64,000 nucleotides of DNA, from contig CAZSZE010000012.1 in the NCBI GenBank assembly GCA_964610645.1, forward strand, positions 5,095-69,094, read 5' to 3'. This document shows positions 1 through 64,000 of this stretch, piece by piece (position 1 is the first letter of the stretch; each line of letters starts with the position of its first letter). The stretch is from an uncultured Enterobacterales bacterium. Lineage in GTDB: Bacteria > Myxococcota_A > UBA796 > CAJQPC01. A model generated the notes under the pieces. The model worked only from the letters and a program-made list of their open reading frames with translations. It had not been told where the DNA came from and made no database searches. A program made the translations under genes and the position numbers.

Positions 1-2
1 GC

Positions 3-2045
3 ATCGACGATGACTGCGATGGACGCATCGACAGCGACGATCCCGATGTGGTCGATGCCACCACCTTCTACGGCGACTCCGATGGCGACGGCTACGGCGG
101 CACCCAGTACGCCGTCGACGCCTGCAGCGCGCCGGTGGGCTATGTCGCCACCTCCGATGACTGCGATGACCTGGACGCCAGCAGCCACCCCGGCGGCACC
201 GAGGTCTGCGATGGCGCCGACAACAACTGCGACGGCACGGTGGACGAGGGGGTGGGGCTCACCTGGTACGCCGACTCAGATGGGGATGGATACGGCGACT
301 CCGCCACGACGGCCGAGGCCTGCGATGCCCCGGTGGGCTTTGTGGCCAACGCGGATGACTGCGACGACGCCAACGCCTCCACCAGTCCCGCTTCCTTTGA
401 GGTCTGCGACGGGATCGACAACAACTGTGACGGAAACACCGACGACGCCTCCGCCATCAACGCGGGTACCTGGTACGCCGATTCGGATGGGGATGGGTAT
501 GGCAACGCTGGGGTGACTCAAGATGCCTGCGACGCACCGACCGGGTTCGTGGCCAACGCAGCGGACTGCAACGACGGCGATGCAGCGGTGAATCCAGGGG
601 GGGCGGAGACCTGTGACGGGGTCGACCAGGACTGCAACGGAATCATTGACGACAACGCCAGTGACGCTGGCACCTGGTACGCGGACTCGGATGGGGATGG
701 CCTGGGGGATGCATCGCTGACTCAGCAGGCCTGCGATGCACCGATCGGGTATGTCGCCGACAACACGGACTGCGACGACTCCAGCGCCACGGACACAGAT
801 GGCGACGGGCTCCAGGACTGCGCTGACGACGATGCCGACGGGGACGGGCTGCTGGGCACCCTGGATGCAGACGACCTGGACGCCACCGTCGTGCGCGGCC
901 CCACCGGGGGCAGCGGCATCGAGGGGGACATCGCCCTTGTCTCGGGGGAGACCCTCACCCTGGACACCTGGACCCGGACCTCCAGCCCGGCTCTGACCGG
1001 GGACGGTACCGTGGATGTCGAGAACACCACGGGCTTTGCCACTGGCGACGAGGTGCTTCTCCTTTCCCAGTCCGGCTCCGGAGTGGGCCAGTGGCAATTT
1101 GTGTTTCTCACGGGCATCAGCGGTTCAACCCTGGCCTTTGTACCGACCCTGGACACCGCCTTTGACACCGAGACCCTGGTGGCCTGGGTGCCCCACTACG
1201 ACAACGTGACCGTGGACGCCGGAGCGGTGATCGAGCCGGACTCCTGGGAAGGAAGCGGAGGCGGCGTCGTGGTCTTTCGGGCTGCCGGCGACGTGACCTT
1301 GGATGGCGTGATTGATGCCGATGACGCTGGATGGCGCGGCGGCACCGGTGTCACCGGAAATGGCTCGGACCCGACGCAAGGGGAGTCCTACACGGGCCTC
1401 GGAGCATCGGGTGACACCAGCTCCAACGGCGGCGGCGGCGGAGCCTACCCCCGGCGAGGGGACAACGCCGACAGCGGCGGTGGCGGAAGCTACGGAACGG
1501 TGGGGACCACGGGTACCAGCTACTCGGGCGGCGGGGTCTGCAACCCAGGAGACACGTATGGGGCTGCGGATCTAAGCGGGTGGTTCCTGGGATCAGGGGG
1601 CGGCGGCGGATCCCCGGACACCGAGGGCGATGGCGCGGGATCCGGCAACGTGGCCACTCCCGGGGGAGATGGAGGTGGCCTCATCGGCGTGTACGTGGCC
1701 GGCACGCTCACGATCTCCGGCACCTTGTCCGCGGAGGGGGAAGACGCGGACACGGCCTCCAGCAACTGCGGTGAGGTAGGGGCCGGCGGCGGTGGGTCTG
1801 GGGGACAGGTGCTCCTGGTGGCCAGCGAGCTGAACGTGTCGGGGACCGTCAGCGCCGAGGGAGGGCAGGGGGCCAACTCCTCTTCCTGCAACATCGGCAC
1901 ACCCTATGGTTCCGCCATTGGCGGCGACGGCGGCGACGGGCGAATTCGCCTGGACTACGGCACCCTGAACGGCGTGGCCTTCCCCGGTGGGGACTTGTCG
2001 CTCTCCGGACCCACGGCAGGACATTCGGAAGCCTACAGCGACTGA
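3..2045 (+). CDS. Secreted cysteine-rich repeat protein (MopE-like putative metal-binding repeats) with Gly-rich C-terminal region; 5' end cut by window edge
   Basis: Frame 3 is open from the window edge (IDDDCDGRIDSDDP...). There are four full modules plus one partial module of ~45 aa with the pattern (W/F)Y-x-DSDGDGYG...C-x-x-P-x-G(Y/F)V...DCDD...E-x-CDG-x-D(N/Q)(N/D)CDG. The C-terminal half is rich in GGGG/SG/TG runs. Stop at 2043-2045. Confidence 0.75.
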   Translation: MDDDCDGRIDSDDPDVVDATTFYGDSDGDGYGGTQYAVDACSAPVGYVATSDDCDDLDASSHPGGTEVCDGADNNCDGTVDEGVGLTWYADSDGDGYGDSATTAEACDAPVGFVANADDCDDANASTSPASFEVCDGIDNNCDGNTDDASAINAGTWYADSDGDGYGNAGVTQDACDAPTGFVANAADCNDGDAAVNPGGAETCDGVDQDCNGIIDDNASDAGTWYADSDGDGLGDASLTQQACDAPIGYVADNTDCDDSSATDTDGDGLQDCADDDADGDGLLGTLDADDLDATVVRGPTGGSGIEGDIALVSGETLTLDTWTRTSSPALTGDGTVDVENTTGFATGDEVLLLSQSGSGVGQWQFVFLTGISGSTLAFVPTLDTAFDTETLVAWVPHYDNVTVDAGAVIEPDSWEGSGGGVVVFRAAGDVTLDGVIDADDAGWRGGTGVTGNGSDPTQGESYTGLGASGDTSSNGGGGGAYPRRGDNADSGGGGSYGTVGTTGTSYSGGGVCNPGDTYGAADLSGWFLGSGGGGGSPDTEGDGAGSGNVATPGGDGGGLIGVYVAGTLTISGTLSAEGEDADTASSNCGEVGAGGGGSGGQVLLVASELNVSGTVSAEGGQGANSSSCNIGTPYGSAIGGDGGDGRIRLDYGTLNGVAFPGGDLSLSGPTAGHSEAYSD

Positions 2046-2104
2046 TTCCCCGCTCCCATGGCTGTTTGGGCCGACCTTGGGGTATTCTTACCCCGGGAGA
2101 TTCG

Positions 2105-3997
2105 ATGCATCGGTTCGTGTTGCTGGCACCCGCACTTTCTCTGGCGCTGGCCTTGGCCTGCCGTACTGGGAAGATCGATACGGGAGAAGGGGACACCGGA
2201 GCGGCCACCTCGGACACCGCTGAGGAGGAGTGCGGGGTGTATCCGGAGGGGGGAATTCCGGTGGATTCCTCGTGCACCTACGTGCCGCCACTCGGTGCCA
2301 TGAACTTTGGCACCGAGTGGACCATGAGCACGTTTTCCGAGTACCCGGACCACGTCAAGAGCTACGCAAGCCCCATGGTGGGGCAGCTGACCGACGACAA
2401 TGGCGATGGCGCCGTCAACGACCTGGACACACCCGACATCGCGGTGGTGTTCGATTCAAGGGAGGATTGGCGGGGGGTGCTGCGGGTGCTGTCCGGCGAT
2501 GGCACCGGTCCCCACTTCTCGGCCTATGAAATGAAGCTGGGCAATGACTCCTACTGGCCCTACCGCTACGCCGTGCCTGCCCTGGGGGATGCCGATGGGG
2601 ACGGATCCCCCGACATCGCGCTGCTCCTTTATGACGACAACACCTGCTACCTCGGCCTCGCCGGAGCCGATGGCGCCCTGAAGTGGGTCTACACAGCCGA
2701 GAGCCTGCCCTGCCGGTCCCATGCCCCGTCCATGGTGGACATGGAGGGCGATGGCGACGTGGAAGTGACCGTGGGCCACCTCATTCTCCGGGGGGCCAAT
2801 GGCGTGCTCCAAGGTCGCGGGGACGGCGGCCGCGCCTTCCACGCCGATTACTACAACTCCGGATACATTTCCGTGCCCATTGACCTGGATGGAGATGGCA
2901 TCCAGGAGCTGGTGACGGGCAGCCACATCTACTCCCCCACGGGCCAGACAATCTGCGAAATGGGCTTCCCCGACGGCTACCCGGCGGTGGCCGATCTCAA
3001 CGCCGATGGAAAGGGCGAGATCATCGTCACGGGAAACGAGTGGGTGCGCATTTTCGACGGTGGCTGCAACCTCATTGCAGCGTGGACCACGGCTGGGTAC
3101 GGCTTTGGCGGCCCGGCGACCATCGCAGATTTCGATGGGGATGGCGCTCCGGAATTCACCGTGGCCGACAAGACCCGCTTCTCCCTGTACGAGGTGGATG
3201 GCACCCTGGTCTGGTCCCTTGTCATCGATGAGACCTCCTCCGGTGCCACGGCTTCGTCGGTCTTCGATTTCGATGGGAATGGCGCTGCTGAGGTGGTTTA
3301 CGGCGATCAGGAAGCCCTCTGGGTGCTGGACGGCCGCACCGGGCAGATCCTCCTGGAAGATCCCTCCCACACGTCCGGCACGGTCCATGAGTACCCGCTG
3401 ATCGTGGATGTGGATGGCGATGGAAACGCGGAAATCGTTGTGACCAACTCCAAGGAAAAGAGCGGCATCTACGTGGTGGGAGAGGTGGACGACAACTGGG
3501 TCAGTGCCCGGATGCTCTGGAACCAGCACGCCTACAACATCGTGAATGTCGACCCGCTTCTGCACATTCCTGCCCAGCCCGTGGCCAACTGGCCGCAGCA
3601 CAACAACTTTCGCCAGGGAGCGCCGGGGGACATGAACCCGCAGGGATCGCCGGACCTGACCCTGGTGGGGGAGCGGGTCTGCCAGGAGGACTGTGGACTG
3701 GACGTGACCGTGGTGATGCAGGCTGCCAACCAGGGATTGGCGCGGATCGGAGGGGGGATCCGGGTGGAACTGTTCGGGGAAGAGGCGGATGGGACCCGCA
3801 CCCTGCTGGAGAGCGAGGCCATCACCACCGTGCTCCTGGCGGGACGCACGGCGCCGGGGTTTCTCTGGGAGTACACCCTGGCGGAGGTGGTGCCGTATGT
3901 AAGCCTTGTGGGAGTGGTCCAGGCGGTGGACACGGCGAATGAGTGCAGCGATGCCAACAACGAGGTGGTGTTGGATTTGACCGGGTTGTGCGAGTAG
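2105..3997 (+). CDS. FG-GAP/VCBS repeat beta-propeller lipoprotein (paralog A)
   Basis: The ATG at 2105 gives MHRFVLLAPALSLALALAC (signal peptide plus lipobox). It has eight D-x-(D/N)GDG-x-x-(D/E) blades (DDNGDGAVND, DADGDGSPD, MEGDGDVE, DLDGDGIQE, LNADGKGE, DFDGDGAPE, DFDGNGAAE, DVDGDGNAE) and a WNQHAYN motif. The C-terminal ~130 aa domain ends ECSDANNE...C. It is paralogous to 7059-9161 and 42450-44474. Confidence 0.8.
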   Translation: MHRFVLLAPALSLALALACRTGKIDTGEGDTGAATSDTAEEECGVYPEGGIPVDSSCTYVPPLGAMNFGTEWTMSTFSEYPDHVKSYASPMVGQLTDDNGDGAVNDLDTPDIAVVFDSREDWRGVLRVLSGDGTGPHFSAYEMKLGNDSYWPYRYAVPALGDADGDGSPDIALLLYDDNTCYLGLAGADGALKWVYTAESLPCRSHAPSMVDMEGDGDVEVTVGHLILRGANGVLQGRGDGGRAFHADYYNSGYISVPIDLDGDGIQELVTGSHIYSPTGQTICEMGFPDGYPAVADLNADGKGEIIVTGNEWVRIFDGGCNLIAAWTTAGYGFGGPATIADFDGDGAPEFTVADKTRFSLYEVDGTLVWSLVIDETSSGATASSVFDFDGNGAAEVVYGDQEALWVLDGRTGQILLEDPSHTSGTVHEYPLIVDVDGDGNAEIVVTNSKEKSGIYVVGEVDDNWVSARMLWNQHAYNIVNVDPLLHIPAQPVANWPQHNNFRQGAPGDMNPQGSPDLTLVGERVCQEDCGLDVTVVMQAANQGLARIGGGIRVELFGEEADGTRTLLESEAITTVLLAGRTAPGFLWEYTLAEVVPYVSLVGVVQAVDTANECSDANNEVVLDLTGLCE

Positions 3998-4078
3998 CCG
4001 GGACGATCTGATGCATTCTGCCTTTGGCCGCGGGCGTGCACCTGGATAGACTTCTCCGTTCTGCGATAGGAGAAGCCC

Positions 4079-5569
4079 ATGGATGCCATTGCCCCGGTGA
4101 ACTGTCAGAACCTGATTGCAGGCCATCTCGTACCAGCGATTGGTGGCGAAGTGCAGGAAAACCGCTGCCCCGCGGACACGGACCAGTTTCTGGGCACCGC
4201 GCCGGATTCCGGTTCGGAAGACGTGGAGGCGGCTGTGGCTGCAGCCAAGGCGGCCTTTCCGGACTGGGCGGACACGCCGGCCCCTACCCGGGGAGACCTG
4301 ATTCTGTCCGTGGCACGGGTCCTGCGGGCCCGCGGAGACGAGCTGGCTCAGGCCCTGTCTCTGGAGGAAGGGAAGATCTTCCCGGAGTCCAAAGGAGAGA
4401 TCCAGAAGACCCTCAAGTACCTGGAGTTTGCTGCAGGAGACGCTCGACGCATCACAGGCATGACCGCGGAAAGCGAGCTGCCCGGGACCTTTGCCTGCAC
4501 CATCTGGCGCCCCCACGGGGTGGTGGGGCTGATCACGCCCTGGAACTTCCCGGTGGCGATTCCCCTGTGGAAGATCGCCCCGGCGCTGATCACCGGAAAC
4601 ACGGTGGTGCTCAAGCCCGCCCCGGAGACCCCCCTGACGGCCCACATCATCGGGGAGATTCTGGCGGAAGCCGGCGTGCCCGAGGGCGTGGTGAACATCG
4701 TCTACGGGGATGTGGCGCCCGCCCAGGCGCTTCTCACCCACCCGGATGTGAAGGCCATTTCCTTTACCGGCTCCACCGAGGTGGGCCGCATCATCGAGCG
4801 CACCTGTGGGGAACACCACAAGCCGGTGCAGTGCGAGCTGGGCGGCAAGAACCCGATTCTGGTCCTGGACGATGCGGACCTGGACCTGGCCGCAGGTGCC
4901 ACGGCCACGGGAGCCTTTGGTTCCACGGGCCAGCGCTGCACGGCCACCTCCCGGGCGATTGTGCACCGGGATGTAGCCGATGAGTTCGTGGCCAAGGTGG
5001 TGGCCGCCGCCCAGGCGGTTCGTGCGGGTCACCCCATGGACCCCGCGACCACCATGGGGCCGTCCGTGTCCGAGCGCCAGATGGAGCAGGTTCTGCGGTA
5101 CCACGCCATTGCCGAGACCGACGGCGCCGAGCGCAAGATCGGTGGCGGACGTCTCGAGGAGGGCAACCTCTCCCGCGGCTTCTTCCCCGCCCCGTCGGTC
5201 TATGACCACGCCGCCCCCGATTCCCGCATCGCCACCGAGGAGATCTTCGGACCCTTCCTCACGGTGATCCGGGTGGACTCCCTGGAGGAGGCCATTGCCG
5301 CCGCCAATGCGGTGGATTTCGGGCTCACAAGCGCGGTCTTTACCCAGTCCCTCTCCAGCGCCTTTGCCTGCGTGAAGCACCTGGAAACAGGCATGACCCA
5401 GGTCAATGCCCCCACCATCGGCGGGGAGGGGCACCTGCCCTTTGGCGGCATCAAGGCCACCGGGGTTGGGCCCCGGGAGATGGGACCCGATGCCTGGAAA
5501 TTCTACGCCGAGCTCAAGACGGTATACATCAACCACGCAAGCGCGAAGCGCACATCCAAATTCTACTAG
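4079..5569 (+). CDS. NAD(P)-dependent aldehyde dehydrogenase family protein
   Basis: 496 aa. Motifs: ITPWNFP; catalytic Glu in ELGGKNP; catalytic Cys in GQRCTATSR; EEIFGP near the C-terminus. A GGAGAAG Shine-Dalgarno sequence lies before the ATG at 4079. Confidence 0.9.
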   Translation: MDAIAPVNCQNLIAGHLVPAIGGEVQENRCPADTDQFLGTAPDSGSEDVEAAVAAAKAAFPDWADTPAPTRGDLILSVARVLRARGDELAQALSLEEGKIFPESKGEIQKTLKYLEFAAGDARRITGMTAESELPGTFACTIWRPHGVVGLITPWNFPVAIPLWKIAPALITGNTVVLKPAPETPLTAHIIGEILAEAGVPEGVVNIVYGDVAPAQALLTHPDVKAISFTGSTEVGRIIERTCGEHHKPVQCELGGKNPILVLDDADLDLAAGATATGAFGSTGQRCTATSRAIVHRDVADEFVAKVVAAAQAVRAGHPMDPATTMGPSVSERQMEQVLRYHAIAETDGAERKIGGGRLEEGNLSRGFFPAPSVYDHAAPDSRIATEEIFGPFLTVIRVDSLEEAIAAANAVDFGLTSAVFTQSLSSAFACVKHLETGMTQVNAPTIGGEGHLPFGGIKATGVGPREMGPDAWKFYAELKTVYINHASAKRTSKFY

Positions 5570-5579
5570 GAGTCCCCCC

Positions 5580-6503
5580 ATGGCAAGAAACGTAAAGGTC
5601 GGCCTGATCCAGGTCTCGAACCCGATCAACGACGAGTCGGTCCCGGTGGCGGACATCCAGGAAGCCATGTTCCAGAAGCACCTGCCCTTTATCGATCAGG
5701 CCGGGGAAGCTGGCGTGCAGATCCTGGGGCTCCAGGAGATCTTCAACGGTCCCTACTTCTGTCCCTCCCAGGACAAGCGCTGGTACGACGCTGCTGAGGC
5801 CGCGGATGGCCCCACGGTGGAGCGCCTCCGGCCCTACTGCAAGAAGTACGACATGGTCATGGTGGTGCCGATCTACGAGCGGGTCATGGCTGGGGTCTAC
5901 TACAACTCGGCTGTGGTGCTCGATGCCGATGGCAGCACCGTGGGGATTTACCGCAAGAACCACATTCCCCAGACCAGCGGCTTCTGGGAGAAGTTCTTCT
6001 TCAAGCCCGGCAACCTGGGCTACCCCACGTTCCAGACAAAGTACGCCCGCGTCGGCGTCTACATCTGCTACGACCGCCACTTTCCGGAGGGCGCTCGCCT
6101 ACTGGGCCTGAACGGCGCCGAGATCGTGTTCAATCCGTCCGCCACGGTGGCGGGGCTCTCGCAGTACTTGTGGGAGCTGGAGCAGCCGGCCCATGCGGTG
6201 GCCAACAGCTATTTCATGGCTGCCAGCAACCGGGTGGGCACCGAGGGGCCCTGGGAGATTGGGGAGTTCTACGGCAACAGCTATATTTGCAATCCTCGGG
6301 GGGAGTTTCTGGTGAAGGCTTCTTCAGCGGCGTTTGATGCTGATCCCGCCACGGGCGAAAAGGTTTTTACCGCCAAGGGCCAGGACGAGTTGATTCATGT
6401 GGACTGTGATCTGGACATGATTGAAGAGGTTCGGAAGGTCTGGCAGTTTTTTCGGGATCGGCGTCCGGACACGTATGGGGACATGATCGAGCAGTTGCCG
6501 TAG
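5580..6503 (+). CDS. Carbon-nitrogen hydrolase, beta-ureidopropionase (beta-alanine synthase)-like
   Basis: The ATG at 5580 (MARNVKVGLIQ) lies 8 nt after the upstream stop. Nitrilase-superfamily E-K-C triad contexts are present: GLQEIF, IYRKNHIP, VYICYDRHFPE. FNPSAT and NRVGTE motifs are typical of the animal/plant-type enzyme. Confidence 0.8.
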   Translation: MARNVKVGLIQVSNPINDESVPVADIQEAMFQKHLPFIDQAGEAGVQILGLQEIFNGPYFCPSQDKRWYDAAEAADGPTVERLRPYCKKYDMVMVVPIYERVMAGVYYNSAVVLDADGSTVGIYRKNHIPQTSGFWEKFFFKPGNLGYPTFQTKYARVGVYICYDRHFPEGARLLGLNGAEIVFNPSATVAGLSQYLWELEQPAHAVANSYFMAASNRVGTEGPWEIGEFYGNSYICNPRGEFLVKASSAAFDADPATGEKVFTAKGQDELIHVDCDLDMIEEVRKVWQFFRDRRPDTYGDMIEQLP

Positions 6504-6510
6504 GGAGGGG

Positions 6511-6563
6511 CTGGGGTGGCTGGGGTGGCTGGGGTGGCTGGGGTGGCTGGGGTGGCTGGGGGG
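6511..6563. repeat. Tandem 9-nt repeat (CTGGGGTGG) x5 plus a partial unit; G-tract rich
   Basis: Read directly: units at 6511-6519, 6520-6528, 6529-6537, 6538-6546 and 6547-6555, with a partial unit at 6556-6563. It sits in the intergenic region immediately after the stop at 6501-6503. Confidence 0.95.
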
Positions 6564-6634
6564 TAGATGAGTCGATGGATTGATGCTCGAAATCGTTCCT
6601 TCTCCCCCTCGGACCTACGGGGGTTTCTGCGGGG

Positions 6635-6663
6635 GCGGCCCCATCGGCCTGCGGCCGCTTTTT
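6635..6663 (+). terminator. Candidate intrinsic terminator
   Basis: GCGGCC (6635-6640) and GGCCGC (6653-6658) form a GC stem around a 12-nt loop, followed by TTTTT (6659-6663). It lies downstream of the aldehyde dehydrogenase/CN-hydrolase pair. Confidence 0.45.
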
Positions 6664-6708
6664 GAGGGCCGCCTCCTCGAATCCCCCTGCGGTCCTCCGG
6701 AGGGAAGA

Positions 6709-7029
6709 ATGGAAGGCCGATTTGCTCACGAGAACCTCGACGTCTATCGACTGGCACTGGAGGTCGCTCGGTGGTTTCCCACGGTGGCGGTGCCGCGGGG
6801 CCGGGCCTCTCTCAGGGAGCAGGGGTGCCGGGCGGCAGACTCTGTGGTCCTGAATATTGCTGAGGGCAGGGCCCGGGGCGGTGGGGCCGGCAAGAACCAC
6901 TTTCGAATCGCCCTGGGAAGTGCGGCGGAGATGTGCGCGGTGCTGGACCTGGTGCAGTCGAGAGACGCAGCGGAATACCAGCAGAAACTCCGGCGAATCG
7001 GAGCCATGCTCGGCCGAATGTCGACGTAG
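6709..7029 (+). CDS. Four-helix-bundle protein (23S rRNA intervening-sequence protein / Avd-like family)
   Basis: The ATG at 6709 follows a GGAGGGAAG Shine-Dalgarno sequence. The sequence HENLDVYRLALEV...NIAEGRAR...HFRIALGSAAEM...LDL matches the family signature as I recall it. The track ORF start at 6580 would lie upstream of the candidate terminator, so it is probably over-extended. Confidence 0.75.
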   Translation: MEGRFAHENLDVYRLALEVARWFPTVAVPRGRASLREQGCRAADSVVLNIAEGRARGGGAGKNHFRIALGSAAEMCAVLDLVQSRDAAEYQQKLRRIGAMLGRMST

Positions 7030-7058
7030 TCGGGGACTTGACCCCTGGGGCAACGCCT

Positions 7059-9161
7059 CTAAGGACAGATCGCCTCGGTCACCACCCAGACGTTGTTGTC
7101 CTCGTTGCATTCCTCGAGGACACCCGTGCCGGTGCCGTCGTCGTCGGCGACCAGGCGCATGGTGGCGCCGGTGACCTGGTCCGGGTCGATGGAGAGGCGA
7201 TAGCCGCTGGTGGTCTGGCCGGGCGGGACCGGGTCGGTGGTGATCAGGGTGGCCAGGGTCTGCTCGGTTTCGGCGATCAGGATGTAGATCGACAAGGGAA
7301 TGCCGGCGGGCATCTCCTGGGTGCCGGAGTTGCCCAGGCGCACGATCAACTCCGCCTGGCCGTTTTCGCATTCGTCGGTGCAGACCCCCTCCAGCACCGG
7401 GACCGCATCGACCCACAGGCGGTCCACGCCGTTGCTCAAGCTGGCGCTGCGGAAGGAGTTGTACGTGGGCCAATTGGCGGGCATCGGCGAGGGGATGGCG
7501 AGGTTCTCGTCGATGTTGGTGATGCTGTAGGCATGCTGGTTCCACACGGGCCGGGCGGGCCGCCAGTTGTGGTCGGCGCTGCCGAGGGCGAACACCCCCC
7601 AGTGCTCTGTTTCGCCGTGGCCGCCCCCGTTCACCACCAGCACCTCGGCCTCGCCGTCTCCATCCACGTCCGCCACCACCGGGTACTCGTGCAGGGTGCG
7701 GGAGGTGTGGCTGTCGGTGAAATAGCGCACGGTGCCCGTGGCGCCGTCGAAAATCCAGAGGGCGGTCTCATCGCCGTAGAGGATCTCCGCGCTGCCGTCT
7801 CCATCGAAATCAAAGACCGAGGATCCCGTGGCATGGGAGGAGTCGTCCTCCACCGGGTGGCTCCAAAGTACCGTGCCGTCCGCCTCGTAGACCGCGTAGT
7901 GGCTGGCGTTTGCCACGCCGATCTCCACCTCTCCGTCCCCGTCCATGTCGGCCAGGGTCGGGGGGCCTCCATTGCCTGTGCCCGTCAAGGCAAAGGTGGA
8001 CCGCAGGCTGCAGCTGGCATCGAAGATGTTCACCCGCCCATCCCCCACAGAGACCACGTCACCCTGCCCGTCTCCATCCAGGTCGGCGACTCCCGGAAAC
8101 CCGTCCTCCTCGTCTTCGAGGACGCAGACCCGGTTGCCCTGGGCATCGTGGATCGACCGGCCGGTCACAATCTCCTGTTGCCCGTCCCCATTCAGGTCAG
8201 CGGGGAAGGAGTGGTAGCCGATTTCCGGATAGGCCATGAAGGTCCCGACGCCGTCGAGCAGTTGGGTCACCAGGGCACCGGTAGCCCCATCGATCACCAG
8301 GTTGCCCAGGATCACCTCCACCGAGCCATCGCCCTCCAGGTCTCCCAGAGCGGGGGCGTGGCCGCCGCAGGCGATCTCCACGTCGTCCAGGGCCCACTCA
8401 AACTGCCCGTCATGGGTGAATGCCACCACCCGGCAAGGGCTCTCGTGGGCATCTCGCACTGGGTTTTCCCCCGAGTCCCCGCCGGTGTCGTCCATGGGCC
8501 CCGCCGAGTCTCCTCCGCTGTCCGGCAGGGGCTCGCCGGTGTCCTCCGGGGGGTCCGGGTCATCGGGTCCGCCCTGGTACAAGCGTCCGGCCACCATCAC
8601 GATCTCCGGCAACCCGTCGTCGTCGATGTCCCCAATGGCCACGTTTGTGTACTGGTAGGGGTGGTAGTCGGTGTGTTCGTGGGTGATGTGGTTCACGGTC
8701 AGGTGCACCCCCGTGCCCCGGCCGTCCAGGATGCGCAGCACCCCGTGGAAGTTCCCGGCGTTTGCGCCCTTGTCGGTCACGATCACGATGTCCGGCACGT
8801 CGGCTGCGTCGATGGAGCCGTCGCCGTTGTCGTCGGTGAGTTGTCCCACCACCGGCGTCATGAGGGTTTCCCGGTATTCCGGGTACTCAAATGACTCAAA
8901 GTCGGTCATGGACCATTCGACCACCACTTCCAGGTCCGGCCGGCCGCCGGCCCGGCAGCTCTCGTCAAGGGCCACGCGGCTTGGCGCCTCCGTGGCCTGC
9001 GCATCGCAGAGGTCCAGCGCCAGGAGCTCCAGGCTTGTGGCGCTGGCGTGGTGGTCCTCCCCTCCCTCGGCGTCATCAGCCTTGTTGTTGAAAAAGTAGT
9101 CAGAGCACCCCATCGACCCAAAGAGGGCCAACCAGACAGAGAAGTGCATCGGACGCAACAT
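7059..9161 (-). CDS. FG-GAP/VCBS repeat beta-propeller lipoprotein (paralog B)
   Basis: Signal peptide plus lipobox (MHFSVWLALFGSMGC). Blades: DDNGDGSID, DIDDDGLPE, LEGDGSVE, DLNGDGQQE, DLDGDGQGD, DMDGDGEVE, DFDGDGSAE, DVDGDGEAE. It has a WNQHAYSITNI motif, and the C-terminus ends LEECNEDNN...C. Confidence 0.8.
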   Translation of the reverse strand: MLRPMHFSVWLALFGSMGCSDYFFNNKADDAEGGEDHHASATSLELLALDLCDAQATEAPSRVALDESCRAGGRPDLEVVVEWSMTDFESFEYPEYRETLMTPVVGQLTDDNGDGSIDAADVPDIVIVTDKGANAGNFHGVLRILDGRGTGVHLTVNHITHEHTDYHPYQYTNVAIGDIDDDGLPEIVMVAGRLYQGGPDDPDPPEDTGEPLPDSGGDSAGPMDDTGGDSGENPVRDAHESPCRVVAFTHDGQFEWALDDVEIACGGHAPALGDLEGDGSVEVILGNLVIDGATGALVTQLLDGVGTFMAYPEIGYHSFPADLNGDGQQEIVTGRSIHDAQGNRVCVLEDEEDGFPGVADLDGDGQGDVVSVGDGRVNIFDASCSLRSTFALTGTGNGGPPTLADMDGDGEVEIGVANASHYAVYEADGTVLWSHPVEDDSSHATGSSVFDFDGDGSAEILYGDETALWIFDGATGTVRYFTDSHTSRTLHEYPVVADVDGDGEAEVLVVNGGGHGETEHWGVFALGSADHNWRPARPVWNQHAYSITNIDENLAIPSPMPANWPTYNSFRSASLSNGVDRLWVDAVPVLEGVCTDECENGQAELIVRLGNSGTQEMPAGIPLSIYILIAETEQTLATLITTDPVPPGQTTSGYRLSIDPDQVTGATMRLVADDDGTGTGVLEECNEDNNVWVVTEAICP

Positions 9162-9366
9162 GGCTCACCGTGTGCCAGGGGGAGTATACCCGCTGACAGC
9201 GCGGAATTAGGAGGATGTAGTGCATTGTTCCCGTCGACTGGCTTGCCCACGCAATCCCAGGCACTTCCGCTCGTCGGTCACATGTCCAGACATGTTCCCT
9301 CCTCCCGAAAGCACCTGTAATCACGTGTGCGGCGCCATTCTCGGTCCGCAATGAACTACAGCGCTC

Positions 9367-10512
9367 CTAACAGCAACCCGAGCTGTTTTCAGCAGGCACG
9401 ATCACCCGGCTGCCCTTGGTCTCCCCTGGGTGCCGGAGGGTGTCACGATCGCAGGCGAAAAGGGCTTGTTCCGGCTCGGGGATTTCCTGCGCGGGGGCCA
9501 GGGCCACGAAATGTGGCTGGTAGGGGTCCGCGGTGAGCATGCGGAAGGTCCGTCCACAGACCGCGGTTCGGGCCCCTCGTTCGTAGCGGTGGTTGTCGTC
9601 GTCTTCTACTGCTGAAAACGGTCCCCGGTACACGACCGCGTGGCCTCCCTCCAGGCAGGGGGTGTCTTCTCCCTTGATGGCCGTGAAGGTGATGGAACGG
9701 AACTCGATGCCGTCTCTCTCCGCAAAGGGCTCCTCCGCCCAGTCCGCCACGGTGATGCCCTGGAAGCCGGTTTCGGTCAGCGTGGAGAACAAGTCCCTCT
9801 CCTCGAAGGCTCCCGATATGCAGCCGCTCCAAAGCACCGGGTCGGCCTTGAGGGCTGCGGGCACGGGCTCATCGGACACGATGTCTGAAATGGCGATCCG
9901 GCCGCCGGGCTTGAGCACCCGGAAGATCTCCTGGATCATCTGGGCCTTGTCGGCGTCCCGAACCAGGTTCAGCACGCAGTTCGAGACCACGAGGTCGACC
10001 GAGTTGTCGGGGATCATGGGCTGCGAATGGCGAAGGTGATCCCGGTGGGATTCCATTCGGGCGAGGGAGAGCGCGTCGGTGACGGGGTTTTCTGCGAGCC
10101 AGGACTCCAGCACGTCCAAGTCCAGGGCCAGGTCCTGAATGCGTCCGTGGTGGAAGGCGATGTTGTCGAAGTCAATGCGGCCGGCGACGGTGGGCTGGTG
10201 CTCTCTGGCCAGGGCCAGCATGTCGGCGTTCATGTCCACTCCGATGACCCGGCCCGTGGCCCCCACGACCTGGGCCGCCATAAAGCAGATCTTCCCGCCG
10301 CCGGCACCGAGGTCCAGCACCGTGTCGCCGGGGCGGGCCCAGCGGGAGGGGTCTCCGCAGCCATAGTCTCGCTCGATGATCTCGTCGGGAATCACCGCCA
10401 ACAACGCCCCGTCGTAGTCAATGGGGCAGCAGAGGTTCTCCTCGCGTGACTGGGCTGCCGCCGCATATCGGTCGCGAACGGCCTGCTCTACGGACAGGGA
10501 TGGGGTTTCCAT
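9367..10512 (-). CDS. SAM-dependent methyltransferase, ArsM (arsenite methyltransferase)-like
   Basis: SAM motif I is VLDLGAGGG. Cysteines sit in ArsM-like contexts (N-terminal CC, DYGCGDP, SNCVLNLV, WSGCISGA). An extra ~110 aa C-terminal domain is present. Confidence 0.6.
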   Translation of the reverse strand: METPSLSVEQAVRDRYAAAAQSREENLCCPIDYDGALLAVIPDEIIERDYGCGDPSRWARPGDTVLDLGAGGGKICFMAAQVVGATGRVIGVDMNADMLALAREHQPTVAGRIDFDNIAFHHGRIQDLALDLDVLESWLAENPVTDALSLARMESHRDHLRHSQPMIPDNSVDLVVSNCVLNLVRDADKAQMIQEIFRVLKPGGRIAISDIVSDEPVPAALKADPVLWSGCISGAFEERDLFSTLTETGFQGITVADWAEEPFAERDGIEFRSITFTAIKGEDTPCLEGGHAVVYRGPFSAVEDDDNHRYERGARTAVCGRTFRMLTADPYQPHFVALAPAQEIPEPEQALFACDRDTLRHPGETKGSRVIVPAENSSGCC

Positions 10513-10601
10513 GGGTGCCTCCAGAGGTCCAGTTTAACCGGTGCTTCCCTGGAGACGCAGGCCGAATGCGATAGGCTCGACTCCAAGGACAAGGAGACGC
10601 C

Positions 10602-12050
10602 ATGGGCCAGTCTGCGCCAGACCTTCTGTATGGAATCGAGGATGTTCCCCCCACCGGGGAATGCTTGGTTCTCGGTTTCCAGCACTACCTGACCATGTTT
10701 GGATCCACCGTGGCGATTCCGCTGATTCTCGCCGGACCCCTGGGGATCGACGCGGCGACGCCCGAGGGGGCCCGGGACCTGGGTTTCCTGATCGCCACGA
10801 TGTTCTTTGTGTCGGGCATCACCACCATGCTGCAGACCACCTGGGGAAACCGCCTGCCGATCATCCAGGGCGGGACGTTCTCCTTCCTGACACCGGCCAT
10901 CACGATCTGCGGCCTGGCGGGCGTGGCGGAGATGGGGTTCGAGTTCAAGATGCAGCATGTCCAGGGGGCCATTATCGCGGGCTCCCTGGTGGAAATCGCA
11001 GTGGGTGCCACGGGGCTTGTGGGCCGTATGCTGCGCTTTGTGGGGCCGATCACCATCGCCCCCACCATTGCCTTGATCGGGCTGTCCCTGTTCAAGTTCG
11101 GGGCCCCCGTGGCAGGCACCCACTGGCCCATCGGCGGCCTGACCATTGGCCTCATCATCCTGTTTTCCCAGTACCTGCGCACCCGCGCCCGTGCCTTTGA
11201 GCTCTACCCGATCCTCATGGCCATCGTGGGGGCCTGGATTGTGGCTGGGATCTGCACGGCCACCGGTGTGTTCCAGGAGGGCCACCCGGCCTTCACCAGC
11301 ATGAAGAACCTGGAAAACGCACCCTGGTTCCGCGTGCCCATGCCCTTCCAGTGGGGCATGCCCCAGTTTGGTGTGGCAGCTTTCGTGGGCATGTTGGCCG
11401 GGTACATCGCCTCCATGGTGGAGTCCGTCGGCGACTACTACGCCTGCGCTCGCCTCTCCGGCGCCCCCATTCCCGACCAGCGGACCATCAACCGCGGCAT
11501 CACCTTTGAAGGCATCGGCTGTCTCGTGGCGGGGATTTTTGGCACCGGAAACGGCACCACCAGCTACAGCGAGAACATCGGGGCCATCGGCCTCACCCGG
11601 GTGGGGTCGCGCAAGGTGGTGCAGGCCGGGGCGCTGATCATGATTGTCCTCGGGATGGTGTCCAAGTTTGGGGCCCTGTTCACCACCATTCCCCAGCCCA
11701 TCGTGGGGGGAATGTACTGCGCCATGTTCGGCATGATCGCGGCTGTGGGCTTGTCGAACCTGCAGTTCGTGAACCTCAACAGCGCCCGCAACCTGTTCAT
11801 CCTCGGGTTTGCCTTCTTTATGGGGTTGTCTGTGCCGGAGTACTTCAGCGCCAACCCGGTGGTGTTTGAGCCCGCATGGCTGGCCACCATCGTGAATACG
11901 CTTGGCAGCACGGGCATGGCGGTCGGTGCGTTCACGGCCTTGTTCCTGGACAACACCATCGCTGGAACTGACGAGGAACGGGGCCTGGTGGCCTGGTCGG
12001 CACCGCCTGAGGACGGCGCGGAAGACACGGCACCGCTCGCGAGCCAGTAG
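10602..12050 (+). CDS. Nucleobase:cation symporter-2 (NCS2/xanthine-uracil-vitamin C permease) family transporter
   Basis: 482 aa and polytopic. The N-terminal LGFQHYLTMFGSTVAIPL and later SYSENIGAIGLT(R/K)VGSR motifs are typical of NCS2/SLC23-type permeases. Confidence 0.85.
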   Translation: MGQSAPDLLYGIEDVPPTGECLVLGFQHYLTMFGSTVAIPLILAGPLGIDAATPEGARDLGFLIATMFFVSGITTMLQTTWGNRLPIIQGGTFSFLTPAITICGLAGVAEMGFEFKMQHVQGAIIAGSLVEIAVGATGLVGRMLRFVGPITIAPTIALIGLSLFKFGAPVAGTHWPIGGLTIGLIILFSQYLRTRARAFELYPILMAIVGAWIVAGICTATGVFQEGHPAFTSMKNLENAPWFRVPMPFQWGMPQFGVAAFVGMLAGYIASMVESVGDYYACARLSGAPIPDQRTINRGITFEGIGCLVAGIFGTGNGTTSYSENIGAIGLTRVGSRKVVQAGALIMIVLGMVSKFGALFTTIPQPIVGGMYCAMFGMIAAVGLSNLQFVNLNSARNLFILGFAFFMGLSVPEYFSANPVVFEPAWLATIVNTLGSTGMAVGAFTALFLDNTIAGTDEERGLVAWSAPPEDGAEDTAPLASQ

Positions 12051-12056
12051 GCGGTT

Positions 12057-12167
12057 CTACTCGCAGTACTCGGTCAGCTCGAAATAGGCGCGGCCGTCCG
12101 TGCTGTCGTCCGTGTCGTCCGAGGCGCCGGTGCAGGCCGCCAGAAGCAGGCCAACCGCGGTGATCAC
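12057..12167 (-). CDS. Possible 36-aa mini-lipoprotein ORF (not in ORF track)
   Basis: The GTG at 12167 overlaps the upstream TGA (GTGA). Translation is VITAVGLLLAACTGASDDTDDSTDGRAYFELTEYCE-stop (TAG at 12057-12059), with a lipobox-like LLAAC. There is no basic n-region and the ORF is very short, so confidence is low. Confidence 0.25.
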   Translation of the reverse strand: MITAVGLLLAACTGASDDTDDSTDGRAYFELTEYCE

Positions 12168-13270
12168 TCTTCGACTTCCGCAAAAACGCAGGCCGTGGCG
12201 GAGAAGTTCAGGGCTGCAACATCAGATTCCGTGAGAAGCTCCCACTCCTGGCTGGTGTAGATCGCGTTCCAGCCCGGTCGGATGTTGGATCCCAGGGCCA
12301 TGATCGCCATGCCGAAATCGTAGAAGGCCGGCACCCAGGCCAGCCCGACCGTCTCACCGCCCAGGCAGGCCCAGCCGAGTCTCGTGTCCCCGGCATCCGG
12401 GCCGGCGGGGGTGGAGTCGTCCATGTAGAGGGTGGGAAACTCCAGGCCCATCTCGAGTCCGGGCTCCGCCTCGAACAACCGGTCCGCAGCCGGCGCTCCC
12501 TCGAGGGAAAAGGAGAGGTCTCCGGTGACTTCCTCGTCCAGAGGTCGATTGGCGATCGGAGAGCCGGTGACGATCTCCAGGAGGGCAAAGGTCGCCATGC
12601 GGGCCCCCGCTGGCAAGGGGGAGGTGCTGTCGTAGGTCCCGCCGAAGGAGAACGACTCCCGCAGGCTGAACACGGTGAGGTCGGCCCCAGCACTTGGAAT
12701 GCTGATGGTCGGGTCGGTTCCCCCAGCGAAGTCCGCCGTCATCACCAACCAGGTGTCCAGGGTGTTCCCGGTGTCGGAGGTGTCCTGGTAGACCAGCAGA
12801 TCGTTGGAGGCGCCCATCACTGTGTCCCCGTCTGACCAATCGTCGCTGCTGTCCACATCGTTGTAGGCCATCAAGAGCACGACAGCCCCGGTTCCGCCGT
12901 CGTCAAAGTCGCCGATCATGCTGTCGTCCAGGGCGGAAATCTCGATTTCAACCGTGTCGCTATCGGCCTCCACTGTGGCCACCTCGCCATTGATTTCCAG
13001 GTCATCGCTGCCCGTCTCGAGGGCGAAGGCCCCGACATTCCAGCCGGACTCTGGGGCAGCATCCAGGCGCACCTCCAGGCTCACGCTGGAGCGATCCGTG
13101 TCGGCGTCTGAGTCAGCGTCCGCATCGGCATCGGCATCCGCATCCGCATCGGCATCCGCATCCGCATCGGTGTCGGCATCGGCTTCACCGGTGTCGTCCG
13201 TGTCGATCTTGCCGTCGGTACAGGAAAGGGGAGCCAAGCCCAGAAAGGCGAGGAGAATCAGGGAACGCAT
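12164..13270 (-). CDS. Acidic lipoprotein with (Asp-Ala)n low-complexity linker; function unknown
   Basis: MRSLILLAFLGLAPLSC is a signal peptide plus lipobox. It is followed by DTDDTGEADADTDADADADADADADADADADSDADTD. A GGAGG Shine-Dalgarno sequence precedes the ATG at 13270. Confidence 0.7.
   Translation of the reverse strand: MRSLILLAFLGLAPLSCTDGKIDTDDTGEADADTDADADADADADADADADADSDADTDRSSVSLEVRLDAAPESGWNVGAFALETGSDDLEINGEVATVEADSDTVEIEISALDDSMIGDFDDGGTGAVVLLMAYNDVDSSDDWSDGDTVMGASNDLLVYQDTSDTGNTLDTWLVMTADFAGGTDPTISIPSAGADLTVFSLRESFSFGGTYDSTSPLPAGARMATFALLEIVTGSPIANRPLDEEVTGDLSFSLEGAPAADRLFEAEPGLEMGLEFPTLYMDDSTPAGPDAGDTRLGWACLGGETVGLAWVPAFYDFGMAIMALGSNIRPGWNAIYTSQEWELLTESDVAALNFSATACVFAEVEE
13121..13186. 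repeat. Hexanucleotide tandem repeat (SGCATC) ~11 units inside the lipoprotein gene
   Basis: Read directly: cgcatc ggcatc ggcatc cgcatc cgcatc ggcatc cgcatc cgcatc ggtgtc ggcatc ggcttc. It encodes the (DA)n tract on the minus strand. Confidence 0.9.
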
Positions 13271-13291
13271 GGTGCCTCCGGTGCCCGGGAC

Positions 13292-14308
13292 CTATAGGGA
13301 ACGGATTATAGCGAGGTTGCCGTCGTAGAGCCGGCGTAGATCGTCGATTCCATATCGGAGCATCACCATGCGGTCGAATCCCATGCCGAACGCAAACCCG
13401 TTCCACTCGGCGGGATCATGTCCGCAGGCGGTGAGCACGTTGGGGTGGACCATGCCGCAGGGGATGACCTCGATCCAGCCCGTGGACTTGCACACGCTGC
13501 ACCCGCTGCCGGTGCAGAAGATGCACTCGATGTCCAGGTCCAGGCCGGGCTCGACAAAGGGGTAGAACGCTGGGCGGAAGCGGGTGGGGACGGTGCGTCC
13601 CATGAGGCGCTCCACCAGTCCTTCCAGGGTGGCCTTGAGGTGGCCCACGGTGACGTTCCGGTCGATGAACAAACCTTCCACCTGGTTGAAACAGGCCAGG
13701 TGCGTGGCATCGATGGTCTCGTTTCGAAAGCACTTGCCGGGGGCGATGATGCGCAGGGGAGGGGCGTGTTTCTCCAAGGTGCGGATCTGCACCGAGCTGG
13801 TGTGGGTCCGGGGTACCTCGCCGGTGGACAGGTAGAAGGTGTCCCAAACATCCCGGGCTGGGTGGTCCGCGGGGATGTTCAGGGCATCGAAGTTGTGCCA
13901 CTCATCCTCGATTTCCGGACCCGAGGCCACCGAGAAGCCCAGTCCGTGGAAGTGGTCGATCACCTCGGCAAGCAGGCGGGTGATGGGGTGCAGCTTCCCC
14001 GCACCCTGGGACTGGGCCGGCAGAGAGGGATCCAACCAGCCCTGGGCCAGGTTGGCATCTGCTTGGGCGCTCTCCAGGCTCTCCTTGCGCGCTGCGAGCT
14101 GGGCCTCGAGGGCATCTCGCAGGGCGTTGACCTGGCTTCCCCAACCGGCCCGCTCCTCGGGGGGAAGAGCACCGGTCTGCTTCAGCAGAGCCTTGACCTC
14201 TCCCTTCTTGCCCAGGTACGCCACCCGGATTCCATCGAGGGACTCCAGGTCCTCGGCGTTGGCCAGCCGGGCCTCAAACTCCGCTTGAATGGTCTCCAGG
14301 GGCTTCAC
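13292..14308 (-). CDS. pheS: Phenylalanine--tRNA ligase alpha subunit
   Basis: The GTG at 14308 (VKPLETIQAEF) overlaps the upstream stop (GTGA). Class II motifs are present: ADHPARDVWDTFY, GKCFRNETIDATH...FNQVEG, GFAFGMGFDRMVML. The longer track ORF (to 14743) overlaps the upstream gene and is over-extended. Confidence 0.9.
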   Translation of the reverse strand: MKPLETIQAEFEARLANAEDLESLDGIRVAYLGKKGEVKALLKQTGALPPEERAGWGSQVNALRDALEAQLAARKESLESAQADANLAQGWLDPSLPAQSQGAGKLHPITRLLAEVIDHFHGLGFSVASGPEIEDEWHNFDALNIPADHPARDVWDTFYLSTGEVPRTHTSSVQIRTLEKHAPPLRIIAPGKCFRNETIDATHLACFNQVEGLFIDRNVTVGHLKATLEGLVERLMGRTVPTRFRPAFYPFVEPGLDLDIECIFCTGSGCSVCKSTGWIEVIPCGMVHPNVLTACGHDPAEWNGFAFGMGFDRMVMLRYGIDDLRRLYDGNLAIIRSL

Positions 14309-15339
14309 TTTTCGCCCAACTCCCGGTCGATGATCTCTTTGAAGGAGGCATAGGGGAGAGCGCCCGACAGGAAGATCCCATTCACGAAGAACGCCGGGGT
14401 CCCGGTGACCCCGGCCTTTGCGCCGGCTTCCATGTCGGCCATGATCTCCTTCACCTGGGGCTCGGGATCCGCCACGCATGCGCGCCATGTCTCCATTTCC
14501 ACTTCTGCATCGAAGGCGTACTTTTCCAGGTCCATGTCCTGCAACGCGCCTTGGTTGGCCATGAGGATGTCGTGCATGGCCCAGTACTTGTCCTGTGCCC
14601 CAGCACAGTTCGCAGCCACGGCAGCGGGGATGGCGCGATCGTGGAATTGCAGGGGGAAGTCCCGAAACACCACCTGGATCTTGCCCTCGTATTCGGCGAG
14701 CAGTTGCTCCATGACCTCGCCGGCCTTGCCGCAGTAGGGGCACTGGTACTCAGCGAATTCAATGATCGTGATCGGAGCATCTGCCGGGCCCTTGGACGGG
14801 TTGCCAGCCCCGTCCATGGGGATGCGCGGCAGCTCCGGGTAGGGGAGGTCGATGTGGACCTTGTGCTTTTCCATCAGCTCTGTCAGCAGCGCCTGGGCCG
14901 CCTCGCCCCGGGATTGTTGCTGCCAGGCATCCGCCAGCTGGGCGCGGACTGCATCCAGGGGTTGGCCGCCAAAGTGCTGGGCGTACTGGGCGTGGAATGC
15001 GACGAGGTCCTCTTCCTTGGGCTCTCCCACCTGCGCTACTACCTGCTTTTCCAACCAGGGGTCGATTTCCATGCCGGCTGCGGCCGCCTCGGCTTCCAGG
15101 ATGGCGTCGATGATGATTCGGTTGGCCGTCTGCTTCATCAGCTCGTGGCGGTTCTGGATGTACTCGATCTCCAGTTGGCTTAGCTCCGCCTCCGCCGCCT
15201 GGCTTAGATCGCCCAGGGTCAGGGTCCCGCCGCTCCAGGTCACGACCGTGTCCGTGGCGGAAGCCTGGGCGGTGGAGGGCAGCCCCAGCACCTCTGTGGG
15301 ATGGGAACAGGCGGCGAGAAAGAGGAGGATCGAGATCAT
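14305..15339 (-). CDS. DsbA-family thiol:disulfide oxidoreductase lipoprotein with N-terminal chaperone-like region
   Basis: MISILLFLAAC is the lipobox. The thioredoxin-fold active site is EYQCPYCGKA. The C-terminal segment GVTGTPAFFVNG is typical of the DsbA/thioredoxin fold. Confidence 0.8.
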   Translation of the reverse strand: MISILLFLAACSHPTEVLGLPSTAQASATDTVVTWSGGTLTLGDLSQAAEAELSQLEIEYIQNRHELMKQTANRIIIDAILEAEAAAAGMEIDPWLEKQVVAQVGEPKEEDLVAFHAQYAQHFGGQPLDAVRAQLADAWQQQSRGEAAQALLTELMEKHKVHIDLPYPELPRIPMDGAGNPSKGPADAPITIIEFAEYQCPYCGKAGEVMEQLLAEYEGKIQVVFRDFPLQFHDRAIPAAVAANCAGAQDKYWAMHDILMANQGALQDMDLEKYAFDAEVEMETWRACVADPEPQVKEIMADMEAGAKAGVTGTPAFFVNGIFLSGALPYASFKEIIDRELGEK

Positions 15340-15416
15340 GGTGCCGCCGGATCTAACACAACGGAGCCCCAGAGAACCGCATCGCCGCGCTATAAAGCTC
15401 CACGGGAGGCCGTCCT

Positions 15417-18400
15417 TTGGCCCAAGTCGAATTCCCCACCCCTGAGACCATTGGTCCCTACCGGGTTCTTCGCCCCATCGCCCGGGGAGGGATGGGGGCG
15501 GTGTTCGAGGCAGAGGATCCCGCCAACGGGGAGCGGGTGGCGGTCAAGCTGCTGACCCACCGGGGTCTCGCCCGGCCGCGGTTTGCGCGAGAGTACAAGG
15601 CCCTGACTCGACTGGATCACAAGAACATCGTGCGGGTCTATCGGTACGGCATGCACGAGGGGAATCCCTACCTGTCCATGGAGTTTCTGGATGGCGATCC
15701 GGTGCAGGTCCACGTGCACCGACAGGGACCGCCCGGTGATGCCACCCGAGGCGAGGAGGTTGTGCGGGTGGGAGTCAACGTGTCCCGCGCCCTGGCCTAC
15801 CTGCATGAGCGCGGCATCGTGCACCGGGACCTGAAGTCCTCCAACATCATGGTGCTGCCAGAGGGGCAGGTAAAGCTGCTCGACTTTGGCACCGCCCGCC
15901 AAATGCAGGGAGAGGAGGAAATCACCCGGCGGGGGGAGTTCGTGGGCACCTTTGCCTATGCCTCTCCCGAGCAGATCACAGGGGAGTCGGTGGATGCAAA
16001 GTCCGACCTGTACTCCCTGGGGGTCCTGCTGTATCGCCTGAGCACCGGCCGCCGGCCCTTCAAGGCGGATTCTCCCCACGAGCTCGCCCGAATGCACGTG
16101 GAGCGACGCCCGGTGCCGCCCCGGAAGCTTGTTCCCATGCTGCCGGAGGCCCTGGACCAGCTGATTTTGCGGCTCCTGGAGAAGGACCCGGCGGACCGCC
16201 CGGAATCCGCCACGGTGGTGGCCGAGTTCCTGGCGAGCCAGCTGGTGGGAATTCCCCAGGCAGAACGCCCCACCCTGGGGCCCTCGCGGCTGGTGGGTCG
16301 CACCAGGCAGTTGGAACAGGTCACGGAGCTCCTTGGGCAGGAGTCCCCGGGCAAGGTGGTGCTGGTGGTGGGAAGCGCGGGGTCCGGACGCTCCCGCATG
16401 ATGCGATCCGTGGTCGCTGGAGCACGACAGAAGGGATGGCGTTGCTACAGCGGGCGGTTTGGCGGGGAGCGCGGACTGGGGGTGTTGTTGGAGGTAGCCG
16501 ACGATGTCCAGCGAACTCTGGGTATTGAGGACGAGACCACCGCGGAGTTCGGGGACGACATTGAAATGGCCACGGGCACGGTCCAGGAGCAGCTTTTTGG
16601 CTACGTGGCCACGAGCCTGATTCGCTGTGCCCAGGATGAGGGCCGCGTGCTGGTGGCCCTCGGAGATCTTCACCGCGCCAGTCCCGTGGCGCTGGATGCG
16701 CTGTCCTACACGAGGCAGCGCTGCAGGGAGGCGGAAGTTCCCGTGTTGTTCCTGGCGACCGCTCCCGATGATTCCGATGCACCGGGCACGGCCATTCGAA
16801 AGCGCTTGCCCGAGGCGGGCCGCGTGGACTTGCAGCCCCTCGAGCCCGAGGAGGTCCAGAAGCTGGTCCAGAGCATGCTCGGGGGGCAGCCCCCTTCCAT
16901 GGAACTGGCCCGGTCCATTCACAAAGTGACCGGTGGGATGCCTGGATTTGTGGGGGAGGTGGTTCGCGCCATGGTCCAGGGGTCGCTTCTTGAGGCCCGC
17001 AAGAATCGGGAGGGGATTGAGTGGGTGGATCGGACCGGGGGAGAGATCGGTATTCCCAGCACGGCCCGGGATGCCATTCGCTTGCGATTGGATGCGTTGC
17101 CTGTGGAGGCGTTGCGCTTGCTGCAGGGTCTTGCCGTGGCCGGCGGAGAAGCGCGAACCAAGGTGCTTGCGCATGCGGTGGAACGACCCCCGGTGGAGGT
17201 GGCCCCAATTCTCCAGGACCTCGTCAGCCGCCGTCTGCTCAACTCCCGGGATGGCGCCCGGGACGAGATCTGGTCCTTTCGAATGGCGTTGACCCGGGAA
17301 CTCCTGATGGAGCGGCTCCGCGACCTGCGGCGCGACGTGTTCCAGCGCCTCCTGGCCCAGGCCATGCGCGGGGAGCCGCCGGGGCCCGCCAAGATCCGCT
17401 TGTTGGCGGAGGCAGGCTGGGCAGATGAAGCCATTGCGGAGACGGTGGAGTGGGCCGTGCCGCTGTTGGAATGGGATCGGGCGGAGGAGGTGGCGCCGGT
17501 TTTGGCGACAGCCGTGGCAGCTGTCCCCTCGGTCAAGAAGCCGGATCGCGAGACCCTGGCGCGCCTCTACCTGGCGTCTGCCAGGTGTCGCCTGGTTTCC
17601 CATCCGGGAGATCCGGAAGCAAAGCTGTCCATCGAGCGGGCCTATGCCTTGGCACCCACGGAGATGCTTCGTGGCGAAATCAACATGCACCATGCCCGCC
17701 TGCAAGTGGCCCAGGGGGACTTGGATGGTGCCTGGGACCTCCTGGAGAAAGCCCGCACCAGGGTGGCCCGGGCGCCGGCGCTGCTCAAGGCTGAGGTGGG
17801 GATGAACCTGGGCCGGGTGCAGTGGTACCGAGGTCACTTTGACGAGGCCATGCACTGGTTTGAGGCGGGCCTGGAGAACGCCAGGCGCCATGGCCAGGGG
17901 CGGTACATTGCCCGGGCCCTGCTGGGCCGGGGGGTGGTCCACCTTGCCAAGGGAGAGATGCGGGCGGCTGAGACCGACCTTAGGGAAGCCGCCCTGCTCT
18001 ACGAACAAGCAGGGGACCGGGAGGGGTTGTGGCATGCCCAGGCCAATCTCTGCGATCTGTTGCGGCACAAGGCTGCCTTCGCTGAGGGAGTGCACCTCTT
18101 GGCCGAGGAGCTTCCTGCCGTGCGAGAGGGTGCCTCAGCCTTCCGGTATGCGCTGATGCTCCTGAACCTGGCGGAGTTGGAGGTGGAGATGATTCGCCTC
18201 GGCCGGGCCCGTCAGCGGGTGGAGCGTGTGGAAACCGAGTTGGATCTGGGGGAGCACCTGCACCTGCGGGCAGGGTTGGGCCTCGTGAAGGCGAAGATCG
18301 CCCTGGCCAGCGGAGATCACGCGGAAGCCCACTCTCTTCTGGATCTCCTGGTGGGGGAGGCCGAGGATGCAGACCTGCGGATCATCTCCTCCCAGCTGCG

Positions 18401-18806
18401 GGTCTATCGAGGGGAGGCCCGTGTGAACCTCGGAAGAATGGAGCAGGGGGCCGATGACCTGGCCCTGGGGATCCAGGAGCTCCAGGAGGAGGGCCACATG
18501 CCAGTGCTGGGGGAAGCCTGTGCAGCCCGGGCCCGAGCACTTTCCGGGCGGGAAGACCCGGACCTCTCGTTTGGCCCGGTGTTGCAATGGATGTTTGACG
18601 AGCCGGTCTATGCGCTGCGAATGGAGTACCTCCTGGCCAGCGCTCGCTACGCCGAGTCCCTCGGCAGTTCAAACCGTGCCTTCCAGTTCTTCAAGGAAGC
18701 AGAAGGCCTGCTCCAGGAGATCCACCGAGTCATGAAGCCCGCGGATCAAGCAGCCATGTCCATCCACCCCTGGGCCACAGCGATTCGGCGGGGGTTGGGG
18801 CAGTAG
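15417..18806 (+). CDS. Ser/Thr protein kinase fused to AAA/STAND-like ATPase and TPR-like repeats
   Basis: The TTG at 15417 follows a GGGAGG Shine-Dalgarno sequence. Kinase motifs: GGMGAVF, VAVK, HRDLKSSN, DFG, SPE. A Walker A-like GSAGSGRS is present, and the long helical C-terminus has TPR-like periodicity. Confidence 0.85.
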   Translation: MAQVEFPTPETIGPYRVLRPIARGGMGAVFEAEDPANGERVAVKLLTHRGLARPRFAREYKALTRLDHKNIVRVYRYGMHEGNPYLSMEFLDGDPVQVHVHRQGPPGDATRGEEVVRVGVNVSRALAYLHERGIVHRDLKSSNIMVLPEGQVKLLDFGTARQMQGEEEITRRGEFVGTFAYASPEQITGESVDAKSDLYSLGVLLYRLSTGRRPFKADSPHELARMHVERRPVPPRKLVPMLPEALDQLILRLLEKDPADRPESATVVAEFLASQLVGIPQAERPTLGPSRLVGRTRQLEQVTELLGQESPGKVVLVVGSAGSGRSRMMRSVVAGARQKGWRCYSGRFGGERGLGVLLEVADDVQRTLGIEDETTAEFGDDIEMATGTVQEQLFGYVATSLIRCAQDEGRVLVALGDLHRASPVALDALSYTRQRCREAEVPVLFLATAPDDSDAPGTAIRKRLPEAGRVDLQPLEPEEVQKLVQSMLGGQPPSMELARSIHKVTGGMPGFVGEVVRAMVQGSLLEARKNREGIEWVDRTGGEIGIPSTARDAIRLRLDALPVEALRLLQGLAVAGGEARTKVLAHAVERPPVEVAPILQDLVSRRLLNSRDGARDEIWSFRMALTRELLMERLRDLRRDVFQRLLAQAMRGEPPGPAKIRLLAEAGWADEAIAETVEWAVPLLEWDRAEEVAPVLATAVAAVPSVKKPDRETLARLYLASARCRLVSHPGDPEAKLSIERAYALAPTEMLRGEINMHHARLQVAQGDLDGAWDLLEKARTRVARAPALLKAEVGMNLGRVQWYRGHFDEAMHWFEAGLENARRHGQGRYIARALLGRGVVHLAKGEMRAAETDLREAALLYEQAGDREGLWHAQANLCDLLRHKAAFAEGVHLLAEELPAVREGASAFRYALMLLNLAELEVEMIRLGRARQRVERVETELDLGEHLHLRAGLGLVKAKIALASGDHAEAHSLLDLLVGEAEDADLRIISSQLRVYRGEARVNLGRMEQGADDLALGIQELQEEGHMPVLGEACAARARALSGREDPDLSFGPVLQWMFDEPVYALRMEYLLASARYAESLGSSNRAFQFFKEAEGLLQEIHRVMKPADQAAMSIHPWATAIRRGLGQ

Positions 18807-19008
18807 GGAACCGGCTGCCCAGGTGGCCGTGAAGTGAGGCGTGCGAAATCACACAAGTTCCTGTGATATGCGGGGCCTTGGCGTTGTTTGGCGGTGGTAT
18901 GATCCCTACTACCGCATAGGGAAGACAGGGAGGTCCGGAAACCCCTCCCCTCATGGGCCAGGGGACCGTCGGGCCTGGGGACGAACGCAGGAATCTGGGA
19001 GGCGATTG

Positions 19009-20529
19009 ATGGGAACCGAGTTCGGGGACCTGAGCACGGGCACACCCCACTACTCGGATAACTGGGCCGAAATGAAGGCCTACGTGAGTTTCACCGAGGA
19101 GGACTCACAGAGGCTCGCGGAGGTCCTCCCACTGCTGCGCCCTCACTTCAGGCAGCTGGTGGGGCACTTCTACGAGGTGATCGCAGAGTTTCCAGGGGCA
19201 AGGAGCGTCTTGAAGGACGATTCGCAGGTGGAGCGGCTTCAAAAGACGCTTCTGAATTGGTTGGTCGAGCTCTTTGAGGGACCCCATGACCTGTCCTATT
19301 TCGAGAGCAGGCGGCGAATCGGAGAGGTGCATGTAAGGGTCGGGTTGGAAGAGAGGTACATGTTTACGGCGATGAGCGTCATTCGCAGTGACCTTCTCGA
19401 TGTGGTCGCGGAGGTTTGTTCATCGGAAAAGACGGGCGAGATCAGCCGGTCCATTCTTCGAATCACGGATCTGGATCTTGCGGCCATGACAACTTCCTAC
19501 CGGGAGACACGAGAGCTGGCCCGTCTACAGGCATTGCACTCGGAGGTGGTCCAGAATCTTCCCGCGGGTGTGATTTGCATGGATCGAGCTGGGATCGTCA
19601 CCGCGGTGACAGAGATGACCAGGTTGATCTTGGGAGTGGACGTTGAGGTCGGTGACCAGGCTTTGGAAGTGCTTCCGACAGGGCTGTTCGGTGGAACATC
19701 GCTGGCACAGCTTCTCGAAGAGGTAATCCCTTTGGGGGTCCCCAAGCACATTGGTGGCGTGACCCTGGGCACAGGACAGGAAAGACGGACACTGCGCCTG
19801 AACGTTGTGCCCATGTTCCACGGCCTGTCGGACCTCATGATCAAGGTAGAAGACATCACGGAGGAGACCCGCGCCGAGCTGGAGGCCCGTCAGTCCAAAT
19901 CCCTCGCCCAGATTGGTGCGCTCACGGCCAATCTCGCCCATGAGATTCGAAATCCTCTCGCCGGTATCTCTTCCACGGTGCAGGTGGTGATGGGGGGGTT
20001 GGCGGAGAGTGATCGGCGGCGAAGAGCGCTGGCGCTTGTCACAGAACAGGTCGCCCGGTTGGATCACCTCGTGACCGATCTGCTCCTCTTTGGTCGCGCA
20101 ACGACGCCGCGTTGTGAGCGCACCGACTTGGGTGCTCTTGTTCTTGAGGTCATCAACGACAGGGGTTTCAATTCCGATTTCTTGGAGCGGGGCACAGCTT
20201 TGGCTTGGGCGGATCCGGACTGCGTGTGCCAGGTGCTCGTGAATCTCCTGCAGAACGCACTGGCAGCAGCAGGTCCGGGAGGCAGGGTCCTGGTCCGGGT
20301 AGGCCCGGGCCCGCAATTGGAGGTGCTGGACGATGGGCCCGGCGTGGAGGCGTCCGTACGGGAGACTCTCTTCGGTGCTTTTGTCACCACCAAGGCCAGG
20401 GGTACGGGCCTGGGTCTTGCAATCAGTCGCCAGATTTCGGAAGCGATGTCGGGAACCCTTGTCCTGGTGGAGGCGCCTGAGGATTCCCTTGGGGGGGCCT
20501 GTTTTCGCCTCAGCTTTCCTTCTGCTTGA
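19009..20529 (+). CDS. Globin-coupled sensor histidine kinase (sensor globin - PAS-like - HisKA - HATPase)
   Basis: The ATG at 19009 follows a GGGAGG Shine-Dalgarno sequence. The N-terminal sensor-globin/protoglobin signature has FTEEDSQRL, GHFYEVI (distal Tyr context) and RRIGEVHVRVGL (proximal His context). The H-box is LAHEIRNPLAGI. The ATPase domain has G-boxes (DDGPGV, GTGLGLAI). Confidence 0.8.
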   Translation: MGTEFGDLSTGTPHYSDNWAEMKAYVSFTEEDSQRLAEVLPLLRPHFRQLVGHFYEVIAEFPGARSVLKDDSQVERLQKTLLNWLVELFEGPHDLSYFESRRRIGEVHVRVGLEERYMFTAMSVIRSDLLDVVAEVCSSEKTGEISRSILRITDLDLAAMTTSYRETRELARLQALHSEVVQNLPAGVICMDRAGIVTAVTEMTRLILGVDVEVGDQALEVLPTGLFGGTSLAQLLEEVIPLGVPKHIGGVTLGTGQERRTLRLNVVPMFHGLSDLMIKVEDITEETRAELEARQSKSLAQIGALTANLAHEIRNPLAGISSTVQVVMGGLAESDRRRRALALVTEQVARLDHLVTDLLLFGRATTPRCERTDLGALVLEVINDRGFNSDFLERGTALAWADPDCVCQVLVNLLQNALAAAGPGGRVLVRVGPGPQLEVLDDGPGVEASVRETLFGAFVTTKARGTGLGLAISRQISEAMSGTLVLVEAPEDSLGGACFRLSFPSA

Positions 20530-21901
20530 TCTGGATTCCGTGCTTCTCGAGGCGGTAGCGTAGGGCGTAGCGGCTGATGTCAAGCAGCTTGGCGGCTTGC
20601 ACTTGGTTGCCCTGGGTGCGGGCCAGGGCTTGTTCCAGAAGTTGGCGCTCAACCTCCTCCAGGCTCGCCCCCGCCTCCCCCAGGACCAGCAGATTTTCGG
20701 GAACCGCTTCCCCCGGCTTGGGGTTGTGCGCCCTGGCCTCCTTGGGAAGGTGTGCGACCTCAATTGTCTCGTCTGCCTCAAGGATAATGGCACGCTCGAT
20801 CACGTTTCGAAGCTCCCGCACGTTTCCGGGCCATGGGTAGCTACACATCAGGTCCATTGCTTCCACACTGACACCGGTGATTTCCCGGCGATATTCCCTG
20901 TTGAATTGCCGCACGAAGTGATCCACGAGAAGTGGGATGTCGGTTCTACGCTCTCGAAGAGGAGGCACGACCAACTCCACGACGTTCAGCCGGTAGAAGA
21001 GGTCCTGGCGAAATGTCTTCTTCTGTACCTCTTCTGCCAGGTTTCGGTTTGTGGCCGCGATCACGCATGCGTCCATCTTGATGTCGTGGACGCTTCCCAC
21101 TCGTCTAAACCGCCGATTTTCCATGATTCGAAGGAGCTTGGCCTGCACCCCGATGCCCAACTCCCCGATCTCATCGAGAAAGAGCGTTCCGCCCTTGGCG
21201 ATCTCGAAGAGACCGGGCTTGGCAGTCCTTGCATCCGTGAAGGCACCTCGCTCGTGACCAAACAGCTCCGATTCGATCAGGGTCTCGGGCAGGGCAGCAC
21301 AGTCTACCTCCACATAGAGCCCATCCGATCGGGTGCCCGAGTCATGAATGGCCTTGGCGAGAAGGTCCTTTCCGGTTCCCGTTTCTCCTTGAATCAGGAT
21401 GGCTGGGGGATCCACGTCCTTCAATCGCTCGACGAGGGAGAGGACCCTCCGAATGCCGGCGGATTCTCCGATAATGCGTCCATAGTGGCGCTCGGCGCTC
21501 TTCTTGAGGTATCGAACTTCTAGTTGCAGGCGATGGCTCTTCAGCGCCTTCTCCACGGCGAACTCCACTTCCCGAAGATCGAAGGGCTTGCTCAGGTAGG
21601 CGTGGGCGCCCAGGCGGGTGGCCTCGATGGCTGACTCAATGGCCTCGAAGGCCGTGAGGACAATGACCGGCAGGGTGCTCTCTGTCTCTCGCAGGTGGCG
21701 CAGCACATCCAGTCCGCCCATCTGTGGCATTCGCAAGTCGGTGATCAAGAGGTCTGGTGAGACCGACGTGATCTGTTCAAGGCACTCCTTTCCGTTCTCC
21801 GCTTCGAAGATGCGATAGCCCAGGCCCTCCATGTGCTCCCGAAGCGCCCACCGGATGAGCGGTTCATCGTCACAGATGAGAATGTTGACGGGAACTTCCA
21901 T
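20510..21901 (-). CDS. Sigma-54-dependent response regulator (NtrC family enhancer-binding protein)
   Basis: Probable start is MEVPVNILICDDEP (21901). It has a receiver domain, an AAA+ core with Walker A GETGTGKD and the sigma-54 contact loop GAFTDA (a GAFTGA variant), and a C-terminal Fis-type HTH (AAKLLDISRYALRYRL). The 3' end overlaps the kinase gene by 20 nt (convergent). Confidence 0.9.
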   Translation of the reverse strand: MEVPVNILICDDEPLIRWALREHMEGLGYRIFEAENGKECLEQITSVSPDLLITDLRMPQMGGLDVLRHLRETESTLPVIVLTAFEAIESAIEATRLGAHAYLSKPFDLREVEFAVEKALKSHRLQLEVRYLKKSAERHYGRIIGESAGIRRVLSLVERLKDVDPPAILIQGETGTGKDLLAKAIHDSGTRSDGLYVEVDCAALPETLIESELFGHERGAFTDARTAKPGLFEIAKGGTLFLDEIGELGIGVQAKLLRIMENRRFRRVGSVHDIKMDACVIAATNRNLAEEVQKKTFRQDLFYRLNVVELVVPPLRERRTDIPLLVDHFVRQFNREYRREITGVSVEAMDLMCSYPWPGNVRELRNVIERAIILEADETIEVAHLPKEARAHNPKPGEAVPENLLVLGEAGASLEEVERQLLEQALARTQGNQVQAAKLLDISRYALRYRLEKHGIQIKQKES

Positions 21902-22033
21902 GGGCTGGCATCCTCTCCATTCGCTCTGGAAAAGCCATTTTTCCCAGTCAATCGCTTGCAAGCGCCATGCCGGCTGAATGAAGGCGCCGAGGGGAAGCGT
22001 ACGGCGATCGGGAATGTTCGCCTATTCTGTTGT

Positions 22034-22068
22034 GGGTGTTTTCGCACATTGTTGCCCGGTGAACACCC
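22034..22068. promoter_or_regulatory. Inverted repeat GGGTGTT-N21-AACACCC, candidate activator (UAS) site
   Basis: Perfect 7-nt arms at 22034-22040 and 22062-22068, about 75-110 nt upstream of the -24/-12 element. There is no binding-site model to test against. Confidence 0.2.
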
Positions 22069-22141
22069 TGTTTGGGGGGGGCGAAAGTGCAGGGCAGCGG
22101 CGGATCTTCGGCTGGGCGGGTGGTTGCTCGGGGCCTTGGGT

Positions 22142-22157
22142 TGGCACGCAATGTGCA
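22142..22157 (+). promoter_or_regulatory. Sigma-54 (-24/-12) promoter candidate
   Basis: TGGCACGCAATGTGCA matches the TGGCACG-N4-TTGCW consensus with one mismatch and correct GG/GC spacing. It lies ~100 nt upstream of the boxB-like ATG (22255) and divergent from the sigma-54 activator gene. Confidence 0.55.
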
Positions 22158-22254
22158 CACTTTGACCAAGGCGTTGCTGGGTGTGTCAGAGGTGTTCCCG
22201 TGTGGTTCCCTTGAAGGACACGTGCGGGCCGCAGACCTGGGAGAAGAAGTGGCA

Positions 22255-23664
22255 ATGGACTATGGGGCAACTGTCCCGAACAATGTGGGGCTCGCGAGCG
22301 ACCGGAAGCTACTGCGGGCGCTGGCCGCTTGGCAGCCCAAGTTCCGGGACTGGTGGGCAGATGTTGGCCCCCAGGGGTTCGACCAGGAGGAGGTGTACCT
22401 GCGCACGGCCGTTTCGACGGAGCCGGGTGGGTGGTCGCGCTTTGGGTTTGTGCAGATACCGGAGTATCGCTGGGGCATCTTCCTCGCGGACCCGATCGTG
22501 GATCGCAAGGTCCCCTGTGGGGATGATGCCGGGGAGAGGGCCTGGCAGGAGGTGCCGGGAGATCGGCGGAGCCTGTTGCAGAGCTTGATCGTGACGCAGG
22601 CGGACACGGAGCCGGCGTCGGTGGAGCAACAGCGGGCGCTTGGAAGTACCGCCCCAAGTCTGTACGACGCCCGAAACCTGCTGCAGGTAAATGTGGAAGA
22701 AGGCCGACACCTGTGGGCGATGGTGTACCTGCTCCATCGCTACTTTGGTAGAGATGGCCGGGACCAGGCGGATGACTTGTTGGTGCGGCGAGCAGGGGAT
22801 GCGGACTGTCCCCGAATCCTCGAGGCATTCAACCAACCGTGCGAGGACTGGCTGAGTTTCTTCTGTTTCACCTGTTTCACGGATCGGGATGGCAAGTACC
22901 AGCTGGGAGCCCTGGCGGAGTCCGGGTTTGATCCCCTTTCCCGGACCTGCCGCTTCATGCTCACCGAGGAGGCTCATCACCTGTTTGTGGGAGAACGGGG
23001 CTTGGAGAGAATCCTGCGCAGATCCGTGCAGTTGACTCGAGAGGATCCCAACGGGGACGCCAGGGGACAAGGTGGGATTGACCTCCCCACGCTTCAGAAG
23101 TACTGCAACTTCTGGTTTGCCTATTGTTTGGATCTCTTTGGTTCTGAGGAGAGCTCAAACGCGGCGCAGGCCTTCTCCATGGGGCTCAAGGGGCGGTGGA
23201 AGGAGAACCATCTTGAGGGAGATCATGTCTGTACCCACGGGGAGGTCTCCTTGCCGATGGTTCAGGACGGGGTGCTGGTCCACAAGGATGTGCCTCTTCG
23301 CCGCGCCATGAACGAGCTGCTTCGGGTGGAGTACATCAAGGACTGCCAGCGCGTGGTGGAACGTTGGAACCGGGCTCTTCAAGGAGAGGGAAGCGACTTT
23401 CGGATCAGCCTCCCCAATCACCGGTTCTTTCGACGAAAAGGACTGTACTCCGGGCACAAGTTTGACCCGGAGGGGAGGCTTGTTTCAGAGGCGGAGTGGT
23501 TGAAGCAGCAAGACGATTGGCTGCCCACTGCGTCGGATCGACGCTATGTCCAATCCTTGATGCAACCCTGCCTGGAGCCGGGAGAGATGGCCCATTGGAT
23601 CTGCGCGCCCACCCGTGGAATCAATGGGCGGCCGGTGCATTTCGAGTATCTGCGGGCGTGTTGA
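22255..23664 (+). CDS. boxB: Benzoyl-CoA 2,3-epoxidase (oxygenase) component B-like di-iron protein
   Basis: The ATG at 22255 starts MDYGATVPNNVGL. It shows extended similarity to BoxB as I recall it (WQP.F..WW, YLRTAVS, YRWGIFLA, IVTQADTEPASVEQQR, APSLYD.RNL.QVNVEEGRHLWAMVYLL, FMLTEEAHH, INGRPV.FEY). Di-iron E..H motifs are present. Confidence 0.85.
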   Translation: MDYGATVPNNVGLASDRKLLRALAAWQPKFRDWWADVGPQGFDQEEVYLRTAVSTEPGGWSRFGFVQIPEYRWGIFLADPIVDRKVPCGDDAGERAWQEVPGDRRSLLQSLIVTQADTEPASVEQQRALGSTAPSLYDARNLLQVNVEEGRHLWAMVYLLHRYFGRDGRDQADDLLVRRAGDADCPRILEAFNQPCEDWLSFFCFTCFTDRDGKYQLGALAESGFDPLSRTCRFMLTEEAHHLFVGERGLERILRRSVQLTREDPNGDARGQGGIDLPTLQKYCNFWFAYCLDLFGSEESSNAAQAFSMGLKGRWKENHLEGDHVCTHGEVSLPMVQDGVLVHKDVPLRRAMNELLRVEYIKDCQRVVERWNRALQGEGSDFRISLPNHRFFRRKGLYSGHKFDPEGRLVSEAEWLKQQDDWLPTASDRRYVQSLMQPCLEPGEMAHWICAPTRGINGRPVHFEYLRAC

Positions 23665-23775
23665 AGCGTAGCGACGAAGACGGAGTCTAAAGAGGCGAGC
23701 CGTCCTCGGGAGGCACCCGCAGCTCTTTGGCACTTCACTGCACGCCTGGCACCGGAACAGCGGCGGTAGGTTGCG

Positions 23776-25215
23776 TCAAAGAACCTCGGCCACGCAGGGG
23801 TGCAAGGTGGACAGGCGTTCGCGCAGGGTTGCCACAATGTCCTGGGTGGCAGAGTCGTCGCCGGACATCGCAGCCGCCACCTGGTGTATTGCCCGGGCCT
23901 CAGGATGGTCTGGCTGGGCCGCCAACACGCGGCTGGCCAATGTTTGCGACTGCTGGAGTCGCCAGGCCGGGTCGTGCCCCCGTACGCAGGCCCACTGGAG
24001 CCAGGACCTTGCCGCCCTGAGCTCTCCTTCTTCAAGGTCGCTATCTGGAGTGGTGGCAGGCAGCGCCGGTGGGGCCGGAACCTCCAGAATATTGGCCTCT
24101 TCAAGAGCCTGGAGCAAGCCACTGACAAGTGCGGAAACGGCAATGGGTCTTGGGTGAACCCAGTCGTAGAACCCGTCATTCCCCGGAGACGGCAGGGCCC
24201 GATTCACGGCGGCTTCCGTGTCTGCCAGTACCACACCCTTGCCGTCGGCCAGGCGACGAATGACCTCGTTGAGGTCTCTGGGGGCTCTCAGCGGCAGGCC
24301 GTCGTGATTCACTGCGGAGGCCAGGGCATTTGCAGGATCCTGGCCTGCTTCTCGAACCTTCAGTCCGAGCTGCCAAGACACGTCAGCGGACTCCGGGAAC
24401 TGGGTGGAGAGACCCTGGAGTTGACCAAGAGTCTGGTCGGACAAGCCGGCGAGGGATTCGGGGCCCTCGGTGCTCCAGTTGGGGTCCAGGCCGGACATGT
24501 TGGAGGCTTGCGTGGCGAGAATCACCGGAACGTCCGCCTTCTCGCTCATTTGGAGGATTCGATTGAGATTGCGCTCGAAGACTCCCACAATGGCTTGTCG
24601 ATGCTCTGGGGACCCATAGGAGGGTGGCCCAATCCAGCCCGGAGAGGTCGTGGGGCGTGGAAGTGCCTGGAGGAGCTGTCGCACGAGGTTGAAACGCCAC
24701 AGACTGGCCGGAAACCGCATGGGAGCTGCCAGGAACTCGTTGTGCCCGTCGTAGACAATCACGGCGCTTGGATGCCAGGAGAGTGCACGATCAAGGAGTC
24801 TCCGCGTGTCATCGGACGCCCCACCGTTGACGCCGAGATTGATGATCTCGAATTTGCCGGGAGCCACGTCGTCTAGGGAGGCCTGGAGGCTCCCAGCGAT
24901 ACCGTGCATCGGTCGGCCCATTGGCTCGGTTCCCCGCGGCCGGGTTGGATATCCAAAGGAGGTCGAGCCCCCGACCAGCAGCAGGCGGGTCACCCCCTCG
25001 GCAGGCTGTACCGAGAACTGGATGGGACGGAACTGTTGGCAGCCGAAGGTGACCTCGGTCTCGGTCTCATCCAGCCAATACCAGGATGGATCGACTGGCC
25101 AGGCGAGGTGGGTGGCGTGGTATTCCAGTGCCGCCAGGGCAACGAAGACGGCGAGCACACAGCTGGCAAAAAGCCGAAAGAGTGGCCAGAGTCGACGCAT
25201 CCCGTTCCCTGTCAC
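23776..25215 (-). CDS. Membrane-anchored SGNH/GDSL-like hydrolase-fold protein with helical C-terminal domain
   Basis: An N-terminal TM helix is present (LWPLFRLFASCVLAVFVALAAL). SGNH-like blocks: LLLVGGSTSFG (block I Ser), NLGVNGGAS, VIVYDGHNEF, YDWVHP (block V D..H). The GTG at 25215 overlaps the upstream stop (GTGA); an alternative ATG lies at 25200. Confidence 0.55.
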   Translation of the reverse strand: MTGNGMRRLWPLFRLFASCVLAVFVALAALEYHATHLAWPVDPSWYWLDETETEVTFGCQQFRPIQFSVQPAEGVTRLLLVGGSTSFGYPTRPRGTEPMGRPMHGIAGSLQASLDDVAPGKFEIINLGVNGGASDDTRRLLDRALSWHPSAVIVYDGHNEFLAAPMRFPASLWRFNLVRQLLQALPRPTTSPGWIGPPSYGSPEHRQAIVGVFERNLNRILQMSEKADVPVILATQASNMSGLDPNWSTEGPESLAGLSDQTLGQLQGLSTQFPESADVSWQLGLKVREAGQDPANALASAVNHDGLPLRAPRDLNEVIRRLADGKGVVLADTEAAVNRALPSPGNDGFYDWVHPRPIAVSALVSGLLQALEEANILEVPAPPALPATTPDSDLEEGELRAARSWLQWACVRGHDPAWRLQQSQTLASRVLAAQPDHPEARAIHQVAAAMSGDDSATQDIVATLRERLSTLHPCVAEVL

Positions 25216-25418
25216 AGCAGGGGGTACACAAAGGGGCTGATGGCTGGAAAGAGGGACAGAACCACGAGGGCAACCGCAAACACCAGGAGAACGACGACGA
25301 CGGGAATAGCGAGCTTGAGCCTATCACCAGACATGGCAGAGAGAACAGCGAAGACCGACTTCAGCGCGGATCGGGAGGCGGCGGAGCGCGTACGCTTCTT
25401 CTGGGGCGGTTGTGTCAT
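25212..25418 (-). CDS. Small membrane protein, DUF5989 (SxtK-like)-like
   Basis: 68 aa with a basic N-terminus, one TM helix and a C-terminal ...ISPFVYPLL. This resembles the ...APFIYTLF ending of the DUF5989 family as I recall it. Both junctions are ATGA/GTGA overlaps. Confidence 0.5.
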   Translation of the reverse strand: MTQPPQKKRTRSAASRSALKSVFAVLSAMSGDRLKLAIPVVVVLLVFAVALVVLSLFPAISPFVYPLL

Positions 25419-27238
25419 GCGGTCACCTTCTTGATGAAGACGTGGTCCACAACCAGGCAGGGGATCTCGCTTCTCGCAAAGAGAAGCAGCGCGTCGGCCG
25501 GGGATGCGGTCAGCGGGTAGCCTCGCTCCTGGAGCTCAAAAAGAGCGAGCGCGGGCAGGCCATGGAGGGCGCCCCATGCTTTGAGCAGCTTGTACAGGCT
25601 CGGGTGGCGCTCCGGGCTGCAGAGCAAGGGCACGCACGTGCCGTCAGGGGCCACGCAGGAGTCAACGAGTGGCCGGGCATCCGGGCAAACCTCGGCCCGG
25701 ACCTGGTTCCAGGGTGCGTCCCACGGAGGATCCACCAAGACCTGTTCCGCATCGTCCGTGGCGATGGCGAGGGAAGGAATGGAGAACTGTGGTTGTCCGG
25801 CGATTCTGTGTGCAGTCTGCGCCAGGGTTGTCGGGTGCTTTGGAGCGGCCAGAATAGCTCGATCTCCCAAGTTCCGCGTGGCACACGAAAACCTGCCCTG
25901 GTGCCATCCGATCGCGTCACCGGACTCCAGAGCGGCAACACAAGCCGCCACCAGAGAGTCCTCATGGGTGTGTACGGTGCGCTCGAGTTCGAGCCCTGAG
26001 GCCGACACGTTGCTCCCGGGCATGCGAAACCGACGCCATGCTCCTGGTCGTAGGTGGGCGGCTGTCTCCGCCGCCTGGTTTGCGTCGTAGGCTCGACCGA
26101 GAAACGGCCATTCGCCGCGTGTTGTTTCCGTCTTTCCGAACCGGGCCCCGTACAAGGCTGCGCCCAGGGCGTTGCCCGCGTCGCCGGGGTCGGGAGGCAC
26201 AAAGATCGCTTCAAACAGTCCAGATCCACGAACCCGACGAACGATCTCCGGGTCGGCTGCGATCTCTCCTCCCAGGCACAGATGGGGGAGTCCGGTATCG
26301 CCCCGGAGCTTCTCGCAAAGCGCCAGCACCCGCTCTGAGATGACCTCCTGAAGCGAGGCGGCGATGTTCGCCAGCTCCTGGTCACGCGGGCTGGAAAGCT
26401 GTCCTCTTTGTACATCGTCCGGGGCGGACCATGGCTTGCGCACGTCCCTCGGGGGACCAAAGGTCGACTCGAACTGCTCGGTCCACGGCTGCCGGAAAGG
26501 AGGAGACTCAAGGCGTTCAAACCGAAACCATCCCGGGCTGACCCGGTAGCTTCCATCCTCGGCGCCCACCAGGATTCGACGAAACTCCTCGAGTCTTGTT
26601 GGTTGGCCGTAGAGAGCGAGCTCACCCAGGTGCCACGCTTCGTTCCCAGGCGGAAAGCCAAGGTGCGTGGCGACGGCCCGGCGGAACAGCCCCAGGGAGT
26701 GTGGGTAGGAGAGGAAGCCATGAGCCAGGAGTTCGATGTCCGGAACTCGGGCTCCCTGCCCCATCGTCGTACAGGGCCACTCCCCCTTGCCATCCAACAC
26801 CAGGATGGCCGCCTCCGGAAACGGAGACGTGAGAAATGCGTTGGCCATGTGCCCCAGGTGGTGTGGGATGAACTCCACCAGGTCGGGGTGCACGTCGAGT
26901 TGGGCGCTGATCTCGTTTCGCACCCAGAGCATGGACTCCATCCACCGCTTCATCGTTCGGACAAATGGGGAGAGCCCTTTGGGGAAGGGAGCGCCGAGCG
27001 TGCAGGAGAAGACGCGACTGAAGCGGTTGTGCGGTTCCTCGTGGTACACCACCAGGTCGAGATCCTCGGCGGTTATCCGGCCCTCGTTCAGGCAGAACTC
27101 CATGGCGTAGGTTGGCACGTTGGGCTCTCCGGACTGCCGCGTGAACCGCTGCTCGGAGGCGGCCGCCACGAGTTGCCCCCCGACCACCAGCGCAGCGGCC
27201 GAGTCGCTGTGCATGGCGGACACTCCGAGCACGTTCAT
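25415..27238 (-). CDS. Carbamoyltransferase (NodU/CmcH family)
   Basis: 607 aa. The N-terminal MNVLGVSAMHSDSAAALVVGGQLVAAASEQRFTR is the typical family start. The two-domain length also fits. ATGA overlaps occur at both ends. Confidence 0.85.
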   Translation of the reverse strand: MNVLGVSAMHSDSAAALVVGGQLVAAASEQRFTRQSGEPNVPTYAMEFCLNEGRITAEDLDLVVYHEEPHNRFSRVFSCTLGAPFPKGLSPFVRTMKRWMESMLWVRNEISAQLDVHPDLVEFIPHHLGHMANAFLTSPFPEAAILVLDGKGEWPCTTMGQGARVPDIELLAHGFLSYPHSLGLFRRAVATHLGFPPGNEAWHLGELALYGQPTRLEEFRRILVGAEDGSYRVSPGWFRFERLESPPFRQPWTEQFESTFGPPRDVRKPWSAPDDVQRGQLSSPRDQELANIAASLQEVISERVLALCEKLRGDTGLPHLCLGGEIAADPEIVRRVRGSGLFEAIFVPPDPGDAGNALGAALYGARFGKTETTRGEWPFLGRAYDANQAAETAAHLRPGAWRRFRMPGSNVSASGLELERTVHTHEDSLVAACVAALESGDAIGWHQGRFSCATRNLGDRAILAAPKHPTTLAQTAHRIAGQPQFSIPSLAIATDDAEQVLVDPPWDAPWNQVRAEVCPDARPLVDSCVAPDGTCVPLLCSPERHPSLYKLLKAWGALHGLPALALFELQERGYPLTASPADALLLFARSEIPCLVVDHVFIKKVTA

Positions 27239-27936
27239 GGAAGTGCCGGAGACTCGAATTCCACGAAACCGGGTGCTTCGTCGAGGCGCTGCCTACAGGC
27301 CCAGGCGCCCCCGAGCAGGCCGAGGACATAGAGAACGGTGAGAAGGACTCTCATGGGAATCTCGCCCAGGCGCCTGGAGAATCGAAGCCAACTCTCCCAT
27401 GCACGCCGCAGCCGAGCACGTCGGATCCACCGATCTGCCTCCTTGGGTGAGCCCACGATGGCGAGGAGGAGCTTGTGGGTGAGGCCTACGTGCCCGAGTT
27501 CGTCCTTTTTTGCTTCAAGGAAGACGCTCCTTGCCGGACAGTCTCCTATTCCTGCTGCGTAGGAGTTGAACTGGTCAAAGACGTCCTTCTCCCCGACGTG
27601 GGCGTGGGCAAGAAACGCTGGTGCGGCATCCTCTCCCTTCAACGGGTCCAGGATGGGATCTCTGTGGAGGAGCGGTTTGGGTGGGTGGGAGGCCTCGTAC
27701 TGGCTGGCAACCCGATCAAACTCGCTGGCGTGGTGGAGCTCTTCGAGGGTGTGCTGGAGAACGAGGGCTCGAGTAGGGGGGTCGTCGATCTGCTCCAGGG
27801 CGTGCAGCAGCTGCCAGGCGCTGTCCGCTTCCATGACTGAAAAGTACTTGAGCCGCGATGCCATTCTCCCGGAGAACGGTCTCCAGGTCAGTGGAACCAG
27901 AACCCTTGTCAGCAGGTTTCGCGGCCAATTCGTCAT
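27235..27936 (-). CDS. Ferritin-like (putative di-iron carboxylate) protein with C-terminal TM anchor
   Basis: Two E...ExxH-type pairs are present (MEADSAW / LEELHH and GEKDVF / KDELGH) in predicted helices. The C-terminus has a hydrophobic helix (VLLTVLYVLGLLGGAWA). The ATG at 27936 overlaps the cytochrome c stop (ATGA). Confidence 0.5.
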   Translation of the reverse strand: MTNWPRNLLTRVLVPLTWRPFSGRMASRLKYFSVMEADSAWQLLHALEQIDDPPTRALVLQHTLEELHHASEFDRVASQYEASHPPKPLLHRDPILDPLKGEDAAPAFLAHAHVGEKDVFDQFNSYAAGIGDCPARSVFLEAKKDELGHVGLTHKLLLAIVGSPKEADRWIRRARLRRAWESWLRFSRRLGEIPMRVLLTVLYVLGLLGGAWACRQRLDEAPGFVEFESPALP

Positions 27937-28958
27937 GGCACCTCGGCAGCGTTCTCCACGGGAAGGGGAGCCGTGATCTGGCCTGTGTCCGCTTCTACCA
28001 GTGCCTTGCGCTGGGCAGCCTCGGGCGTTCCCTTCAGCGCGGTGAGAGAGCCGACATAGTGGGCGATCGCCCAGATTTCCTTGGACTCCAGCGTCTCAGA
28101 CCAGGCCGGCATGGCGGTTCCGGGAATGCCAATTCCAATCACCTGGGCCAGGGAGGCGTTGTCTCTCGCTCGCCTGAGCGGGCGATAGGTGAAGTCCGGT
28201 GGCACGATCATGAGTGGCTGCTCGCAGCGGCCATACCGGCAGACCTGGTCCTCACCGGTACAGTCCCGGTTGGTTTCACAGGCGGGATCGCCAGGGATCG
28301 GGCTGCTGTAGGACTTGCTTTCCTTGGCCTTTGAGCGCCACCTGTTGGGCCGAAAGTCGGTCTTGAATGACAAGCCAAGCTCCTGCCGGTCGGCGTTGGT
28401 GGCCTCGCGCGTCTGGAAGGCGGGGTGGCATGTGGAGCACTCAGCCACGCTGTGGTAGAGCGTTTCGCCCCTCTCAATGGCTGCCTTGTCGTCCGTCCAG
28501 GGGTCTTCTCCCGGACTGTAGGGGGCACTCACCTCTGAGTCCGGGTCGCGCCATCCGTCTCCTTCTGGGGAGAACGTCTTGATGTACTGAATCAGCGGCT
28601 CGAGCATCTGGTCCGGAAGCTCCCATTCCAGCATCGCGGTTCCATGCAAGCCTCCGCGTATCAGGAGCCCAAGGGACTCATCCGTTGGCAAGTACTCAGT
28701 GGAGGTCCCAGTGAACTTGTAGGTCGCGGTTCGCAGGTCGCGGGGGGGCGGCGTGAGGTCCGCGGAGGAGAGGCCTCGACCGTCCCCGTCCGTGCCGTGG
28801 CACGAGATGCAGTAGTAGGAGTACGCCGACTCTCCCGCATTGAGGGTGTCCGCGGAGACGGAGATACCTCCCAGGACCTGGGGCTCGGTGAAGGCGGGCT
28901 CGCAGCCCAACAATGGGGCAAGGACGAGCAGGGAGAGGGCGTGGAATTTGGGGGTCAA
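27933..28958 (-). CDS. Dihaem c-type cytochrome lipoprotein
   Basis: The TTG at 28958 follows a GGAGAAG Shine-Dalgarno sequence and gives (M)TPKFHALSLLVLAPLLGC (lipobox). Haem motifs are CISCHG and CSTCHP, with a Met-ligand context GTAMPAW. The track ORF to 29234 is over-extended. Confidence 0.75.
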   Translation of the reverse strand: MTPKFHALSLLVLAPLLGCEPAFTEPQVLGGISVSADTLNAGESAYSYYCISCHGTDGDGRGLSSADLTPPPRDLRTATYKFTGTSTEYLPTDESLGLLIRGGLHGTAMLEWELPDQMLEPLIQYIKTFSPEGDGWRDPDSEVSAPYSPGEDPWTDDKAAIERGETLYHSVAECSTCHPAFQTREATNADRQELGLSFKTDFRPNRWRSKAKESKSYSSPIPGDPACETNRDCTGEDQVCRYGRCEQPLMIVPPDFTYRPLRRARDNASLAQVIGIGIPGTAMPAWSETLESKEIWAIAHYVGSLTALKGTPEAAQRKALVEADTGQITAPLPVENAAEVP

Positions 28959-29200
28959 AGGACTTCTCCACGAATTGAACTCGATAGGGGCATGGGGGAA
29001 GTGTTCGCTTGATGGGCATGATGAAGCCACCTCAAGAACACTCCCAGGATCAGGATTGGAAGGCCCAGCATCAGGGCGGTTGCGGTGAGGTACGCCATCG
29101 CTTCGTCTCCCCCGAAGATCCCGGCACAATTGGGGCACGCGTCTGCTGTGCCACTTGCCAGGCCCGAGAGGAGCAGCATGAAGGCGATTCGGCTTACCAC
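28955..29200 (-). CDS. Small membrane protein with CPNC motif (unknown; oxidase-operon encoded)
   Basis: 81 aa with a signal-like N-terminus, then ADACPNCAG, then one TM helix (TATALMLGLPILILGVFL) and an HHAH patch. Its stop overlaps the downstream TTG (TTGA) and its start overlaps the upstream gene by 7 nt. Confidence 0.4.
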   Translation of the reverse strand: MVSRIAFMLLLSGLASGTADACPNCAGIFGGDEAMAYLTATALMLGLPILILGVFLRWLHHAHQANTSPMPLSSSIRGEVL

Positions 29201-29784
29201 AGGTACACCAGGCCGTAGAGGGGGGGCCAGACAAGCACCACGAAGGTCCAGTACATTCGCCCGGCTCTAAGGCGATCCATTGATTGGGTGGATCCGGGGT
29301 CCCGGAGGGTCAGCTGGTGGATGCGTGCGAACACAACCAGGGCCACGATCACGTGCAACCCGTGACAGCCCACGAGGGAATAGAACAGGGCGCCGTAGAG
29401 GCTGGAAGATGAGGTGAGTCCGTGCTGGATCAGGCGCCCCCACTCAATGCCCTGAAACACCACAAAGACGGTGCCAAGGGCCAGCGCTGCTCCCCGCAGG
29501 GACCGGGCGATGTTGTGGTTGCCCCGGGCGGATTCGGAGACGCTGCGCCAGAGAGCGCCTCCACTGGCGATAAGAATCGCCGTGTTGATGGCGGTGGCAA
29601 AGACCGGTAGGCGCGGTTGGTCGAGGGGTGGCCAGAGACCTGCTTGGGACCGCAGCACCACGTAGGCGCTGGCCAGGCCACAGAAGAGCATGGCCTCAGA
29701 GATCAGAAACAGTGCGCACCCGAGGACGATGTTGGGAATCGCCGGAGACGGTCGGGTGGGGCGCACCTGTGCTGCTGCGGTCAT
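29194..29784 (-). CDS. Haem-copper oxidase subunit III family protein (second copy)
   Basis: Start is MTAAAQV (29784), with an ATGA overlap with the subunit IV gene. It is polytopic. FQGIEW and GCHGLHVIVAL motifs parallel subunit III. The track ORF to 29973 is over-extended. Confidence 0.7.
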   Translation of the reverse strand: MTAAAQVRPTRPSPAIPNIVLGCALFLISEAMLFCGLASAYVVLRSQAGLWPPLDQPRLPVFATAINTAILIASGGALWRSVSESARGNHNIARSLRGAALALGTVFVVFQGIEWGRLIQHGLTSSSSLYGALFYSLVGCHGLHVIVALVVFARIHQLTLRDPGSTQSMDRLRAGRMYWTFVVLVWPPLYGLVYLW

Positions 29785-30074
29785 TGGACGGGCTCTGCCC
29801 CAAAGACCCAGGCGATGTCCGGAATGAGGCCCACATAGAGCACCATCAGGGCCAACAGGCAGCCGACAATCAGCACCTTGATGGCTCGTTGCTCCAGGGT
29901 CACGTGCATGAAGCGGGAAGCCACAAGCCACGCCTTGAAGAGGGCGATCAAGAAGACAAAGGCAATGGCCCACTGGCTCCCGGAGACAGCTGTGGCCACC
30001 AGCGAGATGCCGAAGGCAACCGACAGCACTATCCAGACCCGGACGTAGTTCGTGGGGGGGTGAGAGTCACTCAT
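29781..30074 (-). CDS. Cytochrome c oxidase subunit IV (prokaryotic type)
   Basis: 97 aa with three hydrophobic helices. The signature IALFKAWLVASRFMHV matches the prokaryotic COX4 family motif (KA.LV...FMH). Confidence 0.7.
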   Translation of the reverse strand: MSDSHPPTNYVRVWIVLSVAFGISLVATAVSGSQWAIAFVFLIALFKAWLVASRFMHVTLEQRAIKVLIVGCLLALMVLYVGLIPDIAWVFGAEPVQ

Positions 30075-30081
30075 GGAAACC

Positions 30082-30651
30082 TCAGCTGGCCAGGTAGAGA
30101 AGGGGGAACAAGAAGATCCAGATCACATCCACGAGATGCCAATAGAGGCCCACGTTCTCCACCCATTCGGGGCTCTTCTGGCTTGGGGTCTTCCACGCGA
30201 CAACGGCAATCGCTGTCATCCCGCCGATGACATGCAGCGCATGGAGGCCGGTCAGGATGTAGTAGAAGGACCAGAACAAGCCAGTCACGGGTGTGTACCC
30301 GGCGTGAATCTCGTGGGAGTACTCAAAGGCCTTGATGCAGAGGAACACGAGCCCCCCGCCCACCGTGAAGAAGAGAAACCGGGAGCTCTTGGCGAAGTCC
30401 CCCTTCGCTGCGGCCTCGTGGGCGAGAATTGCTGTGAGACTGCTGGTGAGAAGCACCATCGTGTTGATGGCGCCGGCGGCCGTCATGGTGTGTGCAGCCT
30501 CTGCGCTCCACTCGGGATGGCGCATCCTCAGGAGCACATAGGTGGTCACGAGGCCACCGAAGATCAGGATCTCGGATCCCAGGAACCACCACATTCCGAG
30601 GCGGCCTGTGGGCGTCTCCGTGGCGGTGCGGCGAATGGAAAGAGTGGACAT
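30082..30651 (-). CDS. ctaE: Cytochrome c oxidase subunit III
   Basis: 189 aa. Motifs: GMWWFLGSEILIFGG, FYYILTGLHALHVIGG, YWHLVDVIWIFLFPLLY. Confidence 0.85.
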   Translation of the reverse strand: MSTLSIRRTATETPTGRLGMWWFLGSEILIFGGLVTTYVLLRMRHPEWSAEAAHTMTAAGAINTMVLLTSSLTAILAHEAAAKGDFAKSSRFLFFTVGGGLVFLCIKAFEYSHEIHAGYTPVTGLFWSFYYILTGLHALHVIGGMTAIAVVAWKTPSQKSPEWVENVGLYWHLVDVIWIFLFPLLYLAS

Positions 30652-30657
30652 GGCTGC

Positions 30658-32373
30658 TCATTTCCCCGCTTGTTGATGGGTTTTCAGTGCATCGAGCGGA
30701 GCGTCGGCTGTCTCGTCGCTCTTCCAGACCGGAAGAAAGTCGGGCCCATCCCCGGGAGGGCTGTAGAAGTAGGGCCCCCGGTAGCTGACGGGGCGTTCGG
30801 TGAAGTTGCCGTGGGGGGGCGGGGAAGCGGTGTTCCACTCCATGGTCGTGGCGTTCCAGGGGTTCTTTCCGGCCACCTCTCCCTTCTTCAACGAAAGGAA
30901 GATGTTGATGACAAAAGGTACCTGGAAGATGAGCATCGCTGCGGTTGCCACGGTGGCAATCGCCTGGAGAGACTCAGCGTGCCCCTGGAGGAAGTCAAAG
31001 GAAGTAGGAACCGCGATGCGGCGGTGGTGCCCCAGGAGCCCCAGTTGGAACAGGGGAATGAAGATTGCGTTGAAGGAGAGAAAGGTGCCCAGAAAGTGAA
31101 TTGTGCCCAAGCGCTCGTCCAGCTTTCTCCCGAACATTTTCGGGTACCAGTGGTAGATGCCAGCGAAAGTGCCGAACAACGTGATGGGGACCAGGGTGTA
31201 GTGAAAGTGCGCCACCACGAAGTAGCTGTCGTGGATGTAGATGTCGGCGGCAGCTGATCCGTTCATGATGCCGGTCACTCCGCCGATAAAGAACAGTCCG
31301 ATGAACCCCAGGGCGAACTGCATGGCGGTGGTGAACCGAATGGACCCCTTCCACAGGGTCGCTACGAAGGCAAACATCGCGACCGCAAAGGGCACAGAGA
31401 TGAGGATTGTGGTCAGACTGAAGGGGGCGGCCAGGCGCGGGTCAATGCCACTGATGAACTGGTGATGGGCCCAGACGACGAAGCTCAAGATTCCAGCAAC
31501 GATCGTGGACCAGACCACATGACGCTGAGCGAACAGGGCCTTCCGCGAGTTCGCGCAGAGGACCTCTCCCATGATCCCAAGAGCAGGCAGGAGGAGCACG
31601 TAGACTTCCGGGTGTCCGAAGAACCAAAACAGGTGCTGAAAGAGCAGCGGGTCTCCCCCCAGGGAATTCGCATAGAAACCGGTTCCGATGGTGCGATCCA
31701 GCAGGAGCATCACCGCCCCCCCGATCAGGGGCCCGACGGAGATCATGAAGACGATGCTGGCGATGACAATCTGCCAGACCACGAACGGCCAGTCCCAGAT
31801 GCGCATTCCCTCGGCACGGAGATTGATCGAGGTGGTGATGAAGTTGATCCCCCCCATGAGAAAGGCCACCAACTCAAGGGCGACAGCCAGAATCCAGAGG
31901 TTCACGCCCCAATCCACGCCGCTGAAGATCGCGTCTGCTGCCAGTGGTGGGTAGGAAGTCCATCCCCCAGCGGCAGCACCTCCCGGAACGAAGAACGACG
32001 CGATCAAGACCACCGTGCTCAAGAAGAAGATCCAAAAGGACATCATGTTGAGCGTGGGAAACGCCATGTCGTCGGTGCCGATCATCAAGGGAATCAACAG
32101 GTTTCCGAAGCCTGCCACCAGCAGGGGCATGGCGACCCAAAAGATCATGATCGAACCATGCATCGTGACGTACGCGTTGTACTCGTGGGGAGAGATGGCC
32201 CCCACCAGGGGCAAGGGGTCGCCCGGCCACGCCAGCTGCAGTCGCATCCCGTAGGCCAGGAGGCCGCCAAGCACGGCCATGACCAAGCCTGTGAACATGT
32301 ACTGCTTGGCGATGACCTTGTGGTCCGTCGAAAAGACGTGGGTTCTAAGGAAACCTTGTGGAGCGTGGTTCAT
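30658..32373 (-). CDS. ctaD: Cytochrome c oxidase subunit I (A1-type haem-copper oxidase)
   Basis: 571 aa. Motifs: FWFFGHPEVYVLLLP (GHPEVY, the A1-type Glu/Tyr motif), WAHHQF, and HDSYFVVAHFHY (haem ligands). Confidence 0.95.
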   Translation of the reverse strand: MNHAPQGFLRTHVFSTDHKVIAKQYMFTGLVMAVLGGLLAYGMRLQLAWPGDPLPLVGAISPHEYNAYVTMHGSIMIFWVAMPLLVAGFGNLLIPLMIGTDDMAFPTLNMMSFWIFFLSTVVLIASFFVPGGAAAGGWTSYPPLAADAIFSGVDWGVNLWILAVALELVAFLMGGINFITTSINLRAEGMRIWDWPFVVWQIVIASIVFMISVGPLIGGAVMLLLDRTIGTGFYANSLGGDPLLFQHLFWFFGHPEVYVLLLPALGIMGEVLCANSRKALFAQRHVVWSTIVAGILSFVVWAHHQFISGIDPRLAAPFSLTTILISVPFAVAMFAFVATLWKGSIRFTTAMQFALGFIGLFFIGGVTGIMNGSAAADIYIHDSYFVVAHFHYTLVPITLFGTFAGIYHWYPKMFGRKLDERLGTIHFLGTFLSFNAIFIPLFQLGLLGHHRRIAVPTSFDFLQGHAESLQAIATVATAAMLIFQVPFVINIFLSLKKGEVAGKNPWNATTMEWNTASPPPHGNFTERPVSYRGPYFYSPPGDGPDFLPVWKSDETADAPLDALKTHQQAGK

Positions 32374-33071
32374 TAGCTCTCGTCCTTTGCTGCCAGCAAT
32401 GACTGCTGGCTCGACGTGTTGTTGACCCAGTCTTCAAAGGACTCGGCTGACTGAACGATGAGCTCACCACGCATCACCGTGTGGGAGGCACCGCAGATCT
32501 CTGCACAAGCGATCTCATAGGTGCCCTCCACCGTCGCCTCAAACCAACCCGGAATGGACCGGCCTGGGACCGCGTCCTGCTTGAGTCTCAGCTCCCGCAC
32601 AAAGAACGAGTGAAGCACGTCTTTTGACTCGAGTTGAAAGCGGACAATGCCGTCCTTGGGGACGTGCAACTCAGAGACCGTGCCGAAGTCGTCCGCGGTG
32701 TCCAGGACCCCGTCCTCCCCGGCGTAGGTAAAGTCCCAGGCAAACTGGCGAGCCGTCACCCGGACAAGCAGGTCGTGCGCCGGAACATCAATCTTCACTT
32801 CGTCCCAGACCGCGTTGCTGCGAATGTCGATCACCATGTCGCAGATGAAGACCAGTCCCACCGGGACATAGATCCAAGCAAGGGACTTTCGGCTGACCCC
32901 TGGCATCCAGGCTGCGCGGACTTTGTCTTTGCGGCGAAAGGCCACGATCGCGTAGAGAAGCAAGCCTTCGCACACCACCAGCCAGGCGAAAGCCAGCCAC
33001 CAGATGAGAAGAATGATCCCGTCGATGGCAATTCCGGATGAGGAAATTGCGGCAGGTAGGTCACCAGGCAT
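32373..33071 (-). CDS. ctaC: Cytochrome c oxidase subunit II (no fused cytochrome c domain)
   Basis: The ATG at 33071 starts MPGDLPAAI. It has two TM helices. The CuA motif is HSFFV...CAEICGASHTVM. The stop overlaps the ctaD ATG by 1 nt (TAATG). The track ORF to 33869 is over-extended. Confidence 0.9.
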   Translation of the reverse strand: MPGDLPAAISSSGIAIDGIILLIWWLAFAWLVVCEGLLLYAIVAFRRKDKVRAAWMPGVSRKSLAWIYVPVGLVFICDMVIDIRSNAVWDEVKIDVPAHDLLVRVTARQFAWDFTYAGEDGVLDTADDFGTVSELHVPKDGIVRFQLESKDVLHSFFVRELRLKQDAVPGRSIPGWFEATVEGTYEIACAEICGASHTVMRGELIVQSAESFEDWVNNTSSQQSLLAAKDES

Positions 33072-33211
33072 GAGCGAACTCTCCCGTTTCGCGAATTCGA
33101 TTGGGCTAAACGCAATGGTCGTGCCAACTCGGTTGGACGGTAGAAGGCGGGTTTCGGAGCGCTTCCTTCCTGTGGGTGTCCGACAGGGGAGGGCGTACGT
33201 GCCCATCGTTG

Positions 33212-33226
33212 GGCCCACCGTGGGCC
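33212..33226. promoter_or_regulatory. Perfect 15-nt palindrome GGCCCACCGTGGGCC in divergent intergenic region
   Basis: 7-bp arms around a single central base, too tight for a hairpin. It lies ~140 nt upstream of ctaC and ~100 nt upstream of the CRTAC-like gene. Confidence 0.25.
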
Positions 33227-33325
33227 AAACCCCACAGTTTTGCCCGGTGAGGCTGTGCGTTGTTTGCGCCAGGTGTGGTGGGCGGTAGGCACGAACCTGC
33301 TCGAATTTGGGTGTATGATGGGTGT

Positions 33326-34957
33326 ATGAGCAGTGCAGCCCGCTCGGGACGGCGGTTGGCGTGGTGCCTCCCCCTTGCTTGGACCGCTGCCTCGTGCGCG
33401 GGCTGGAAGGATGGCCCAGATCAGGACACGTCCGCGAACCAACGGGAAGTGGTGGATGGTGATCCAAAGAGAGAGGCCTGTTCCGACTTGTCCATGGAGC
33501 CAGGCCAGACCGTTCGGCTGCGCAAGGAGGATGTCCTCGGGCTGGAATTTCCGGATCAGAGAGGGCCGGGGTTGGTGCTTGTAGACCTGAATGAGGATGG
33601 CTGGCTGGACCTGGTCTGGGCGATCCCCGCGGGGGCCTCGAGGATCTTCCTGAACGATGGGGAGGGCCGTTTGGAGCGCGTGGGCGGGACCATTCTAGGT
33701 GGGGACCGCCTGCCTCCGGCCATCGCTGTGGCGGCAGCGGACCTGAACGGGGACGGCGCCACAGACCTTGTGCTTGCGTCGAAGACGGGACATCCCGATC
33801 GGGTCTTGACCCACTTGGGTGGCTTGGACTTTTCCTCCACCAAGCTGCCGGGGAGCGAAGGCGAGTCAAAGACCATCTCCATCGCGGATGCGGACAATGA
33901 TGGTGACCTGGACCTCTTCATTTGTGGGTTCTCCGCCAATGTGCCGGTGAACCCAGAGAGCGACCCGGACTGGGTCGAGCCGCACGGTGAAGGGAACTTC
34001 CTGTATTTGCAGCAGTCCGATGGCAGCTGGCTCCAGGCTTCAGATGCTCTTCCCCCGGAGATTCTGAACTCGCAGTGCTACCAGGGCACCTGGTTGGACA
34101 CCGAGGGAGACGGCGACCTTGATCTCTATGTTTCCAACGAATCGGGAATGCACTTTGTGCCCAACCAGCTTCTGCTGAACGACGGCGACGGGCATTTCGA
34201 CATCGACCCGAACTGCAATTGCGATCTGCCCATCGAGGGTATGGGCGGGGCGCTGGGCGACGTCAACGGGGATGCCCTGCCCGATCTCTACCTGACCGAC
34301 ATCGGGAGAAACCACTTGCTGGTCAACCTGGGCGAGGACGGCTTTGTGAATGAGACGGCGGCGCGGCAGGCCCTCCCGGACCAGGAGAACATCGGGGCTT
34401 CCTGGGGCACCCAGTTCGTGGACTTGAACCGGGATGGGTTGGAAGATCTCGTGACGGCCTATGGGCGCTTGATGCTCGAGGAGCAGGACAGTGCGGAGCA
34501 GGATGTGATCCTTGTCCAGCAGGAGGATGGCCTCTTTCGCGATGTCTCGGTGGAGGTTGGCTTTGATGGGGAGGGCGTGGGAAGGAACGTGGTGGTGGGG
34601 GACTTGGATCGGGATGGTCGACCGGATGTGATCACGGGGGGGGTACAGCTTGACTACGGCTCCTACTTCTTCCGGACCTGGTTTGCTCGGGGGGGCTGCC
34701 CCACAGGGATTCAGCTTGGCTTCCCCCATTCTTTTGGGTTCGGGCCAAGGGTGGAGGTGACGCTGCCAGATGGCCGCACCTACAACCGCTGGCTGGAGAC
34801 CTCGAGCACCTACGGCGCCTCGGCGCCGGAGCTGACCCTTGGGCTGGCCGGTTGGGCTTTCGCCGAAGTGACTGTCCATTGGCCGTGGGGGACGTCAGAA
34901 TCCCTGGGCCAGCTGTCCGCTGGGGCCGTTCTTGAGGTCGCTCAGACCGACCGGTGA
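33326..34957 (+). CDS. CRTAC1-family protein (FG-GAP/VCBS repeats + ASPIC/UnbV C-terminal domain)
   Basis: The ATG at 33326 gives a signal peptide plus lipobox-like LAWTAASC. Repeats include DLNEDGWLD, DLNGDGATD, DADNDGDLD, DTEGDGDLD, DVNGDALPD, DLNRDGLED and DLDRDGRPD. The C-terminal RVEVTLPDGRTYNRW...TVHWPWG is typical of the UnbV/ASPIC domain. Confidence 0.8.
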   Translation: MSSAARSGRRLAWCLPLAWTAASCAGWKDGPDQDTSANQREVVDGDPKREACSDLSMEPGQTVRLRKEDVLGLEFPDQRGPGLVLVDLNEDGWLDLVWAIPAGASRIFLNDGEGRLERVGGTILGGDRLPPAIAVAAADLNGDGATDLVLASKTGHPDRVLTHLGGLDFSSTKLPGSEGESKTISIADADNDGDLDLFICGFSANVPVNPESDPDWVEPHGEGNFLYLQQSDGSWLQASDALPPEILNSQCYQGTWLDTEGDGDLDLYVSNESGMHFVPNQLLLNDGDGHFDIDPNCNCDLPIEGMGGALGDVNGDALPDLYLTDIGRNHLLVNLGEDGFVNETAARQALPDQENIGASWGTQFVDLNRDGLEDLVTAYGRLMLEEQDSAEQDVILVQQEDGLFRDVSVEVGFDGEGVGRNVVVGDLDRDGRPDVITGGVQLDYGSYFFRTWFARGGCPTGIQLGFPHSFGFGPRVEVTLPDGRTYNRWLETSSTYGASAPELTLGLAGWAFAEVTVHWPWGTSESLGQLSAGAVLEVAQTDR

Positions 34958-34958
34958 A

Positions 34959-36113
34959 CTACCGGGGCGTCACCACGCCAGCGCTGTTGGCCCAGGCGAT
35001 CTCGGCAAAGTAGGTCACGGTGTCTTCGCCGCTGATCTGCCGGGTGTCCGTCCATTCGAGGGCACCGTTGAGGTACACGTTCATGGTGACGGGGTTTGCG
35101 CCTTCATAGGAGCTGCCCGGGTAGTCGTGCACGGCAATGGTGTAGGTGCCGTTTGTGGGCGACTTGATGTTGATGTTCTCCGGGCCGGTCCCCGTGATGT
35201 CATCCAGGTCCAGGGACGGGTCGTCGTCGGTGCTGCTTGCGCTGCCCCAGTTCACGCCGCTCCAGGTGCAGTTGCGCCAGTGGCAGTCCGTGTCGTTGTC
35301 CCAGCTTGACCCGTCTTCGTAGTAGCCGCCCGGGGCGATGAGGTGCAGGTCCATGTCGTCGCCGGGATGGGTCCAGTACATCTCAATCCACATGTCCTCG
35401 TCCGGCGCGGACGTCACGGTGGTGCGGCACGGGGCCGACTGCATGCCGGAGTCGTTGGTCACGATCAACTGGCCGACGTACTCCCCGGCGAGGTCCGGGT
35501 AGAAACCGGTGCGGTTGGCCCCGCCTCCGGGCATGCCCACTGCGGACCCGCTGGGTGCGGTGATGAGGGTCCAGTCCCAGGACACCAGCGTGCCACCGGT
35601 GTTGTCGTAGCTGTCCTCGCCCCACCAGGTGACCGGGTCCACGAGGGGTTCCACTGTGTCGGGACGCGCTTCGCACACGGCGACGGGGACGTCCAGGGAG
35701 TTCCCAAACAGGTCCACGATCACTTCCGGCTCGTAGACATCACTGCTCTGCACCAGCACCTCGCCGACGGACTCGGCGCCAGACGGAATCAGTGAGACTT
35801 CAATCTCCACGGTTTCAGAAGCCAGCATGGCCGTAGGCCACCACTCGGTGAGAATGGAGAAGTCAGAGGAGCCCGACAACGTGATGTCCTGGATCTCCAG
35901 GGTGGCGTTGCCGACGTTGGTGATGGTGAAGCTCTTCACCTGGACGTCGGTCACCGCTTCAATGTTGTACGTAAGCTGCGTGGGTTCCACCAGAATGTGT
36001 GCACCCAGCGCGTCATCCTTGTTGGTCTCGTTCAGGCTGTAGTCTGAACAAGCGGTCGCACCCGAAAGGAGGGCGAATGCAAACAAGACGCAGGGAGAGG
36101 GACGACACACCAT
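34959..36113 (-). CDS. Secreted lipoprotein with Ig-like/choice-of-anchor-like N-domain and YfaP(DUF2135)-like C-terminal domain
   Basis: Signal peptide plus lipobox (LFAFALLSGATAC). The segment FTITNVGNATLEIQDITLSG is typical of ASH/choice-of-anchor-D-type Ig domains. The C-terminal pattern DDMDLHLIAPGG...DLDDITGTGPENINI...GTYTIAVHDY is present. Domain names are from memory only. Confidence 0.6.
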   Translation of the reverse strand: MVCRPSPCVLFAFALLSGATACSDYSLNETNKDDALGAHILVEPTQLTYNIEAVTDVQVKSFTITNVGNATLEIQDITLSGSSDFSILTEWWPTAMLASETVEIEVSLIPSGAESVGEVLVQSSDVYEPEVIVDLFGNSLDVPVAVCEARPDTVEPLVDPVTWWGEDSYDNTGGTLVSWDWTLITAPSGSAVGMPGGGANRTGFYPDLAGEYVGQLIVTNDSGMQSAPCRTTVTSAPDEDMWIEMYWTHPGDDMDLHLIAPGGYYEDGSSWDNDTDCHWRNCTWSGVNWGSASSTDDDPSLDLDDITGTGPENINIKSPTNGTYTIAVHDYPGSSYEGANPVTMNVYLNGALEWTDTRQISGEDTVTYFAEIAWANSAGVVTPR

Positions 36114-36274
36114 GGGAACCTCCGGGCAACGAGCGCCTTATGCCCACCTGCACCGGGGGGTGTCAAGGAAAAAACCAGGAAAACACCGCTCCTGCTTATG
36201 TTGTCAGGCGCAGGTCAGGACAATTTCCCTCCCGGTGGCATTGCATGATCTCCGAAACAAACTCGGAGGCACCC

Positions 36275-36397
36275 ATGTCCAACTCCTCACATTCCCGCTC
36301 ACCTTTCGTGAGTCTCACACGCCGACGTTGCCGTCCAGCCGAACACCTTGTCGGTCCTCCTTATTTATTTTGTGTAACCTTTCGGGTTCTACCCTAA
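36275..36397 (+). CDS. Possible 40-aa small ORF with strong Shine-Dalgarno sequence (uncertain)
   Basis: GGAGG lies 5 nt before the ATG at 36275. Translation is MSNSSHSRSPFVSLTRRRCRPAEHLVGPPYLFCVTFRVLP-stop. It sits in the 318-nt intergenic region upstream of the MerR gene. No family was recognised. Confidence 0.2.
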   Translation: MSNSSHSRSPFVSLTRRRCRPAEHLVGPPYLFCVTFRVLP

Positions 36398-36404
36398 ACA
36401 TGAT

Positions 36405-36418
36405 AGTGTCTCTACACT
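36405..36418. promoter_or_regulatory. Inverted repeat AGTGT-CTCT-ACACT just upstream of the MerR gene (candidate operator)
   Basis: Read directly at 36405-36418, with arms extendable to 6/8 matches (GATAGTGT / ACACTGAC). It lies 14 nt before the first possible MerR start. Confidence 0.25.
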
Positions 36419-36431
36419 GACGGAGACATGC

Positions 36432-37157
36432 ATGTCGGGGAGCGTTCAGGGCTGCGGGATCACGATGGGCGAGCTGATGCGCCTGACGGGCGTCAGCCGG
36501 GCGACCATCTACCACTACCTGGAGGTCGGGCTGCTCCCCCAGCCCGAGCGACCCAACCTGCGGATGGCCTACTACGACCCGGGCTGCGTGGATCGGGTCC
36601 GCGTCATCCTGGACCTCAAGGAGCGGCGATTCATGCCGCTGGACGCGATCAAGCGTGTCTTCGACGACGGCGGCCTCGATGGGCTCCACGACCTCGACGG
36701 CCGGCTGCTGCGGGCCATGCGACGGGACGCCGACGAGGGGGGCGACGCCATTGGCCGCGCCGAGCTCCTTGAGCAGCACCCGGTCGCCTCAGAGGTCCTG
36801 GAGTCCCTGGCGGGCGCCGGGCTGGTGGCTTCGGCCGACGGGCCCTTCTGCACTGAAGAGGTCGAGGTCGTGGCGGCGGTGCACGAGATGCGGGAGGCGG
36901 GGCTCAACGAGGATCTCGGCTTCTCGGTGGACCAGATGGGCCTGTACACTGCGGCGTTGCAGACCCTGATCGACCTCGAGCTCGCCACCTTCAACGAGCG
37001 CGTGCTCGGCGCGGTCTCCCCCGAGCGGGCCGCGCCGATGGCCCATGTCGCCGTGGAGGCAACCTCGAGGATGCTGGGCGCGCTACACCGCCGACTGCTG
37101 CGCGATCGCCTCGAAGGCCTCGTCGCCGCGACGGATTCCACGAAGGAGAGACAATGA
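36432..37157 (+). CDS. MerR-family transcriptional regulator
   Basis: The N-terminal HTH is MGELMRLTGVSRATIYHYLEVGLLP, followed by a helical C-terminal domain. An alternative start lies at 36465. The stop overlaps the next ATG (ATGA). Confidence 0.85.
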   Translation: MSGSVQGCGITMGELMRLTGVSRATIYHYLEVGLLPQPERPNLRMAYYDPGCVDRVRVILDLKERRFMPLDAIKRVFDDGGLDGLHDLDGRLLRAMRRDADEGGDAIGRAELLEQHPVASEVLESLAGAGLVASADGPFCTEEVEVVAAVHEMREAGLNEDLGFSVDQMGLYTAALQTLIDLELATFNERVLGAVSPERAAPMAHVAVEATSRMLGALHRRLLRDRLEGLVAATDSTKERQ

Positions 37158-38809
37158 AGAAGCAGTTCGACGTGATCGTCGTCGGTGCGGGCATCAACGG
37201 CCTGGCCTGCGGTGCCTACCTGGCCCGCGCGGGGCTGGATGTCGCCGTGGTCGAGCGCCGCAACGAGTGCGGCCCGTTCGCCATGACCGAGGACATCTTC
37301 GGGGCCGGCGTCCCGGTGGACACTCACGCGGGGGTCTGCTTCTTGCCGATGTCCCCGGTTTGGGGCGACCTCGAGCTGGGCCGATTCGGCCTCGACCTGA
37401 TCCTCCCCGAGATCCCTGCCGGGACGCTCTGGAAGGACCGGAACCTGCTGTACTCGTACAACCCGGTGAAGAACGCCGAGGCGGTCGGTCGGTTCAACAA
37501 GAAGGACGGCGAGACATTCTTGAACTTGACCACCCGGTTTCTCCCCCACATGGTCGAGGTGGCGCAGCGAGCCATCTTCAGCCCACCGTCCGAGGAAGGG
37601 GAGGACTACCTGTTCTCCCTGGGCGAGCTTGTCGGGTTCTCTGCCGCCGATCTGAGGACAATGAACGGCGTAGAGCTGCTGGAGCTGCTGTACGACGACG
37701 ACCATGTCCGCATGAGCCTGCTCGGTGTCGCCAACATCGGCGTCTTCGGCGACCCGGGCGAGAAGGGCGAGGGCGCGATCATGACGCTGCTGACGTGGGC
37801 CCTCTCCATCGGGGTTCCGCGTGGCGGGATGCACAACCTGGTGCACGCCCTGGTTCGCTGCTTCCGGAGCCACGGGGGCACACTGCTGCTCAACGCGCCG
37901 GTCGAGCAGGTCACCTGGTCGGCGGGCAAGCCCGACGGTGTCGTCCTGTCTGAGCACTCCGCCTACGGCCCCCTGGAGCTGTCGGCTACCGACGCGGTCG
38001 TCATGCACACCAGCCCCCCGATCGCCCGCCAACTCCTGGGTGAGCACGAGCTGAAGCGCCACGATCCGGCGCTTGCCCGCAAGATGGAGCACTGGGACAT
38101 GACCGGCCACTGCGCCTTCACGTCCTACTTCCTGCTCGACCGCCCCCCGCCGTGGGGGTCGGCTTCGTGGGACGCCGGTGTCAACAAGTGCGCCTTTCCC
38201 CTGCGCGCGTGGGACACCTGGGAGGAGGCCAAGCTGTCCTTCCAGCACGGCACCAACGAGGAGCTCTTCGACGTCGCCGGTGACGTGGGCGAAATGTACA
38301 ACCTGTCGCCCATCGACCCGAGCCGCCGCTCCCCTGACGGGCGCTCAGTGATCGTCTTCGAGATGGAGTACCCGGTGAACCTGCGCCGCTTCGGCGGCAA
38401 AGAGGCGTGGGACGACCGGGCGATCACCGATCGGCTGCACGCCGAGCACAAGGCCGACCTCGAGCGCCTCGCACCGGGAATCTCCAAGCACATCGTCAAC
38501 GAGTCCTACTCGACCCCGATGGACAACTGGCGGCGCAACCCGTCGGCGATCTACGGGCACGAGCTGGGCGGCGACGTCAGCGGCGGCCAGTGGTACCTCG
38601 GCCGGATGCCCAACCGGAGCGACATCGACGGGCTGTACTTCAGCCAGGGGGTCTGGCCGGCCTCGCTGACGCACCTGGGCAACGCCTACGTCACCGCCGG
38701 CTGCGTCGCGGAGGACCTGGGGGTCCGGGACAAGGAGTGGTGGTGCCACCGCCCCTTCGACTTCTTGATCGAGAACCCGCCGCCGATGGGAGGGCGCCGC
38801 CGTGGCTGA
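37154..38809 (+). CDS. FAD-dependent oxidoreductase, phytoene desaturase (CrtI)-family-like, copy 1
   Basis: The N-terminal dinucleotide-binding motif is FDVIVVGAGINGLACGAYLARAGLDVAVVERR. At 551 aa the length is typical of CrtI-like amine-oxidase-fold enzymes. Confidence 0.75.
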   Translation: MKKQFDVIVVGAGINGLACGAYLARAGLDVAVVERRNECGPFAMTEDIFGAGVPVDTHAGVCFLPMSPVWGDLELGRFGLDLILPEIPAGTLWKDRNLLYSYNPVKNAEAVGRFNKKDGETFLNLTTRFLPHMVEVAQRAIFSPPSEEGEDYLFSLGELVGFSAADLRTMNGVELLELLYDDDHVRMSLLGVANIGVFGDPGEKGEGAIMTLLTWALSIGVPRGGMHNLVHALVRCFRSHGGTLLLNAPVEQVTWSAGKPDGVVLSEHSAYGPLELSATDAVVMHTSPPIARQLLGEHELKRHDPALARKMEHWDMTGHCAFTSYFLLDRPPPWGSASWDAGVNKCAFPLRAWDTWEEAKLSFQHGTNEELFDVAGDVGEMYNLSPIDPSRRSPDGRSVIVFEMEYPVNLRRFGGKEAWDDRAITDRLHAEHKADLERLAPGISKHIVNESYSTPMDNWRRNPSAIYGHELGGDVSGGQWYLGRMPNRSDIDGLYFSQGVWPASLTHLGNAYVTAGCVAEDLGVRDKEWWCHRPFDFLIENPPPMGGRRRG

Positions 38810-40484
38810 CAACGAGACCCAGTATGACGTCATCGTCCTGGGCGCGGGCCCCAACGGGCTGACCTGCGCCGCCTACCTGGCTCGCGCGGGCGCGAAGGTC
38901 GCCCTGGTCGAGCGGAACACGGAGACCGGCGGGGGACTGGTCACCGAGGAGTTGTGCGGGTTCAAGATGAACTTCCACGCCACCTACATGATGCTCGGCG
39001 AGCAGATGCCGCCCCACACGGACCTGGACCTGGGCGCCGGCGGCGTTCGGTACGTTCGGCCCGAGCAGCAGGCCTCGTTTCTGTTCGACGGGCACGAGTC
39101 GCTGACGCTGTACACCGACATCGAGCGCTCGGTCGCCAGCATCGCGGCGCTGTGCCCGGCCGACGCCGATCCTGCCCGACGGCTGCTGACCGAGACGGCG
39201 AGCTTGTGCGAGGCCTTCCTGGTGCCGGCGACCTACGTCCCAGCGGTAGAGCCGATCGAGCAAATGTTGCTGCTACGGGACTCTGACGCGGTCGGCGATC
39301 GCATCGCGGAGATCTCTGAGGATTCGCCGCGGGAGTACATCGAGTCGTTCGGGTTCCGGGACCCGCGCGTGCTTGCGGGCTTTCTGTACCTGGTCTCGAT
39401 GTTTGGGCTGGACCCCGAGGAGGGGGGCATGGGCTTCCTGGCTCCCATCTACCTGCACCGGATGACGCAGGCCGCGCTGGTGCGGGGAGGCTCCCACCAG
39501 CTGTCCTCGACCCTGCGGCGAAAGGTCGAGGAGGCCGGCGGCAAGGTCCTGGTGGGGCGCGGAGCGCAGCAGATCGTGACTGAGGGCGGTCGGGCGGTCG
39601 GCGTCGTGCTGGAGGGGGGCCGCGAGCTGCGGGCCCGGGCGGTCGTCAGTACGCTGAACCCCGAGCAGACGTTCCTGCAGCTCCTGGAGGGCGGCCCGGT
39701 ACCGGTCGACGTGACCGACGCGGCCGCCGCCTACGAGTGGGAAAAGACCAGCATGTTCGTCGGGAACTGGGGGATCCTCGGTGGGGCGCCGCGCTACGAG
39801 GGCTGGCCGGACCACGTCGACCAGTCGCTGCTCGTGGCGATGGGGTACGAGTCCCCCGATGACGTCCTGGGGCACCTGCAGGAGGTGGCCGCGGGCGACA
39901 CCAGCCGGATGGCCGGTCACGGGACGGTCTGCTCGCTGCACGACCCGTTGATGGCCCCCGGTCACGTGCCTTTCGGGTCCCCGCACTCGATCCGGTGGGA
40001 GTCCTGGGCGCCGTTCGACGCCGACTGGAATCGCTGCACCGCCGACTACGCCGAGCGGGCGCTGGCGACGTGGACGCGGTACGCGCCGAACCTGGCATCG
40101 GCCAACATCCGGGCCTCCGTCCCGTGGTCTCCGCGGGACATCGAGCAGCACCTGCCGACCATGAAGCGCGGATCGATCAAGCACGGGGCCTACACCTCGC
40201 TGCAGATGGGGCACAACCGGCCGTTCCCGGACTGTACGAGCTATCGCACGCCGCTGGACGGGCTGTACGTCGGCGGCGCGAGCACCCACCCCGGCGGAAT
40301 GGTGATCCTGGGGCCGGGCTACAACTCGGCCCGGATCGTCGCCCACGATCTGGACCTGGACGTCTGGTGGGACGAGCCGGAGATGGTGGTCGCCGCCCGG
40401 GAGCGCGGGTACTTGCCCGACCCGGATGCGTTCGGCGCCGTCGGCGCGGTCGACAACGATCCGGCCCCCTGGATGCCGCGATGA
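38802..40484 (+). CDS. FAD-dependent oxidoreductase, phytoene desaturase (CrtI)-family-like, copy 2
   Basis: The dinucleotide-binding motif is YDVIVLGAGPNGLTCAAYLARAGAKVALVERN. The C-terminal LYVGGASTHPGGMV is typical of the family. It overlaps copy 1 by 8 nt. Confidence 0.75.
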   Translation: MADNETQYDVIVLGAGPNGLTCAAYLARAGAKVALVERNTETGGGLVTEELCGFKMNFHATYMMLGEQMPPHTDLDLGAGGVRYVRPEQQASFLFDGHESLTLYTDIERSVASIAALCPADADPARRLLTETASLCEAFLVPATYVPAVEPIEQMLLLRDSDAVGDRIAEISEDSPREYIESFGFRDPRVLAGFLYLVSMFGLDPEEGGMGFLAPIYLHRMTQAALVRGGSHQLSSTLRRKVEEAGGKVLVGRGAQQIVTEGGRAVGVVLEGGRELRARAVVSTLNPEQTFLQLLEGGPVPVDVTDAAAAYEWEKTSMFVGNWGILGGAPRYEGWPDHVDQSLLVAMGYESPDDVLGHLQEVAAGDTSRMAGHGTVCSLHDPLMAPGHVPFGSPHSIRWESWAPFDADWNRCTADYAERALATWTRYAPNLASANIRASVPWSPRDIEQHLPTMKRGSIKHGAYTSLQMGHNRPFPDCTSYRTPLDGLYVGGASTHPGGMVILGPGYNSARIVAHDLDLDVWWDEPEMVVAARERGYLPDPDAFGAVGAVDNDPAPWMPR

Positions 40485-40795
40485 GGCTGGCATCCAAGGG
40501 ACTGGGAAAGATGACGCTGCCCTTCCGGCTGTCCGAGGCGGACGTCGTCCTGGAGGATGGAGAGTTGATGTTCCAAGGGGTGATCAAGGAGCGTACGGTC
40601 AACTGGCCGTACCGGGCACAGCTGCAGGAGTCCGACATCGTCGGGTTCGTGGTGCTCGCGCGCCGGCCCGAGGTCGTGCGCTTCGTGGCCGAGCAGATCG
40701 GCCTGCGGCTGGTCGGTGCGCTGTTGGGGGCGACGCTCCAGCTGCTGGCCCACCCGTTCCGGCGGCAGCGCGCCCAGGAGGAGTCGAAGTCGTGA
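40481..40795 (+). CDS. Small protein (104 aa), unknown; tandem paralog 1
   Basis: The ATG at 40481 overlaps the upstream stop (ATGA). The sequence is MRLASKGLGKMTLPF..., with a hydrophobic C-terminal segment (LVGALLGATLQLLA). Codon usage is the same as the flanking flavoprotein genes. Confidence 0.5.
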   Translation: MRLASKGLGKMTLPFRLSEADVVLEDGELMFQGVIKERTVNWPYRAQLQESDIVGFVVLARRPEVVRFVAEQIGLRLVGALLGATLQLLAHPFRRQRAQEESKS

Positions 40796-41121
40796 AGTTC
40801 TGGTCCAAGGGTCTGGGGAAGCGCTGCCTGCACGTGGACTGCGGCAGCGAGGAGCCTTCGGTCGAGGGCGACCAGCTCGTGCTCGAGGGGACGACGCCGC
40901 CGCCGCTGAACTGGGCCTACACGATGCAGATGGACGGCGTGGACTGGATCGAGTTCGTCTCGTTTGCGCTGCGCCCCAAGGTGGTCCGGCACATGCTGGC
41001 TCGCCGTCGGTGGGGCCTGGCGCTGCAGGCGGGCTGGCACATGGCGTGGTTCGTCGCGGCGGTGGTCTTCACGTTGCCGGGCGCGTGGGTGCGGAAGGCG
41101 CGGGTCTCGGGACACCCCTAA
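40792..41121 (+). CDS. Small protein (109 aa), unknown; tandem paralog 2
   Basis: The GTG at 40792 overlaps the upstream stop (GTGA). The sequence (V)KFWSKGLGKRCLHV... shares SKGLGK, L(E/V)(D/L)(G/E)...NW(P/A)Y and ...RP(E/K)VVR motifs with paralog 1. The C-terminus has a TM-like segment (MAWFVAAVVFTLPGAWV). Confidence 0.5.
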   Translation: MKFWSKGLGKRCLHVDCGSEEPSVEGDQLVLEGTTPPPLNWAYTMQMDGVDWIEFVSFALRPKVVRHMLARRRWGLALQAGWHMAWFVAAVVFTLPGAWVRKARVSGHP

Positions 41122-42404
41122 ACGGCCTCTGGCGCTCCCGACGCGAATGCCTTCACACTGGGGTCCGTTCCAAAGTGGGCGTCCGTCACCAGGCGTCGTC
41201 GAACGCCCGTGTCCAGGTGATCCCAGACCCGGGACGGAATTCCATCTCCAGCCCACCAGATGTGGAATTCCTCGGCCAGGGCGTCTCGCAGAAAGTCCAC
41301 TCGGCCCCGGTGGACCACCTGGCCAGAACCGTCCATCGCTGCGACCCCCGTCATTTCGGACACTTCTCCGCCGTGGGCGGTTTCGGCCCGCTTCTTCCGG
41401 CGGGCCCGGGAGAAGTCCAGGCGAACCACGCCGTTGGGGGCATAGAAGCGAACGAGGTCCTCCACCAGCTGTTGGTGAACAACCCGGCGAAGATCCGGCC
41501 CCATGGCGGCCAGGGCGGGGGTGTCCTGTTCCAGGTCAGCTGGGTGGGGGCCTGGATCTCGCTTTGCGTAGACAGGGCCCGGGTCCAAGGCGAGTCCGCT
41601 GGAGGCGTGTGGCATCGGAAGGTCCAGAGCGGTCTCCAGTCGATCGGTGGGCACCCAGCCCAAGGTGCTTCGGGTGGTCATGGGTTCCACGCTGATGTCC
41701 CCTGGGGGCAGGGCGGCAAAGGCTGTCTTGCGGCGGCGGGTGTTGTGAACCAGCGGGCGAATCAGTGTGTTCAACTCTTCGCCGGAGTAGGCGTGGGCCC
41801 CCCCCATGCAGGGAGCCCGGCCTGGAACCAGGGTGTCCAGGTGGTCCAGAATGCTCCTCGCCACCTCGGTGCGTGACACCGGGGCGTAGCGGGAGGCGGA
41901 ACGAAAGACATAGGGTGCGCCGCCATCGGGGGGCCAGACATGGCCTTCGATGATCTCGTCGAAATAGCAGCTGATTCGCAGCAGGCCCCAGGGACCCGCC
42001 GCGCTGCGCACCCGCTCATCCAGGTGGAAGCTCATGCGATTGAGTCGGGAGGGTGACCACCGAAAGGCGCCCATGACCGTCACATGGAGAATGCCTGTGG
42101 CGCCAGCGGCGGTAGCAGCCTGAATGATGTTCGCTGCGGCGTTTTTTCCGTAGAGGGGCGCATCCGGTCCTGCCGTGCGGGGATCAATGCAGGAGATCAC
42201 CCGGGTGGCTCCCTTCAGGACTGCACCAAGGGACGCGGGGTGATCAGCGTCCGCATAGGACACGCACCGAATGGGAAGTGCCTTGTTCAGGCGGCTGACG
42301 TCCCGGTCGGAACGGGCGATGGCCCGGACTTCCAGTCCCCGCCGAGTTGCCTCCGTGACCACCTCGGACCCTGTGCGTCCGTTTGCTCCAAAAACCACCA
42401 GCAT
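41118..42404 (-). CDS. NAD(P)-binding (NmrA/atypical SDR-like) protein with uncharacterised C-terminal domain
   Basis: The N-terminal MLVVFGANGRTG is a Rossmann GxxGxxG motif. The protein is 428 aa. Its stop overlaps the convergent stop of 40792-41121. Confidence 0.65.
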   Translation of the reverse strand: MLVVFGANGRTGSEVVTEATRRGLEVRAIARSDRDVSRLNKALPIRCVSYADADHPASLGAVLKGATRVISCIDPRTAGPDAPLYGKNAAANIIQAATAAGATGILHVTVMGAFRWSPSRLNRMSFHLDERVRSAAGPWGLLRISCYFDEIIEGHVWPPDGGAPYVFRSASRYAPVSRTEVARSILDHLDTLVPGRAPCMGGAHAYSGEELNTLIRPLVHNTRRRKTAFAALPPGDISVEPMTTRSTLGWVPTDRLETALDLPMPHASSGLALDPGPVYAKRDPGPHPADLEQDTPALAAMGPDLRRVVHQQLVEDLVRFYAPNGVVRLDFSRARRKKRAETAHGGEVSEMTGVAAMDGSGQVVHRGRVDFLRDALAEEFHIWWAGDGIPSRVWDHLDTGVRRRLVTDAHFGTDPSVKAFASGAPEAV

Positions 42405-42449
42405 GAAGGAATGCTAACCCGGGAATCCTCAGGGAGAGCTTCTATGAGC

Positions 42450-44474
42450 CTATTCGCAGGCGGTCTCCAGAGGTTCGGACCGGTTGTTGTCTTCGTTGCA
42501 CTCGAGGATCCACCCGGCTCCCTGGCCATCGTCATCTGCCACCAGGCGGAGTTCTGCCCCTGCGGTCTGGGCGGAATCCAGGGGAATCATGACGCCGGGG
42601 CTGGTCTGTCCGGGCAGGACGGGTGCGCTCAAGGCCGAGGTGTGCAAGACCTCCTGGCTGCCGTCTCTATTGGCGTACAAGGTGAGCTGGGTGTGGGCAG
42701 GAAGGGGATCCATGCCCTCGTTTCCCAGGCGCACCACCACCGAGAGTTGGTCTTCCCCGCAGCCGTCCATGCAGACGCCCTCGATGAGCGGAACAGCATC
42801 CGGCAGCAGGCCATGGCCCAGGTTGACCAGGGTGCCTGCCCGAAAGGAGTTGTACTGGGGCCAGTTCGCCGCAGCGGGGCTGGGGATCTGCATGTCCTCC
42901 TGGATGTTGGTGATGCTGTAGGCATGTTGGTTCCAAACGGTGCGGGCGGGACGCCAGGAGTCGTTGGCGCTCCCAAAGACCGTCAGGCCCGCCGCGCCGC
43001 CTGGCACGTGGTCACCGCCATGGGCCACCACGATCTCCGCCCGGCCGTCCCCATCCACGTCGGCGATGACCGGGTACTCGTGGAGCGTTCGAGAGGTGTG
43101 GGAGGGGTCTGTGTACCGGATGACGCCTGTTCGACCGTCGAAGACATACAGGGCGGTCTCGTCTCCGTAGAGGATTTCCGACATTCCGTTGCCATCGAAG
43201 TCGAACACGGAAGAGCCGGTGGCATGGGAGGAAGCGTCGGTGATTTCCCGCTTCCAAAGGACGGTGCCGTCCGCCTCGTAGACCGCGTAGTAGTCGGCAT
43301 CGGCGATACCGATCTCCACCAGGCCATCGTTGTCCATGTCCGCCAGCGTGGGGGGGCCACCGTTGCCGGACCCCGCCAGGGAAAAGGAGGCGGTTTCGTG
43401 GCAGTTGCGATCCATGATGTGTACGGCTCCACCACCGACCGTGACCAGGTCGCCCAGGCCGTCGTTGTCCAGGTCGGCGACCGCTGGGAACCCGTCCAAT
43501 TCGTCCGCGCGGCTGCAGCGCTGGGCCCCGGTGGACTCGTGGATCGACTGGCCGGTGATGACCTCCATTGATCCGTCTCCATCCAGATCCGCAGCAAAAG
43601 ACTGGAATCCGATGTCGTCGTAGGCTGCAAACGTTCCCTTTCCGAACACCAGCTCCCAGGCGAGCTCCCCTGTGGAACCATGGATCACCAGGGGTCCCAG
43701 AATCACCTCCACGGTGCCGTCCCCCTCCAGGTCTGCGAGGGCAGGGGAGTGTCCGCCACAGCGAACCTGGGGTTCGGTCATCGCCCAGTCCAATTCCCCG
43801 TCATGGGTAAATGCAGCCACCACGCACTTGTTCGGATCGATCATGCGGACGGGCACCTCCCCTGTGTCGGGGGGTGGACCCGGCTCCTCCGGTTGGATGT
43901 TCGAGATCGCCTGCGCAACCAGGACAATCTCTGGCAGTCCATCGCTGTCGATGTCTCCCAGGGCCACGTTGGAGTATTGGTACGGGTGGAAGTCGAGATC
44001 GCCGACCACGATCCGAGAGAGGGTCTGGTGCACTGCGCCCGTCGCACCGTCCTGGATTCGAAGCACGCCGTGCAAGTGGCCCGTGCCGAGCCCCTCGTCG
44101 GCGATGCTCACGATGTCCGGGGTGTCGGAGGCGTTGATGATGCCATCGGCGTTGTCGTCGGTGAGCTGGCCTACCACCGGGACCATCAGCACCTCCCGGA
44201 AGGTTCCCATCTCATGAAAGATGTCCGTGGCCCACTCCACCACCATGTCCAGGTCCGACGTCTGGTCCACAACACAGGACTCGTTTTTTCCGACGCGGGT
44301 AGATCGCGCCACCTGCTCCTCGTCGCAGACATCGACTTCCAGGCCCATCACCGACGTGGAGCGGTAGATGGCGGTGTCGTGTCCCCCTTCCGAGCCGGGG
44401 GGATCCTTGAGGTCCACCCCGTAGTCGATGCAGCCTCCCCACAGGGCGACGAGTCCAACAAGGGGGAGGGTCAT
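42450..44474 (-). CDS. FG-GAP/VCBS repeat beta-propeller lipoprotein (paralog C)
   Basis: MTLPLVGLVALWGGC is the lipobox. Blades: DDNADGIIN, DIDSDGLPE, LEGDGTVE, DLDGDGSME, DLDNDGLGD, DMDNDGLVE, DFDGNGMSE, DVDGDGRAE. It has a WNQHAYSITNI motif and a C-terminal LECNEDNN...C. The ATG overlaps the upstream stop (ATGA). Confidence 0.8.
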   Translation of the reverse strand: MTLPLVGLVALWGGCIDYGVDLKDPPGSEGGHDTAIYRSTSVMGLEVDVCDEEQVARSTRVGKNESCVVDQTSDLDMVVEWATDIFHEMGTFREVLMVPVVGQLTDDNADGIINASDTPDIVSIADEGLGTGHLHGVLRIQDGATGAVHQTLSRIVVGDLDFHPYQYSNVALGDIDSDGLPEIVLVAQAISNIQPEEPGPPPDTGEVPVRMIDPNKCVVAAFTHDGELDWAMTEPQVRCGGHSPALADLEGDGTVEVILGPLVIHGSTGELAWELVFGKGTFAAYDDIGFQSFAADLDGDGSMEVITGQSIHESTGAQRCSRADELDGFPAVADLDNDGLGDLVTVGGGAVHIMDRNCHETASFSLAGSGNGGPPTLADMDNDGLVEIGIADADYYAVYEADGTVLWKREITDASSHATGSSVFDFDGNGMSEILYGDETALYVFDGRTGVIRYTDPSHTSRTLHEYPVIADVDGDGRAEIVVAHGGDHVPGGAAGLTVFGSANDSWRPARTVWNQHAYSITNIQEDMQIPSPAAANWPQYNSFRAGTLVNLGHGLLPDAVPLIEGVCMDGCGEDQLSVVVRLGNEGMDPLPAHTQLTLYANRDGSQEVLHTSALSAPVLPGQTSPGVMIPLDSAQTAGAELRLVADDDGQGAGWILECNEDNNRSEPLETACE

Positions 44475-44833
44475 CCGCCCTCCAGGAGTCGACTCTTCTG
44501 GGCCTTGAATTCCGACTCGCTCAGGGCGCCGTCCTGGTGCAGACGGTGCAGGCGCTCCAGCTCTGCTCCGGGAGAGGCCGCAGGGACCTGAACGGTCACG
44601 TGTTGGGACAATCCTGGGGTGGCCGAATCGGGGGCGTTGTAGAGGGAGTCGAATTCTTCCTGGGTCATGGAGAGGATGCGCACGCCGTCGAAGAGGCCCA
44701 GCAAGGCGGGGAGACCCGTGGGGGCGAAAACAAGGGACACCACCCCGATGCCGGCCTGGCCGAGGTAGAACCGGTGGGCCCCGACCACCCCGAGAAAGAG
44801 GGCCAGGATGCCGGCAGTGACGGGATCCCTCAT
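44471..44833 (-). CDS. TM2 domain + SHOCT domain membrane protein
   Basis: The TM2 signature is AGILALFLGVVGAHRFYLGQ. The C-terminal SHOCT-like segment is LERLHRLHQDGALSESEFKAQKSRLL. ATGA overlaps occur at both ends. Confidence 0.7.
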   Translation of the reverse strand: MRDPVTAGILALFLGVVGAHRFYLGQAGIGVVSLVFAPTGLPALLGLFDGVRILSMTQEEFDSLYNAPDSATPGLSQHVTVQVPAASPGAELERLHRLHQDGALSESEFKAQKSRLLEGG

Positions 44834-45339
44834 GAATCCTCCTGGCGGTCCACGCGCTCCTGGAGGCTCAAGGGCCGCCCCTCCCCTCGAGCGGCCCGGT
44901 AGAAGTACTCGCCGGTGTCCGTGTTCAATTCCTCTTGCACCTCACCGCGCTGCTCGAGAGCTGCCAGGGTGCGCACGACCTCGACCTCACCCAAGCCGCT
45001 TGCCCGCACCAGCCCCGCCACGCTGGTGTTCTCCCCGCACAGAAGTTCCAGCAGTTTCGGTCCGTGCTGCGGCGGTCCGGGAAGGGCGGGCTGCGAGGTG
45101 GTGGCCTTCTGCTTGACCAGGCCCAAGCCGAGGATTCCCGACCCCAGGCACACCAGGGGCAGGCCGGTGGGAAGGAACCGCAGGGAAAGGGAGAGCATGT
45201 TGGCTGGATCGTACAGGGCAAAGAAGCCGGTCAGCAGGGTCCAAAGCCCGCCGCCCAGGAGCACGGTCCCCGTGAAGATCCAGGCCAGGGAAGGGCCGGG
45301 CACCTGCCCGCCCACGCGGAAAAGGGGGCTGATCGCCAT
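44830..45339 (-). CDS. Membrane protein with C-terminal winged-helix-like domain (unknown)
   Basis: The ATG at 45339 starts MAISPLF. It has about three hydrophobic helices, followed by LLELLCGENTSVAGLVRASGLGEVEVVRTLAALEQRGEV (wHTH-like). Confidence 0.45.
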   Translation of the reverse strand: MAISPLFRVGGQVPGPSLAWIFTGTVLLGGGLWTLLTGFFALYDPANMLSLSLRFLPTGLPLVCLGSGILGLGLVKQKATTSQPALPGPPQHGPKLLELLCGENTSVAGLVRASGLGEVEVVRTLAALEQRGEVQEELNTDTGEYFYRAARGEGRPLSLQERVDRQEDS

Positions 45340-45379
45340 GGGGCCTCCCTGACAGGTGTCGCATGCAGTCGCACCCGGG

Positions 45380-46381
45380 TCAAGGACGATCGGCCAGGGA
45401 TTCGGCAAGCATCTGCGTGAAGACCGCTCGTCCGGCTTCCGTGAGGTGCACATTGTCCACGAAATGTGCCTCGGTCAGGCGGGGATCCAGGGTGAAGTCC
45501 ACCCAGGTCACGTGGTGGTCGTCGAGCCAGCGCCACAGGGACTCCAGGTGTTGCTCGAGGGCGGCAGGCTGCTGGCCTGGGACCACATCTCGCCGCCGCT
45601 TGTGACGCACCAGGACCAGGCGCACCCCTGCCTCTTGGGTCTCCGCCACCAACAGGGGAAGAAAAGAGGCGGAAATGTCCAGGTCCAGGGGGCTGGCCAC
45701 CCCGCTCATCCAGAGGCTCTTGCTGGCGCGGTGGCGGGTGGTGACGGAGAAGGTGGTTCGCATGGCGTGGTCGAGGGTGTCGGGACCCTCCAGCCCAAGT
45801 CCCCCCGCCACGGCAGCCTTGAGCGTCTCGTTGACCTTGAACTGGGCCAGGCGACGGCTCTCCTGGTTCAGGAATCGGATGCGCTCCCTGGCCCTCCAGG
45901 TCCATTGTCCAAGTCTCGCCTCCAGGCGGGCCCCGGGAGAGGCGGCCGGATGGGCGGAAAACGCCCGCTGCCAGAGTTCTGGTTCCGGGCCCGCCACGTG
46001 CTCCAGGAGGGCTGGGCGCCAGGGACCGTCCACCCGGTACCGCGGGGCGGACAGCAGGTGATCCGTGAAGACCAGCACCACAGTCGATGGGGGATCGACG
46101 AGGAGTCGGTTCTTGAGCACGAGGTACCACCAGGCCGATCCCGCCCCGTCTCGCCAGGCCGTGCCCACCCGCACCCCCAGGGAGTCTGCCAGGGCCGCCG
46201 GATCCACTCCGTTGCCTACCACGCTGTTTCCAAGCACCACGATCTCCGGATCCGACATGAGTCCGTGGTGCCGCGCCGTCCATTCCTCCTGGGGCACAAA
46301 AGAAGACGGTTGGGCCGCCGGCGTGGCCCACCAGGCGATGCCAAGCACGAGGGGAAAGACAAGAGCAATGAGACGGGACAC
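45380..46381 (-). CDS. SGNH-like (DltD/AlgJ-type) partner protein of MBOAT
   Basis: The GTG at 46381 lies 3 nt after the MBOAT stop. It has an N-terminal signal/anchor. IVVLGNSVV is a GDS-like block I, and the C-terminal FVDNVHLTEAG is a block V D..H. Confidence 0.5.
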   Translation of the reverse strand: MSRLIALVFPLVLGIAWWATPAAQPSSFVPQEEWTARHHGLMSDPEIVVLGNSVVGNGVDPAALADSLGVRVGTAWRDGAGSAWWYLVLKNRLLVDPPSTVVLVFTDHLLSAPRYRVDGPWRPALLEHVAGPEPELWQRAFSAHPAASPGARLEARLGQWTWRARERIRFLNQESRRLAQFKVNETLKAAVAGGLGLEGPDTLDHAMRTTFSVTTRHRASKSLWMSGVASPLDLDISASFLPLLVAETQEAGVRLVLVRHKRRRDVVPGQQPAALEQHLESLWRWLDDHHVTWVDFTLDPRLTEAHFVDNVHLTEAGRAVFTQMLAESLADRP

Positions 46382-46384
46382 GAT

Positions 46385-47758
46385 TCAGAACCGGAAGTAG
46401 AGGAAGTCGCCGCGAAGGCCCGGCGAAAGCACGCAGCAGGCGGCGAGGCAGGCGGCAGCAAAGGCCGCGTAGAGCGCTGGATGGTTGGCCCGCTTGCAGA
46501 GGGCTTCCACCCCCCAGAAGAGAGAGAAAAAGAGGCCCCCCGACAGGAGCAGGGCAGCCGCCAGCCAGTCGCTCGGGCGAGGGGCGGTGCCAATGGCTTC
46601 CCCCAACCAGCCCAGGGAAGGTGCGCGGAAGATCGCCAGGCTCACAAAGACCACGAACAACGTCCCCAGGTGGCCGAGGAGGGCTTGCCCCTTGTGGGCC
46701 GGGACCCAGTGGGCATTCCAACCGATCCGATGTCCAATGAACAGGGCGAGGCCGTTGAAGAGGCCAAAGGCGACAAAGGTCCAGGCGGCCCCATGCCACA
46801 GTCCCGCCAGCCCCATCGTGGCCCCCATGGCCCAGGCGAACCGGGCAGCCGACGGTTGGCGAGACCCTCCCAGGGGAATGTAGACATAGTCCCGGAACCA
46901 CTGGGACATGGAGATGTGCCAGCGGCGCCAGTAGTCCGAGGGGGAGCGGGCTGCGTAGGGGGCCCGGAAATTCTCCACCAGGTCGATTCCCAGGAGCTTT
47001 GCGCTGCCCCGGGCAATGTCCGTGTAGCCGGAGAAATCCGCCAGAAGCTGGGCGCCGAAAATCAGGGCGCCGGTGGCCACCAGGAGCACCGAGGGGTCTC
47101 CGGCACTGAAGACCTTCTCCACCCGGGGGGCGAGGTTGTCGGCCACCACCAATTTCAGCGTGAAACCCCGCAACAGCAGCGGAGCGGCCCGCGCGAGGTT
47201 CTGCCAGCGCGGCGGGCGGTGGGCCTCCAGCTGTGGCAGCAGGCGACTCGCCCGCTCAATCGGCCCTGCCACCAGTTGGGGGAAGAAGGAGACAAACAGC
47301 GCGAAGTCCACCGGGTTTCGGCAGGGCTGGGTGCGGCCCCGGTAGACATCGATCGTGTAGCCCATGGACTGGAAGGTGTAGAAGGAGATGCCCACGGGCA
47401 GGACCACCCCCAGGGTGAAGGGGTCGAGATTCCACCCGACGGTGGCCAGGGCGGCTGCAGCGCTCTCCACGAGAAAGTCCAGGTACTTGAAGGTGGCCAG
47501 GAGTCCCAGGTTGGTGGCGAGGCTCACCCCGAGAGCCAAGCGGCGCTTCGCTGGCGCCCGGGCCATCCCCAAGGCAGCCAGGAAGTCGACTGTGGTGGAG
47601 GCCAGGAGCAGCCAGCAGAACCAGGGGTGGATCCAGCCGTAGAAGCCGTAGCTGGCCAGAACCAACAGGGCGTTCTGCCACCGCCGCCGGGGCAGAAGCG
47701 CGGAGCCTGTGGCCATGCAAGCAAGGAAGAGGAGGAAGACCTGGGAGTCAAAGCGCAT
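46385..47758 (-). CDS. MBOAT-family membrane-bound O-acyltransferase (AlgI/DltB-like)
   Basis: 457 aa and polytopic. The signature YWRRWHISMSQWFRDYVYIPLGG contains the conserved MBOAT His. Confidence 0.85.
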   Translation of the reverse strand: MRFDSQVFLLFLACMATGSALLPRRRWQNALLVLASYGFYGWIHPWFCWLLLASTTVDFLAALGMARAPAKRRLALGVSLATNLGLLATFKYLDFLVESAAAALATVGWNLDPFTLGVVLPVGISFYTFQSMGYTIDVYRGRTQPCRNPVDFALFVSFFPQLVAGPIERASRLLPQLEAHRPPRWQNLARAAPLLLRGFTLKLVVADNLAPRVEKVFSAGDPSVLLVATGALIFGAQLLADFSGYTDIARGSAKLLGIDLVENFRAPYAARSPSDYWRRWHISMSQWFRDYVYIPLGGSRQPSAARFAWAMGATMGLAGLWHGAAWTFVAFGLFNGLALFIGHRIGWNAHWVPAHKGQALLGHLGTLFVVFVSLAIFRAPSLGWLGEAIGTAPRPSDWLAAALLLSGGLFFSLFWGVEALCKRANHPALYAAFAAACLAACCVLSPGLRGDFLYFRF

Positions 47759-47770
47759 GAGGCGCGAGAA

Positions 47771-49435
47771 TCAGCCGGTGGCGAGCAGTTGACTGTCTCT
47801 TGAGTCTGGGCTCTGCAGGTCCCCCTGGAGGTCCAGGGCGAACCGTCGGGCTGCAGCGGAAGCCCGGCCTCCCTTGCCATTGTCGAGGGCCCATTGAGCA
47901 TGGGCGCAGAGGGAGGAGATCTGAAAGGACTGACCCAGTGCCAGGGCGAACCGTCGGGCGCCTGCTTCAAGAGCGTCGGCATCGGTCTTGTTCTCGGCGA
48001 ACCAGGTCTTGGCTCGATCCAGGTGCGCGATGGCCTGGGCAGCGGGTGCGGCGAGGGAGGCATCTGTGGCGGCCCGGCAGCCACCTCGCACCGCCTCCTC
48101 CAAGGCTTCGAACGTGCCCTCGGTGTTGAGGGCCCGGAGGGTGTCCAGGGAGAGCACGTTGGTGGTTCCCTCCCAGATGGGCAGGACCTGGGCATCCGCC
48201 AGGAGCCTTGGCAACCCCGTGTCCTCCACGTAGCCAGCGCCCCCGAAGCACTCGAGAGTCTCCGAGGCCACGGAGACGCCCTGTCGGCCCGTGGTGAGCT
48301 TTGCGATCGGAGTCAGCACCCGCGAGAGGGCTCGGTCAGCCTCCGTGGCGGCGTCTGCTTCAATTCGGCCCATGAGGCCCGCGCAATGCCAGGCCAGGTG
48401 AAAAGCGGCCTCGTAGGTGGCTTGCATCTGGGCGAGGGTGTCCCGGTGCAGTGGCTTCTGGTCGAGGGTGGCGCCAAAGGCCTGCCGGCGGGCGGAAAAG
48501 TCCCGGGCCAGGGCGATGCCCCGCCGCATGCCCCAGACCGCTGCCATGGCGTTCCAGGTGCGGGTCACGTTCAGCATGGGGGTGATGTTCCGAACGCCAT
48601 TGGTTGTGCCGTACACAAGCGTGGCAGCGCAGCCATCCATCTTGAGCTCGGCTGTGGGCACCTTGCGGGTCCCAAGCTTGTCCTTGAGACGGTGAATGGT
48701 GATGCCGTTCAAGGCACCGGCGGCATTTCGGGTCTCCAAGTAGAACAGGGCAAGTCCGCGTCCTCCATCGGGATTGCCCTCTGGACGGGCCAGGGTGAGG
48801 GCCATTTCCGAGGTGGTGGCGGAGGTGAACCACTTGGTTCCAAACAACTGCCAGCTCCCGTCCTGCTCCACGGCACGAGCCAGGGAGGTGCCGACATCCG
48901 ACCCCCCGGTCTTCTCGGTCATCCACTGACCGCTGGTCCAGGCGGTGGCGGGGTCTCGGGAGGTGAGGCGGGGCATGGCCCGTTCAATGAGACTCGCATT
49001 CCCGCTCTCCAGCAGGGTGCGGGCTGCGCCATCTGTCATGGCGAGCGGACAGGACCACACATCGAGGGAGGATTGCACCAGGGAGTTGAGGGTGAACTGG
49101 TGCAGCCGGCTGAAGGCGCCGTCCTCTTGCTCATAGGCACAAGCCACAAAGCCATGCTCCGCCGTCAACAGCTTCGCCCGCTCCCACAAGGGGCTGACGG
49201 TGACGAGGTCTACGCGATTTCCCCAGCCATCCCAGTTCTGCAAGACGGGCTCGTTCTCCCGATCTGCCAGCTGGGCTTCCAGGAGCGCACCCCCACCCAG
49301 ATCGCCCAGGTGGCGGTATTCCTCGGTGTGGCGGGCCAGAACCTCGGGGGGAAGCTGGCGTGCCAGGTACTCCTGCAGCAAGGAGTCGTCGTCGAATTGG
49401 TTGCCGAGGGACGGCGGTTCTTGAATGAAGTCCAC
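47771..49435 (-). CDS. Acyl-CoA dehydrogenase family protein (AidB-like); start uncertain
   Basis: An ACAD-type C-terminal motif is present (FGGAGYVEDTGLPRLLADAQVLPIWEGTTNV), and the length and N-domain are AidB-like. The GTG at 49435 was chosen because ATG starts further upstream would overlap the divergent gene at 49527. The range 49435-49546 is possible. Confidence 0.75.
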   Translation of the reverse strand: MDFIQEPPSLGNQFDDDSLLQEYLARQLPPEVLARHTEEYRHLGDLGGGALLEAQLADRENEPVLQNWDGWGNRVDLVTVSPLWERAKLLTAEHGFVACAYEQEDGAFSRLHQFTLNSLVQSSLDVWSCPLAMTDGAARTLLESGNASLIERAMPRLTSRDPATAWTSGQWMTEKTGGSDVGTSLARAVEQDGSWQLFGTKWFTSATTSEMALTLARPEGNPDGGRGLALFYLETRNAAGALNGITIHRLKDKLGTRKVPTAELKMDGCAATLVYGTTNGVRNITPMLNVTRTWNAMAAVWGMRRGIALARDFSARRQAFGATLDQKPLHRDTLAQMQATYEAAFHLAWHCAGLMGRIEADAATEADRALSRVLTPIAKLTTGRQGVSVASETLECFGGAGYVEDTGLPRLLADAQVLPIWEGTTNVLSLDTLRALNTEGTFEALEEAVRGGCRAATDASLAAPAAQAIAHLDRAKTWFAENKTDADALEAGARRFALALGQSFQISSLCAHAQWALDNGKGGRASAAARRFALDLQGDLQSPDSRDSQLLATG

Positions 49436-49526
49436 GAGACCGAGAGTAGTGCTGGCGGCTCGCCGCGTCCATAGAAGTTGCGGTTCGGATTGCTTGGGGT
49501 AGGCTTGGAGGGGACTGGAGACCCAT

Positions 49527-51059
49527 TTGAAGCGACCCCTTCGCATTGCGGTTGTGAGCTTGTACGCCCTGGAGAACAATGGCGTGCGGCACGTGGCTTC
49601 GAGTCTTCGACAGGGAGGCTTTGGCGTCACCGAGATCTACTTCAAGGACTGGGTGAACAACCGGTTCCCCTGGCCCGAGGAGCGAGAGGTCCAGGCGCTG
49701 TTGGACTTGCTTCGGGAGCGGCGCATCGAGGTGGTGGGACTTTCGGTGCGCGCGAGTGCATTTCACCGCTTGGCCAAGTACCTCACTGAGCGCATTCGCC
49801 ATGAGCTGGGCCTGCCCATTGTCTGGGGCGGCATGCACCCCACCTTCCTGCCGGAAGACTGCATTCCCATCGCGGACCACATCGCCATCGGGGAGACCGA
49901 CAATGCGGTGGTGGACTTCTTCGTGGCCATGGACGAGGGGGGCGACCTGCGTAGCTGCGCGAGCTTCTGGACCCGGGAAGGGGACACCGTCTACAAGAAT
50001 GGGCTGGCACGCTTGGTGGAGTTGGACGAGATTCCCTTCCGGGACTTCCACACAGGGGCAGACAAGTTCCACATCAAGGGGAACAAGGTCACAAAGGGCG
50101 ATCCCTTCATCACCAACCCCGAGTACACGCTCCTGGCCAGCCGTGGATGCCCCTTCTGGACCTGTACCTTCTGCTCGAACACCCTGACCAAGCCACTGTA
50201 CGAGGGGCTGGGCAAGAACTTCCGCATGCGCAGCGTGGAGAACCTGATCCAGGAGATGGAGTACGCGAAGAACCTGTGCAAGGACATCAAGATCGTCCGC
50301 TTTGACGACGAGGTCTTTCCCATTCGCAAGCGATGGATCGACGAGTTCTGTGAGAAGTGGCCCGCCCGCGTGGGCTTGCCCTTCGAGGTGCTGGTGGACC
50401 CGCGCATGGTGTCCTACGAGCCGCTGAAGAAGCTGAAGGGTGCGGGGCTGCGGGGCATCTGCATGGGCATCCAGGCCAACGACCGGGTGAACCAGGAGTT
50501 CTACAACCGGCACACCACCAACCAGATGATTCTCGACTGCCAGAAGGTCTTTCGGAAGGTGGGAATTGTCGCAAACCTGCAGATCATCTGGGATGACCCC
50601 TACTCCACGGAGCAGGACAAGGACGAGCTCTTTCACATGGTCATGGAGCTGGAGCGGCCCTTTGAGCTCTACCTGTTCGGGCTCACTGTCTATCCCAACA
50701 CCCACCTCGCCCGGCGGTTGTTGCGGGAGAAGTTGCTCACGGAGGACGACATCGAGGGCCTCAACACCCATGCCTTCGAGCAGTTCCGGGTGGACCTGAG
50801 CTATCCACGCCCCAAGGCGGACCAGCGGTGGCTCGCCCTCATCGTGCTGGCAAACAAGCCGTTTCTGCCCAAGAGCGCGGTCTGGAAGCTCTATGAGGAT
50901 GAGCGCTTCAAGGAGGACCCGCGTCCCCTCACGGCCATGGCCCAGGCTGCCAGCCTGGTGCGCATGGGGGTCTTTGCTGCAGGCATGGCCGCGCGAGGCG
51001 AGATGACGCCGTTGTTGATCAAGCGCTGGGTGAACCCGCGCTCTCTGGTCACCATGTGA
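49527..51059 (+). CDS. B12-binding-domain (class B) radical SAM protein with non-canonical CX4CX2C motif
   Basis: TTG start. The N-terminal Rossmann-like cobalamin-binding-type domain includes RIAVVSLYALENNGVRHVASSL...VVGLSV. The radical SAM core is LASRGCPFWTCTFCSN. 510 aa. Confidence 0.8.
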   Translation: MKRPLRIAVVSLYALENNGVRHVASSLRQGGFGVTEIYFKDWVNNRFPWPEEREVQALLDLLRERRIEVVGLSVRASAFHRLAKYLTERIRHELGLPIVWGGMHPTFLPEDCIPIADHIAIGETDNAVVDFFVAMDEGGDLRSCASFWTREGDTVYKNGLARLVELDEIPFRDFHTGADKFHIKGNKVTKGDPFITNPEYTLLASRGCPFWTCTFCSNTLTKPLYEGLGKNFRMRSVENLIQEMEYAKNLCKDIKIVRFDDEVFPIRKRWIDEFCEKWPARVGLPFEVLVDPRMVSYEPLKKLKGAGLRGICMGIQANDRVNQEFYNRHTTNQMILDCQKVFRKVGIVANLQIIWDDPYSTEQDKDELFHMVMELERPFELYLFGLTVYPNTHLARRLLREKLLTEDDIEGLNTHAFEQFRVDLSYPRPKADQRWLALIVLANKPFLPKSAVWKLYEDERFKEDPRPLTAMAQAASLVRMGVFAAGMAARGEMTPLLIKRWVNPRSLVTM

Positions 51060-52129
51060 TGCTGCCTCGCAGCATCGGGTTTGTACGGCGGGCGCGTGCG
51101 TGGCGCCACATCGCCACATCGGCCACGATGCGCCGGGTCAAGCCGGAGTGGGTTCCGCCACCCCGCGCTGGCCACTTGATCGTGAGCTACCGGTGCAACC
51201 TCAAGTGCGATGCGTGTCCCAGTTGGCAGGTGAAAGACCACGCGGACCTCACCACTGAAGAGTGGTTGCACCTTTTTGGCCAGTTGCGTTCCCTGGACCT
51301 CGTGAAGCTCCTCGGGGGGGAGCCTTTTGTCCGCAAGGACATTGTGGAGATCCTGGCCGGGGTTCGGGACATCATTGACCCCTATGTGTTGCAGCTCACC
51401 ACAAACGGAATGCTCACCAAGAGGGTCGTGGAGGCCATCCATGCGGTGGCCTGGCCCGGCTTGCAGCTGCGCATCTCCCTGGACGGAGTGGAGGAGACCC
51501 ACGACAAGATGCGCGGGGTGAAGGGGAGCTGGAAGATGGTGACCCGGACCGTTGCAGCGGCCGCGGAGCTCAAGGAGAAGTACGGCTTCACGCTGGGCAT
51601 CAACTTCGCTATCACCGACGACTCTGTGGAGGAGTTGGAGGAGATGATTGAATTTGCCGCGTCCATGGGAGCGGACCTCATCCCCGGTGTGTGTGTGGAT
51701 CCTTTCCTGGTTGGGACGGCGCCGCCCGAGGAAGAGCAGCAGCGGGTGATTCTCATTGACAACAAGGAGCGAGCCATGGCGGCCCTGGAGGATTCGCGGG
51801 TCGGCATTCGGCGGCAATTGCCTGTTCTTGATCACGTGATTTCCAGGTTCATCACGAGGACCACACTTCGGCAGCAGGTCATGGGGGAGAATTTTGGTTT
51901 TACCTGCCGGGAGCTGCGGGACCTGCTCTACATGTTGCCCAATGGAAGCGTCGTGCGCTGTGGGCTGGACCACCGGCCGATCGGGAACGTGCGAGAGCAG
52001 TCCTTTGATGACATATGGTTTGGCGAGGCAATCAAGCCCTTCCGCAAGAGCGTTGACGACTGCCCTGGCTGCATGCAGACCAGCGTGAAGATCTTAAGCC
52101 GACTTTATGGCGGGTGCTTGTTGTCTTAG
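51056..52129 (+). CDS. Radical SAM protein with Cys-containing C-terminal (SPASM/twitch-like) extension
   Basis: The GTG at 51056 (or the ATG at 51059) overlaps the upstream stop. Motifs: YRCNLKCDAC (CX3CX2C) and LLGGEPF (GGE motif). C-terminal cysteines sit in FTCRE...VVRCG...DDCPGC. Confidence 0.8.
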   Translation: MMLPRSIGFVRRARAWRHIATSATMRRVKPEWVPPPRAGHLIVSYRCNLKCDACPSWQVKDHADLTTEEWLHLFGQLRSLDLVKLLGGEPFVRKDIVEILAGVRDIIDPYVLQLTTNGMLTKRVVEAIHAVAWPGLQLRISLDGVEETHDKMRGVKGSWKMVTRTVAAAAELKEKYGFTLGINFAITDDSVEELEEMIEFAASMGADLIPGVCVDPFLVGTAPPEEEQQRVILIDNKERAMAALEDSRVGIRRQLPVLDHVISRFITRTTLRQQVMGENFGFTCRELRDLLYMLPNGSVVRCGLDHRPIGNVREQSFDDIWFGEAIKPFRKSVDDCPGCMQTSVKILSRLYGGCLLS

Positions 52130-52148
52130 TCGCCGTGATCTCCCGGGC

Positions 52149-52385
52149 CTACCGGTCTTCGAACGATTCACAGGCCAGACGCATGGTGGCATCGAAGCAG
52201 GCTTGTTGGTCCTGGTCCTGGGCAAGGGCAGCCCCCTCGTTGAGGCAGTCTGAGAGTTCGGTGCCCTCGCACCAGGTGTTGCAGGTCTCGGAATAGGCCA
52301 CGCAGTGATCAACGTTCTCGCCGCATCCCAGGAAGCTGGACAGCGACATCGCAACGAGAACGAAACCACCTGGCCAGGCCCGCAT
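52149..52385 (-). CDS. Small Cys-rich lipoprotein (78 aa), unknown
   Basis: The ATG at 52385 gives MRAWPGGFVLVAMSLSSFLGC (lipobox). Six further Cys occur in 52 residues (HC, TC, WC, DC, AC, AC). It is convergent with the radical SAM gene. Confidence 0.5.
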   Translation of the reverse strand: MRAWPGGFVLVAMSLSSFLGCGENVDHCVAYSETCNTWCEGTELSDCLNEGAALAQDQDQQACFDATMRLACESFEDR

Positions 52386-52519
52386 TTTCTGTCTCCTCGA
52401 GGGTTGTTCGAGCCTCCCACGCGCTGGTCTCGGGGTCAATCCCAGGCCGGGCAAACGGGCTTCAGCGTGGTTATTCCGTGGGCACGCCGAGAGGGTCTGA
52501 GCCCTCGGAGGAGCACACC

Positions 52520-53353
52520 TTGATCCTTGTCACTGGCACCAAGCGGTCGGGCACCTCCATGTGGATGCAGATTCTCGTGGCTGCCGGCCTGCCTTGGATT
52601 GGCAAGGAGTTTCTCGGGCGGTGGGACAAGTCGATCCGCGCGGCCAACCCGGAGGGGTTCTACGAGTCCCTGTTCCGCAGAGGCATCTTCTTTGCCACGA
52701 ACCCGGATCCCAGGACCGGTGCCTTTCTCTTCCCTCAGCAGTGCGAGGGTCACGCGGTCAAGGTCTTCATTCCGGGCCTTGTCCGCACCGATTACGCTTA
52801 CATCGGTCGCGTGGTGGCCACCCTTCGCCCCTGGCGGGACTACTGCAACTCCATTCAGCGCCTGTACGACATGGAGGACTCCTTCCTGGCGGACCTCCCC
52901 CCGGAAGAGGGACCCGACGGGAAAGTGGAGCAGCCTCTGGAGCGGGCGCTGCGGCAGCGACCGAAGATCCACCCGGCCCTGGAGTGGTGGTTCGAGAACT
53001 ACGACCTCATCCGGGACATTGCGACCCGGCGCTACCCGGTGAACCTGGTCAGCTATGACACGTTGCTGGCGGATCCGGGGGCTGTGATTCCCAAGGTGCT
53101 GGAGTGGATTGGGCAGGGGGATGCGGAGGCGGCCCTGGAGGTGGTGAAGCCCCGGCTGCGCACACAGGTGGACTCGGTGGCGGATGCCCCCGTGGACGAT
53201 GCAGCCGTGGAGGTCTTTGATGCGCTCCACGGGGAAATCGCCGAGAGCCAGTCCCTGTCGCGGGACCTGCTGGAGGCCATGAACGCCCTCAACAGTCGGC
53301 TGGAGGACGAGTGGTTGGGGGGCGAGCCGCGAGAGCGCACCACCGGGGGGTGA
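52520..53353 (+). CDS. Sulfotransferase-family protein (putative)
   Basis: The TTG at 52520 follows a GGAGGA Shine-Dalgarno sequence and gives (M)ILVTGTKRSGTSM, a PAPS 5'-phosphosulfate-binding-loop-like motif. LRPWRDYCNS is a 3'-phosphate-binding-motif-like segment. The track start is 52478. Confidence 0.55.
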   Translation: MILVTGTKRSGTSMWMQILVAAGLPWIGKEFLGRWDKSIRAANPEGFYESLFRRGIFFATNPDPRTGAFLFPQQCEGHAVKVFIPGLVRTDYAYIGRVVATLRPWRDYCNSIQRLYDMEDSFLADLPPEEGPDGKVEQPLERALRQRPKIHPALEWWFENYDLIRDIATRRYPVNLVSYDTLLADPGAVIPKVLEWIGQGDAEAALEVVKPRLRTQVDSVADAPVDDAAVEVFDALHGEIAESQSLSRDLLEAMNALNSRLEDEWLGGEPRERTTGG

Positions 53354-53355
53354 GA

Positions 53356-53817
53356 TCAGGAGGTGTCGAGGAGGCTGTAGATCAGCGGTTCACTCTCGCC
53401 GGCTTTCTGGCAGGAGAGGAGCACCTCGAGGGTGCAGACCATGGACGGGGACTCGTCCAGAAAGAGCACTTCGTAGCTGGAGGCAACTTCCTCGCTTGGG
53501 CGAACCCACACGCGCTGGGCGACGTTCTCGTGAGCGGTAGCGCTCACGTTCACGTCGGACCCGTTGTAATCAAATTCCAGGTCCTGGACGAAGCTGTCTG
53601 TGGAGAAGATCCATCCGGTGAGGTTGTCAACAACGGTCAGGCCCTTGTCCACGACTTGGGTGGTTCCTTCTGATTCGTCGACGCTGGTGAAGGGCATTTC
53701 ATCCCCGCGCATTTCAATCATCTGCCATTCGCCGACAATGGGATCCGAGGCGCAGCCTGGGGCCAGGCCGATGCAGAGGGTGGCAAGCATGGCAAGGGAG
53801 GGGGGGCGTGGCGTCAC
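53356..53817 (-). CDS. Lipoprotein (lipocalin-like?), unknown
   Basis: The lipobox is LATLCIGLAPGC, followed by GEWQM. The GTG at 53817 overlaps the upstream stop (GTGA); an alternative ATG lies at 53790. Confidence 0.5.
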   Translation of the reverse strand: MTPRPPSLAMLATLCIGLAPGCASDPIVGEWQMIEMRGDEMPFTSVDESEGTTQVVDKGLTVVDNLTGWIFSTDSFVQDLEFDYNGSDVNVSATAHENVAQRVWVRPSEEVASSYEVLFLDESPSMVCTLEVLLSCQKAGESEPLIYSLLDTS

Positions 53818-54365
53818 TTTCCCTTGCTCCGCTCGAAGGCCCAGTAGCCGCCTGCATTTCGATCGACGCAGTCAAGCAGAACGGGACCCTCGTGGAGCAC
53901 ACAGTCCAGGTTTAGCGTCTGTTCCGCGCTTTCCTCTGTCTCTCCCCCGTCCGAGTTCTCACAGACGCTGGTCTGGCCGTCGACGCGAATCTCGAAGATA
54001 CGCGGTTCCACCTCCACCAACGGGCCGGTCAAGGTGGCAGCGCAGCTCCTGCTGTAGAAAGTGGACTCCCCATCCTCTGTATAGGGGGAATACCCCTCGG
54101 ATTCGTCCAGGGTCAGGGTGAGGCTTGCGGTCCCGGATGCGGAGACCGCCAACGAACCGGTGATGCTGTAGGTGTAGCCCGTGTAGTAGCCATCGTAGGG
54201 GCCTCCGGTGATCGTGACGGCGGAGGTGGTGGCCAGGGGCAGGCCCACGTCGTTCATGACGGTCAGGTCCCAGTTGCCCTCGATGCCTTCGGTGTCCCCT
54301 CCACAGCCGGTGAAGCCGACGCTTAGCGCTGCGAAGGCGGGAATGAGTCGTTTGGGCGGGCGCAT
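53814..54365 (-). CDS. Lipoprotein with Tyr-rich and acidic segments, unknown
   Basis: The ATG at 54365 gives MRPPKRLIPAFAALSVGFTGC (lipobox), followed by GNWDL. It contains GGPYDGYYTGYTYS and DESEGYSPYTEDGESTFY. Confidence 0.5.
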   Translation of the reverse strand: MRPPKRLIPAFAALSVGFTGCGGDTEGIEGNWDLTVMNDVGLPLATTSAVTITGGPYDGYYTGYTYSITGSLAVSASGTASLTLTLDESEGYSPYTEDGESTFYSRSCAATLTGPLVEVEPRIFEIRVDGQTSVCENSDGGETEESAEQTLNLDCVLHEGPVLLDCVDRNAGGYWAFERSKGK

Positions 54366-54587
54366 TGGGTTGGAGAATGTACCACGGGATTGAAGGTCTC
54401 CCGGGGCGCCGGGCAACCTCTTTTGGACGGTCAGAGAGGTGGGTGGATCTGCTTGGGAAACTGTGCTAAATCACCCAACCACGTGCGGGCGGCGCCAAGA
54501 AACGGCCCTTAGGGCCTGGAATCGCGCTGCTGAACCCGAGGAGGGGCTGGAGTGGATCTTGCAACCTCCTATCCACGACTGGAGTCC

Positions 54588-55571
54588 ATGAGGTTCTTTC
54601 ACGCCCGCGCTCGTGCAGTCGCCAATGTAGGCGCTTCTGCGTGTCTGTCTCGAATGGGAATCGTCTCTCCTCCGCGATTCGCACACATTGCGCTTCGTGT
54701 TGAAGAATCGAGTGGGTCGTGGGATTCGTTGGAACTCCACCAGTGGGAAACCGTCTTCACTCGTCTCCGTGGGCTGGATGTGGCGAAGATCGTGGGGGAT
54801 GATCCTTTCGCGCGGGAGGACATCGAGGATCTCCTCTACATGCTGTTCCGGGAGGTTCGGCCGGCGTTGTTCCAGGTGGGCACGCCGGGAGGGTGGCCCA
54901 CGCGTGTGGAGTCTTTTGCGAGGCGTCTGAAGTGGCCAGGACTGCACCTACGCGTGCGAATGGAGGGTTGGCCCGGTGTAGATGCCCCAGGGAGGGAGAC
55001 GCTGGATCGCCTTGTGGCCCTCAAGAAGGGGGGCGCCCAGTTTTCCCTTGGCCTCAACTACCACCTCACGCCGGACACCCTCGAGGAGATGAAGGAGGCT
55101 GAGGCCTACTGCCAGAAGAAGAACGTCGGCTTCTTTCCGGGGATCCCCGTTCACTCCGTGGTCTTTCAATGTGGGCCGGGAGATCTGGCTGAACACACCG
55201 TGGATCCGGCTTGCGCTGCGGCTCTCTTCTCGAGCCTCAAGGTCCAGGACGACCAGCGGTATGGGCGCGTCGCAGGGAAGCTGTGGGGGAGCGCGAATCG
55301 AAAGCAGTTCGGCGGTCTCGTGGAGCAGGGGCCCAACCAGCGGTTTCGCTGCCAGGAGTTGGGGGCGCTGGTGTACGTGATGCCGGATGGCAGCGTGGTG
55401 ACTTGTGGACACCGGTTCAGGCCTCTTGGTTCACTTCTTGACCAGGATCTGGAGGCCTTGTGGGGGTCTCGGGAAGTGAAGGACGAGCGCGTTCAGATCC
55501 GAGATTGCCCCGGGTGCTTTCAAATGAGTGTGCAGCTTGCCAGCGCACTGTACGGGGGGGAGTGGTGGTAG
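54588..55571 (+). CDS. Paralog of the 51056-52129 radical SAM protein lacking the CX3CX2C cluster motif (degenerate radical SAM-like protein)
   Basis: Colinear similarity to 51056-52129 is seen in FFHARARAV vs FVRRARAW, VMPDGSVVTCG vs MLPNGSVVRCG, and RDCPGCFQMSVQLASALYGG vs DDCPGCMQTSVKILSRLYGG. However, VEESSGSWDS replaces YRCNLKCDACPSW, and GDDPF replaces GGEPF. Confidence 0.65.
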   Translation: MRFFHARARAVANVGASACLSRMGIVSPPRFAHIALRVEESSGSWDSLELHQWETVFTRLRGLDVAKIVGDDPFAREDIEDLLYMLFREVRPALFQVGTPGGWPTRVESFARRLKWPGLHLRVRMEGWPGVDAPGRETLDRLVALKKGGAQFSLGLNYHLTPDTLEEMKEAEAYCQKKNVGFFPGIPVHSVVFQCGPGDLAEHTVDPACAAALFSSLKVQDDQRYGRVAGKLWGSANRKQFGGLVEQGPNQRFRCQELGALVYVMPDGSVVTCGHRFRPLGSLLDQDLEALWGSREVKDERVQIRDCPGCFQMSVQLASALYGGEWW

Positions 55572-55669
55572 GGGGTCCTGGGTCGATTGGAGAACAGGGG
55601 CTTCTTTCCCTTGGCAGGTTTGCGGCTGCATTGGCCGGGGACCCGGCGGGATCCGGATTGAAGGAGGGG

Positions 55670-57310
55670 ATGGAGGTTCTTCGCCACGAGACGGGCGCCA
55701 ACCGGTGTGAGCTGTTTCTGGTCGACGGGCAGGGCGATGAGCTTCTCCTGGTGGAAGAGGTGTCGCGCCGGCCCCGCCACAGGGGTCCCGAGCGCCTGCA
55801 ATTGCAGGATGGTCTGGAGGGGCTGTCCGTCGAAAGGGGGGAGCCTCTTTGGGCCGATATCACACCGGTTGGGCTGGCTCTTGAGCGTGAAGACCTGGTG
55901 GAAGCCGACTTCGCAGCGGCTCTTTGTGTGCCGGTTTGCCAGGAAGGAGAGGCTGTGGGGGTCCTCCAGCTTGTCTGGCGTCGGGATCTCTGGGCCGAGG
56001 CCAGAAGGCAGATCGGCAGGTTCGTCAATTGTGCCATGCCCCTCCTGGCGGCCCAGGTGATGTCCACACAGCAACGAGGCCTGGTTGATCTGCTTCTCTC
56101 TTGTCGAAACGGGCCACCAGACCTTCAAGACCTGATCCATGCATTCAAGGACGTCAGTGGGGCTGACATCGCGACAGTTCATTTGCTGGCGCAAGATGGA
56201 GAGGGAGTCGTGGATCGGGACTCCACATCCAGCCACTTCCTCACATGCGATGGCCTGGAGGCGGGGCTACTCTCCGAGTGCCCGCGTGAAACAGGGAAAG
56301 GCCGCTGCACGGGAATCAGTGGGCCAAGGAGAAAGTGGGATCGACGCTGTCGCTCCTTGGGCCGGGAATTTCAAACGGTGCTGGAGATTCCTCTCGTAGA
56401 GGAGGGGACAGTGCTGGGCGTTGTTTTCTTGGGGTGGAAGGAGGGAGATCGCGTCTCCCCCCTCGCTGTAGCAACTCGTGTCAGTCTTCTCGCGAGGTGC
56501 GCAGCCCGGCTTGTCTCCGCTCGAAGGCTTGAGGCTGTGCCGTGCGCCCCCGCCTCTGCGATGCCGGTTGCGGAAGAAAGGCGCCTCGAAATCCGGGTTT
56601 TGGGTGGGATGAGCGTTTTCGTGGACGGACGGCTGGTTCCACCACGAGCGTTTGGGAGGTCCAAGTCCTTGGAGCTTCTTGCCCTTTTGGCAATGCGAAG
56701 AGGCCGGAGAGCAAGCCGGGAGTACCTGTGGGAGGCGCTCTGGCCGGATGCAACTCCCGAGTCCGGACTCTCTCGGCTGCATGTGACCGTGCATGCTCTG
56801 AGAAAGGTGATTGAGCCGCAACGCGAAACCCGAGGCTGGCATCACATTCTGGAGGAACAAGGCAGCTTCTGGTTGCCCATGGAGACCGTGAGCCTGGACC
56901 TGGTTGTTTTTGAGGATCTTCTCTCCAGCGCCCGTCGAAAGAGGGGCACCGGGGAGTCACTTGCGGAGTGTCTGGACCTCGCTGACAGTGCAATCAGGCT
57001 TTGTCACGGCGAGCTGCTGGGGGATCGGTTGGAGTGGGAGTGGGCTGATCCCTGTAGGGTGGCCTTTTCCGACAAGCTGCGCGACGCATTTGGATTTGCG
57101 GTTGCCTCTGCCATGCAGCTGGATCGACCCGACCTTGCAGTCTCCTATCTTCGAGTGGCCGTACAGGCGCAGCCATTTCGCGAGGACTATCGAGAAGAAC
57201 TGGTTCGGATTCTGCTGAAAGACGAGAGAACCAGCGAGGCAAACCGGGTGTTGGGTTCCTGGAGGGAATTCAACAAGATGGAAGAAGTCTCTATGCTCAT
57301 CGATGGGTGA
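55670..57310 (+). CDS. GAF-GAF-wHTH-BTAD (SARP/AfsR-DnrI-like) transcriptional regulator
   Basis: The ATG at 55670 follows an AAGGAGGGG Shine-Dalgarno sequence; upstream GTG starts around 55562 cannot be excluded. It has two GAF-like regions. The OmpR-type wHTH is LEIRVLGGMSVFVDGRLV...LELLALLAM...REYLWEALWPD. The BTAD-like helical domain includes FEDLLSSA...QPFREDYREELVRILL. Confidence 0.7.
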   Translation: MEVLRHETGANRCELFLVDGQGDELLLVEEVSRRPRHRGPERLQLQDGLEGLSVERGEPLWADITPVGLALEREDLVEADFAAALCVPVCQEGEAVGVLQLVWRRDLWAEARRQIGRFVNCAMPLLAAQVMSTQQRGLVDLLLSCRNGPPDLQDLIHAFKDVSGADIATVHLLAQDGEGVVDRDSTSSHFLTCDGLEAGLLSECPRETGKGRCTGISGPRRKWDRRCRSLGREFQTVLEIPLVEEGTVLGVVFLGWKEGDRVSPLAVATRVSLLARCAARLVSARRLEAVPCAPASAMPVAEERRLEIRVLGGMSVFVDGRLVPPRAFGRSKSLELLALLAMRRGRRASREYLWEALWPDATPESGLSRLHVTVHALRKVIEPQRETRGWHHILEEQGSFWLPMETVSLDLVVFEDLLSSARRKRGTGESLAECLDLADSAIRLCHGELLGDRLEWEWADPCRVAFSDKLRDAFGFAVASAMQLDRPDLAVSYLRVAVQAQPFREDYREELVRILLKDERTSEANRVLGSWREFNKMEEVSMLIDG

Positions 57311-57365
57311 CACGCTTTCTGTAAGTGGCCTGAAAGAGCGCCCCGGTATTTATCCCTCCTGAACT

Positions 57366-57384
57366 TGGTGACCGAGTGTCACCA
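57366..57384. promoter_or_regulatory. Perfect inverted repeat TGGTGAC-N5-GTCACCA in the leader of the nitrate reductase cluster
   Basis: Read directly. It ends 2 nt before the AAGGGGAGG Shine-Dalgarno sequence of the cytochrome c gene. It could be an operator or a 5'-UTR hairpin. Confidence 0.3.
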
Positions 57385-57401
57385 GCAAGGGGAGGTTGCC
57401 G

Positions 57402-58277
57402 ATGTTCCAGACCTCATCTTCCGGGCGGGCAGCGGGCTGGAGCGCTTGGGCTCTTCTCTTGGGGGCGTCCTTGTGGTCTGGCATCGCCTTGGCCGCTGAC
57501 GCAGAACAGGAGTTCGCGATTCGTTGTGCGGCCTGTCACTCCATCGGGGAGGGCCGGCGAGTAGGACCCGACCTGCAGGGGGTTCTGGATCGTCGCACTG
57601 AGGATTGGGCTGTCGCTTTTGTTCAAGACTCCGCAAAGGTGGTCGCGTCGGGGGATGCCGAGGCGGTGGCCTTGTTCACCGAATTTGCCCAGATTCCGAT
57701 GCCGCCTCAGGATTTGTCCCGAGAGGTGATTCTGGACCTTCTTGAGTTGACCCGGGTGGCGAAAGACCCTGGGAGCACTCCGGATGCCCCCGCTGCCGAG
57801 GAAGCTGTAGCCGTGATGGGCGATGCTGATCGGGGACAGGACTTGTTTCAGGGAATTCAGCGATTCGAAAAGAAAGGCCCGAGCTGCATTTCTTGTCACA
57901 GCGTCCGAAATGACGCAGTCATCAGTGGGGGCTTGTTGGGGCCGGAGCTGACCGAGACGCTCAAGGGGATGGATGCTCCCGCTGCCGGCCAGGCCAAGGT
58001 GGGAGGGTTTGTGCAGGCACAGCCGATCATGCAGCGGGCCTATGTGGACCACGCTCCCACAGACCAGGAGGTCGCGGATCTGGCTGCCTTTCTGGTCCGA
58101 ATCAACAAGGACCAGGCTCGCCATATGCCTGGTGACACCGGGCGAAAGCTGGCGATGAGTGGGGCGGTGGGGACGGTTCTCCTTCTGGGCTTGTACAGCG
58201 CCATTTGGAGAAAGCGAAAGAGATTCAGCGTGAACGAGAGCATCTACGATCGACAGATCAAGTCATCTGACCTCTAA
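57402..58277 (+). CDS. Membrane-anchored dihaem c-type cytochrome (NarC-like position upstream of narG)
   Basis: The ATG at 57402 gives MFQTSSSGRAAGWSAWALLLGASLWSGIALA (signal peptide). Haem motifs are CAACHS and CISCHS. The C-terminal TM helix is AMSGAVGTVLLLGLYSAIW. Confidence 0.7.
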   Translation: MFQTSSSGRAAGWSAWALLLGASLWSGIALAADAEQEFAIRCAACHSIGEGRRVGPDLQGVLDRRTEDWAVAFVQDSAKVVASGDAEAVALFTEFAQIPMPPQDLSREVILDLLELTRVAKDPGSTPDAPAAEEAVAVMGDADRGQDLFQGIQRFEKKGPSCISCHSVRNDAVISGGLLGPELTETLKGMDAPAAGQAKVGGFVQAQPIMQRAYVDHAPTDQEVADLAAFLVRINKDQARHMPGDTGRKLAMSGAVGTVLLLGLYSAIWRKRKRFSVNESIYDRQIKSSDL

Positions 58278-58301
58278 GACACAAGAAACACGGGGAACAT
58301 C

Positions 58302-61300
58302 ATGGGCTGGATCAAGGACATCATCTCTCCGGACACCCGAAAGTGGGAGGAGTTCTACCGAAATCGGTTTCAACACGACCGAATCGTTCGGAGCACGCAC
58401 GGGGTGAATTGCACGGGGGGTTGTTCCTGGCAGATCCACGTAAAGGACGGAATCGTCACCTGGGAAACGCAGCAGCTTGACTACCCGCTGCTGGAGGATG
58501 GGCTGCCTCCCTACGAGCCCCGTGGATGCCAGCGGGGAATCTCCTATTCCTGGTATCTGTACAGCCCACTTCGTATCAAGTATCCGCTGATTCGCAGTGC
58601 CTTGCTCCAGGCATATCGTCAGAAAAAGGCTGAGCAGGGAGGCGACCCCATGAAGGCGTGGGTCGCCTTGCAAGAGGATGAGGATGCGCGTCGCAACTAC
58701 CAGAAGGCTCGGGGCAAGGGTGGCTTCCTTCGGGCAACTTGGGATGAGGCGCTGGAAATCGCAGCGATGGCCAACCTGTATACGGCGAAGAAGTACGGGC
58801 CAGACCGCGTAATCGGGTTTTCCCCAATTCCAGCGATGTCCATGCTGTCCTATGCGGCGGGATCCCGCTTTCTGCAGCTCTTTGGCGGCATCAATCTGAG
58901 TTTTTACGACTGGTATTGTGACCTGCCCACCGCCTTCCCCGAGATCTGGGGCGAACAGACCGATGTGGGGGAGAGCGCCGACTGGTACAACGCCAAGATG
59001 ATCGCCGACATGGGGGCTTGTCTGAACATGACACGCACCCCGGACTGTCACTTTTTCGCAGAGTCGCGCCACAATGGCACCAAGGCTGTGGTGTTTGCGC
59101 CCGACTTCAGCCAGGTCTGCAAGTATGCGGACCAGTGGGTTCCGCTTCATGCGGGAAGCGACGGAGCCTTCTGGATGGCGGTCACCCACGTGATCCTCAA
59201 GGAGTTTCATCACGAGCAGAAGACGCCGTTCTTCCTGGACTACGTAAAGCAGTATACGGACAGCCCCTACCTTGTGAAGCTGGACAGTGAGGGGGGGCAC
59301 TTCAAGCCGGGTCGTCTTCTCCGGGCGTCGGACCTTCCCGCCTACCAGGATGTGGAAAAGGGCGAGTGGAAGTTCGTCAACATTGATGAAACGACAGGGC
59401 AGCCCGTGGTTCCGAAGGGGAGCTCCGGTTCCCGCTGGGATGGCTCCGGCAACTGGAACATGAAGTCGGAAGACGCAGTCAATCATCAACCCTACGATCC
59501 GGTCTTGTCCCTTCTTGGACGGGGCGGTGGCGTCGCACAGACGGAGTTCACCGAGTTCGGGTTGGACAACAAGGTGCTCCGCGGCGTGCCTACCATGGAG
59601 ATCCAAACGGTCAACGGACCCCAGACCGTCACCACGGTCTACGATCTGATGATGGCCCAGTATGGGGTGTCTCGAGATCTTCCGGGTGACTACCCGAGTG
59701 ACTACTCCGACAAGGACGCTGCATACACCCCGGCCTGGCAGGAGATCTTCACCGGAGTGGCCACCGACACGGTGCTGCAGTTTGCCCGTGAGTGGGCGTC
59801 GACGGCTGAAACCACCGGCGGCAAGTGCATGATTATCATCGGGGCTGGCATCAACCACTGGTACCACTCAAACCTGATGTACCGGGCCGGCGCCATGGCG
59901 CTCATGCTCTGTGGCTGTGTCGGAAAGAACGGCGGTGGGCTGAATCACTACGTGGGACAGGAAAAGCTGGCTCCCGTGGATTCATGGGGTTCGATCGCCT
60001 TCGCCAAGGACTGGAAGAAGGCTCCCCGCCTCCAGCAGGCTCCCATCTGGCACTACATCAACACTTGTCAGTACCGCTACGACGGACAGTTTTCACGCTA
60101 CAACACCGTCCCCGACAATGACATGACGAGGATGCATACGGCGGACAGCATCTTCAAGTCTGTGCGAATGGGTTGGATGCCGTTCTACCCCCAGTTCAAG
60201 CAGAACTCGCTGGAGCTGACAAAGGAGGCCCAGGAAGCTGGTGCAGGCACGGACGCGGAGATTGAGAACTACGTGTTGGAGAAGCTCAAGTCCAAGGACC
60301 TTGAGTATGCTGTGTCGGATCCGGAGGCGCCGGAGAACTTTCCGCGGCTCTGGTACATCTGGCGAGGCAACGCCATCATGGGGTCGATGAAGGGGCATGA
60401 GTATTGCCTGAAGCACTACCTGGGAACCCACTCCAATGCCATCGGACAAGACAGCGAGGAGCATCCCGCTGAGGTGAACTGGAGAGAGGAAGCGCCCGTC
60501 GGAAAGATGGACCTGATCGTCAACCTCAACTTCCGCATGGACAGCTCGGCCTTGTACTCGGACATCGTCCTACCTGCAGCCTCCTGGTACGAGAAGGCTG
60601 ACCTGAACAGCACGGACCTGCACTCGTTTATTCATCCTCTTTCGGCGGCCATTCCACCTGTTTGGGAGTCAAAGACGGATTGGGACATCTTCAAGGAGCT
60701 TGCCCGCTGCACAAGTGAGGCGGCAAAGAAGTATCTACCTGAGCCTCAAAAGGACGTGATTGCGGCACCCCTCTCCCACGACTCGCCAGGAGAGGTGAGC
60801 CAGCCTGAGATCAAGGACTGGTACCTGGGCGAGTGTGAGGCTGTGCCCGGTGAGACAATGCACAAGATTATCGTGCAGGACCGGGACTACACCGCCCTGT
60901 ACGACGAGTTTATCGCCTTGGGCGAGAACGTCCGAAAGAACGGACTTGGGGCCCACGGGAACCACTTTCAGTGCGAGGACGAGTATGACGCGATGGTGGC
61001 GTCAAACCACTTCCCGGTGGAGCGGCGGGGTGACAAGGTGTTCCCCTCCCTGAAGGAAGACAAGTGGGCTGCAAACGCGGTGTTGCACCTTTCTTCACTC
61101 ACCAACGGGAAGCTCACTGTCCGCGCATACGAGAACGCGGCAAAGAAGACGAGTCTGCCACTGGTGCCGCTTGGAGCGGGGAGTGCGGACGTGCGGATTC
61201 GCTACGAGGATCTTCAGGCCCAACCACGGCGTTACAACTCCTCCCCGTTGTGGTCCGGGTTGATGCATGAAGGCCGCGCCTACTCTGCGTACACCTACAA

Positions 61301-61916
61301 CGTGGAGCAACTGGTTCCCTGGCGGACACTGACCGGCCGACAGCACTTTTATCTGGACCACGAGATGTACCTCGCCTACGGCGAGAACCTCCCGACATTC
61401 AAGCCATCACCAAAGCCGGCAGCGTATGGGGACTTGAAACAGACGATCAAGGAGGGTGACGCAAGAATCCTGAACTGCCTTACCCCACACGGCAAGTGGC
61501 ACATCCATTCAACCTACATGGAGAACCACCGCATGTTGACCCTGTCTCGAGGCTGTGAGCCCGTCTGGATCAGCGAAAAGGATGCAGAGGCCTTGGGCAT
61601 TCAGGACAACGACTGGTGCGAGGTGTACAACGACCATGGCGTCTACTGCACTCGCGCTGCGGTCAGCGCTCGGATTCCGCTTGGCGTGTGCATCGTGTAC
61701 CACGTCCCCGAACGCACTGTTGGGATTCCGAAATCCCAGGTTCGCGGGGGGAAACGAGCAGGTGGGCACAACAGCTTTACCCGGATTCACCTGAAGCCGA
61801 ACTTCCTCGCCGGGGGCTACGGGCAGTTCAGCTACCACTTCAACTACTGGGGTCCAATCGCTCCCCAGCGGGACACCCATGTGATCGTCAAGCGCATGGA
61901 CAAGTTGGAATGGTAG
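58302..61916 (+). CDS. narG: Respiratory nitrate reductase alpha subunit
   Basis: 1204 aa. The N-terminal FS0 motif is [11 protein letters not shown] (H-x3-C-x3-C). No twin-arginine signal is present. Colinear NarG hallmarks run throughout ([26 protein letters not shown]). Confidence 0.95.
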
Positions 61917-61953
61917 TCCGCGTCCCTTCACCCCTGCAGACTCGAGGCAAGTC

Positions 61954-63510
<1,557 letters not shown>

Positions 63511-63511
63511 G

Positions 63512-64000
63512 ATGTTGATTCGAGCTCATTACGAACAGCTTTCCAGCTTGTTTTTGTATCCGGATGACAACTATCTGCCTCGCCTGGAGACCACGATGAT
63601 GGCCCTGCAGGGGAAGCACCCGGCGGCTGCGGCATCCTTGAAGGAGTTTCTGTCCCTTGTGCCGGGCGAGACCGATCGCGGCCTCGCTCCCTTGCAACGG
63701 CTCCAGGAGATCTTCACGCGCACCTTCGAGGTCCAGTCGATCACCACACTGGACGTGGGGTACTTGATGTTCGGCGACGATTACAAGCGAGCCGAGCTGC
63801 TGGTGCAGCTGAACCGCGAGCTTCAGGAAGCCAAGGTGGTTGTTGGTACGGAGCTTCCCGACCACCTCTCAAGCATCTTGCGACTGCTTGCCAGGTGGGA
63901 CGATTTCGAGACTGCGCAGGAATTGGTGCAGCTCCTTCTTCACCCGGCAGTCGGAGCAATGATCTTCGAGTTTCGGGAAGAGCGCATAGAGCAAAGAAAT
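63512..64000 (+). CDS. narJ: Nitrate reductase Mo-cofactor assembly chaperone (NarJ/TorD family); 3' end beyond window
   Basis: This ORF is not in the track because it is open-ended. I translated it from the ATG at 63512: MLIRAHYEQLSSLFLYPDD...LQEIFTRTFEVQ...YLMFGDDYKRAELLV...ELPDHLSSILRLLA, with no stop to 64000. The position after narH and the helical TorD-like pattern support the call. Confidence 0.7.
   Translation, partial: MLIRAHYEQLSSLFLYPDDNYLPRLETTMMALQGKHPAAAASLKEFLSLVPGETDRGLAPLQRLQEIFTRTFEVQSITTLDVGYLMFGDDYKRAELLVQLNRELQEAKVVVGTELPDHLSSILRLLARWDDFETAQELVQLLLHPAVGAMIFEFREERIEQRN

Follow-up and report, generated by a model that had tools for sequence, protein, structure and literature searches.

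We found that a 4.9-kb block of five genes arrived by horizontal transfer between two adjacent genes of a Myxococcota-like host. The block lies in a stretch of 64,000 nucleotides that was analyzed as a whole (hereafter, the window), and it encodes a MerR-family regulator, two flavoproteins (fp1 and fp2), and two small proteins (s1 and s2). Judging from motif, pairing, gene order, and the published descriptions of limonene dehydrogenase CtmAB and delta-24 steroid desaturase, the flavoproteins are likely to be of the type represented by these two enzymes, and the likely function of the block is oxygen-independent oxidation of an allylic carbon in a hydrophobic substrate under MerR control. To our knowledge, just two flavin-dependent enzymes are known to hydroxylate or desaturate unactivated allylic carbons independently of oxygen; we are aware of no solved structure for CtmAB or the desaturase, and of no natural electron acceptor for the latter. 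The enzyme kind itself is already known, and what is new here is an accessory family of small proteins.

Operon organization and regulator

The five open reading frames and four overlapping junctions described in the initial annotation were confirmed, the junctions at the coordinates given there. All genes are on the forward strand: merR (36432..37157, 241 aa), fp1 (37154..38809, 551 aa), fp2 (38802..40484, 560 aa), s1 (40481..40795, 104 aa), and s2 (40792..41121, 109 aa). The junctions are, in this order, ATGA, GTGGCTGA (the 8-nt overlap of fp1 and fp2), ATGA, and GTGA. The imported leader upstream of merR (36185..36431, +), as read from the sequence, contains a candidate promoter of the cassette (TTGTGT at 36370-36375, a 19-nt spacer, and TAAACA at 36395-36400, +), the palindrome AGTGTCTCTACACT (36405-36418), and a ribosome-binding site GGAGA (36422-36426, +). 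The 19-nt spacing would be typical for MerR-type promoters; a sigma-70 consensus scan returned no match, and no operator common to this leader and locus L001 or L089 was established.

The merR product combines an N-terminal helix-turn-helix (HTH) with a long helical C-terminal domain that is weakly Rv1828/FtsR-like. The HTH scores of 50.5 bits for PF13411 (cut-off 21.6) and 37.1 bits for PF00376 (cut-off 28.2) place it in the MerR family. The metal-sensing equivalogs (MerR, CueR, CadR/PbrR) and FtsR gave 16-46 bits versus cut-offs of 147-261, and neither a metal-binding domain nor a B12 domain was found with Pfam and NCBIfam; the protein is, as predicted from its sequence, not of the metal-sensing type. 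Orthologs of merR precede the equivalent flavoprotein pair in L001, L084, L085/86, and L089.

Domain searches revealed no ferredoxin or ferredoxin reductase genes (counterparts of CtmE/F) and no Fe-S or reductase domain in the five genes, and no alcohol or aldehyde dehydrogenase is encoded in or beside the cassette; therefore, this genome reveals no pathway.

The flavoprotein pair

The alpha-type subunit, fp1 (Pfam Amino_oxidase, DAO, NAD_binding_8), has the Rossmann motif GAGINGL, the sequence GVPVDTHA with His58 (codon 37325-37327), and a degenerate C-terminal flavin signature. The beta-type subunit, fp2 (Pfam Amino_oxidase/NAD_binding_8), has the Rossmann motif GAGPNGL, the sequence GFKMNFHA with His59 (codon 38976-38978), and the C-terminal signature GASTHPGGM. 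The two proteins are 31% identical over the first 270 aa (E 7e-24). The AlphaFold model of fp2 (pLDDT 91.1) predicts a three-domain CrtI/amine-oxidase fold with the N-terminal Rossmann motif, and its nearest solved folds in Foldseek are CrtD (4rep, E 9.6e-26, TM 0.74/0.84) and CrtI (4dgk, E 3e-20).

In the characterized enzymes, covalent flavin was reported in both subunits, and the flavin-bearing His is found in the consensus G-F-L/R-X-N/S-T/L-H-A (PMC11061730). When set against this consensus, fp2 reads GFKMNFHA, whereas fp1 (GVPVDTHA) keeps T, H, and A and otherwise diverges. His59 and Ala60 of fp2 are invariant among 61 homologs. The listed proteins of the paired clade, of alpha and beta type, retain the His-Ala motif throughout, but relatives at greater distance, most of them unpaired, have lost it (the His-less set, L035-L082).

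The closest homologs (71-74% identity for fp1, 66-70% for fp2) are encoded in Myxococcales-type or other MAGs, whereas those of an Acidimicrobiales-labelled MAG are 60-65% identical; the "actinobacterial-like" style proposed in the initial annotation is therefore not borne out. Proteins of Deltaproteobacteria and Acidimicrobiales, the groups of the published nearest relatives, have 35-60% identity to those studied here. The family is broad, being present in many bacterial phyla and also in one archaeal MAG, and the alpha-type gene directly precedes the beta-type gene in dozens of loci from many phyla. The family can be recognized by the His-Ala motif together with the alpha/beta pairing. Paired homologs are frequent in strict anaerobes (Smithella, Syntrophorhabdus, Desulfonema, Dehalococcoidia). 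The initial annotation raised a possible role in detoxification; the neighbors of homologous modules, which include genes for aldehyde dehydrogenase, aldehyde:ferredoxin oxidoreductase, SDR, acyl-CoA dehydrogenase, and CoA ligase/transferase, suggest that a hydrocarbon-like substrate is catabolized.

Proposed function

We consider it fairly probable that the imported segment, derived from a donor of higher GC content (GC3 about 0.9), carries a translationally coupled operon for MerR, an alpha/beta pair of the CtmAB/delta-24-desaturase type, and two small paralogous partners, and that it works as follows. The data directly show the insertion, the layout of the operon, the fold, the motifs, and the co-occurrence of the genes; the heteromer, the covalent flavin, the type of reaction, the part played by s1 and s2, and the effector are inferred. 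The alpha (fp1) and beta (fp2) subunits would form a heteromer with one flavin per subunit, attached, probably covalently, to His58 of alpha and His59 of beta. This heteromer would work without O2 and oxidize a hydrophobic, isoprenoid-like substrate at an allylic carbon, which is either hydroxylated with water or desaturated. The small proteins may bind the enzyme via their conserved N-terminal domain, and their C-terminal hydrophobic/amphipathic helices may tether it to the membrane; alternatively, s1 and s2 may aid maturation. MerR would turn the operon on in the presence of an effector, plausibly the substrate.

The same chemistry could serve a biosynthetic or tailoring module that desaturates or hydroxylates an endogenous lipid (polyprenol, quinone side chain, sterol/hopanoid precursor, polyene), rather than catabolism or detoxification. 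Consistent with this reading, the five genes stand by themselves, without catabolic genes downstream, in the window, L084, and L089; a gene for a leucine-carboxyl-type methyltransferase follows s2 in L001, in the same direction and with an 11-nt overlap; and the delta-24 desaturase demonstrates that the family is able to form double bonds in isoprenoid side chains (PMC11061730). However, both characterized members, CtmAB and the desaturase, are catabolic (PMC11061730, PMC4109377), and other homologous modules are found within clusters for aldehyde and acyl-CoA oxidation. In addition, a close relative wholly lacks the cassette, which is therefore dispensable for core lipid synthesis. We regard a biosynthetic role as unlikely, albeit with a real minority chance.

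A role in carotenoid modification appears improbable; the enzymes would then be desaturases, ketolases, or isomerases like CrtI, CrtD, or CrtO, controlled by a MerR-type regulator (compare the light-induced carotenogenesis of myxobacteria and Streptomyces). MerR-type CarH/LitR regulators control carotenoid genes, the host is Myxococcota-like, the nearest solved folds are CrtD and CrtI, and the best partial NCBIfam matches of the flavoproteins are the CrtO ketolase, crtI_fam, and CrtD. All these matches are below the cut-offs, by about 4-12 times: fp1 and fp2 scored 54.9 and 90.2 bits for crtI_fam (TIGR02734, cut-off 238), 80.7 and 141.8 for CrtO (cut-off 1000), and 49.4 and 80.1 for CrtD (cut-off 580), and fp1 only scored 43.5 for HpnE (cut-off 283). 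Domain searches of the larger ORFs of the 64-kb window detected no crtB, crtE, or cyclase, as the initial annotation had noted. Moreover, the MerR protein has no B12-binding domain, the His-Ala motif and obligatory alpha/beta pairing are foreign to CrtI, and the paired homologs are common in strict anaerobes, beside catabolic CoA genes. The earlier suggestion that these CrtI-fold enzymes act on a non-carotenoid is supported by the failure at all CrtI/CrtD/CrtO cut-offs, and by the pairing, His-Ala motif, and gene order shared with CtmAB and the delta-24 desaturase. As a putative allylic-carbon oxidation system of this type, the cassette, with its five genes, is compact enough to be expressed in a heterologous host and used to search for the substrate (among terpenes, sterol side chains, and polyprenyl compounds).

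The small partner proteins

The two small proteins, called paralogs in the initial annotation, are indeed related: s1 and s2 are 36% identical over 67 aa (E 7e-12). In s1, a conserved N-terminal domain (MRLASKGLGK...W) is followed by a C-terminal hydrophobic/amphipathic helix. In the model of s2, residues 1-72 fold into five strands plus two helices (pLDDT 78-90), and the C-terminal third, with the hydrophobic segment at residues 75-93, is of low confidence; the hydrophobic segments of s1 and s2 have Kyte-Doolittle values of 1.44-1.45, borderline for a transmembrane helix. Orthologs of s1 were found in L001, L003, L084, L087, and L089. Among 23 aligned members of the family, M1, S5, G7, L8, G9, and W41 are invariant, with the N-terminus M-x3-S-x-G-L-G.

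At least one small gene is present at 21 of the 28 loci with His-motif pairs, compared to none of the 44 loci with His-less relatives. In the reverse test, all three independently picked small genes were located directly upstream of a flavoprotein pair. The small proteins are a rare, previously undescribed family that is strictly associated with His-motif flavoprotein pairs; this unannotated partner travels with the enzyme family and has been left out of biochemical work so far.

It should be noted that the small proteins have no Pfam, NCBIfam, or PDB relative, that no small gene was seen at 7 of the 28 paired loci, and that purified CtmAB and delta-24 desaturase were described as alpha-beta enzymes, with no small subunits reported (PMC11061730). 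Together with the low-confidence C-terminal third of the s2 model, these observations could be taken to mean that s1 and s2 are chance ORFs of GC-rich DNA, or membrane peptides that have no relation to the flavoprotein genes with which they travel. We find this hard to believe: the invariant residues are common across phyla and in genomes of 38%-GC to 70%-GC, clustering at 50% identity divides the family into 293 clusters, with the domain almost always starting at residue 1, the start and stop codons overlap those of the neighbors, the GC3 values (0.905 and 0.936) are coding-like, and the link to His-motif pairs is strict in both directions of the test. Taking s1 and s2 as functional partners, we tentatively suggest, at somewhat less than even chance, that the small proteins are an unrecognized obligatory third (here also fourth) component of all CtmAB-type covalent-flavin dehydrogenases, either as an anchor of the alpha-beta enzyme to the membrane and its electron acceptor or as a dedicated flavinylation (maturation) factor, with ctmC/ctmD as the first, overlooked members. 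If true, the cassette would combine four subunits into a transferable, self-contained unit that oxidizes hydrocarbons independently of oxygen.

Insertion site and composition

The boundaries of the inserted segment (36185..41117) were obtained by blastn and junction alignment. This segment of 4,933 bp, i.e., a 247-nt non-coding leader and the five genes, is extra in the window compared to relative L095: positions 1-6200 of L095 match 47332-41118 of the window (83.8% identity), positions 6205-8931 match 36184-33468 (81.1% identity), and just 4 nt separate the two blocks. On the left is a gene for a 384-aa secreted/lipoprotein-like protein (34959..36113, - strand, GC3 0.845), and on the right is a gene for an NmrA-like NAD(P)-binding protein of 428 aa (41118..42404, - strand, GC3 0.73). 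These two host genes adjoin each other in L090, L095, and L096; in a relative with the gene order of the window and about 82-84% nucleotide identity in the flanks, they are 75 nt apart. The flanks in L095/L096 have 81-84% nucleotide identity to the window with conserved synteny, and CoxA is 91% identical. The break falls at identical nucleotide positions in two independent relatives (L090 and L095/L096).

The promoter region of the 384-aa gene (36114..36184, - strand; TTGACA ... GGCATAAGG ... GGAGG ATG) is host-derived and outside the insert, and it is conserved in the intergenic region of L095 and L090. At the other end, the C-terminus and stop codon of the NmrA-like gene are intact and colinear with those of L095 and L090, and the final s2 codon together with the stop codon (TAA, 41119-41121) spans or falls within host-derived sequence overlapping the stop of this convergent gene. 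Neither integrase nor transposase genes were found in the insert, and the window contains no tRNA. The junction comparison and k-mer search detected no terminal inverted repeats or clear target duplication at the segment ends: the only direct repeat in the junction comparison is the 5-nt GGTGT, and the k-mer search of the two junction zones gave just one 8-nt inverted match, as expected by chance. Known plasmids contain no close relative (best 29% identity).

The initial annotation had described the codon usage as GC3-rich, and the quantitative comparison agrees: the GC3 values of merR, fp1, fp2, s1, and s2 are 0.897, 0.918, 0.916, 0.905, and 0.936 (pooled 0.915), versus 0.762 +/- 0.053 (maximum 0.865) for the 35 other ORFs of the window, so that every cassette gene is above all background ORFs (z 2.6-3.3). 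The codon-usage distance from the window average is 1.17 for fp1 and 1.13 for fp2, versus a largest background value of 1.10. The difference in total GC, estimated by eye as 70-78% versus 58-60%, was overstated, as the five genes have 0.689 and the background a mean of 0.629; the spacer upstream (36114-36431) is AT-richer, as described (GC 0.544). Orthologous cassettes in L001, L084, L085, L087, and L089 have GC3 equal to that of their own neighbors or background. Therefore, high GC3 is not intrinsic to the cassette genes, and their deviating composition is that of the donor.

It is very improbable that a native operon gained this composition through selection for preferred codons at high expression, or that an ancestral cassette was deleted in the relatives: strongly expressed genes of high-GC genomes often have raised GC3, and the segment is marked neither by an integrase or tRNA nor by terminal inverted repeats or a clear target duplication, but the empty site is at the same nucleotide positions in L090 and L095/L096, the orthologs in five other genomes match their neighbors in GC3, the cox operon core genes in the window have GC3 of just 0.78-0.81, and s2 ends in host-derived sequence. 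Horizontal acquisition, as originally suggested, is directly shown by the empty site in syntenic relatives and is further supported by the compositionally normal orthologous cassettes elsewhere. A complete regulator-plus-enzyme cassette has moved recently between bacteria, with its insertion mapped to the nucleotide, and a natural strain pair with and without the cassette is available for comparison.

Comparison with known systems

The MerR protein and its orthologs resemble Rv1828/FtsR-like regulators in the N-terminal MerR HTH (PF13411), the long helical C-terminal domain, and weak Rv1828_C/FtsR matches. However, the FtsR score is 46.5 bits versus a cut-off of 150, and therefore the protein is not an FtsR ortholog; in addition, it is linked to a flavoenzyme operon rather than to cell division genes. 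Unlike CueR/MerR and CarH, it has neither the metal-binding cysteines of the former nor the B12 domain of the latter.

With the CrtI family (CrtI 4dgk, CrtD 4rep, CrtO, CrtISO; TIGR02734), the flavoproteins share the overall fold (Foldseek E 1e-25 to 3e-20, TM up to 0.84 normalized to target), the N-terminal Rossmann dinucleotide motif and, in fp2, the C-terminal G-x-x-x-H-P-G-G signature. In contrast to the single polypeptide of that family, the cassette encodes a pair with small partners, its His-Ala motif implies covalent flavin, the scores are far below the cut-offs, and carotenoid genes are not found nearby.

The delta-24 desaturase of Sterolibacterium denitrificans consists of alpha (WP_067170564) and beta (WP_067170561) subunits with 26% identity (PMC11061730), and it acts at a position that a double bond already present in the isoprenoid chain makes allylic. 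Like the cassette enzymes, it has alpha/beta paralogs, the region of the flavin-bearing His (a partial match in fp1, GVPVDTHA), no Fe-S cluster, and published nearest uncharacterized relatives that include Acidimicrobiales and Deltaproteobacteria. Its context is different: sterol degradation with Mo-dependent C26 hydroxylases, not seen beside the cassette, and no small partner genes are mentioned (PMC11061730).

The ctm operon of Castellaniella defragrans is ctmABCDEFG, in which ctmC and ctmD are orphan hypothetical genes after ctmB (PMC4109377). Unlike this operon, the cassette has no ferredoxin CtmE, ferredoxin reductase CtmF, or LuxR regulator and has MerR instead; no follow-up genes of the geraniol/geranial dehydrogenase type are found nearby, and the host carries an aa3 oxidase and probably respires aerobically. 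In both systems, two adjacent COG1233/CrtI-fold genes encode proteins of ~550-565 aa with low mutual identity (27% for CtmA/CtmB, CDM25289/90, PMC4109377, with properties summarized in PMC11061730; 31% for fp1/fp2) and with an N-terminal His-Ala motif, the reported carrier of covalent flavin in both CtmAB subunits. The published closest relatives of CtmAB are in Deltaproteobacteria, as are many relatives found here, and the order in both systems is alpha, beta, and then two small hypothetical genes (ctmC/ctmD and s1/s2), which correspond in position.

Structure and Base Composition of the Cassette

The initial annotation described five co-directional ORFs, and both ORF listing and direct reading bore them out: merR (36432-37157, 241 aa), the flavoprotein genes fp1 (37154-38809, 551 aa) and fp2 (38802-40484, 560 aa), and the small genes s1 (40481-40795, 104 aa) and s2 (40792-41121, 109 aa), all on the plus strand. 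The four junctions overlap as claimed, reading ATGA (37154-37157), GTGGCTGA (38802-38809), ATGA (40481-40484), and GTGA (40792-40795). We show that these genes form one translationally coupled operon, in which a regulator is combined with an alpha/beta flavoprotein pair and two small partner proteins. The proposed paralogy of s1 and s2 was confirmed (36% identity over 67 aa, E 7e-12); fp1 and fp2 are paralogs as well, with a distant relationship (31% identity across the first 270 aa, E 7e-24).

We calculated GC3 and codon usage for the five genes and for the 35 other ORFs of the window, which served as the background. GC3 of the cassette genes was 0.897-0.936 (0.915 when pooled), compared with 0.762 +/- 0.053 and a maximum of 0.865 for the background; therefore, each cassette gene lies above every background gene (z 2.6-3.3), and the GC3-rich, atypical codon usage that had been reported is real. 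The codon-usage distance to the window average was 1.17 for fp1 and 1.13 for fp2, with a mean of 0.71 +/- 0.15 and a maximum of 1.10 for background genes. The GC contrast seen by eye had the right direction but not the right size, total GC being just 0.69 versus 0.63. The 318-nt spacer upstream of merR, described as AT-rich, has a GC content of 0.544.

Empty Sites and Boundaries of the Insertion

Horizontal acquisition had been suggested on composition; it is now documented by empty sites, junctions mapped to the nucleotide, and a composition control in orthologs. The cassette lies between a gene of 384 aa (34959-36113, minus strand) and, on the opposite side, a convergent NmrA-like gene (41118-42404, minus strand). 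A metagenome scan with the NmrA-like protein as the query recovered the first empty site on contig L090, where an NmrA-like gene (62% identical) is followed, after a gap of ~120-140 nt, by a homolog of the 384-aa gene (71% identical). The second empty site is found on two contigs, L095 (238 kb) and L096 (170 kb), which carry a CoxA 91% identical to that of the window. Their gene order is that of the window: MBOAT, two unknown genes, a TM2 protein, an FG-GAP protein, the NmrA-like gene, the 384-aa gene, a second FG-GAP protein, and COX2-COX1-COX3, onward to a carbamoyltransferase; the cassette is absent, and 75 nt separate the NmrA-like and 384-aa genes. In blastn, L095 1-6200 corresponds to window 47332-41118 (83.8% identity), and L095 6205-8931 corresponds to window 36184-33468 (81.1% identity); thus, where L095 has 4 nt, the window has 4,933 bp (36185-41117).

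The junction sequences show that right-hand homology to the relatives ends exactly at the NmrA stop codon. The stop codon of s2 (TAA, 41119-41121) is located in host-derived sequence, so that the end of s2 was made by the junction. On the left, the spacer begins with 71 nt of host sequence (36114-36184), the promoter of the 384-aa gene, which is conserved in L095 and L090; the other 247 nt arrived together with merR. An assembly chimera is excluded, because two other assemblies (L083 and L091) have an identical cassette joined to the same NmrA gene. No integrase, tRNA, or terminal repeat was found marking the insert, and tblastn of fp2 against 72,556 plasmids produced nothing above 29% identity. 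Alignment of the junctions revealed a 5-nt direct repeat, GGTGT (minus-strand reading), at both, and a k-mer search of the two junction zones for target duplications and terminal inverted repeats returned one 8-nt inverted match, as expected by chance; both signals are weak and could reflect chance or microhomology. Taken alone, the insertion of the cassette by horizontal transfer is, in our judgment, very probable. Such transfer is ordinary biology; what is unusually good is the documentation, which includes an empty site, nucleotide-level junctions, and the ortholog composition control.

It should be noted that the stop codons of the cassette and the NmrA-like gene overlap (TAA, 41119-41121, plus strand; TAG, 41118-41120, minus strand), with no terminator between the two converging units. 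The sole terminator-like hairpin for minus-strand transcripts (36194-36176, followed by a T-run) lies at the opposite border of the insert, and insert and host sequence each contribute one half of it; transcripts of the NmrA-like gene could therefore extend across the entire cassette in antisense.

Donor, Host, and Orthologous Cassettes

Orthologous cassettes served as the control for base composition. Their GC3 was about 0.93 (fp1, fp2, and s2) versus about 0.9 for neighboring genes in L001, a locus of a 70%-GC Myxococcales MAG, and 0.77 versus 0.74, 0.88 versus 0.86, 0.75 versus 0.74, and 0.75 versus 0.74 in the loci L084, L085, L087, and L089, respectively. Since the orthologs in all five genomes match their own neighbors, high GC3 is not intrinsic to these genes, and in the window it marks a donor whose own GC3 was near 0.9. 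The codon-usage distance was 0.69 to the background of L001 versus 1.13 to the cassette's own host. The style had been called actinobacterial-like; we rejected an actinobacterial donor as unsupported, the homolog labeled Acidimicrobiales being more distant (60-65%) than the Myxococcales-type homologs (66-74%). The host itself has an aa3 oxidase and is uncultured and Myxococcota-like: apart from the 91% relative, CoxA matches are ~70% identical, and the named ones are mostly MAGs designated "Deltaproteobacteria bacterium" or "Myxococcales bacterium".

Conservation of the five-gene set was confirmed, the full set merR-fp1-fp2-s1-s2 recurring in L001, L084, and L089 with differing flanks. Other modules are rearranged. 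In L085/86, the order is small gene, merR, fp1, fp2, followed by acyl-CoA dehydrogenase and aldehyde dehydrogenase genes; in L087, TetR takes the place of MerR, and genes for a CoA-transferase, an SDR, an acyl-CoA dehydrogenase, a mutase, and a hydratase follow; the L088 module comes after an aldehyde:ferredoxin oxidoreductase gene. In L001, a gene of the leucine-carboxyl-methyltransferase family (PF04072; 10317-11165) comes directly after s2, with the same direction and an 11-nt overlap; it is missing from the window cassette and might hint at substrate or product chemistry in L001. The s1 ortholog of L084 (9636-9950) keeps the N-terminal domain (53.7% identity, confined to the first 54 aa), while its C-terminal half is wholly diverged, with no gene called there; possibly, it is a frameshifted or decaying copy.

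The Flavoprotein Pair

Both fp1 and fp2 contain the Pfam domains Amino_oxidase, DAO, and NAD_binding_8. Classification with HMMs placed CrtO, crtI_fam, and CrtD at the top among NCBIfam models, all below cut-off (55-142 bits versus 238-1000); neither protein is a member of the curated CrtI, CrtD, CrtO, or HpnE families. Other carotenoid genes had been reported as absent, and the larger ORFs of the window indeed contain no phytoene synthase, prenyl diphosphate synthase, or lycopene cyclase domain. The pair has a CrtI-type fold. The AlphaFold model of fp2 (pLDDT 91) is closest to CrtD 4rep (TM 0.74/0.84) and CrtI 4dgk, with no solved structure closer than these; in phmmer searches of PDB sequences, fp1 and fp2 matched mostly the Rossmann end of many flavoproteins; E was 8e-9 to 8e-6 for the matches to CrtI, CrtD, and 3ka7.

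Both large proteins have a conserved N-terminal His-Ala motif, GVPVDTHA in fp1 and GFKMNFHA in fp2, the histidine of which (His58 and His59, respectively) reportedly bears covalent flavin in the characterized enzymes. H59 and A60 of fp2 are invariant in 61 homologs, and the alpha- and beta-type proteins listed for the paired clade contain His-Ala. In the more distant relatives L035-L082 (24-30% identity, mostly unpaired), Ser, Cys, or Phe replaces it. The fp2 homologs with 44-70% identity all come from MAGs (Myxococcales, Acidimicrobiales, Nitrospirae, Thermoleophilia, Anaerolineae, and others). A genome scan found fp1-like and fp2-like genes adjacent, in that order, across many phyla, including Smithella, Syntrophorhabdus aromaticivorans, Desulfonema, Dehalococcoidia, Binatia, Acidimicrobiia, and a Nitrososphaerales archaeon, often with several pairs in tandem. 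Two to four family flavoprotein genes stand in tandem in L012, L013, L015, L016, L018, L021, L029, and L033; multiple alpha/beta-type pairs per cluster suggest substrate diversification, as in catabolic gene families. The pair on the contig labeled Nitrososphaerales archaeon (L019, 2410-5721) is 31% and 37% identical to fp1 and fp2, respectively, with the His-Ala motif in both proteins; the family may thus reach Archaea, unless this contig was wrongly binned.

The Small-Protein Family

The more novel element of the cassette is the small-protein family, for which we found no published description. In large protein databases it gave 487 word-indexed hits, all "hypothetical" and with no Pfam domains; at 50% identity, its members fall into only 293 clusters out of 1.84 billion representatives. 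Pfam and NCBIfam had no match to s1 or s2, and a Pfam scan of all 65 aligned members (E <= 1) had no accepted match; a YscD BON-like domain in eight members was below threshold (best E 0.005) and was judged to be noise. The family profile found nothing below E 0.8 among PDB sequences, and Foldseek with the s2 model found nothing below E 0.49 in PDB.

An iterative profile search of the fetched loci located relatives of s1/s2 next to flavoprotein pairs in >20 loci, some downstream of the beta gene, as in the window, and often as a single copy upstream of the alpha gene. The genomic coupling of the family to alpha/beta His-Ala pairs is strict: of the 28 non-redundant loci that encode at least two His-motif flavoproteins, 21 have a small-family gene, and of the 44 loci with His-less relatives, none has one. 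In the reverse test, three small genes were chosen solely for their location on long contigs, and all three lie directly upstream of a flavoprotein pair (570 aa and 470-532 aa).

The domain almost always starts at residue 1, and in 23 diverse members the residues M1, S5, G7, L8, G9, and W41 never vary. In the model of s2, residues 1-72 form a confidently predicted N-terminal domain of five strands and two helices (pLDDT 78-90); the poorly defined C-terminal part holds a hydrophobic stretch (Kyte-Doolittle 1.44; 1.7-2.1 in the s2 orthologs). In Actinomycetes/Acidimicrobiia MAGs, the conserved 75-aa N-terminal domain is followed by long, low-complexity, Pro/Ala/Glu-rich C-terminal tails of up to 293 aa (L012 3170-4051, L018 4100-4744, L011 2127-2657, and L025 7665-8261).

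The Regulator and the Imported Leader

The merR product matches the MerR HTH above cut-off and scores far below the equivalog cut-offs for metal sensors and FtsR; in precomputed annotation, its orthologs have Rv1828_C matches that are weak or faint. Activation of the operon by MerR presumably starts from the imported leader. A candidate MerR-type promoter, TTGTGT-19 nt-TAAACA (36370-36400), was confirmed neither by the consensus scan nor by comparison of orthologous leaders. An inverted-repeat finder and a sigma-70/terminator scan of the leader and operon yielded no promoter and three terminator-like hairpins versus 1.9 expected, i.e., chance level. Regions upstream of merR in the window, L001, L089, and L086, compared by eye, contain GTGT..ACAC-type palindromes in three of four cases with inconsistent spacing, and no operator is claimed from them.

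Other Features of the Window

Four large FG-GAP/VCBS-repeat proteins are encoded at 1775-3997, 7059-9164, 33260-34957, and 42450-44474; two of the genes flank the insertion region. They are paralogs: window 7450-8430 is a further match of L095 3508-4488, at 69%. A regulatory cluster (15396-22021) includes a Ser/Thr kinase of 1,136 aa that has AAA_16 and TPR domains, a histidine kinase with a protoglobin domain (18838-20529), and, on the minus strand, a sigma-54-dependent response regulator (20510-22021). The genes at 58278-63510 encode a molybdopterin oxidoreductase (1,212 aa) and, after it, an Fe-S subunit whose C-terminal domain is of the nitrate-reductase-beta type; a c-type cytochrome (57372-58277) precedes the oxidoreductase. 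This Mo-enzyme complex is NarGH-like or related.

Proposed Function and Comparison with Characterized Enzymes

The core of the initial interpretation, an acquired operon with enzymes that are not of the carotenoid type, is supported by the empty sites and the below-cut-off Crt scores. We consider it probable that horizontal transfer brought in the segment as a cassette for an enzyme system of the CtmAB type. By analogy with the two characterized enzymes, the alpha and beta proteins would form a heteromer with covalently bound flavins, which would take hydride or hydrogen from an allylic carbon of a hydrophobic substrate, without O2; the outcome would be a conjugated double bond or, with water, an allylic alcohol. 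The recurrence of aldehyde-oxidizing and acyl-CoA genes beside homologous modules favors a hydroxylase, which would begin a hydrocarbon-to-acid-to-CoA route, as for limonene. For the specific chemistry of the system, we would put the chances at about even. There are no follow-up pathway genes in the window; thus, the cassette may act alone, in modification or detoxification, or use unlinked genes. Given that ferredoxin genes are absent, electrons may pass to the quinone pool. From their anatomy, the small proteins may dock via the invariant N-terminal domain, with the C-terminal helix serving membrane association; alternatively, they could act in maturation.

Only two enzymes of this kind have been characterized (PMC4109377, PMC11061730). 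The limonene dehydrogenase of Castellaniella defragrans, CtmAB, has its genes in ctmABCDEFG; its two COG1233 proteins, CtmA and CtmB, have 27% identity to each other, and after ctmB come two orphan hypothetical genes, ctmC and ctmD, ahead of those for a ferredoxin and its reductase (PMC4109377). Data on CtmC and CtmD are absent from the supplements of that paper (PMC4109377). The alpha subunit and the beta subunit of the delta-24 steroid desaturase of Sterolibacterium denitrificans are 26% identical, and both bear covalent flavin on the His of an N-terminal consensus, G-F-L/R-X-N/S-T/L-H-A, that is also found in CtmA and CtmB; the nearest uncharacterized relatives of the desaturase are in Acidimicrobiales and Deltaproteobacteria (PMC11061730). 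Most probably, the cassette works like this kind of enzyme and belongs to it; membership is judged from the motif, pairing, gene order, and published taxonomic neighborhood rather than from direct alignment. Compared with the two characterized systems, the cassette has a MerR regulator, is without the ferredoxin module, has duplicated small partners, and resides in a probably aerobic, Myxococcota-like host.

Follow-up and report, generated by a model that had tools for sequence, protein, structure and literature searches.

The window (the whole 64,000-nucleotide stretch of DNA that was analysed) contains a 7.8-kb interval with eight genes. These encode a B12-type radical SAM protein (B12-rSAM), a second radical SAM protein (twitch rSAM), a Cys-rich lipoprotein, a sulfotransferase-like protein, two small lipoproteins, a degenerate radical SAM paralog (pseudo-rSAM) and a SARP-type regulator. 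All eight were found at or near their originally predicted positions, and their third-position GC content (0.64-0.86) indicates that they are real genes. We compared the window with a set of about 80 related loci, by searching 66 loci with 17 window proteins (tblastn) and then by clustering the open reading frames of 58 loci all against all. Features are listed in the table, where Units A to C are the gene groups discussed below.

Table. Features in and around the 7.8-kb interval (positions in the window).
Feature	Position	Strand	Basis
Unit A	49527-52129 and 41118-42404		
Unit B	52149-54368		
Unit C	54588-57310		
NmrA-like / NAD_binding_10 protein, 428 aa (third module member)	41118-42404	-	Pfam NAD_binding_10, 54.9 bits
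Six-gene lineage-specific insertion	42450-49435	-	Pfam and NCBIfam matches
B12-rSAM, class B (B12-binding domain), 510 aa	49527-51059	+	Pfam B12-binding and Radical_SAM
Twitch rSAM, about 356 aa	51056/51059-52129	+	Pfam Radical_SAM and SPASM
Cys-rich putative lipoprotein, 78 aa (first island gene)	52149-52385	-	Signal peptide, FLGC lipobox
Sulfotransferase-like P-loop protein, 277 aa (second island gene)	52520-53353	+	Sub-threshold Sulfotransfer_3
Two overlapping small putative lipoproteins, 153 aa and about 184 aa (third and fourth island genes)	53356-53817 and 53814-54368	-	ORF overlap of 4 nt
Rearrangement junction	54385-54593	.	blastn homology switch
Cluster-less pseudo-rSAM, 327 aa	54588-55571	+	30% identity to twitch rSAM
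GAF-(GAF)-OmpR/BTAD (SARP-type) regulator	55565-57310	+	Pfam GAF, Trans_reg_C, BTAD
Di-haem cytochrome c and NarG, start of nar operon	57396-61916	+	Pfam Cytochrom_C; TIGR01580

The B12-rSAM scored over the Pfam cut-offs for B12-binding (46.6 bits) and Radical_SAM (40.1 bits), in agreement with its original classification. The three cysteines of its CX4CX2C cluster motif (C208/C213/C216) are invariant in 59/59 sequences. Its homologues form more than 120 clusters at 56-94% identity, all from uncultured MAGs. The AF2 model (pLDDT 84.5) is predicted to be nearest in fold to TsrM, MgmA, AprD4, OxsB, TokK and CysS at a TM of about 0.6 and 13-19% identity, a level of similarity that does not discriminate between functions within the class-B rSAMs; MiaB, MtaB and RimO were also among its fold matches.

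Because ATG 51059 overlaps the TGA stop codon of the B12-rSAM gene (TGATG), the translational coupling proposed for the second rSAM gene is plausible. The Cys-bearing C-terminal extension noted in its product (Radical_SAM 61.5 bits, SPASM 39.2 bits) is a twitch-like half-SPASM with four cysteines (C284, C302, C336, C339), and not a full seven-Cys SPASM. These four and the three cysteines of the CX3CX2C cluster motif (C47/51/54) are invariant in 48/48 distinct orthologues, as is the auxiliary spacing, C-x17-C...C-x2-C. The four cysteines of BtrN have the same spacing. In BtrN, a twitch dehydrogenase, the auxiliary cluster is ligated by four cysteines and is the proposed electron acceptor (PMC9012708). 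Neither a Pfam match nor an RRE was detected in the N-terminal extension of about 40 aa.

As originally concluded, the two rSAM proteins map to no known pathway. Neither reached an NCBIfam equivalog, and the scores were far below the cut-offs for HpnJ (73 vs 577), BchE (56 vs 481), PqqE (73 vs 381), MoaA (60 vs 284) and mycofactocin (63 vs 265), placing both proteins outside the characterised housekeeping families. A leader peptide, RRE, protease or exporter was likewise not detected at the locus, in line with the original description.

Clustering of the 58 loci yielded only four recurrent families, the B12-rSAM (52 loci), the twitch rSAM, an NmrA-like protein and a PP-loop protein; the next commonest family was present in 10 loci at most. 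Judged by this conservation, Unit A represents a four-gene enzyme module composed of the B12-rSAM, the twitch rSAM, a putative NAD(P)H-binding NmrA-like protein and a YcfA/LarE-like PP-loop ATPase. Among uncultured Myxococcota, it is conserved across more than 50 genomes at the species level. Wherever the B12-rSAM gene is at least 58% identical and its downstream sequence is available, the twitch rSAM gene follows it almost without exception. The two genes also adjoin in an operon of Lentisphaerota, which encodes a PP-loop protein (35% identity, E = 1e-50), a twitch rSAM (40%), a B12-rSAM (43%) and a flippase-like membrane protein. There was one copy of the rSAM pair per examined locus, in an ordinary chromosomal context beside pheT.

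The NmrA-like gene is divergent from and immediately upstream of the B12-rSAM gene in about 40 sufficiently long loci (36-90% identity). The closest PDB sequences to its product are 3dhn, an NAD-dependent epimerase/dehydratase (best match, E 4e-6), and then flavin/biliverdin-IX-beta reductases. The PP-loop protein is 57-93% identical across the clade, with invariant SGGLDS, CxxC and distal Cys. Its predicted structure (pLDDT 81.8) best matches YcfA (TM 0.77-0.80, E = 3e-8), followed by LarE, QueC and argininosuccinate synthetase. Several loci (e.g. L013, L016 and the clade with 58-62% identity) have no PP-loop gene within 10 kb.

In the window, the NmrA-like gene is displaced 7 kb upstream of the B12-rSAM gene by a six-gene insertion encoding an FG-GAP protein, a TM2/SHOCT protein, unknowns of 169 and 333 aa, a DltB-like MBOAT and an AidB-like acyl-CoA dehydrogenase. 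Only the window (and the identical contigs L009-11), L004, L012, L066 and L076-79 carry this insertion; in loci lacking it, the NmrA-like gene abuts the B12-rSAM gene. The PP-loop gene is absent from the window. In relatives of the L004/L012/L076-79 type, it is found between the gene for the island lipoprotein lipoB and pheT. The module appears to have been pulled apart here, with six genes inserted between the NmrA-like and B12-rSAM genes and four more (Unit B) after the twitch rSAM gene, and a rearrangement would have taken the PP-loop gene out of its neighbourhood.

Unit B is, from its distribution, a probably recent, species-restricted island; it encodes a sulfotransferase-like enzyme alongside putative secreted proteins or lipoproteins. 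Its genes are confined to the window, L004, L012 and L076-79, which represent the organism itself and the two species nearest to it. The Cys-rich lipoprotein was correctly described. It has homologues only in L004, L012 and L076-79, and the FLGC lipobox and six further cysteines are conserved in the three species. The sulfotransferase assignment is weaker, with a Sulfotransfer_3 score of 21 bits (cut-off 27) over the P-loop only and E = 0.065 for the family profile against PDB sulfotransferases. All 322 representative clusters align from query residue 15 on, and the true start is at about 52520, hence the length given in the table. Only the three most closely related species have this gene beside the rSAM pair. 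The last two genes are co-oriented and overlapping as originally described, and the first lipobox is imperfect (P at -2). Neither protein has a Pfam family or detectable paralogy to the other, and homologues (70-74% identical) were found only in L004 and L012. By recruitment, the island genes could encode lineage-specific substrates or partners of the rSAMs.

Homology changes abruptly after the island. In blastn comparisons, similarity to the rSAM-pair locus of relatives (L004/L012) stops at 54376-54384, and from 54594 onward the match is to the sister species' nar-linked locus (L067). An independently assembled contig (L080), 99.8% identical to window positions 53517-55704, spans the junction.

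Beyond the junction, the pseudo-rSAM is, as predicted, a degenerate paralog of the twitch rSAM (E = 2e-45) that has lost CX3CX2C and kept all four C-terminal cysteines. We found only seven homologues among 5.8 billion proteins. The motif is deleted in the homologues P0122, P0123 and L081 too, but the relatives P0125 and P0126 retain it. L081, a third homologue without the cluster, lacks both a SARP and nar genes beside it. The regulator contains one clear GAF domain, Trans_reg_C and BTAD; the second GAF domain originally assigned is sub-threshold (GAF_2 16 bits, E = 0.012). From its likely start, GTG 55565, the regulator gene shares 7 nt with the end of the pseudo-rSAM gene. The overlap is the same in the sister species, as the arrangement in L067-69 shows. 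The genes from the pseudo-rSAM through narG (TIGR01580 1432 bits, cut-off 1084) all have the same orientation, and no gap between them exceeds 85 nt. The sister MAG carries, on a contig separate from the B12-rSAM pair, an intact extra copy of the twitch rSAM gene followed by the genes for the pseudo-rSAM, SARP, cytochrome c and narGHJI. The pseudo-rSAM and SARP most likely belong with the downstream cytochrome c-narGHJI genes, and we infer that they are a sensor/regulator pair for that operon rather than an activator of the rSAM genes. The shared synteny is weak functional evidence because the window organism and its sister are close (B12-rSAM 94% identical).

The 7.8-kb stretch is three unrelated gene groups now side by side, not one pathway. 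The original prediction of a single rSAM-centred neighbourhood under a pathway-specific SARP did not hold: the neighbouring genes are not syntenic in related loci, and neither the pseudo-rSAM nor the SARP is in any of the 58 loci. If all eight genes formed one SARP-activated cluster, the rSAMs might act in RiPP-like maturation of a secreted Cys-rich peptide or lipoprotein; alternatively, they and the sulfotransferase might jointly modify an envelope component. The genes are adjacent and tightly packed, and the Cys-rich lipoprotein gene is convergent and directly behind the twitch rSAM gene. For the twitch rSAM, SkfB is the top PDB match by sequence. SPASM/twitch rSAMs often serve as peptide maturases, and SARPs classically activate the cluster in which they lie. 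We nevertheless consider such a cluster very unlikely. The rSAM pair occurs in more than 50 species and the Unit B genes in three, the sister species has the SARP and paralog on a different contig, and no RRE or RiPP NCBIfam cut-off was reached. Compact loci have intergenic gaps of 90, 25 and 60 nt and therefore no room for a precursor-peptide gene. Furthermore, the Sec/lipoprotein signal and even number of mature cysteines are typical of a disulfide-bonded exported protein. It is also rather improbable that the pseudo-rSAM is a catalytically dead partner or scaffold of an active twitch rSAM, tying Unit C to Unit A, with the SARP GAF domains sensing the module product. An intact twitch rSAM gene is upstream on the same strand in both species (188 nt away in the sister; 2.4 kb in the window, its only copy), so Unit C could be tied to a twitch rSAM. 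The retained auxiliary-cluster cysteines fit this, and an intact reading frame among homologues 42-72% identical to one another suggests selection. However, the pseudo-rSAM is nearer to another intact subfamily (P0125 and P0126, about 41% identity) than to the twitch rSAM, those relatives adjoin QhpG/LodB-like flavoproteins rather than B12-rSAMs, and in more than 50 species the module occurs without a pseudo-rSAM or SARP within 10 kb.

We lean toward a joint explanation, which we hold slightly better than even: a three-unit mosaic in which Unit A is a small-metabolite tailoring module and the Unit C pair serves the nar operon. Each chemical step proposed for the module is by analogy from fold or motif. 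We infer stepwise tailoring of a small non-peptide metabolite, probably a nucleotide, nucleoside or sugar/cyclitol-type compound, possibly lipid-linked. The twitch enzyme would carry out a BtrN-like radical two-electron oxidation through its fully Cys-ligated auxiliary cluster; the B12-type enzyme would then methylate an unactivated carbon or dehydrate in the manner of AprD4; the NAD(P)H protein may reduce the product; and the PP-loop enzyme may adenylate a carbonyl and swap its oxygen for S or N. An envelope lipid or lipid-linked glycan, as in hopanoid side-chain tailoring (HpnH, HpnJ, HpnA, HpnL), is an unlikely substrate. The best NCBIfam matches of the B12-rSAM are HpnJ and then TIGR04072 (lipid-biosynthesis B12-rSAM), HpnH is among the top matches of the twitch rSAM, and HpnA is the sole match of the NmrA-like protein. 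The last gene of the Lentisphaerota operon encodes an LPG_synthase_TM/flippase-like protein, of a family that we take to include HpnL, and envelope genes are nearby in several loci (MBOAT here; GT2, YfhO and GtrA in L005). But all scores are 5- to 20-fold under the family cut-offs (73 vs 577, 59 vs 225, 20 vs 368), the neighbours vary between loci, and the nearest fold to the PP-loop partner acts on a nucleotide. We likewise give a low probability to a housekeeping-type RNA or cofactor modification, such as a thiolated and methylated nucleoside. The very high conservation of the B12-rSAM and PP-loop proteins, the single pair beside pheT, the PP-loop fold and invariant motifs, and the MiaB, MtaB and RimO matches all point in this direction; against it are the narrow phyletic range, unusual for core RNA modifications, and the flippase-like protein in Lentisphaerota, and no RNA-modification family (Pfam, NCBIfam) or RNA-binding domain (TRAM, THUMP, PUA) was detected.

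For the favoured tailoring module, the novelty would be a new combination of enzymes and not a new kind of system. The B12-rSAM model resembles the methylases TsrM, MgmA and TokK, and also AprD4, a diol dehydratase with an NADPH reductase partner (PMC5461906). By predicted fold, the PP-loop partner is likened to YcfA, a thioamide-forming, GTP-adenylating enzyme (PMC12494993). An RNA or cofactor role would resemble the queuosine route in its enzyme classes (PP-loop QueC, rSAM QueE, NADPH QueF and B12 QueG), or else TtcA/MiaB chemistry.

The eight genes lying between 49527 and 57310 are real genes, as the original prediction held. Mechanical ORF lists were crowded because the window is GC-rich (0.57-0.69). 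The third-position GC of the eight named ORFs was 0.64-0.86, as for genes, and was accompanied by domain matches; overlapping antisense ORFs did not fit this pattern. Three start sites were revised, and a scan for promoters and terminators found sites no more numerous than in shuffled sequence. The proposed coupling of the B12-type radical SAM (rSAM) gene to the second rSAM gene is plausible, as its stop codon overlaps the next ATG (TGATG). The statement that the rSAM proteins fit no recognizable pathway also held. Pfam and NCBIfam scans of both rSAM proteins, the degenerate paralog, the lipoproteins and the sulfotransferase-like protein reached no equivalog cut-off, all NCBIfam scores of the rSAM proteins were a small fraction of the cut-offs, and their sequence matches in the PDB were remote. 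Literature searches on the gene combination, DUF7411 and pseudo-SAM found nothing relevant. The observation of an unusual neighborhood was therefore confirmed. Its interpretation as a single accessory cluster driven by the SARP regulator was not supported: judged by synteny, the interval falls into three units.

Homologs of the B12-type rSAM formed more than 120 clusters at 56-94% identity, all from uncultured MAGs and mostly labeled Myxococcota or Deltaproteobacteria. A scan of species-representative genomes for this protein gave 55 loci. We searched 66 loci with 17 window proteins using tblastn, and then clustered the ORFs of 58 loci all-against-all. Only four families recurred among the 58: the B12-type rSAM, the second (twitch-type) rSAM, an NmrA-like protein and a protein of 267-290 aa. 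Typically, the NmrA-like gene (NAD_binding_10, ~420 aa) lies directly upstream of the B12-type gene and is transcribed divergently, the twitch rSAM gene is directly downstream, and the 267-290-aa gene is convergent just beyond. Three of the four module genes are within the window, in a disrupted arrangement: a six-gene block, limited to the closest relatives, stands between the NmrA-like gene and the B12-type gene.

The genes for the Cys-rich lipoprotein, the sulfotransferase-like protein and the two further lipoproteins were confined to the window organism and two close relatives, where they are followed by a 283-aa gene and then pheT. The paralog and the SARP gene were present at none of the rSAM-pair loci of the relatives, and alignment of the DNA placed a switch between two homology blocks between the second lipoprotein gene and the paralog. 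A switch of this kind could reflect a chimeric assembly. A 2.2 kb contig assembled independently from a different sample covers the junction with 99.8% identity, however, which rules out a chimera and indicates that the rearrangement is real. The interval thus consists of a disrupted module, a recent island of exported proteins that sits beside it, and a regulator/pseudo-enzyme pair of the nar neighborhood. As this interval shows, the arrangement of neighboring genes in one genome may be misleading.

Coordinates of the genes and regions discussed, with Pfam matches and revised start sites. Positions are those of the window unless a related locus is named.
Feature	Coordinates	Strand	Matches and remarks
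FG-GAP/ASPIC repeat protein	2300-3865	+	
FG-GAP/ASPIC repeat protein	7065-9131	-	
Mixed gene region	20510-32433		
FG-GAP/ASPIC repeat protein	33251-34957	+	
Two flavoprotein genes	37154-40484	+	amine-oxidase / phytoene-desaturase-like
NmrA-like gene	41118-42404	-	
Six-gene block	42450-49435		
FG-GAP gene of the block	42450-44474		
B12-type rSAM	49527-51059	+	B12-binding PF02310, 46.6 bits (cut-off 32.1); Radical_SAM PF04055, 40.1 bits (cut-off 29.5)
Twitch-type rSAM	51056-52129	+	Radical_SAM; SPASM (39 bits)
Island of exported proteins	52149-54368		
Sulfotransferase-like gene	52478-53353 (ORF)		start revised to ~52520; Sulfotransfer_3, 21 bits (cut-off 27), P-loop alone
Switch between homology blocks	54385-54593		
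Cluster-less paralog	54552-55571 (ORF)	+	start revised to 54588; SPASM alone
Regulator	55460-57310 (ORF)	+	start revised to 55565; PF00486, 29.3 bits (cut-off 26.2); PF03704, 42.8 bits (cut-off 22.1); GAF
nar operon	57396-61916, running to ~64000		
MopE-type genes, sister-species locus L067	1212-8620		
Paralog relative with neighbors, locus L081	282-4389		
Paralog relative with neighbors, locus L070	2561-4963		

The block inserted upstream of the B12-type gene was found in only four related lineages. It encodes an FG-GAP protein, a TM2/SHOCT protein, two unknowns, a DltB-like MBOAT protein and an AidB-like acyl-CoA dehydrogenase, and may itself constitute a cassette for envelope modification. 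Two of the three FG-GAP/ASPIC repeat proteins elsewhere in the window are paralogs of the FG-GAP protein of the block (40% and 53% identity). Just upstream of the NmrA-like gene are two tandem, overlapping flavoprotein genes. The mixed region appears to be an ordinary part of the chromosome: it encodes a receiver-domain sigma-54 activator, a carbamoyltransferase, a GDSL lipase-like protein and a COX1 oxidase subunit together with a cbb3-type cytochrome c. In the island itself, the gene described as a putative sulfotransferase is genuine, and its match to that family is sub-threshold; the profile of its own family gave weak similarity to human sulfotransferases (E = 0.065-0.9, C-terminal region). 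The two adjacent lipoproteins were considered as tandem paralogs, and this was rejected.

The B12-type protein is a predicted class-B (B12-binding-domain) rSAM enzyme. In place of the canonical CX3CX2C it has CPFWTCTFC (CX4CX2C, residues 208-216), which was invariant in 59 of 59 homologs, including distant ones at 33-43% identity. Because this motif still supplies three cysteines, a SAM-binding cluster is likely. The best NCBIfam matches were HpnJ (73 bits, cut-off 578), the ladderane-type lipid B12-rSAM (67, cut-off 360), ApyD, BchE (56, cut-off 481) and, lower, HpnR (37, cut-off 650), all below the cut-offs, and the PDB sequence search returned HemN alone (E = 6e-4). A structural model (pLDDT 84.5) matched TsrM, MgmA, AprD4, OxsB, TokK and CysS in Foldseek (E = 5e-20 to 1e-14, TM ~0.6), matches that are generic for class-B enzymes. 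Neighborhoods of distant homologs (33-42% identity) were heterogeneous and uninformative. In the set at 37-42% identity, one homolog (locus L061) has GNAT, U32 peptidase and another rSAM gene as neighbors; another (L065) lies near an aldo-keto-reductase/ferredoxin fusion and a GDSL lipase, with a DUF7411/QueC-like PP-loop protein 6 kb away.

The second rSAM protein was described as having a Cys-bearing C-terminal extension. The extension is present, and we refine it to a four-Cys, twitch-type half-domain and not a full SPASM domain. By definition, a twitch domain is a shortened SPASM domain that holds a single auxiliary-cluster site (PMC9012708), and the second rSAM combines such a domain with the CX3CX2C motif. 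Seven cysteines (C47/51/54 and C284/302/336/339) were invariant in 48 of 48 sequences. From the seven-Cys SPASM motif for two auxiliary clusters (CX9-15GX4C...CX2CX5CX3C...C) only CX12GX4C and CX2C were found. The best NCBIfam matches were PTO1314, NirJ, AhbD, PqqE and, lower, MoaA (TIGR02666, 59.9 bits, cut-off 284, rSAM core only). The PDB search returned SkfB and PqqE; BtrN was not among the matches.

The 267-290-aa protein, found in relatives and absent from the window, is a predicted PP-loop ATP pyrophosphatase with an SGGxDS motif and an adenine-nucleotide alpha-hydrolase fold. Its SGGLDS and CCLGC motifs and a distal cysteine were all invariant. Beyond the motif, no Pfam or NCBIfam model scored above threshold, and a PDB sequence search gave nothing meaningful. 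The AlphaFold model (pLDDT 81.8) superposed best on YcfA (TM 0.77-0.80), followed by carbapenam synthetase, argininosuccinate synthetase (ArgG), LarE and QueC. In its N-terminal half, the NmrA-like protein is similar to an NAD-dependent epimerase/dehydratase (best PDB match) and NADPH flavin/biliverdin reductases. The association of three of these enzymes crosses phyla, since a tight four-gene operon of Lentisphaerota encodes, in this order, a 268-aa protein (35% identity to the Myxococcota protein, E = 1e-50), a twitch rSAM (40%), a B12-type rSAM (43% to that of the window) and an LPG_synthase_TM/flippase-like membrane protein. Families of uncharacterized rSAM proteins are common. We conclude that the four-gene rSAM module is conserved and genuinely unassigned, and that it combines known enzyme types in a new way. 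What had been a vague, odd neighborhood is now a defined, testable unit with sharp sequence signatures.

The enzyme classes suggest, as the most likely mechanism, that the module tailors a small metabolite in steps. The twitch enzyme could carry out a radical oxidation, the B12-type enzyme a methylation or an AprD4-like dehydration, and the PP-loop enzyme an ATP-dependent exchange of a carbonyl oxygen for sulfur or nitrogen. The NAD(P)H-binding protein would perform a reduction, on the model of AprD4, which works with the AprD3 reductase (PMC5461906). A peptide maturase of the sactipeptide, ranthipeptide, PqqE or MftC type would be another use of an rSAM protein with auxiliary-cluster cysteines. 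No RRE or PqqD match was found in Pfam, all RiPP models were below cut-off, and the sole small ORF nearby was limited to three species. A peptide substrate is unlikely, given the lack of an RRE and of space for a precursor-peptide gene in the compact loci. Candidate substrates for the tailoring reactions are nucleotides or nucleosides, sugars or cyclitols, and lipid-linked head groups. An envelope lipid is favored by the flippase-like protein of the Lentisphaerota operon and by the weak best matches to Hpn-type families, a nucleotide or cofactor by the YcfA/QueC-like fold and the very high conservation.

The degenerate protein is a paralog of the twitch rSAM, as proposed (30% identity, E = 2e-45), that has lost CX3CX2C and kept the four C-terminal cysteines. 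It could be a recent duplicate of its neighbor, but its identity to another subfamily is higher (~41%), which rules this out. Only seven homologs were detected among 5.8 billion proteins. The cluster-less state is old, and is also found in homologs at 42-49% identity. Maintenance of the ORF and the four cysteines suggests a retained, non-catalytic Fe-S protein. Relatives of the paralog at two other loci (L081 and L070), cluster-less as well as intact ones, adjoin QhpG/LodB/CmlS-like flavin monooxygenases, and the one at L081 is translationally coupled to a divergent heme-copper-oxidase subunit-I-like gene; these neighbors hint at an original role of the subfamily in maturing protein-derived cofactors.

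The regulator was predicted to be a GAF-GAF-SARP protein. GAF, Trans_reg_C and BTAD domains are present, the OmpR-type Trans_reg_C followed by BTAD as in SARPs, and the second GAF domain is weak. The paralog, regulator, di-heme cytochrome c and NarG (TIGR01580, 1432 bits) are consecutive and co-oriented, with no more than 85 nt between neighbors. The cytochrome has weak SoxX-like similarity, and its placement before narG is unusual. The closest homolog of the paralog (72%) is in the MAG of a sister species, on a different contig from the rSAM pair, where the order is three MopE genes, an intact extra twitch rSAM, paralog, GAF-SARP, cytochrome c, narG, narH, narJ, narI and an MFS transporter. 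In both species the paralog stop overlaps the regulator start by 7 nt. The three MopE-type (Cu-binding) proteins of the sister species are giant and consecutive. Paralog and regulator belong with the nitrate-reductase operon, and the simplest reading is that they are a sensor/regulator pair for the downstream respiratory genes. We hold this reading tentatively because the two species are closely related and a third cluster-less homolog (L081) is beside the COX1-like gene and a QhpG/CmlS-like flavoprotein gene, with no SARP or nar genes. The pairing offers a small case, open to testing, in which a catalytically dead rSAM protein has been kept next to a regulator.

Both proposals can be stated jointly, and as such we consider them doubtful: that the four-gene set makes a metabolite, cofactor or nucleoside not known so far, S- or N-substituted and C-methylated or deoxygenated, which would typify a class-level clade of uncultured Myxococcota and be shared with some Lentisphaerota, and separately that the cluster-less paralog now serves a GAF-SARP protein controlling nitrate respiration as its Fe-S redox-sensing partner, a re-use of the rSAM protein. 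Most rSAM enzymes have no known function (PMC9012708). The compact form of the module (for example, locus L005) suits heterologous expression, and the module has an independent second occurrence in another phylum. Identification of the product would add a biosynthetic route, and possibly a chemotaxonomic marker of a widespread uncultured Myxococcota lineage.

Several known systems resemble parts of the interval. TIGR04347 (pseudo-SAM/SPASM) is a precedent for rSAM/SPASM-like proteins without the SAM-cluster Cys motif; the paralog, unlike it, is from a different, small subfamily, and matched neither TIGR04347 nor any other NCBIfam model at E = 0.01 or better. The regulator shares the OmpR-type winged helix and BTAD domain of AfsR/DnrI-type SARPs, but differs from usual SARPs in its N-terminal GAF domain(s) and its coupling to a cluster-less rSAM-like protein. 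In staphylococci, narGHJI is under the control of NreA, a nitrate receptor with a GAF domain; the GAF sensor domains of the regulator are encoded next to a nar operon.

Together with the Lentisphaerota operon, the module has the same four classes as HpnH, HpnJ, HpnA and HpnL (rSAM, B12-type rSAM, NAD-dependent epimerase-like and flippase-like membrane protein), and Hpn families are among the best NCBIfam matches of its proteins. Unlike the Hpn genes, it scores far under the equivalog cut-offs, no context of a hopanoid cyclase was noted at its loci, and it adds a PP-loop enzyme, a type not known from Hpn clusters. The PP-loop protein shares SGGxDS and a superposable predicted fold with YcfA (of YcfA-YcfC), LarE and QueC. 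It differs from YcfA in sequence (18-20% identity), in having no adjoining YcfC-like PLP lyase, and in its invariant CCLGC...C, which presumably resembles that of Fe-S-dependent PP-loop enzymes (TtuA, TtcA, [4Fe-4S]-LarE). In the synthesis of 6-thioguanine, the ATP-dependent enzyme YcfA adenylates a GTP carbonyl and then introduces sulfur from cysteine (PMC12494993).

Like BtrN and MoaA, the twitch rSAM combines a CX3CX2C rSAM cluster with a single auxiliary-cluster site. Unlike them, its similarity is confined to the rSAM core, it has a conserved N-terminal segment of ~40 aa, and its partner is always a B12-type rSAM. The four auxiliary-cluster cysteines of BtrN have the spacing C-x17-C...C-x2-C, as in the twitch rSAM. 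They ligate a cluster that is proposed to take up an electron during a two-electron oxidation (PMC9012708). The B12-type enzyme shares an N-terminal B12-binding Rossmann domain and rSAM barrel with the class-B enzymes TsrM, MgmA, TokK, CysS and OxsB and with AprD4, which to our knowledge does not use cobalamin. It is unlike them in its low identity (13-17%), in CX4CX2C in place of the usual CX3CX2C, and in a conserved C-terminal domain of ~130 aa without assigned function. As with AprD4 and AprD3, its gene is paired in the genome with that of an NAD(P)H-binding, reductase-type protein.

Follow-up and report, generated by a model that had tools for sequence, protein, structure and literature searches.

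A rare, selectively maintained radical SAM/Twitch-fold protein without the motif of the SAM-cleaving cluster

Introduction

Pseudo-radical-SAM proteins are known mostly from database families. One of these is the haloarchaeal family TIGR04347 ('pseudo-SAM/SPASM protein'), which comprises full-length radical SAM/SPASM homologs that are curated as being without SAM-radical function, and the GG-Bacteroidales peptide system has a similar 'pseudo-rSAM' family. Our searches of the literature on pseudo-radical-SAM proteins returned nothing relevant: no paper characterising such a protein was found, nor was a demonstrated function for any of the curated families. A pairing of an enzyme with a putative pseudo-enzyme is represented by GeoRSP, in which a radical SAM/SPASM protein (TIGR04303) stands together with a SPASM-domain protein (TIGR04304).

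On the catalytic side, BtrN, SkfB, BlsE and MoaA combine a partial TIM barrel with a Twitch domain; they are catalytically active and possess both CX3CX2C and the motifs for SAM binding. Another SPASM/Twitch enzyme is the AhbD-like protein Gms, which cross-links lipids. It clusters with the B12-radical SAM protein Gmm and with Tes, serves the modification of membrane-spanning lipids in archaea and bacteria, and is delimited by three criteria: no fewer than 400 amino acids, a COG4001 domain at the N-terminus, and close similarity to Tg-Gms, with E ≤ 1e-80 (PMC11214058).

Here we describe gene B, located in a stretch of DNA of 64,000 nucleotides that was analysed as a whole and is referred to as the window. 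The original prediction had regarded its product as a cluster-less, maintained and non-catalytic paralog of a radical SAM enzyme encoded nearby (gene A). Like the members of TIGR04347, B is a full-length radical SAM/SPASM homolog that appears to have no SAM-radical function, but it occurs in other taxa, on bacterial, Myxococcota-like contigs, and belongs to another subfamily. None of the NCBIfam families matched B; TIGR04347 (cut-off 525 bits) gave no match at E ≤ 0.1, and TIGR04304 (cut-off 300 bits) gave none either. B has the predicted partial TIM barrel and Twitch domain in common with BtrN, SkfB, BlsE and MoaA, whereas it contains neither CX3CX2C nor the SAM-binding motifs of these active enzymes. 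The order of A followed by B on a related MAG contig (L001) resembles the GeoRSP pair; however, P0013, a relative of B, scored only 19.3 bits against TIGR04304 (cut-off 300), and the pairing of A and B is confined to one lineage. B represents a new, rare family within the pseudo-radical-SAM proteins.

Results

Gene B and its genomic surroundings

The features of the window that are relevant here are as follows.

49527-51059, plus strand: B12-binding radical SAM gene, 510 amino acids; 4-nt overlap between its stop and the start of A
51056-52129, plus strand: gene A, active-type radical SAM protein with SPASM/Twitch domain, 357 amino acids; CNLKCDAC, GGEP, TTNG and a C-terminal YGGC
52149-54416, mixed strands: block between A and B that is not in L001; comprises the genes of the two following entries
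52478-53353, plus strand: sulfotransferase-like gene inside this block
52149-52454, 53356-53817 and 53814-54416, minus strand: three small lipoprotein-like ORFs inside this block
54588-55571, plus strand: gene B, pseudo-radical-SAM/Twitch protein, 327 amino acids from ATG; without CX3CX2C, Twitch cysteines kept
55565-57310, plus strand: SARP-type regulator with GAF, winged-helix (Trans_reg_C) and BTAD domains; GTG start at 55565 or 55562
57396-58277, plus strand: gene between narG and the regulator that encodes a cytochrome c with two such domains; conserved in L001
58302-61916, plus strand: narG, respiratory nitrate reductase; follows B and the regulator both here and in L001
61954-63510, plus strand: narH, respiratory nitrate reductase; like narG, it follows B and the regulator here and in L001

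In the window, A and B are 2.4 kb apart, with four intervening ORFs, of which three lie on the opposite strand. The gene order in L001 is A, a gap of 188 nt, B, the GAF-wHTH-BTAD regulator, cytochrome c and narGHJI. The B ortholog of this contig is 72% identical to B, and the DNA of that gene is identical in the loci L002-L004. The block comprising B, the regulator, cytochrome c and narGHJI is common to the window and L001 despite the differing upstream genes. Moreover, the stop codon of B (55569-55571) overlaps the GTG start of the regulator, and the gene call in L001 shows the same overlap of 7 nt. This suggests translational coupling of the two genes. In L002 and L003, the regulator was called with a start 15 nt downstream of B. 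In the window, it is the regulator gene to which B is coupled, rather than A.

The L001 ortholog begins at the position that corresponds to the ATG at 54588; another possible start of B is the GTG at 54552, which has GGAGG upstream. GC contents at the second and third codon positions (GC2 0.46, GC3 0.71) correspond to the normal coding signature of the genome. Upstream of B, the alignment with L001 revealed no conserved block indicative of an operator or promoter, and a scan for sigma-70 promoters returned 0 sites.

Gene A was matched by the Pfam models Radical_SAM (61.5 bits) and SPASM (39.2 bits). Its closest named relatives in NCBIfam are the PTO1314 family, NirJ, AhbD and PqqE, all of which scored far under their cut-offs (76 bits for the AhbD model, cut-off 500); the TIGR04347 model gave 63.6 bits (cut-off 525). 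The pair of B12-radical SAM gene and A is also present in L005, L006 and L022. In the last of these, a Myxococcota MAG, the A-clade gene accompanies the B12-radical SAM gene and there is no B within 8 kb.

The coupling of A to a B12-radical SAM gene is reminiscent of gms-gmm, and the position of two B orthologs (L009, L010) beside a Tes/TrsS-like enzyme is reminiscent of the bacterial gms-tes arrangement. An assignment of A to the bacterial Gms proteins was nevertheless ruled out by length and domain content, as A comprises only 357 amino acids and its cysteine motif begins at residue 47, which leaves no space for an N-terminal domain of 100 amino acids. The link to lipid modification is therefore one of analogy and not of membership.

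Loss of the SAM-cleaving motifs in B

A BLASTP comparison of B with A (54588-55568 versus 51056-52126) yielded 146 bits and E=1e-45, with 30% identity over 353 columns. Residues 4-324 of B match residues 9-353 of A in a colinear manner from the N- to the C-terminus, which excludes that the reported colinearity is a product of chance. The alignment also contains the segments that had been described as shared, namely PNGSVVRCG in A and PDGSVVTCG in B, as well as DCPGCMQTSV...YGG in A and DCPGCFQMSV...YGG in B. Likewise visible are the predicted absence of all three [4Fe-4S] cysteines and the replacement of GGE by GDD: the segment YRCNLKCDACPSW of A faces VE-----ESSGSWD in B, a deletion of approximately 10 residues after which 0 of 3 triad cysteines are left, and GGEP of A corresponds to GDDP. 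Furthermore, B contains TPG instead of TNG and the HDxxRG segment is deleted. At the C-terminus, the YGGC of the A clade is replaced by YGG[EDHN]W in the B clade.

SPASM was the only Pfam model that matched B, with a marginal score of 22.4 bits over residues 255-310 (cut-off 21.5), while Radical_SAM (PF04055; gathering score 29.5 bits) gave no match at E ≤ 0.1. B contains eight cysteines (C19, C175, C195, C209, C255, C273, C307 and C310). A conserved replacement cysteine triad was not found in B and its orthologs, among which only C175 is conserved besides the Twitch cysteines.

Orthologs of B are intact and under purifying selection

A word-index search of 5.8 billion proteins identified the B orthologs P0001-P0005 (100%, 72%, 49%, 42% and 42% identity). 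P0012-P0015 came from an exhaustive HMMER profile search that covered 1.84 billion representatives, and L008, L018, L020 and L021 from scans of public contigs. The B family is rare: in a set of 1.8 billion representative proteins it accounts for only a handful of clusters. The ORFs of all B relatives that were found are intact. Such orthologs are known from four other lineages at least, all without the triad, and they span five further contexts (L001-L004, L009, L010 and L018, plus L011 on the P0013 branch). B, P0002, the L018 protein, P0003 and P0004 constitute a crown group. All of its members are without the Cys-triad loop, and they are characterised by G[DST]D in place of GGE (GDD, GSD, GTD), TPG in place of TNG and the deletion of the HDxxRG segment. 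P0005 and P0015, which are fragments that do not cover the N-terminal motifs, group with the crown.

Using the Nei-Gojobori method (NG86), we compared the window with its 72%-identical relative in L001. The dN/dS of B was ~0.11, compared to 0.10 for A, 0.15 for the regulator, 0.13 for cytochrome c and 0.04 for NarG, ratios that are approximate since dS values of 1.4-1.9 are near saturation. For pairs of 44-46% identity (L008 versus L009 or L010), dN/dS is unreliable. B is constrained like its neighbours and is a maintained gene under purifying selection. This agrees with the original view of an open, full-length and non-decaying reading frame.

Predicted fold, Twitch cysteines and former active site

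An AlphaFold2 model of B was calculated from an alignment of 12 sequences and reached a pLDDT of 81.5 and a pTM of 0.83. It shows six beta-alpha units that are followed by a small beta/alpha C-terminal domain. The best matches in a Foldseek search of the model against the PDB were SkfB, BlsE, TigE, PqqE, BtrN, MoaA and EpeE (E 1e-8 to 1e-5), all of which are radical SAM enzymes. The predicted fold of B is that of a radical SAM core, i.e. a partial (beta/alpha)6 TIM barrel, with an attached Twitch/SPASM domain. GDGT-MAS was also present among the structural and sequence matches.

The retention of C-terminal auxiliary-type cysteines, as originally proposed, extends to 18 of 18 family members in the alignment, active as well as inactive, none of which deviates at C255, C273, C307 or C310. 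In a profile search of PDB sequences, these residues (C-x17-C-x33-C-x2-C) aligned one-to-one with the four Twitch-region cysteines of BtrN (4m7t), whose auxiliary [4Fe-4S] cluster is presumably liganded by C169, C187, C232 and C235. Based on this correspondence, B probably still binds one auxiliary-type [4Fe-4S] cluster. The term 'cluster-less' is hence appropriate for the SAM-cleaving cluster but not for the auxiliary site. The full SPASM motif, with seven cysteines for two auxiliary clusters, was not found in B; as the protein contains only C-x12-G-x4-C and C-x2-C, its domain is Twitch-like and not a full SPASM domain.

Residues that are invariant in the crown group gather in the model at the C-terminal ends of beta3 to beta6 (T99-P100, H120/R122/W128, N157/H159 and F182-V188). 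This suggests that a pocket has been retained at the former active site of B.

B belongs to an old subfamily with stepwise motif loss

Neighbour-joining (NJ) trees with 200 bootstraps recovered a B superclade (B, P0002, L018/P0005, P0003, P0004, P0015, P0012, P0013 and P0014) with a bootstrap value of 100%, and inside it the triad-less crown with 93.5%. The A clade, consisting of A, its L001 ortholog, P0006, P0007 and P0020, was likewise supported by 100%, whereas the grouping of the two as sisters received only 26%. This rules out that B is a recent tandem duplicate of A and indicates that it is an old, separate subfamily of the same enzyme family of ~350 amino acids. Of the original idea of a maintained non-catalytic paralog of the neighbouring enzyme, the maintenance and the apparent loss of SAM cleavage thus stand, but A and B belong to separate, old subfamilies.

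The basal member of the superclade, P0012 (encoded in L008, L020 and L021), has kept the motif RCEPSCARC and already shows GGD and NTTG. In P0013, the triad is gone and GGE is kept. From P0012 via P0013 to the crown, the sequences look like a stepwise series of degeneration. In the JGI annotation, P0013 is named as an ordinary radical SAM enzyme.

A second triad-less clade (P0028, P0030, P0035, P0038, P0039, P0043 and P0052; bootstrap 100%) is nested in a sister family, which is separated from the family of B by a split with 99.5% bootstrap support and has the C-terminal motif CxGCWxxCE...YSGD. The same loop, GGE and TNG were lost there independently, together with the third cysteine of the CWxxC motif. 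The genes of this clade lie in a block of PepN, the pseudo-enzyme, a Ser/Thr kinase, MazG and a MiaB-like protein, in which the kinase is present in three of four loci, and they have no active paralog adjoining.

Gene neighbourhoods of B relatives

The synteny evidence comes from few and mostly short contigs. An active and a degenerate copy side by side, as the original prediction had asked to be surveyed, were observed in L001-L004, where A is directly upstream of B; on the other hand, the L022 locus has A but not B, and the L009, L010 and L018 loci have B but not A. In L009 and L010 (42% identity), the B ortholog overlaps or abuts the genes for a membrane protein of 132-140 amino acids and for a radical SAM enzyme with hemerythrin and Zn-ribbon domains. 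The best NCBIfam matches of this enzyme are TrsS and Tes, far under the cut-offs (Tes 105 versus 450). In L010, a USP-like gene is located upstream of the B ortholog. Neither the membrane protein nor the hemerythrin radical SAM enzyme has a homolog in the window.

The B ortholog of L018 (49% identity) follows a weakly matching COX1-family gene with an overlap of 4 nt and converges on genes for a CmlS/QhpG-like flavoenzyme and a methyltransferase; no radical SAM gene was found beside it in the 5.6 kb of this contig. The gene for P0012 is oriented divergently to two HGD-D genes and the gene for a related flavoenzyme, and another radical SAM/SPASM gene is situated 3.4 kb from P0013. A small partner protein shared between loci was considered and rejected, as the 130-aa gene following P0013 is unrelated to the membrane protein of L009 and L010. 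No single partner gene is universal across the B loci.

Discussion

Taken together, it is very probable that B is SAM-dead, has the radical SAM/Twitch fold and is maintained by selection. The deletion of the triad loop and the replacement of the SAM-contact motifs would render it unable to cleave SAM, and we infer that SAM binding has been lost as well. The finding is solid but modest on present evidence. As a case of lost radical SAM function the locus is a clean one, since the family is rare, a stem member with the triad allows a stepwise series to be drawn, and a parallel, independent loss is found in the sister family.

Regarding the function of B, we tentatively favour a non-catalytic, Fe-S-holding subunit, a reading to which we assign a little less than an even chance. 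The partial TIM barrel and a complete four-cysteine Twitch site of the BtrN type have been kept, so that the protein would hold one auxiliary-type [4Fe-4S] cluster, and the pocket at the former active site could serve binding or electron relay for proteins encoded beside B. We prefer this reading because an active radical SAM enzyme is the neighbour in two independent crown lineages, i.e. A in the window and L001 and the Tes/TrsS-like enzyme in L009 and L010, and because curated pairs of enzyme and pseudo-enzyme exist (TIGR04303/TIGR04304). Any such partnership, like the mode of action, is inferred. Several observations point in the other direction: L018 offers no radical SAM neighbour, L022 contains A without B, the two genes are separated in the window, and the second triad-less clade is not adjoined by an active paralog. 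Should a role of B as a sensor or as an Fe-S accessory subunit be confirmed, it would illustrate how radical SAM scaffolds are reused, and caution would be advisable before such genes are counted as enzymes in metabolic reconstructions.

The main rival to the subunit is a function as sensor or co-regulator, which we consider unlikely. An O2- or NO-labile Twitch [4Fe-4S] cluster, or the retained ligand pocket, would inform the GAF-SARP regulator of the redox state or of a metabolite, and the regulator in turn would control cytochrome c and narGHJI. The overlap of the B stop with the regulator start in both the window and L001 is consistent with this, as is the preservation of the whole block down to narGHJI while the upstream genes differ. 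In addition, genes related to oxygen or respiration accompany other B orthologs (the hemerythrin-domain enzyme, the USP-like gene and the COX1-family protein), and in three of four loci of the second pseudo clade the next gene encodes a Ser/Thr kinase. However, the link to the regulator is found in one lineage only, formed by the window and its 72%-identical relative, and in L009, L010 and L018 no regulator adjoins B. The kinase is part of a conserved syntenic block of housekeeping genes, and its adjacency may reflect shared ancestry rather than function, while the lability of the cluster and a contact between B and the regulator are conjecture here. It may be speculated further that the SAM-cleaving cluster was lost at least twice independently with the Twitch [4Fe-4S] being kept, and that each loss gave rise to an Fe-S sensor wired to signalling, here via a GAF-SARP regulator that switches on cytochrome c and narGHJI and in the other clade via a Ser/Thr kinase. 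We regard this generalisation as improbable; if true, it would mean that radical SAM scaffolds have yielded a novel class of sensors for redox state, oxygen or NO.

Only a slim chance is given to B being a SAM-independent enzyme whose chemistry relies on the Twitch cluster and the pocket of the barrel, for instance in a redox or dehydratase-type reaction on the substrate class of its catalytic relatives. The strong conservation of the barrel top and the Twitch cysteines, the clade-specific invariants W128, H159, GFFPG and GPN, and the occurrence of B on its own in varied, biosynthetic-looking contexts, such as that of the flavoenzyme and the methyltransferase in L018, would fit such an activity. 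Yet a purely binding role accounts for the same conservation equally well; no precedent was found, and no catalytic residues can be proposed from the sequence.

It is very improbable that B is still a radical SAM enzyme whose SAM-cleaving cluster has been rebuilt from other cysteines. Four further cysteines are available in B (C19, C175, C195 and C209) and the stem member P0012 possesses CX3CX2C, but a single one of the four is conserved and the Radical_SAM model does not recognise the protein. Moreover, GGE, TNG and the HDxxRG segment have been lost too, which means that the SAM contacts are gone along with the cluster.

Finally, B is devoid of all catalytic motifs and its rate of evolution somewhat exceeds that of NarG, but the idea that it is a pseudogene in decay, or that it resembles A by chance, is effectively refuted by the pairwise E-value of 1e-45, the uninterrupted full-length ORFs that several lineages contain (40-72% identity), the dN/dS of ~0.11, the normal codon-position GC and the confident fold prediction.

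Independent loss of the cysteine triad

The sister family holds a second clade of radical SAM/Twitch proteins without the cysteine triad (bootstrap 100%), which is independent of that of B, the pseudo-radical-SAM protein of the window, and which shows the same losses, namely those of the Cys loop, GGE and TNG. Its genes are located as follows:

1664-2716 in L014, second-clade pseudo gene
2072-3103 in L015, second-clade pseudo gene
1816-2805 in L016, second-clade pseudo gene
6001-7086 in L017, second-clade pseudo gene

The pseudo gene is flanked by PepN on one side and by a Ser/Thr kinase/MazG/MiaB-like block on the other. With 38-46% identity, compared to 62-81% for its neighbours, it is evolving much faster than these.

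A member from the stem of the B superclade, P0012, has kept CX3CX2C (RCEPSCARC) but already contains GGD and NTTG, and may therefore represent an intermediate toward the dead form. Its gene lies divergent to genes for a CmlS/QhpG-like flavoenzyme and two HGD-D (2-hydroxyacyl-CoA dehydratase-type) proteins.

2-1084 in L008, P0012 gene
1031-2137 in L020, P0012 gene
3857-4963 in L021, P0012 gene

Triad-less P0013 (L011, 10001-10939), another member of the superclade, is named 'MoaA/NifB/PqqE/SkfB family radical SAM enzyme' in its source database and exemplifies a dead homolog carrying an enzyme annotation.

Genomic context of A and B

The pairing of A, the active-type radical SAM/SPASM enzyme, with a B12-binding radical SAM gene is conserved in three lineages. 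The two genes overlap by 4 nt in the window and in L022; in L005 and L006 a 4-nt gap lies between them.

49527-52129 in the window, B12-binding radical SAM gene and A
7392-10008 in L005, the same pair
5228-7845 in L022, the same pair

The best named relatives of the B12 enzyme are lipid-related (HpnJ and a ladderane-type lipid B12/radical SAM protein), and the arrangement is reminiscent of gms-gmm. Secreted MopE/FG-GAP proteins are often encoded near the pair. Directly downstream of the A-clade gene in L006, a tandem array of 52-nt units (5192-5402; 4.1 copies, 84% matches) reaches the contig end.

Between A and B, the window contains the following block:

52149-54416, sulfotransferase-like gene (+) and three small lipoprotein-like ORFs (-), one of them Cys-rich with a lipobox-like LGC

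No counterparts of these genes were detected among the fetched loci, including that of the closest relative (L001), and the block seems to have been inserted into the A-B unit.

The 42%-identical B orthologs share their operon with a conserved membrane protein of 132-140 amino acids without a family match, and with a single enzyme that combines hemerythrin, HMPTM-type Zn-ribbon and radical SAM parts and is Tes/TrsS-like, with scores below the cut-offs.

1958-2356 in L009, operon partners
1191-3226 in L010, operon partners

The window's wider gene context fits a Myxococcota-like organism; P0020, a relative from the A clade, carries the label Myxococcota.

48-3997, MopE/FG-GAP proteins
15417-21961 and 30658-32373, signalling genes and a COX1 oxidase subunit gene

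The many signalling genes include those for a Ser/Thr kinase-AAA-TPR protein, a protoglobin-histidine kinase and a sigma-54 activator. Directly upstream of narGHJI, at 57396-58277, the window encodes a cytochrome c protein in which the cytochrome c domain occurs twice. A NarG-type nitrate reductase operon is not usually accompanied by such a protein, which is also kept upstream of narGHJI in L001.
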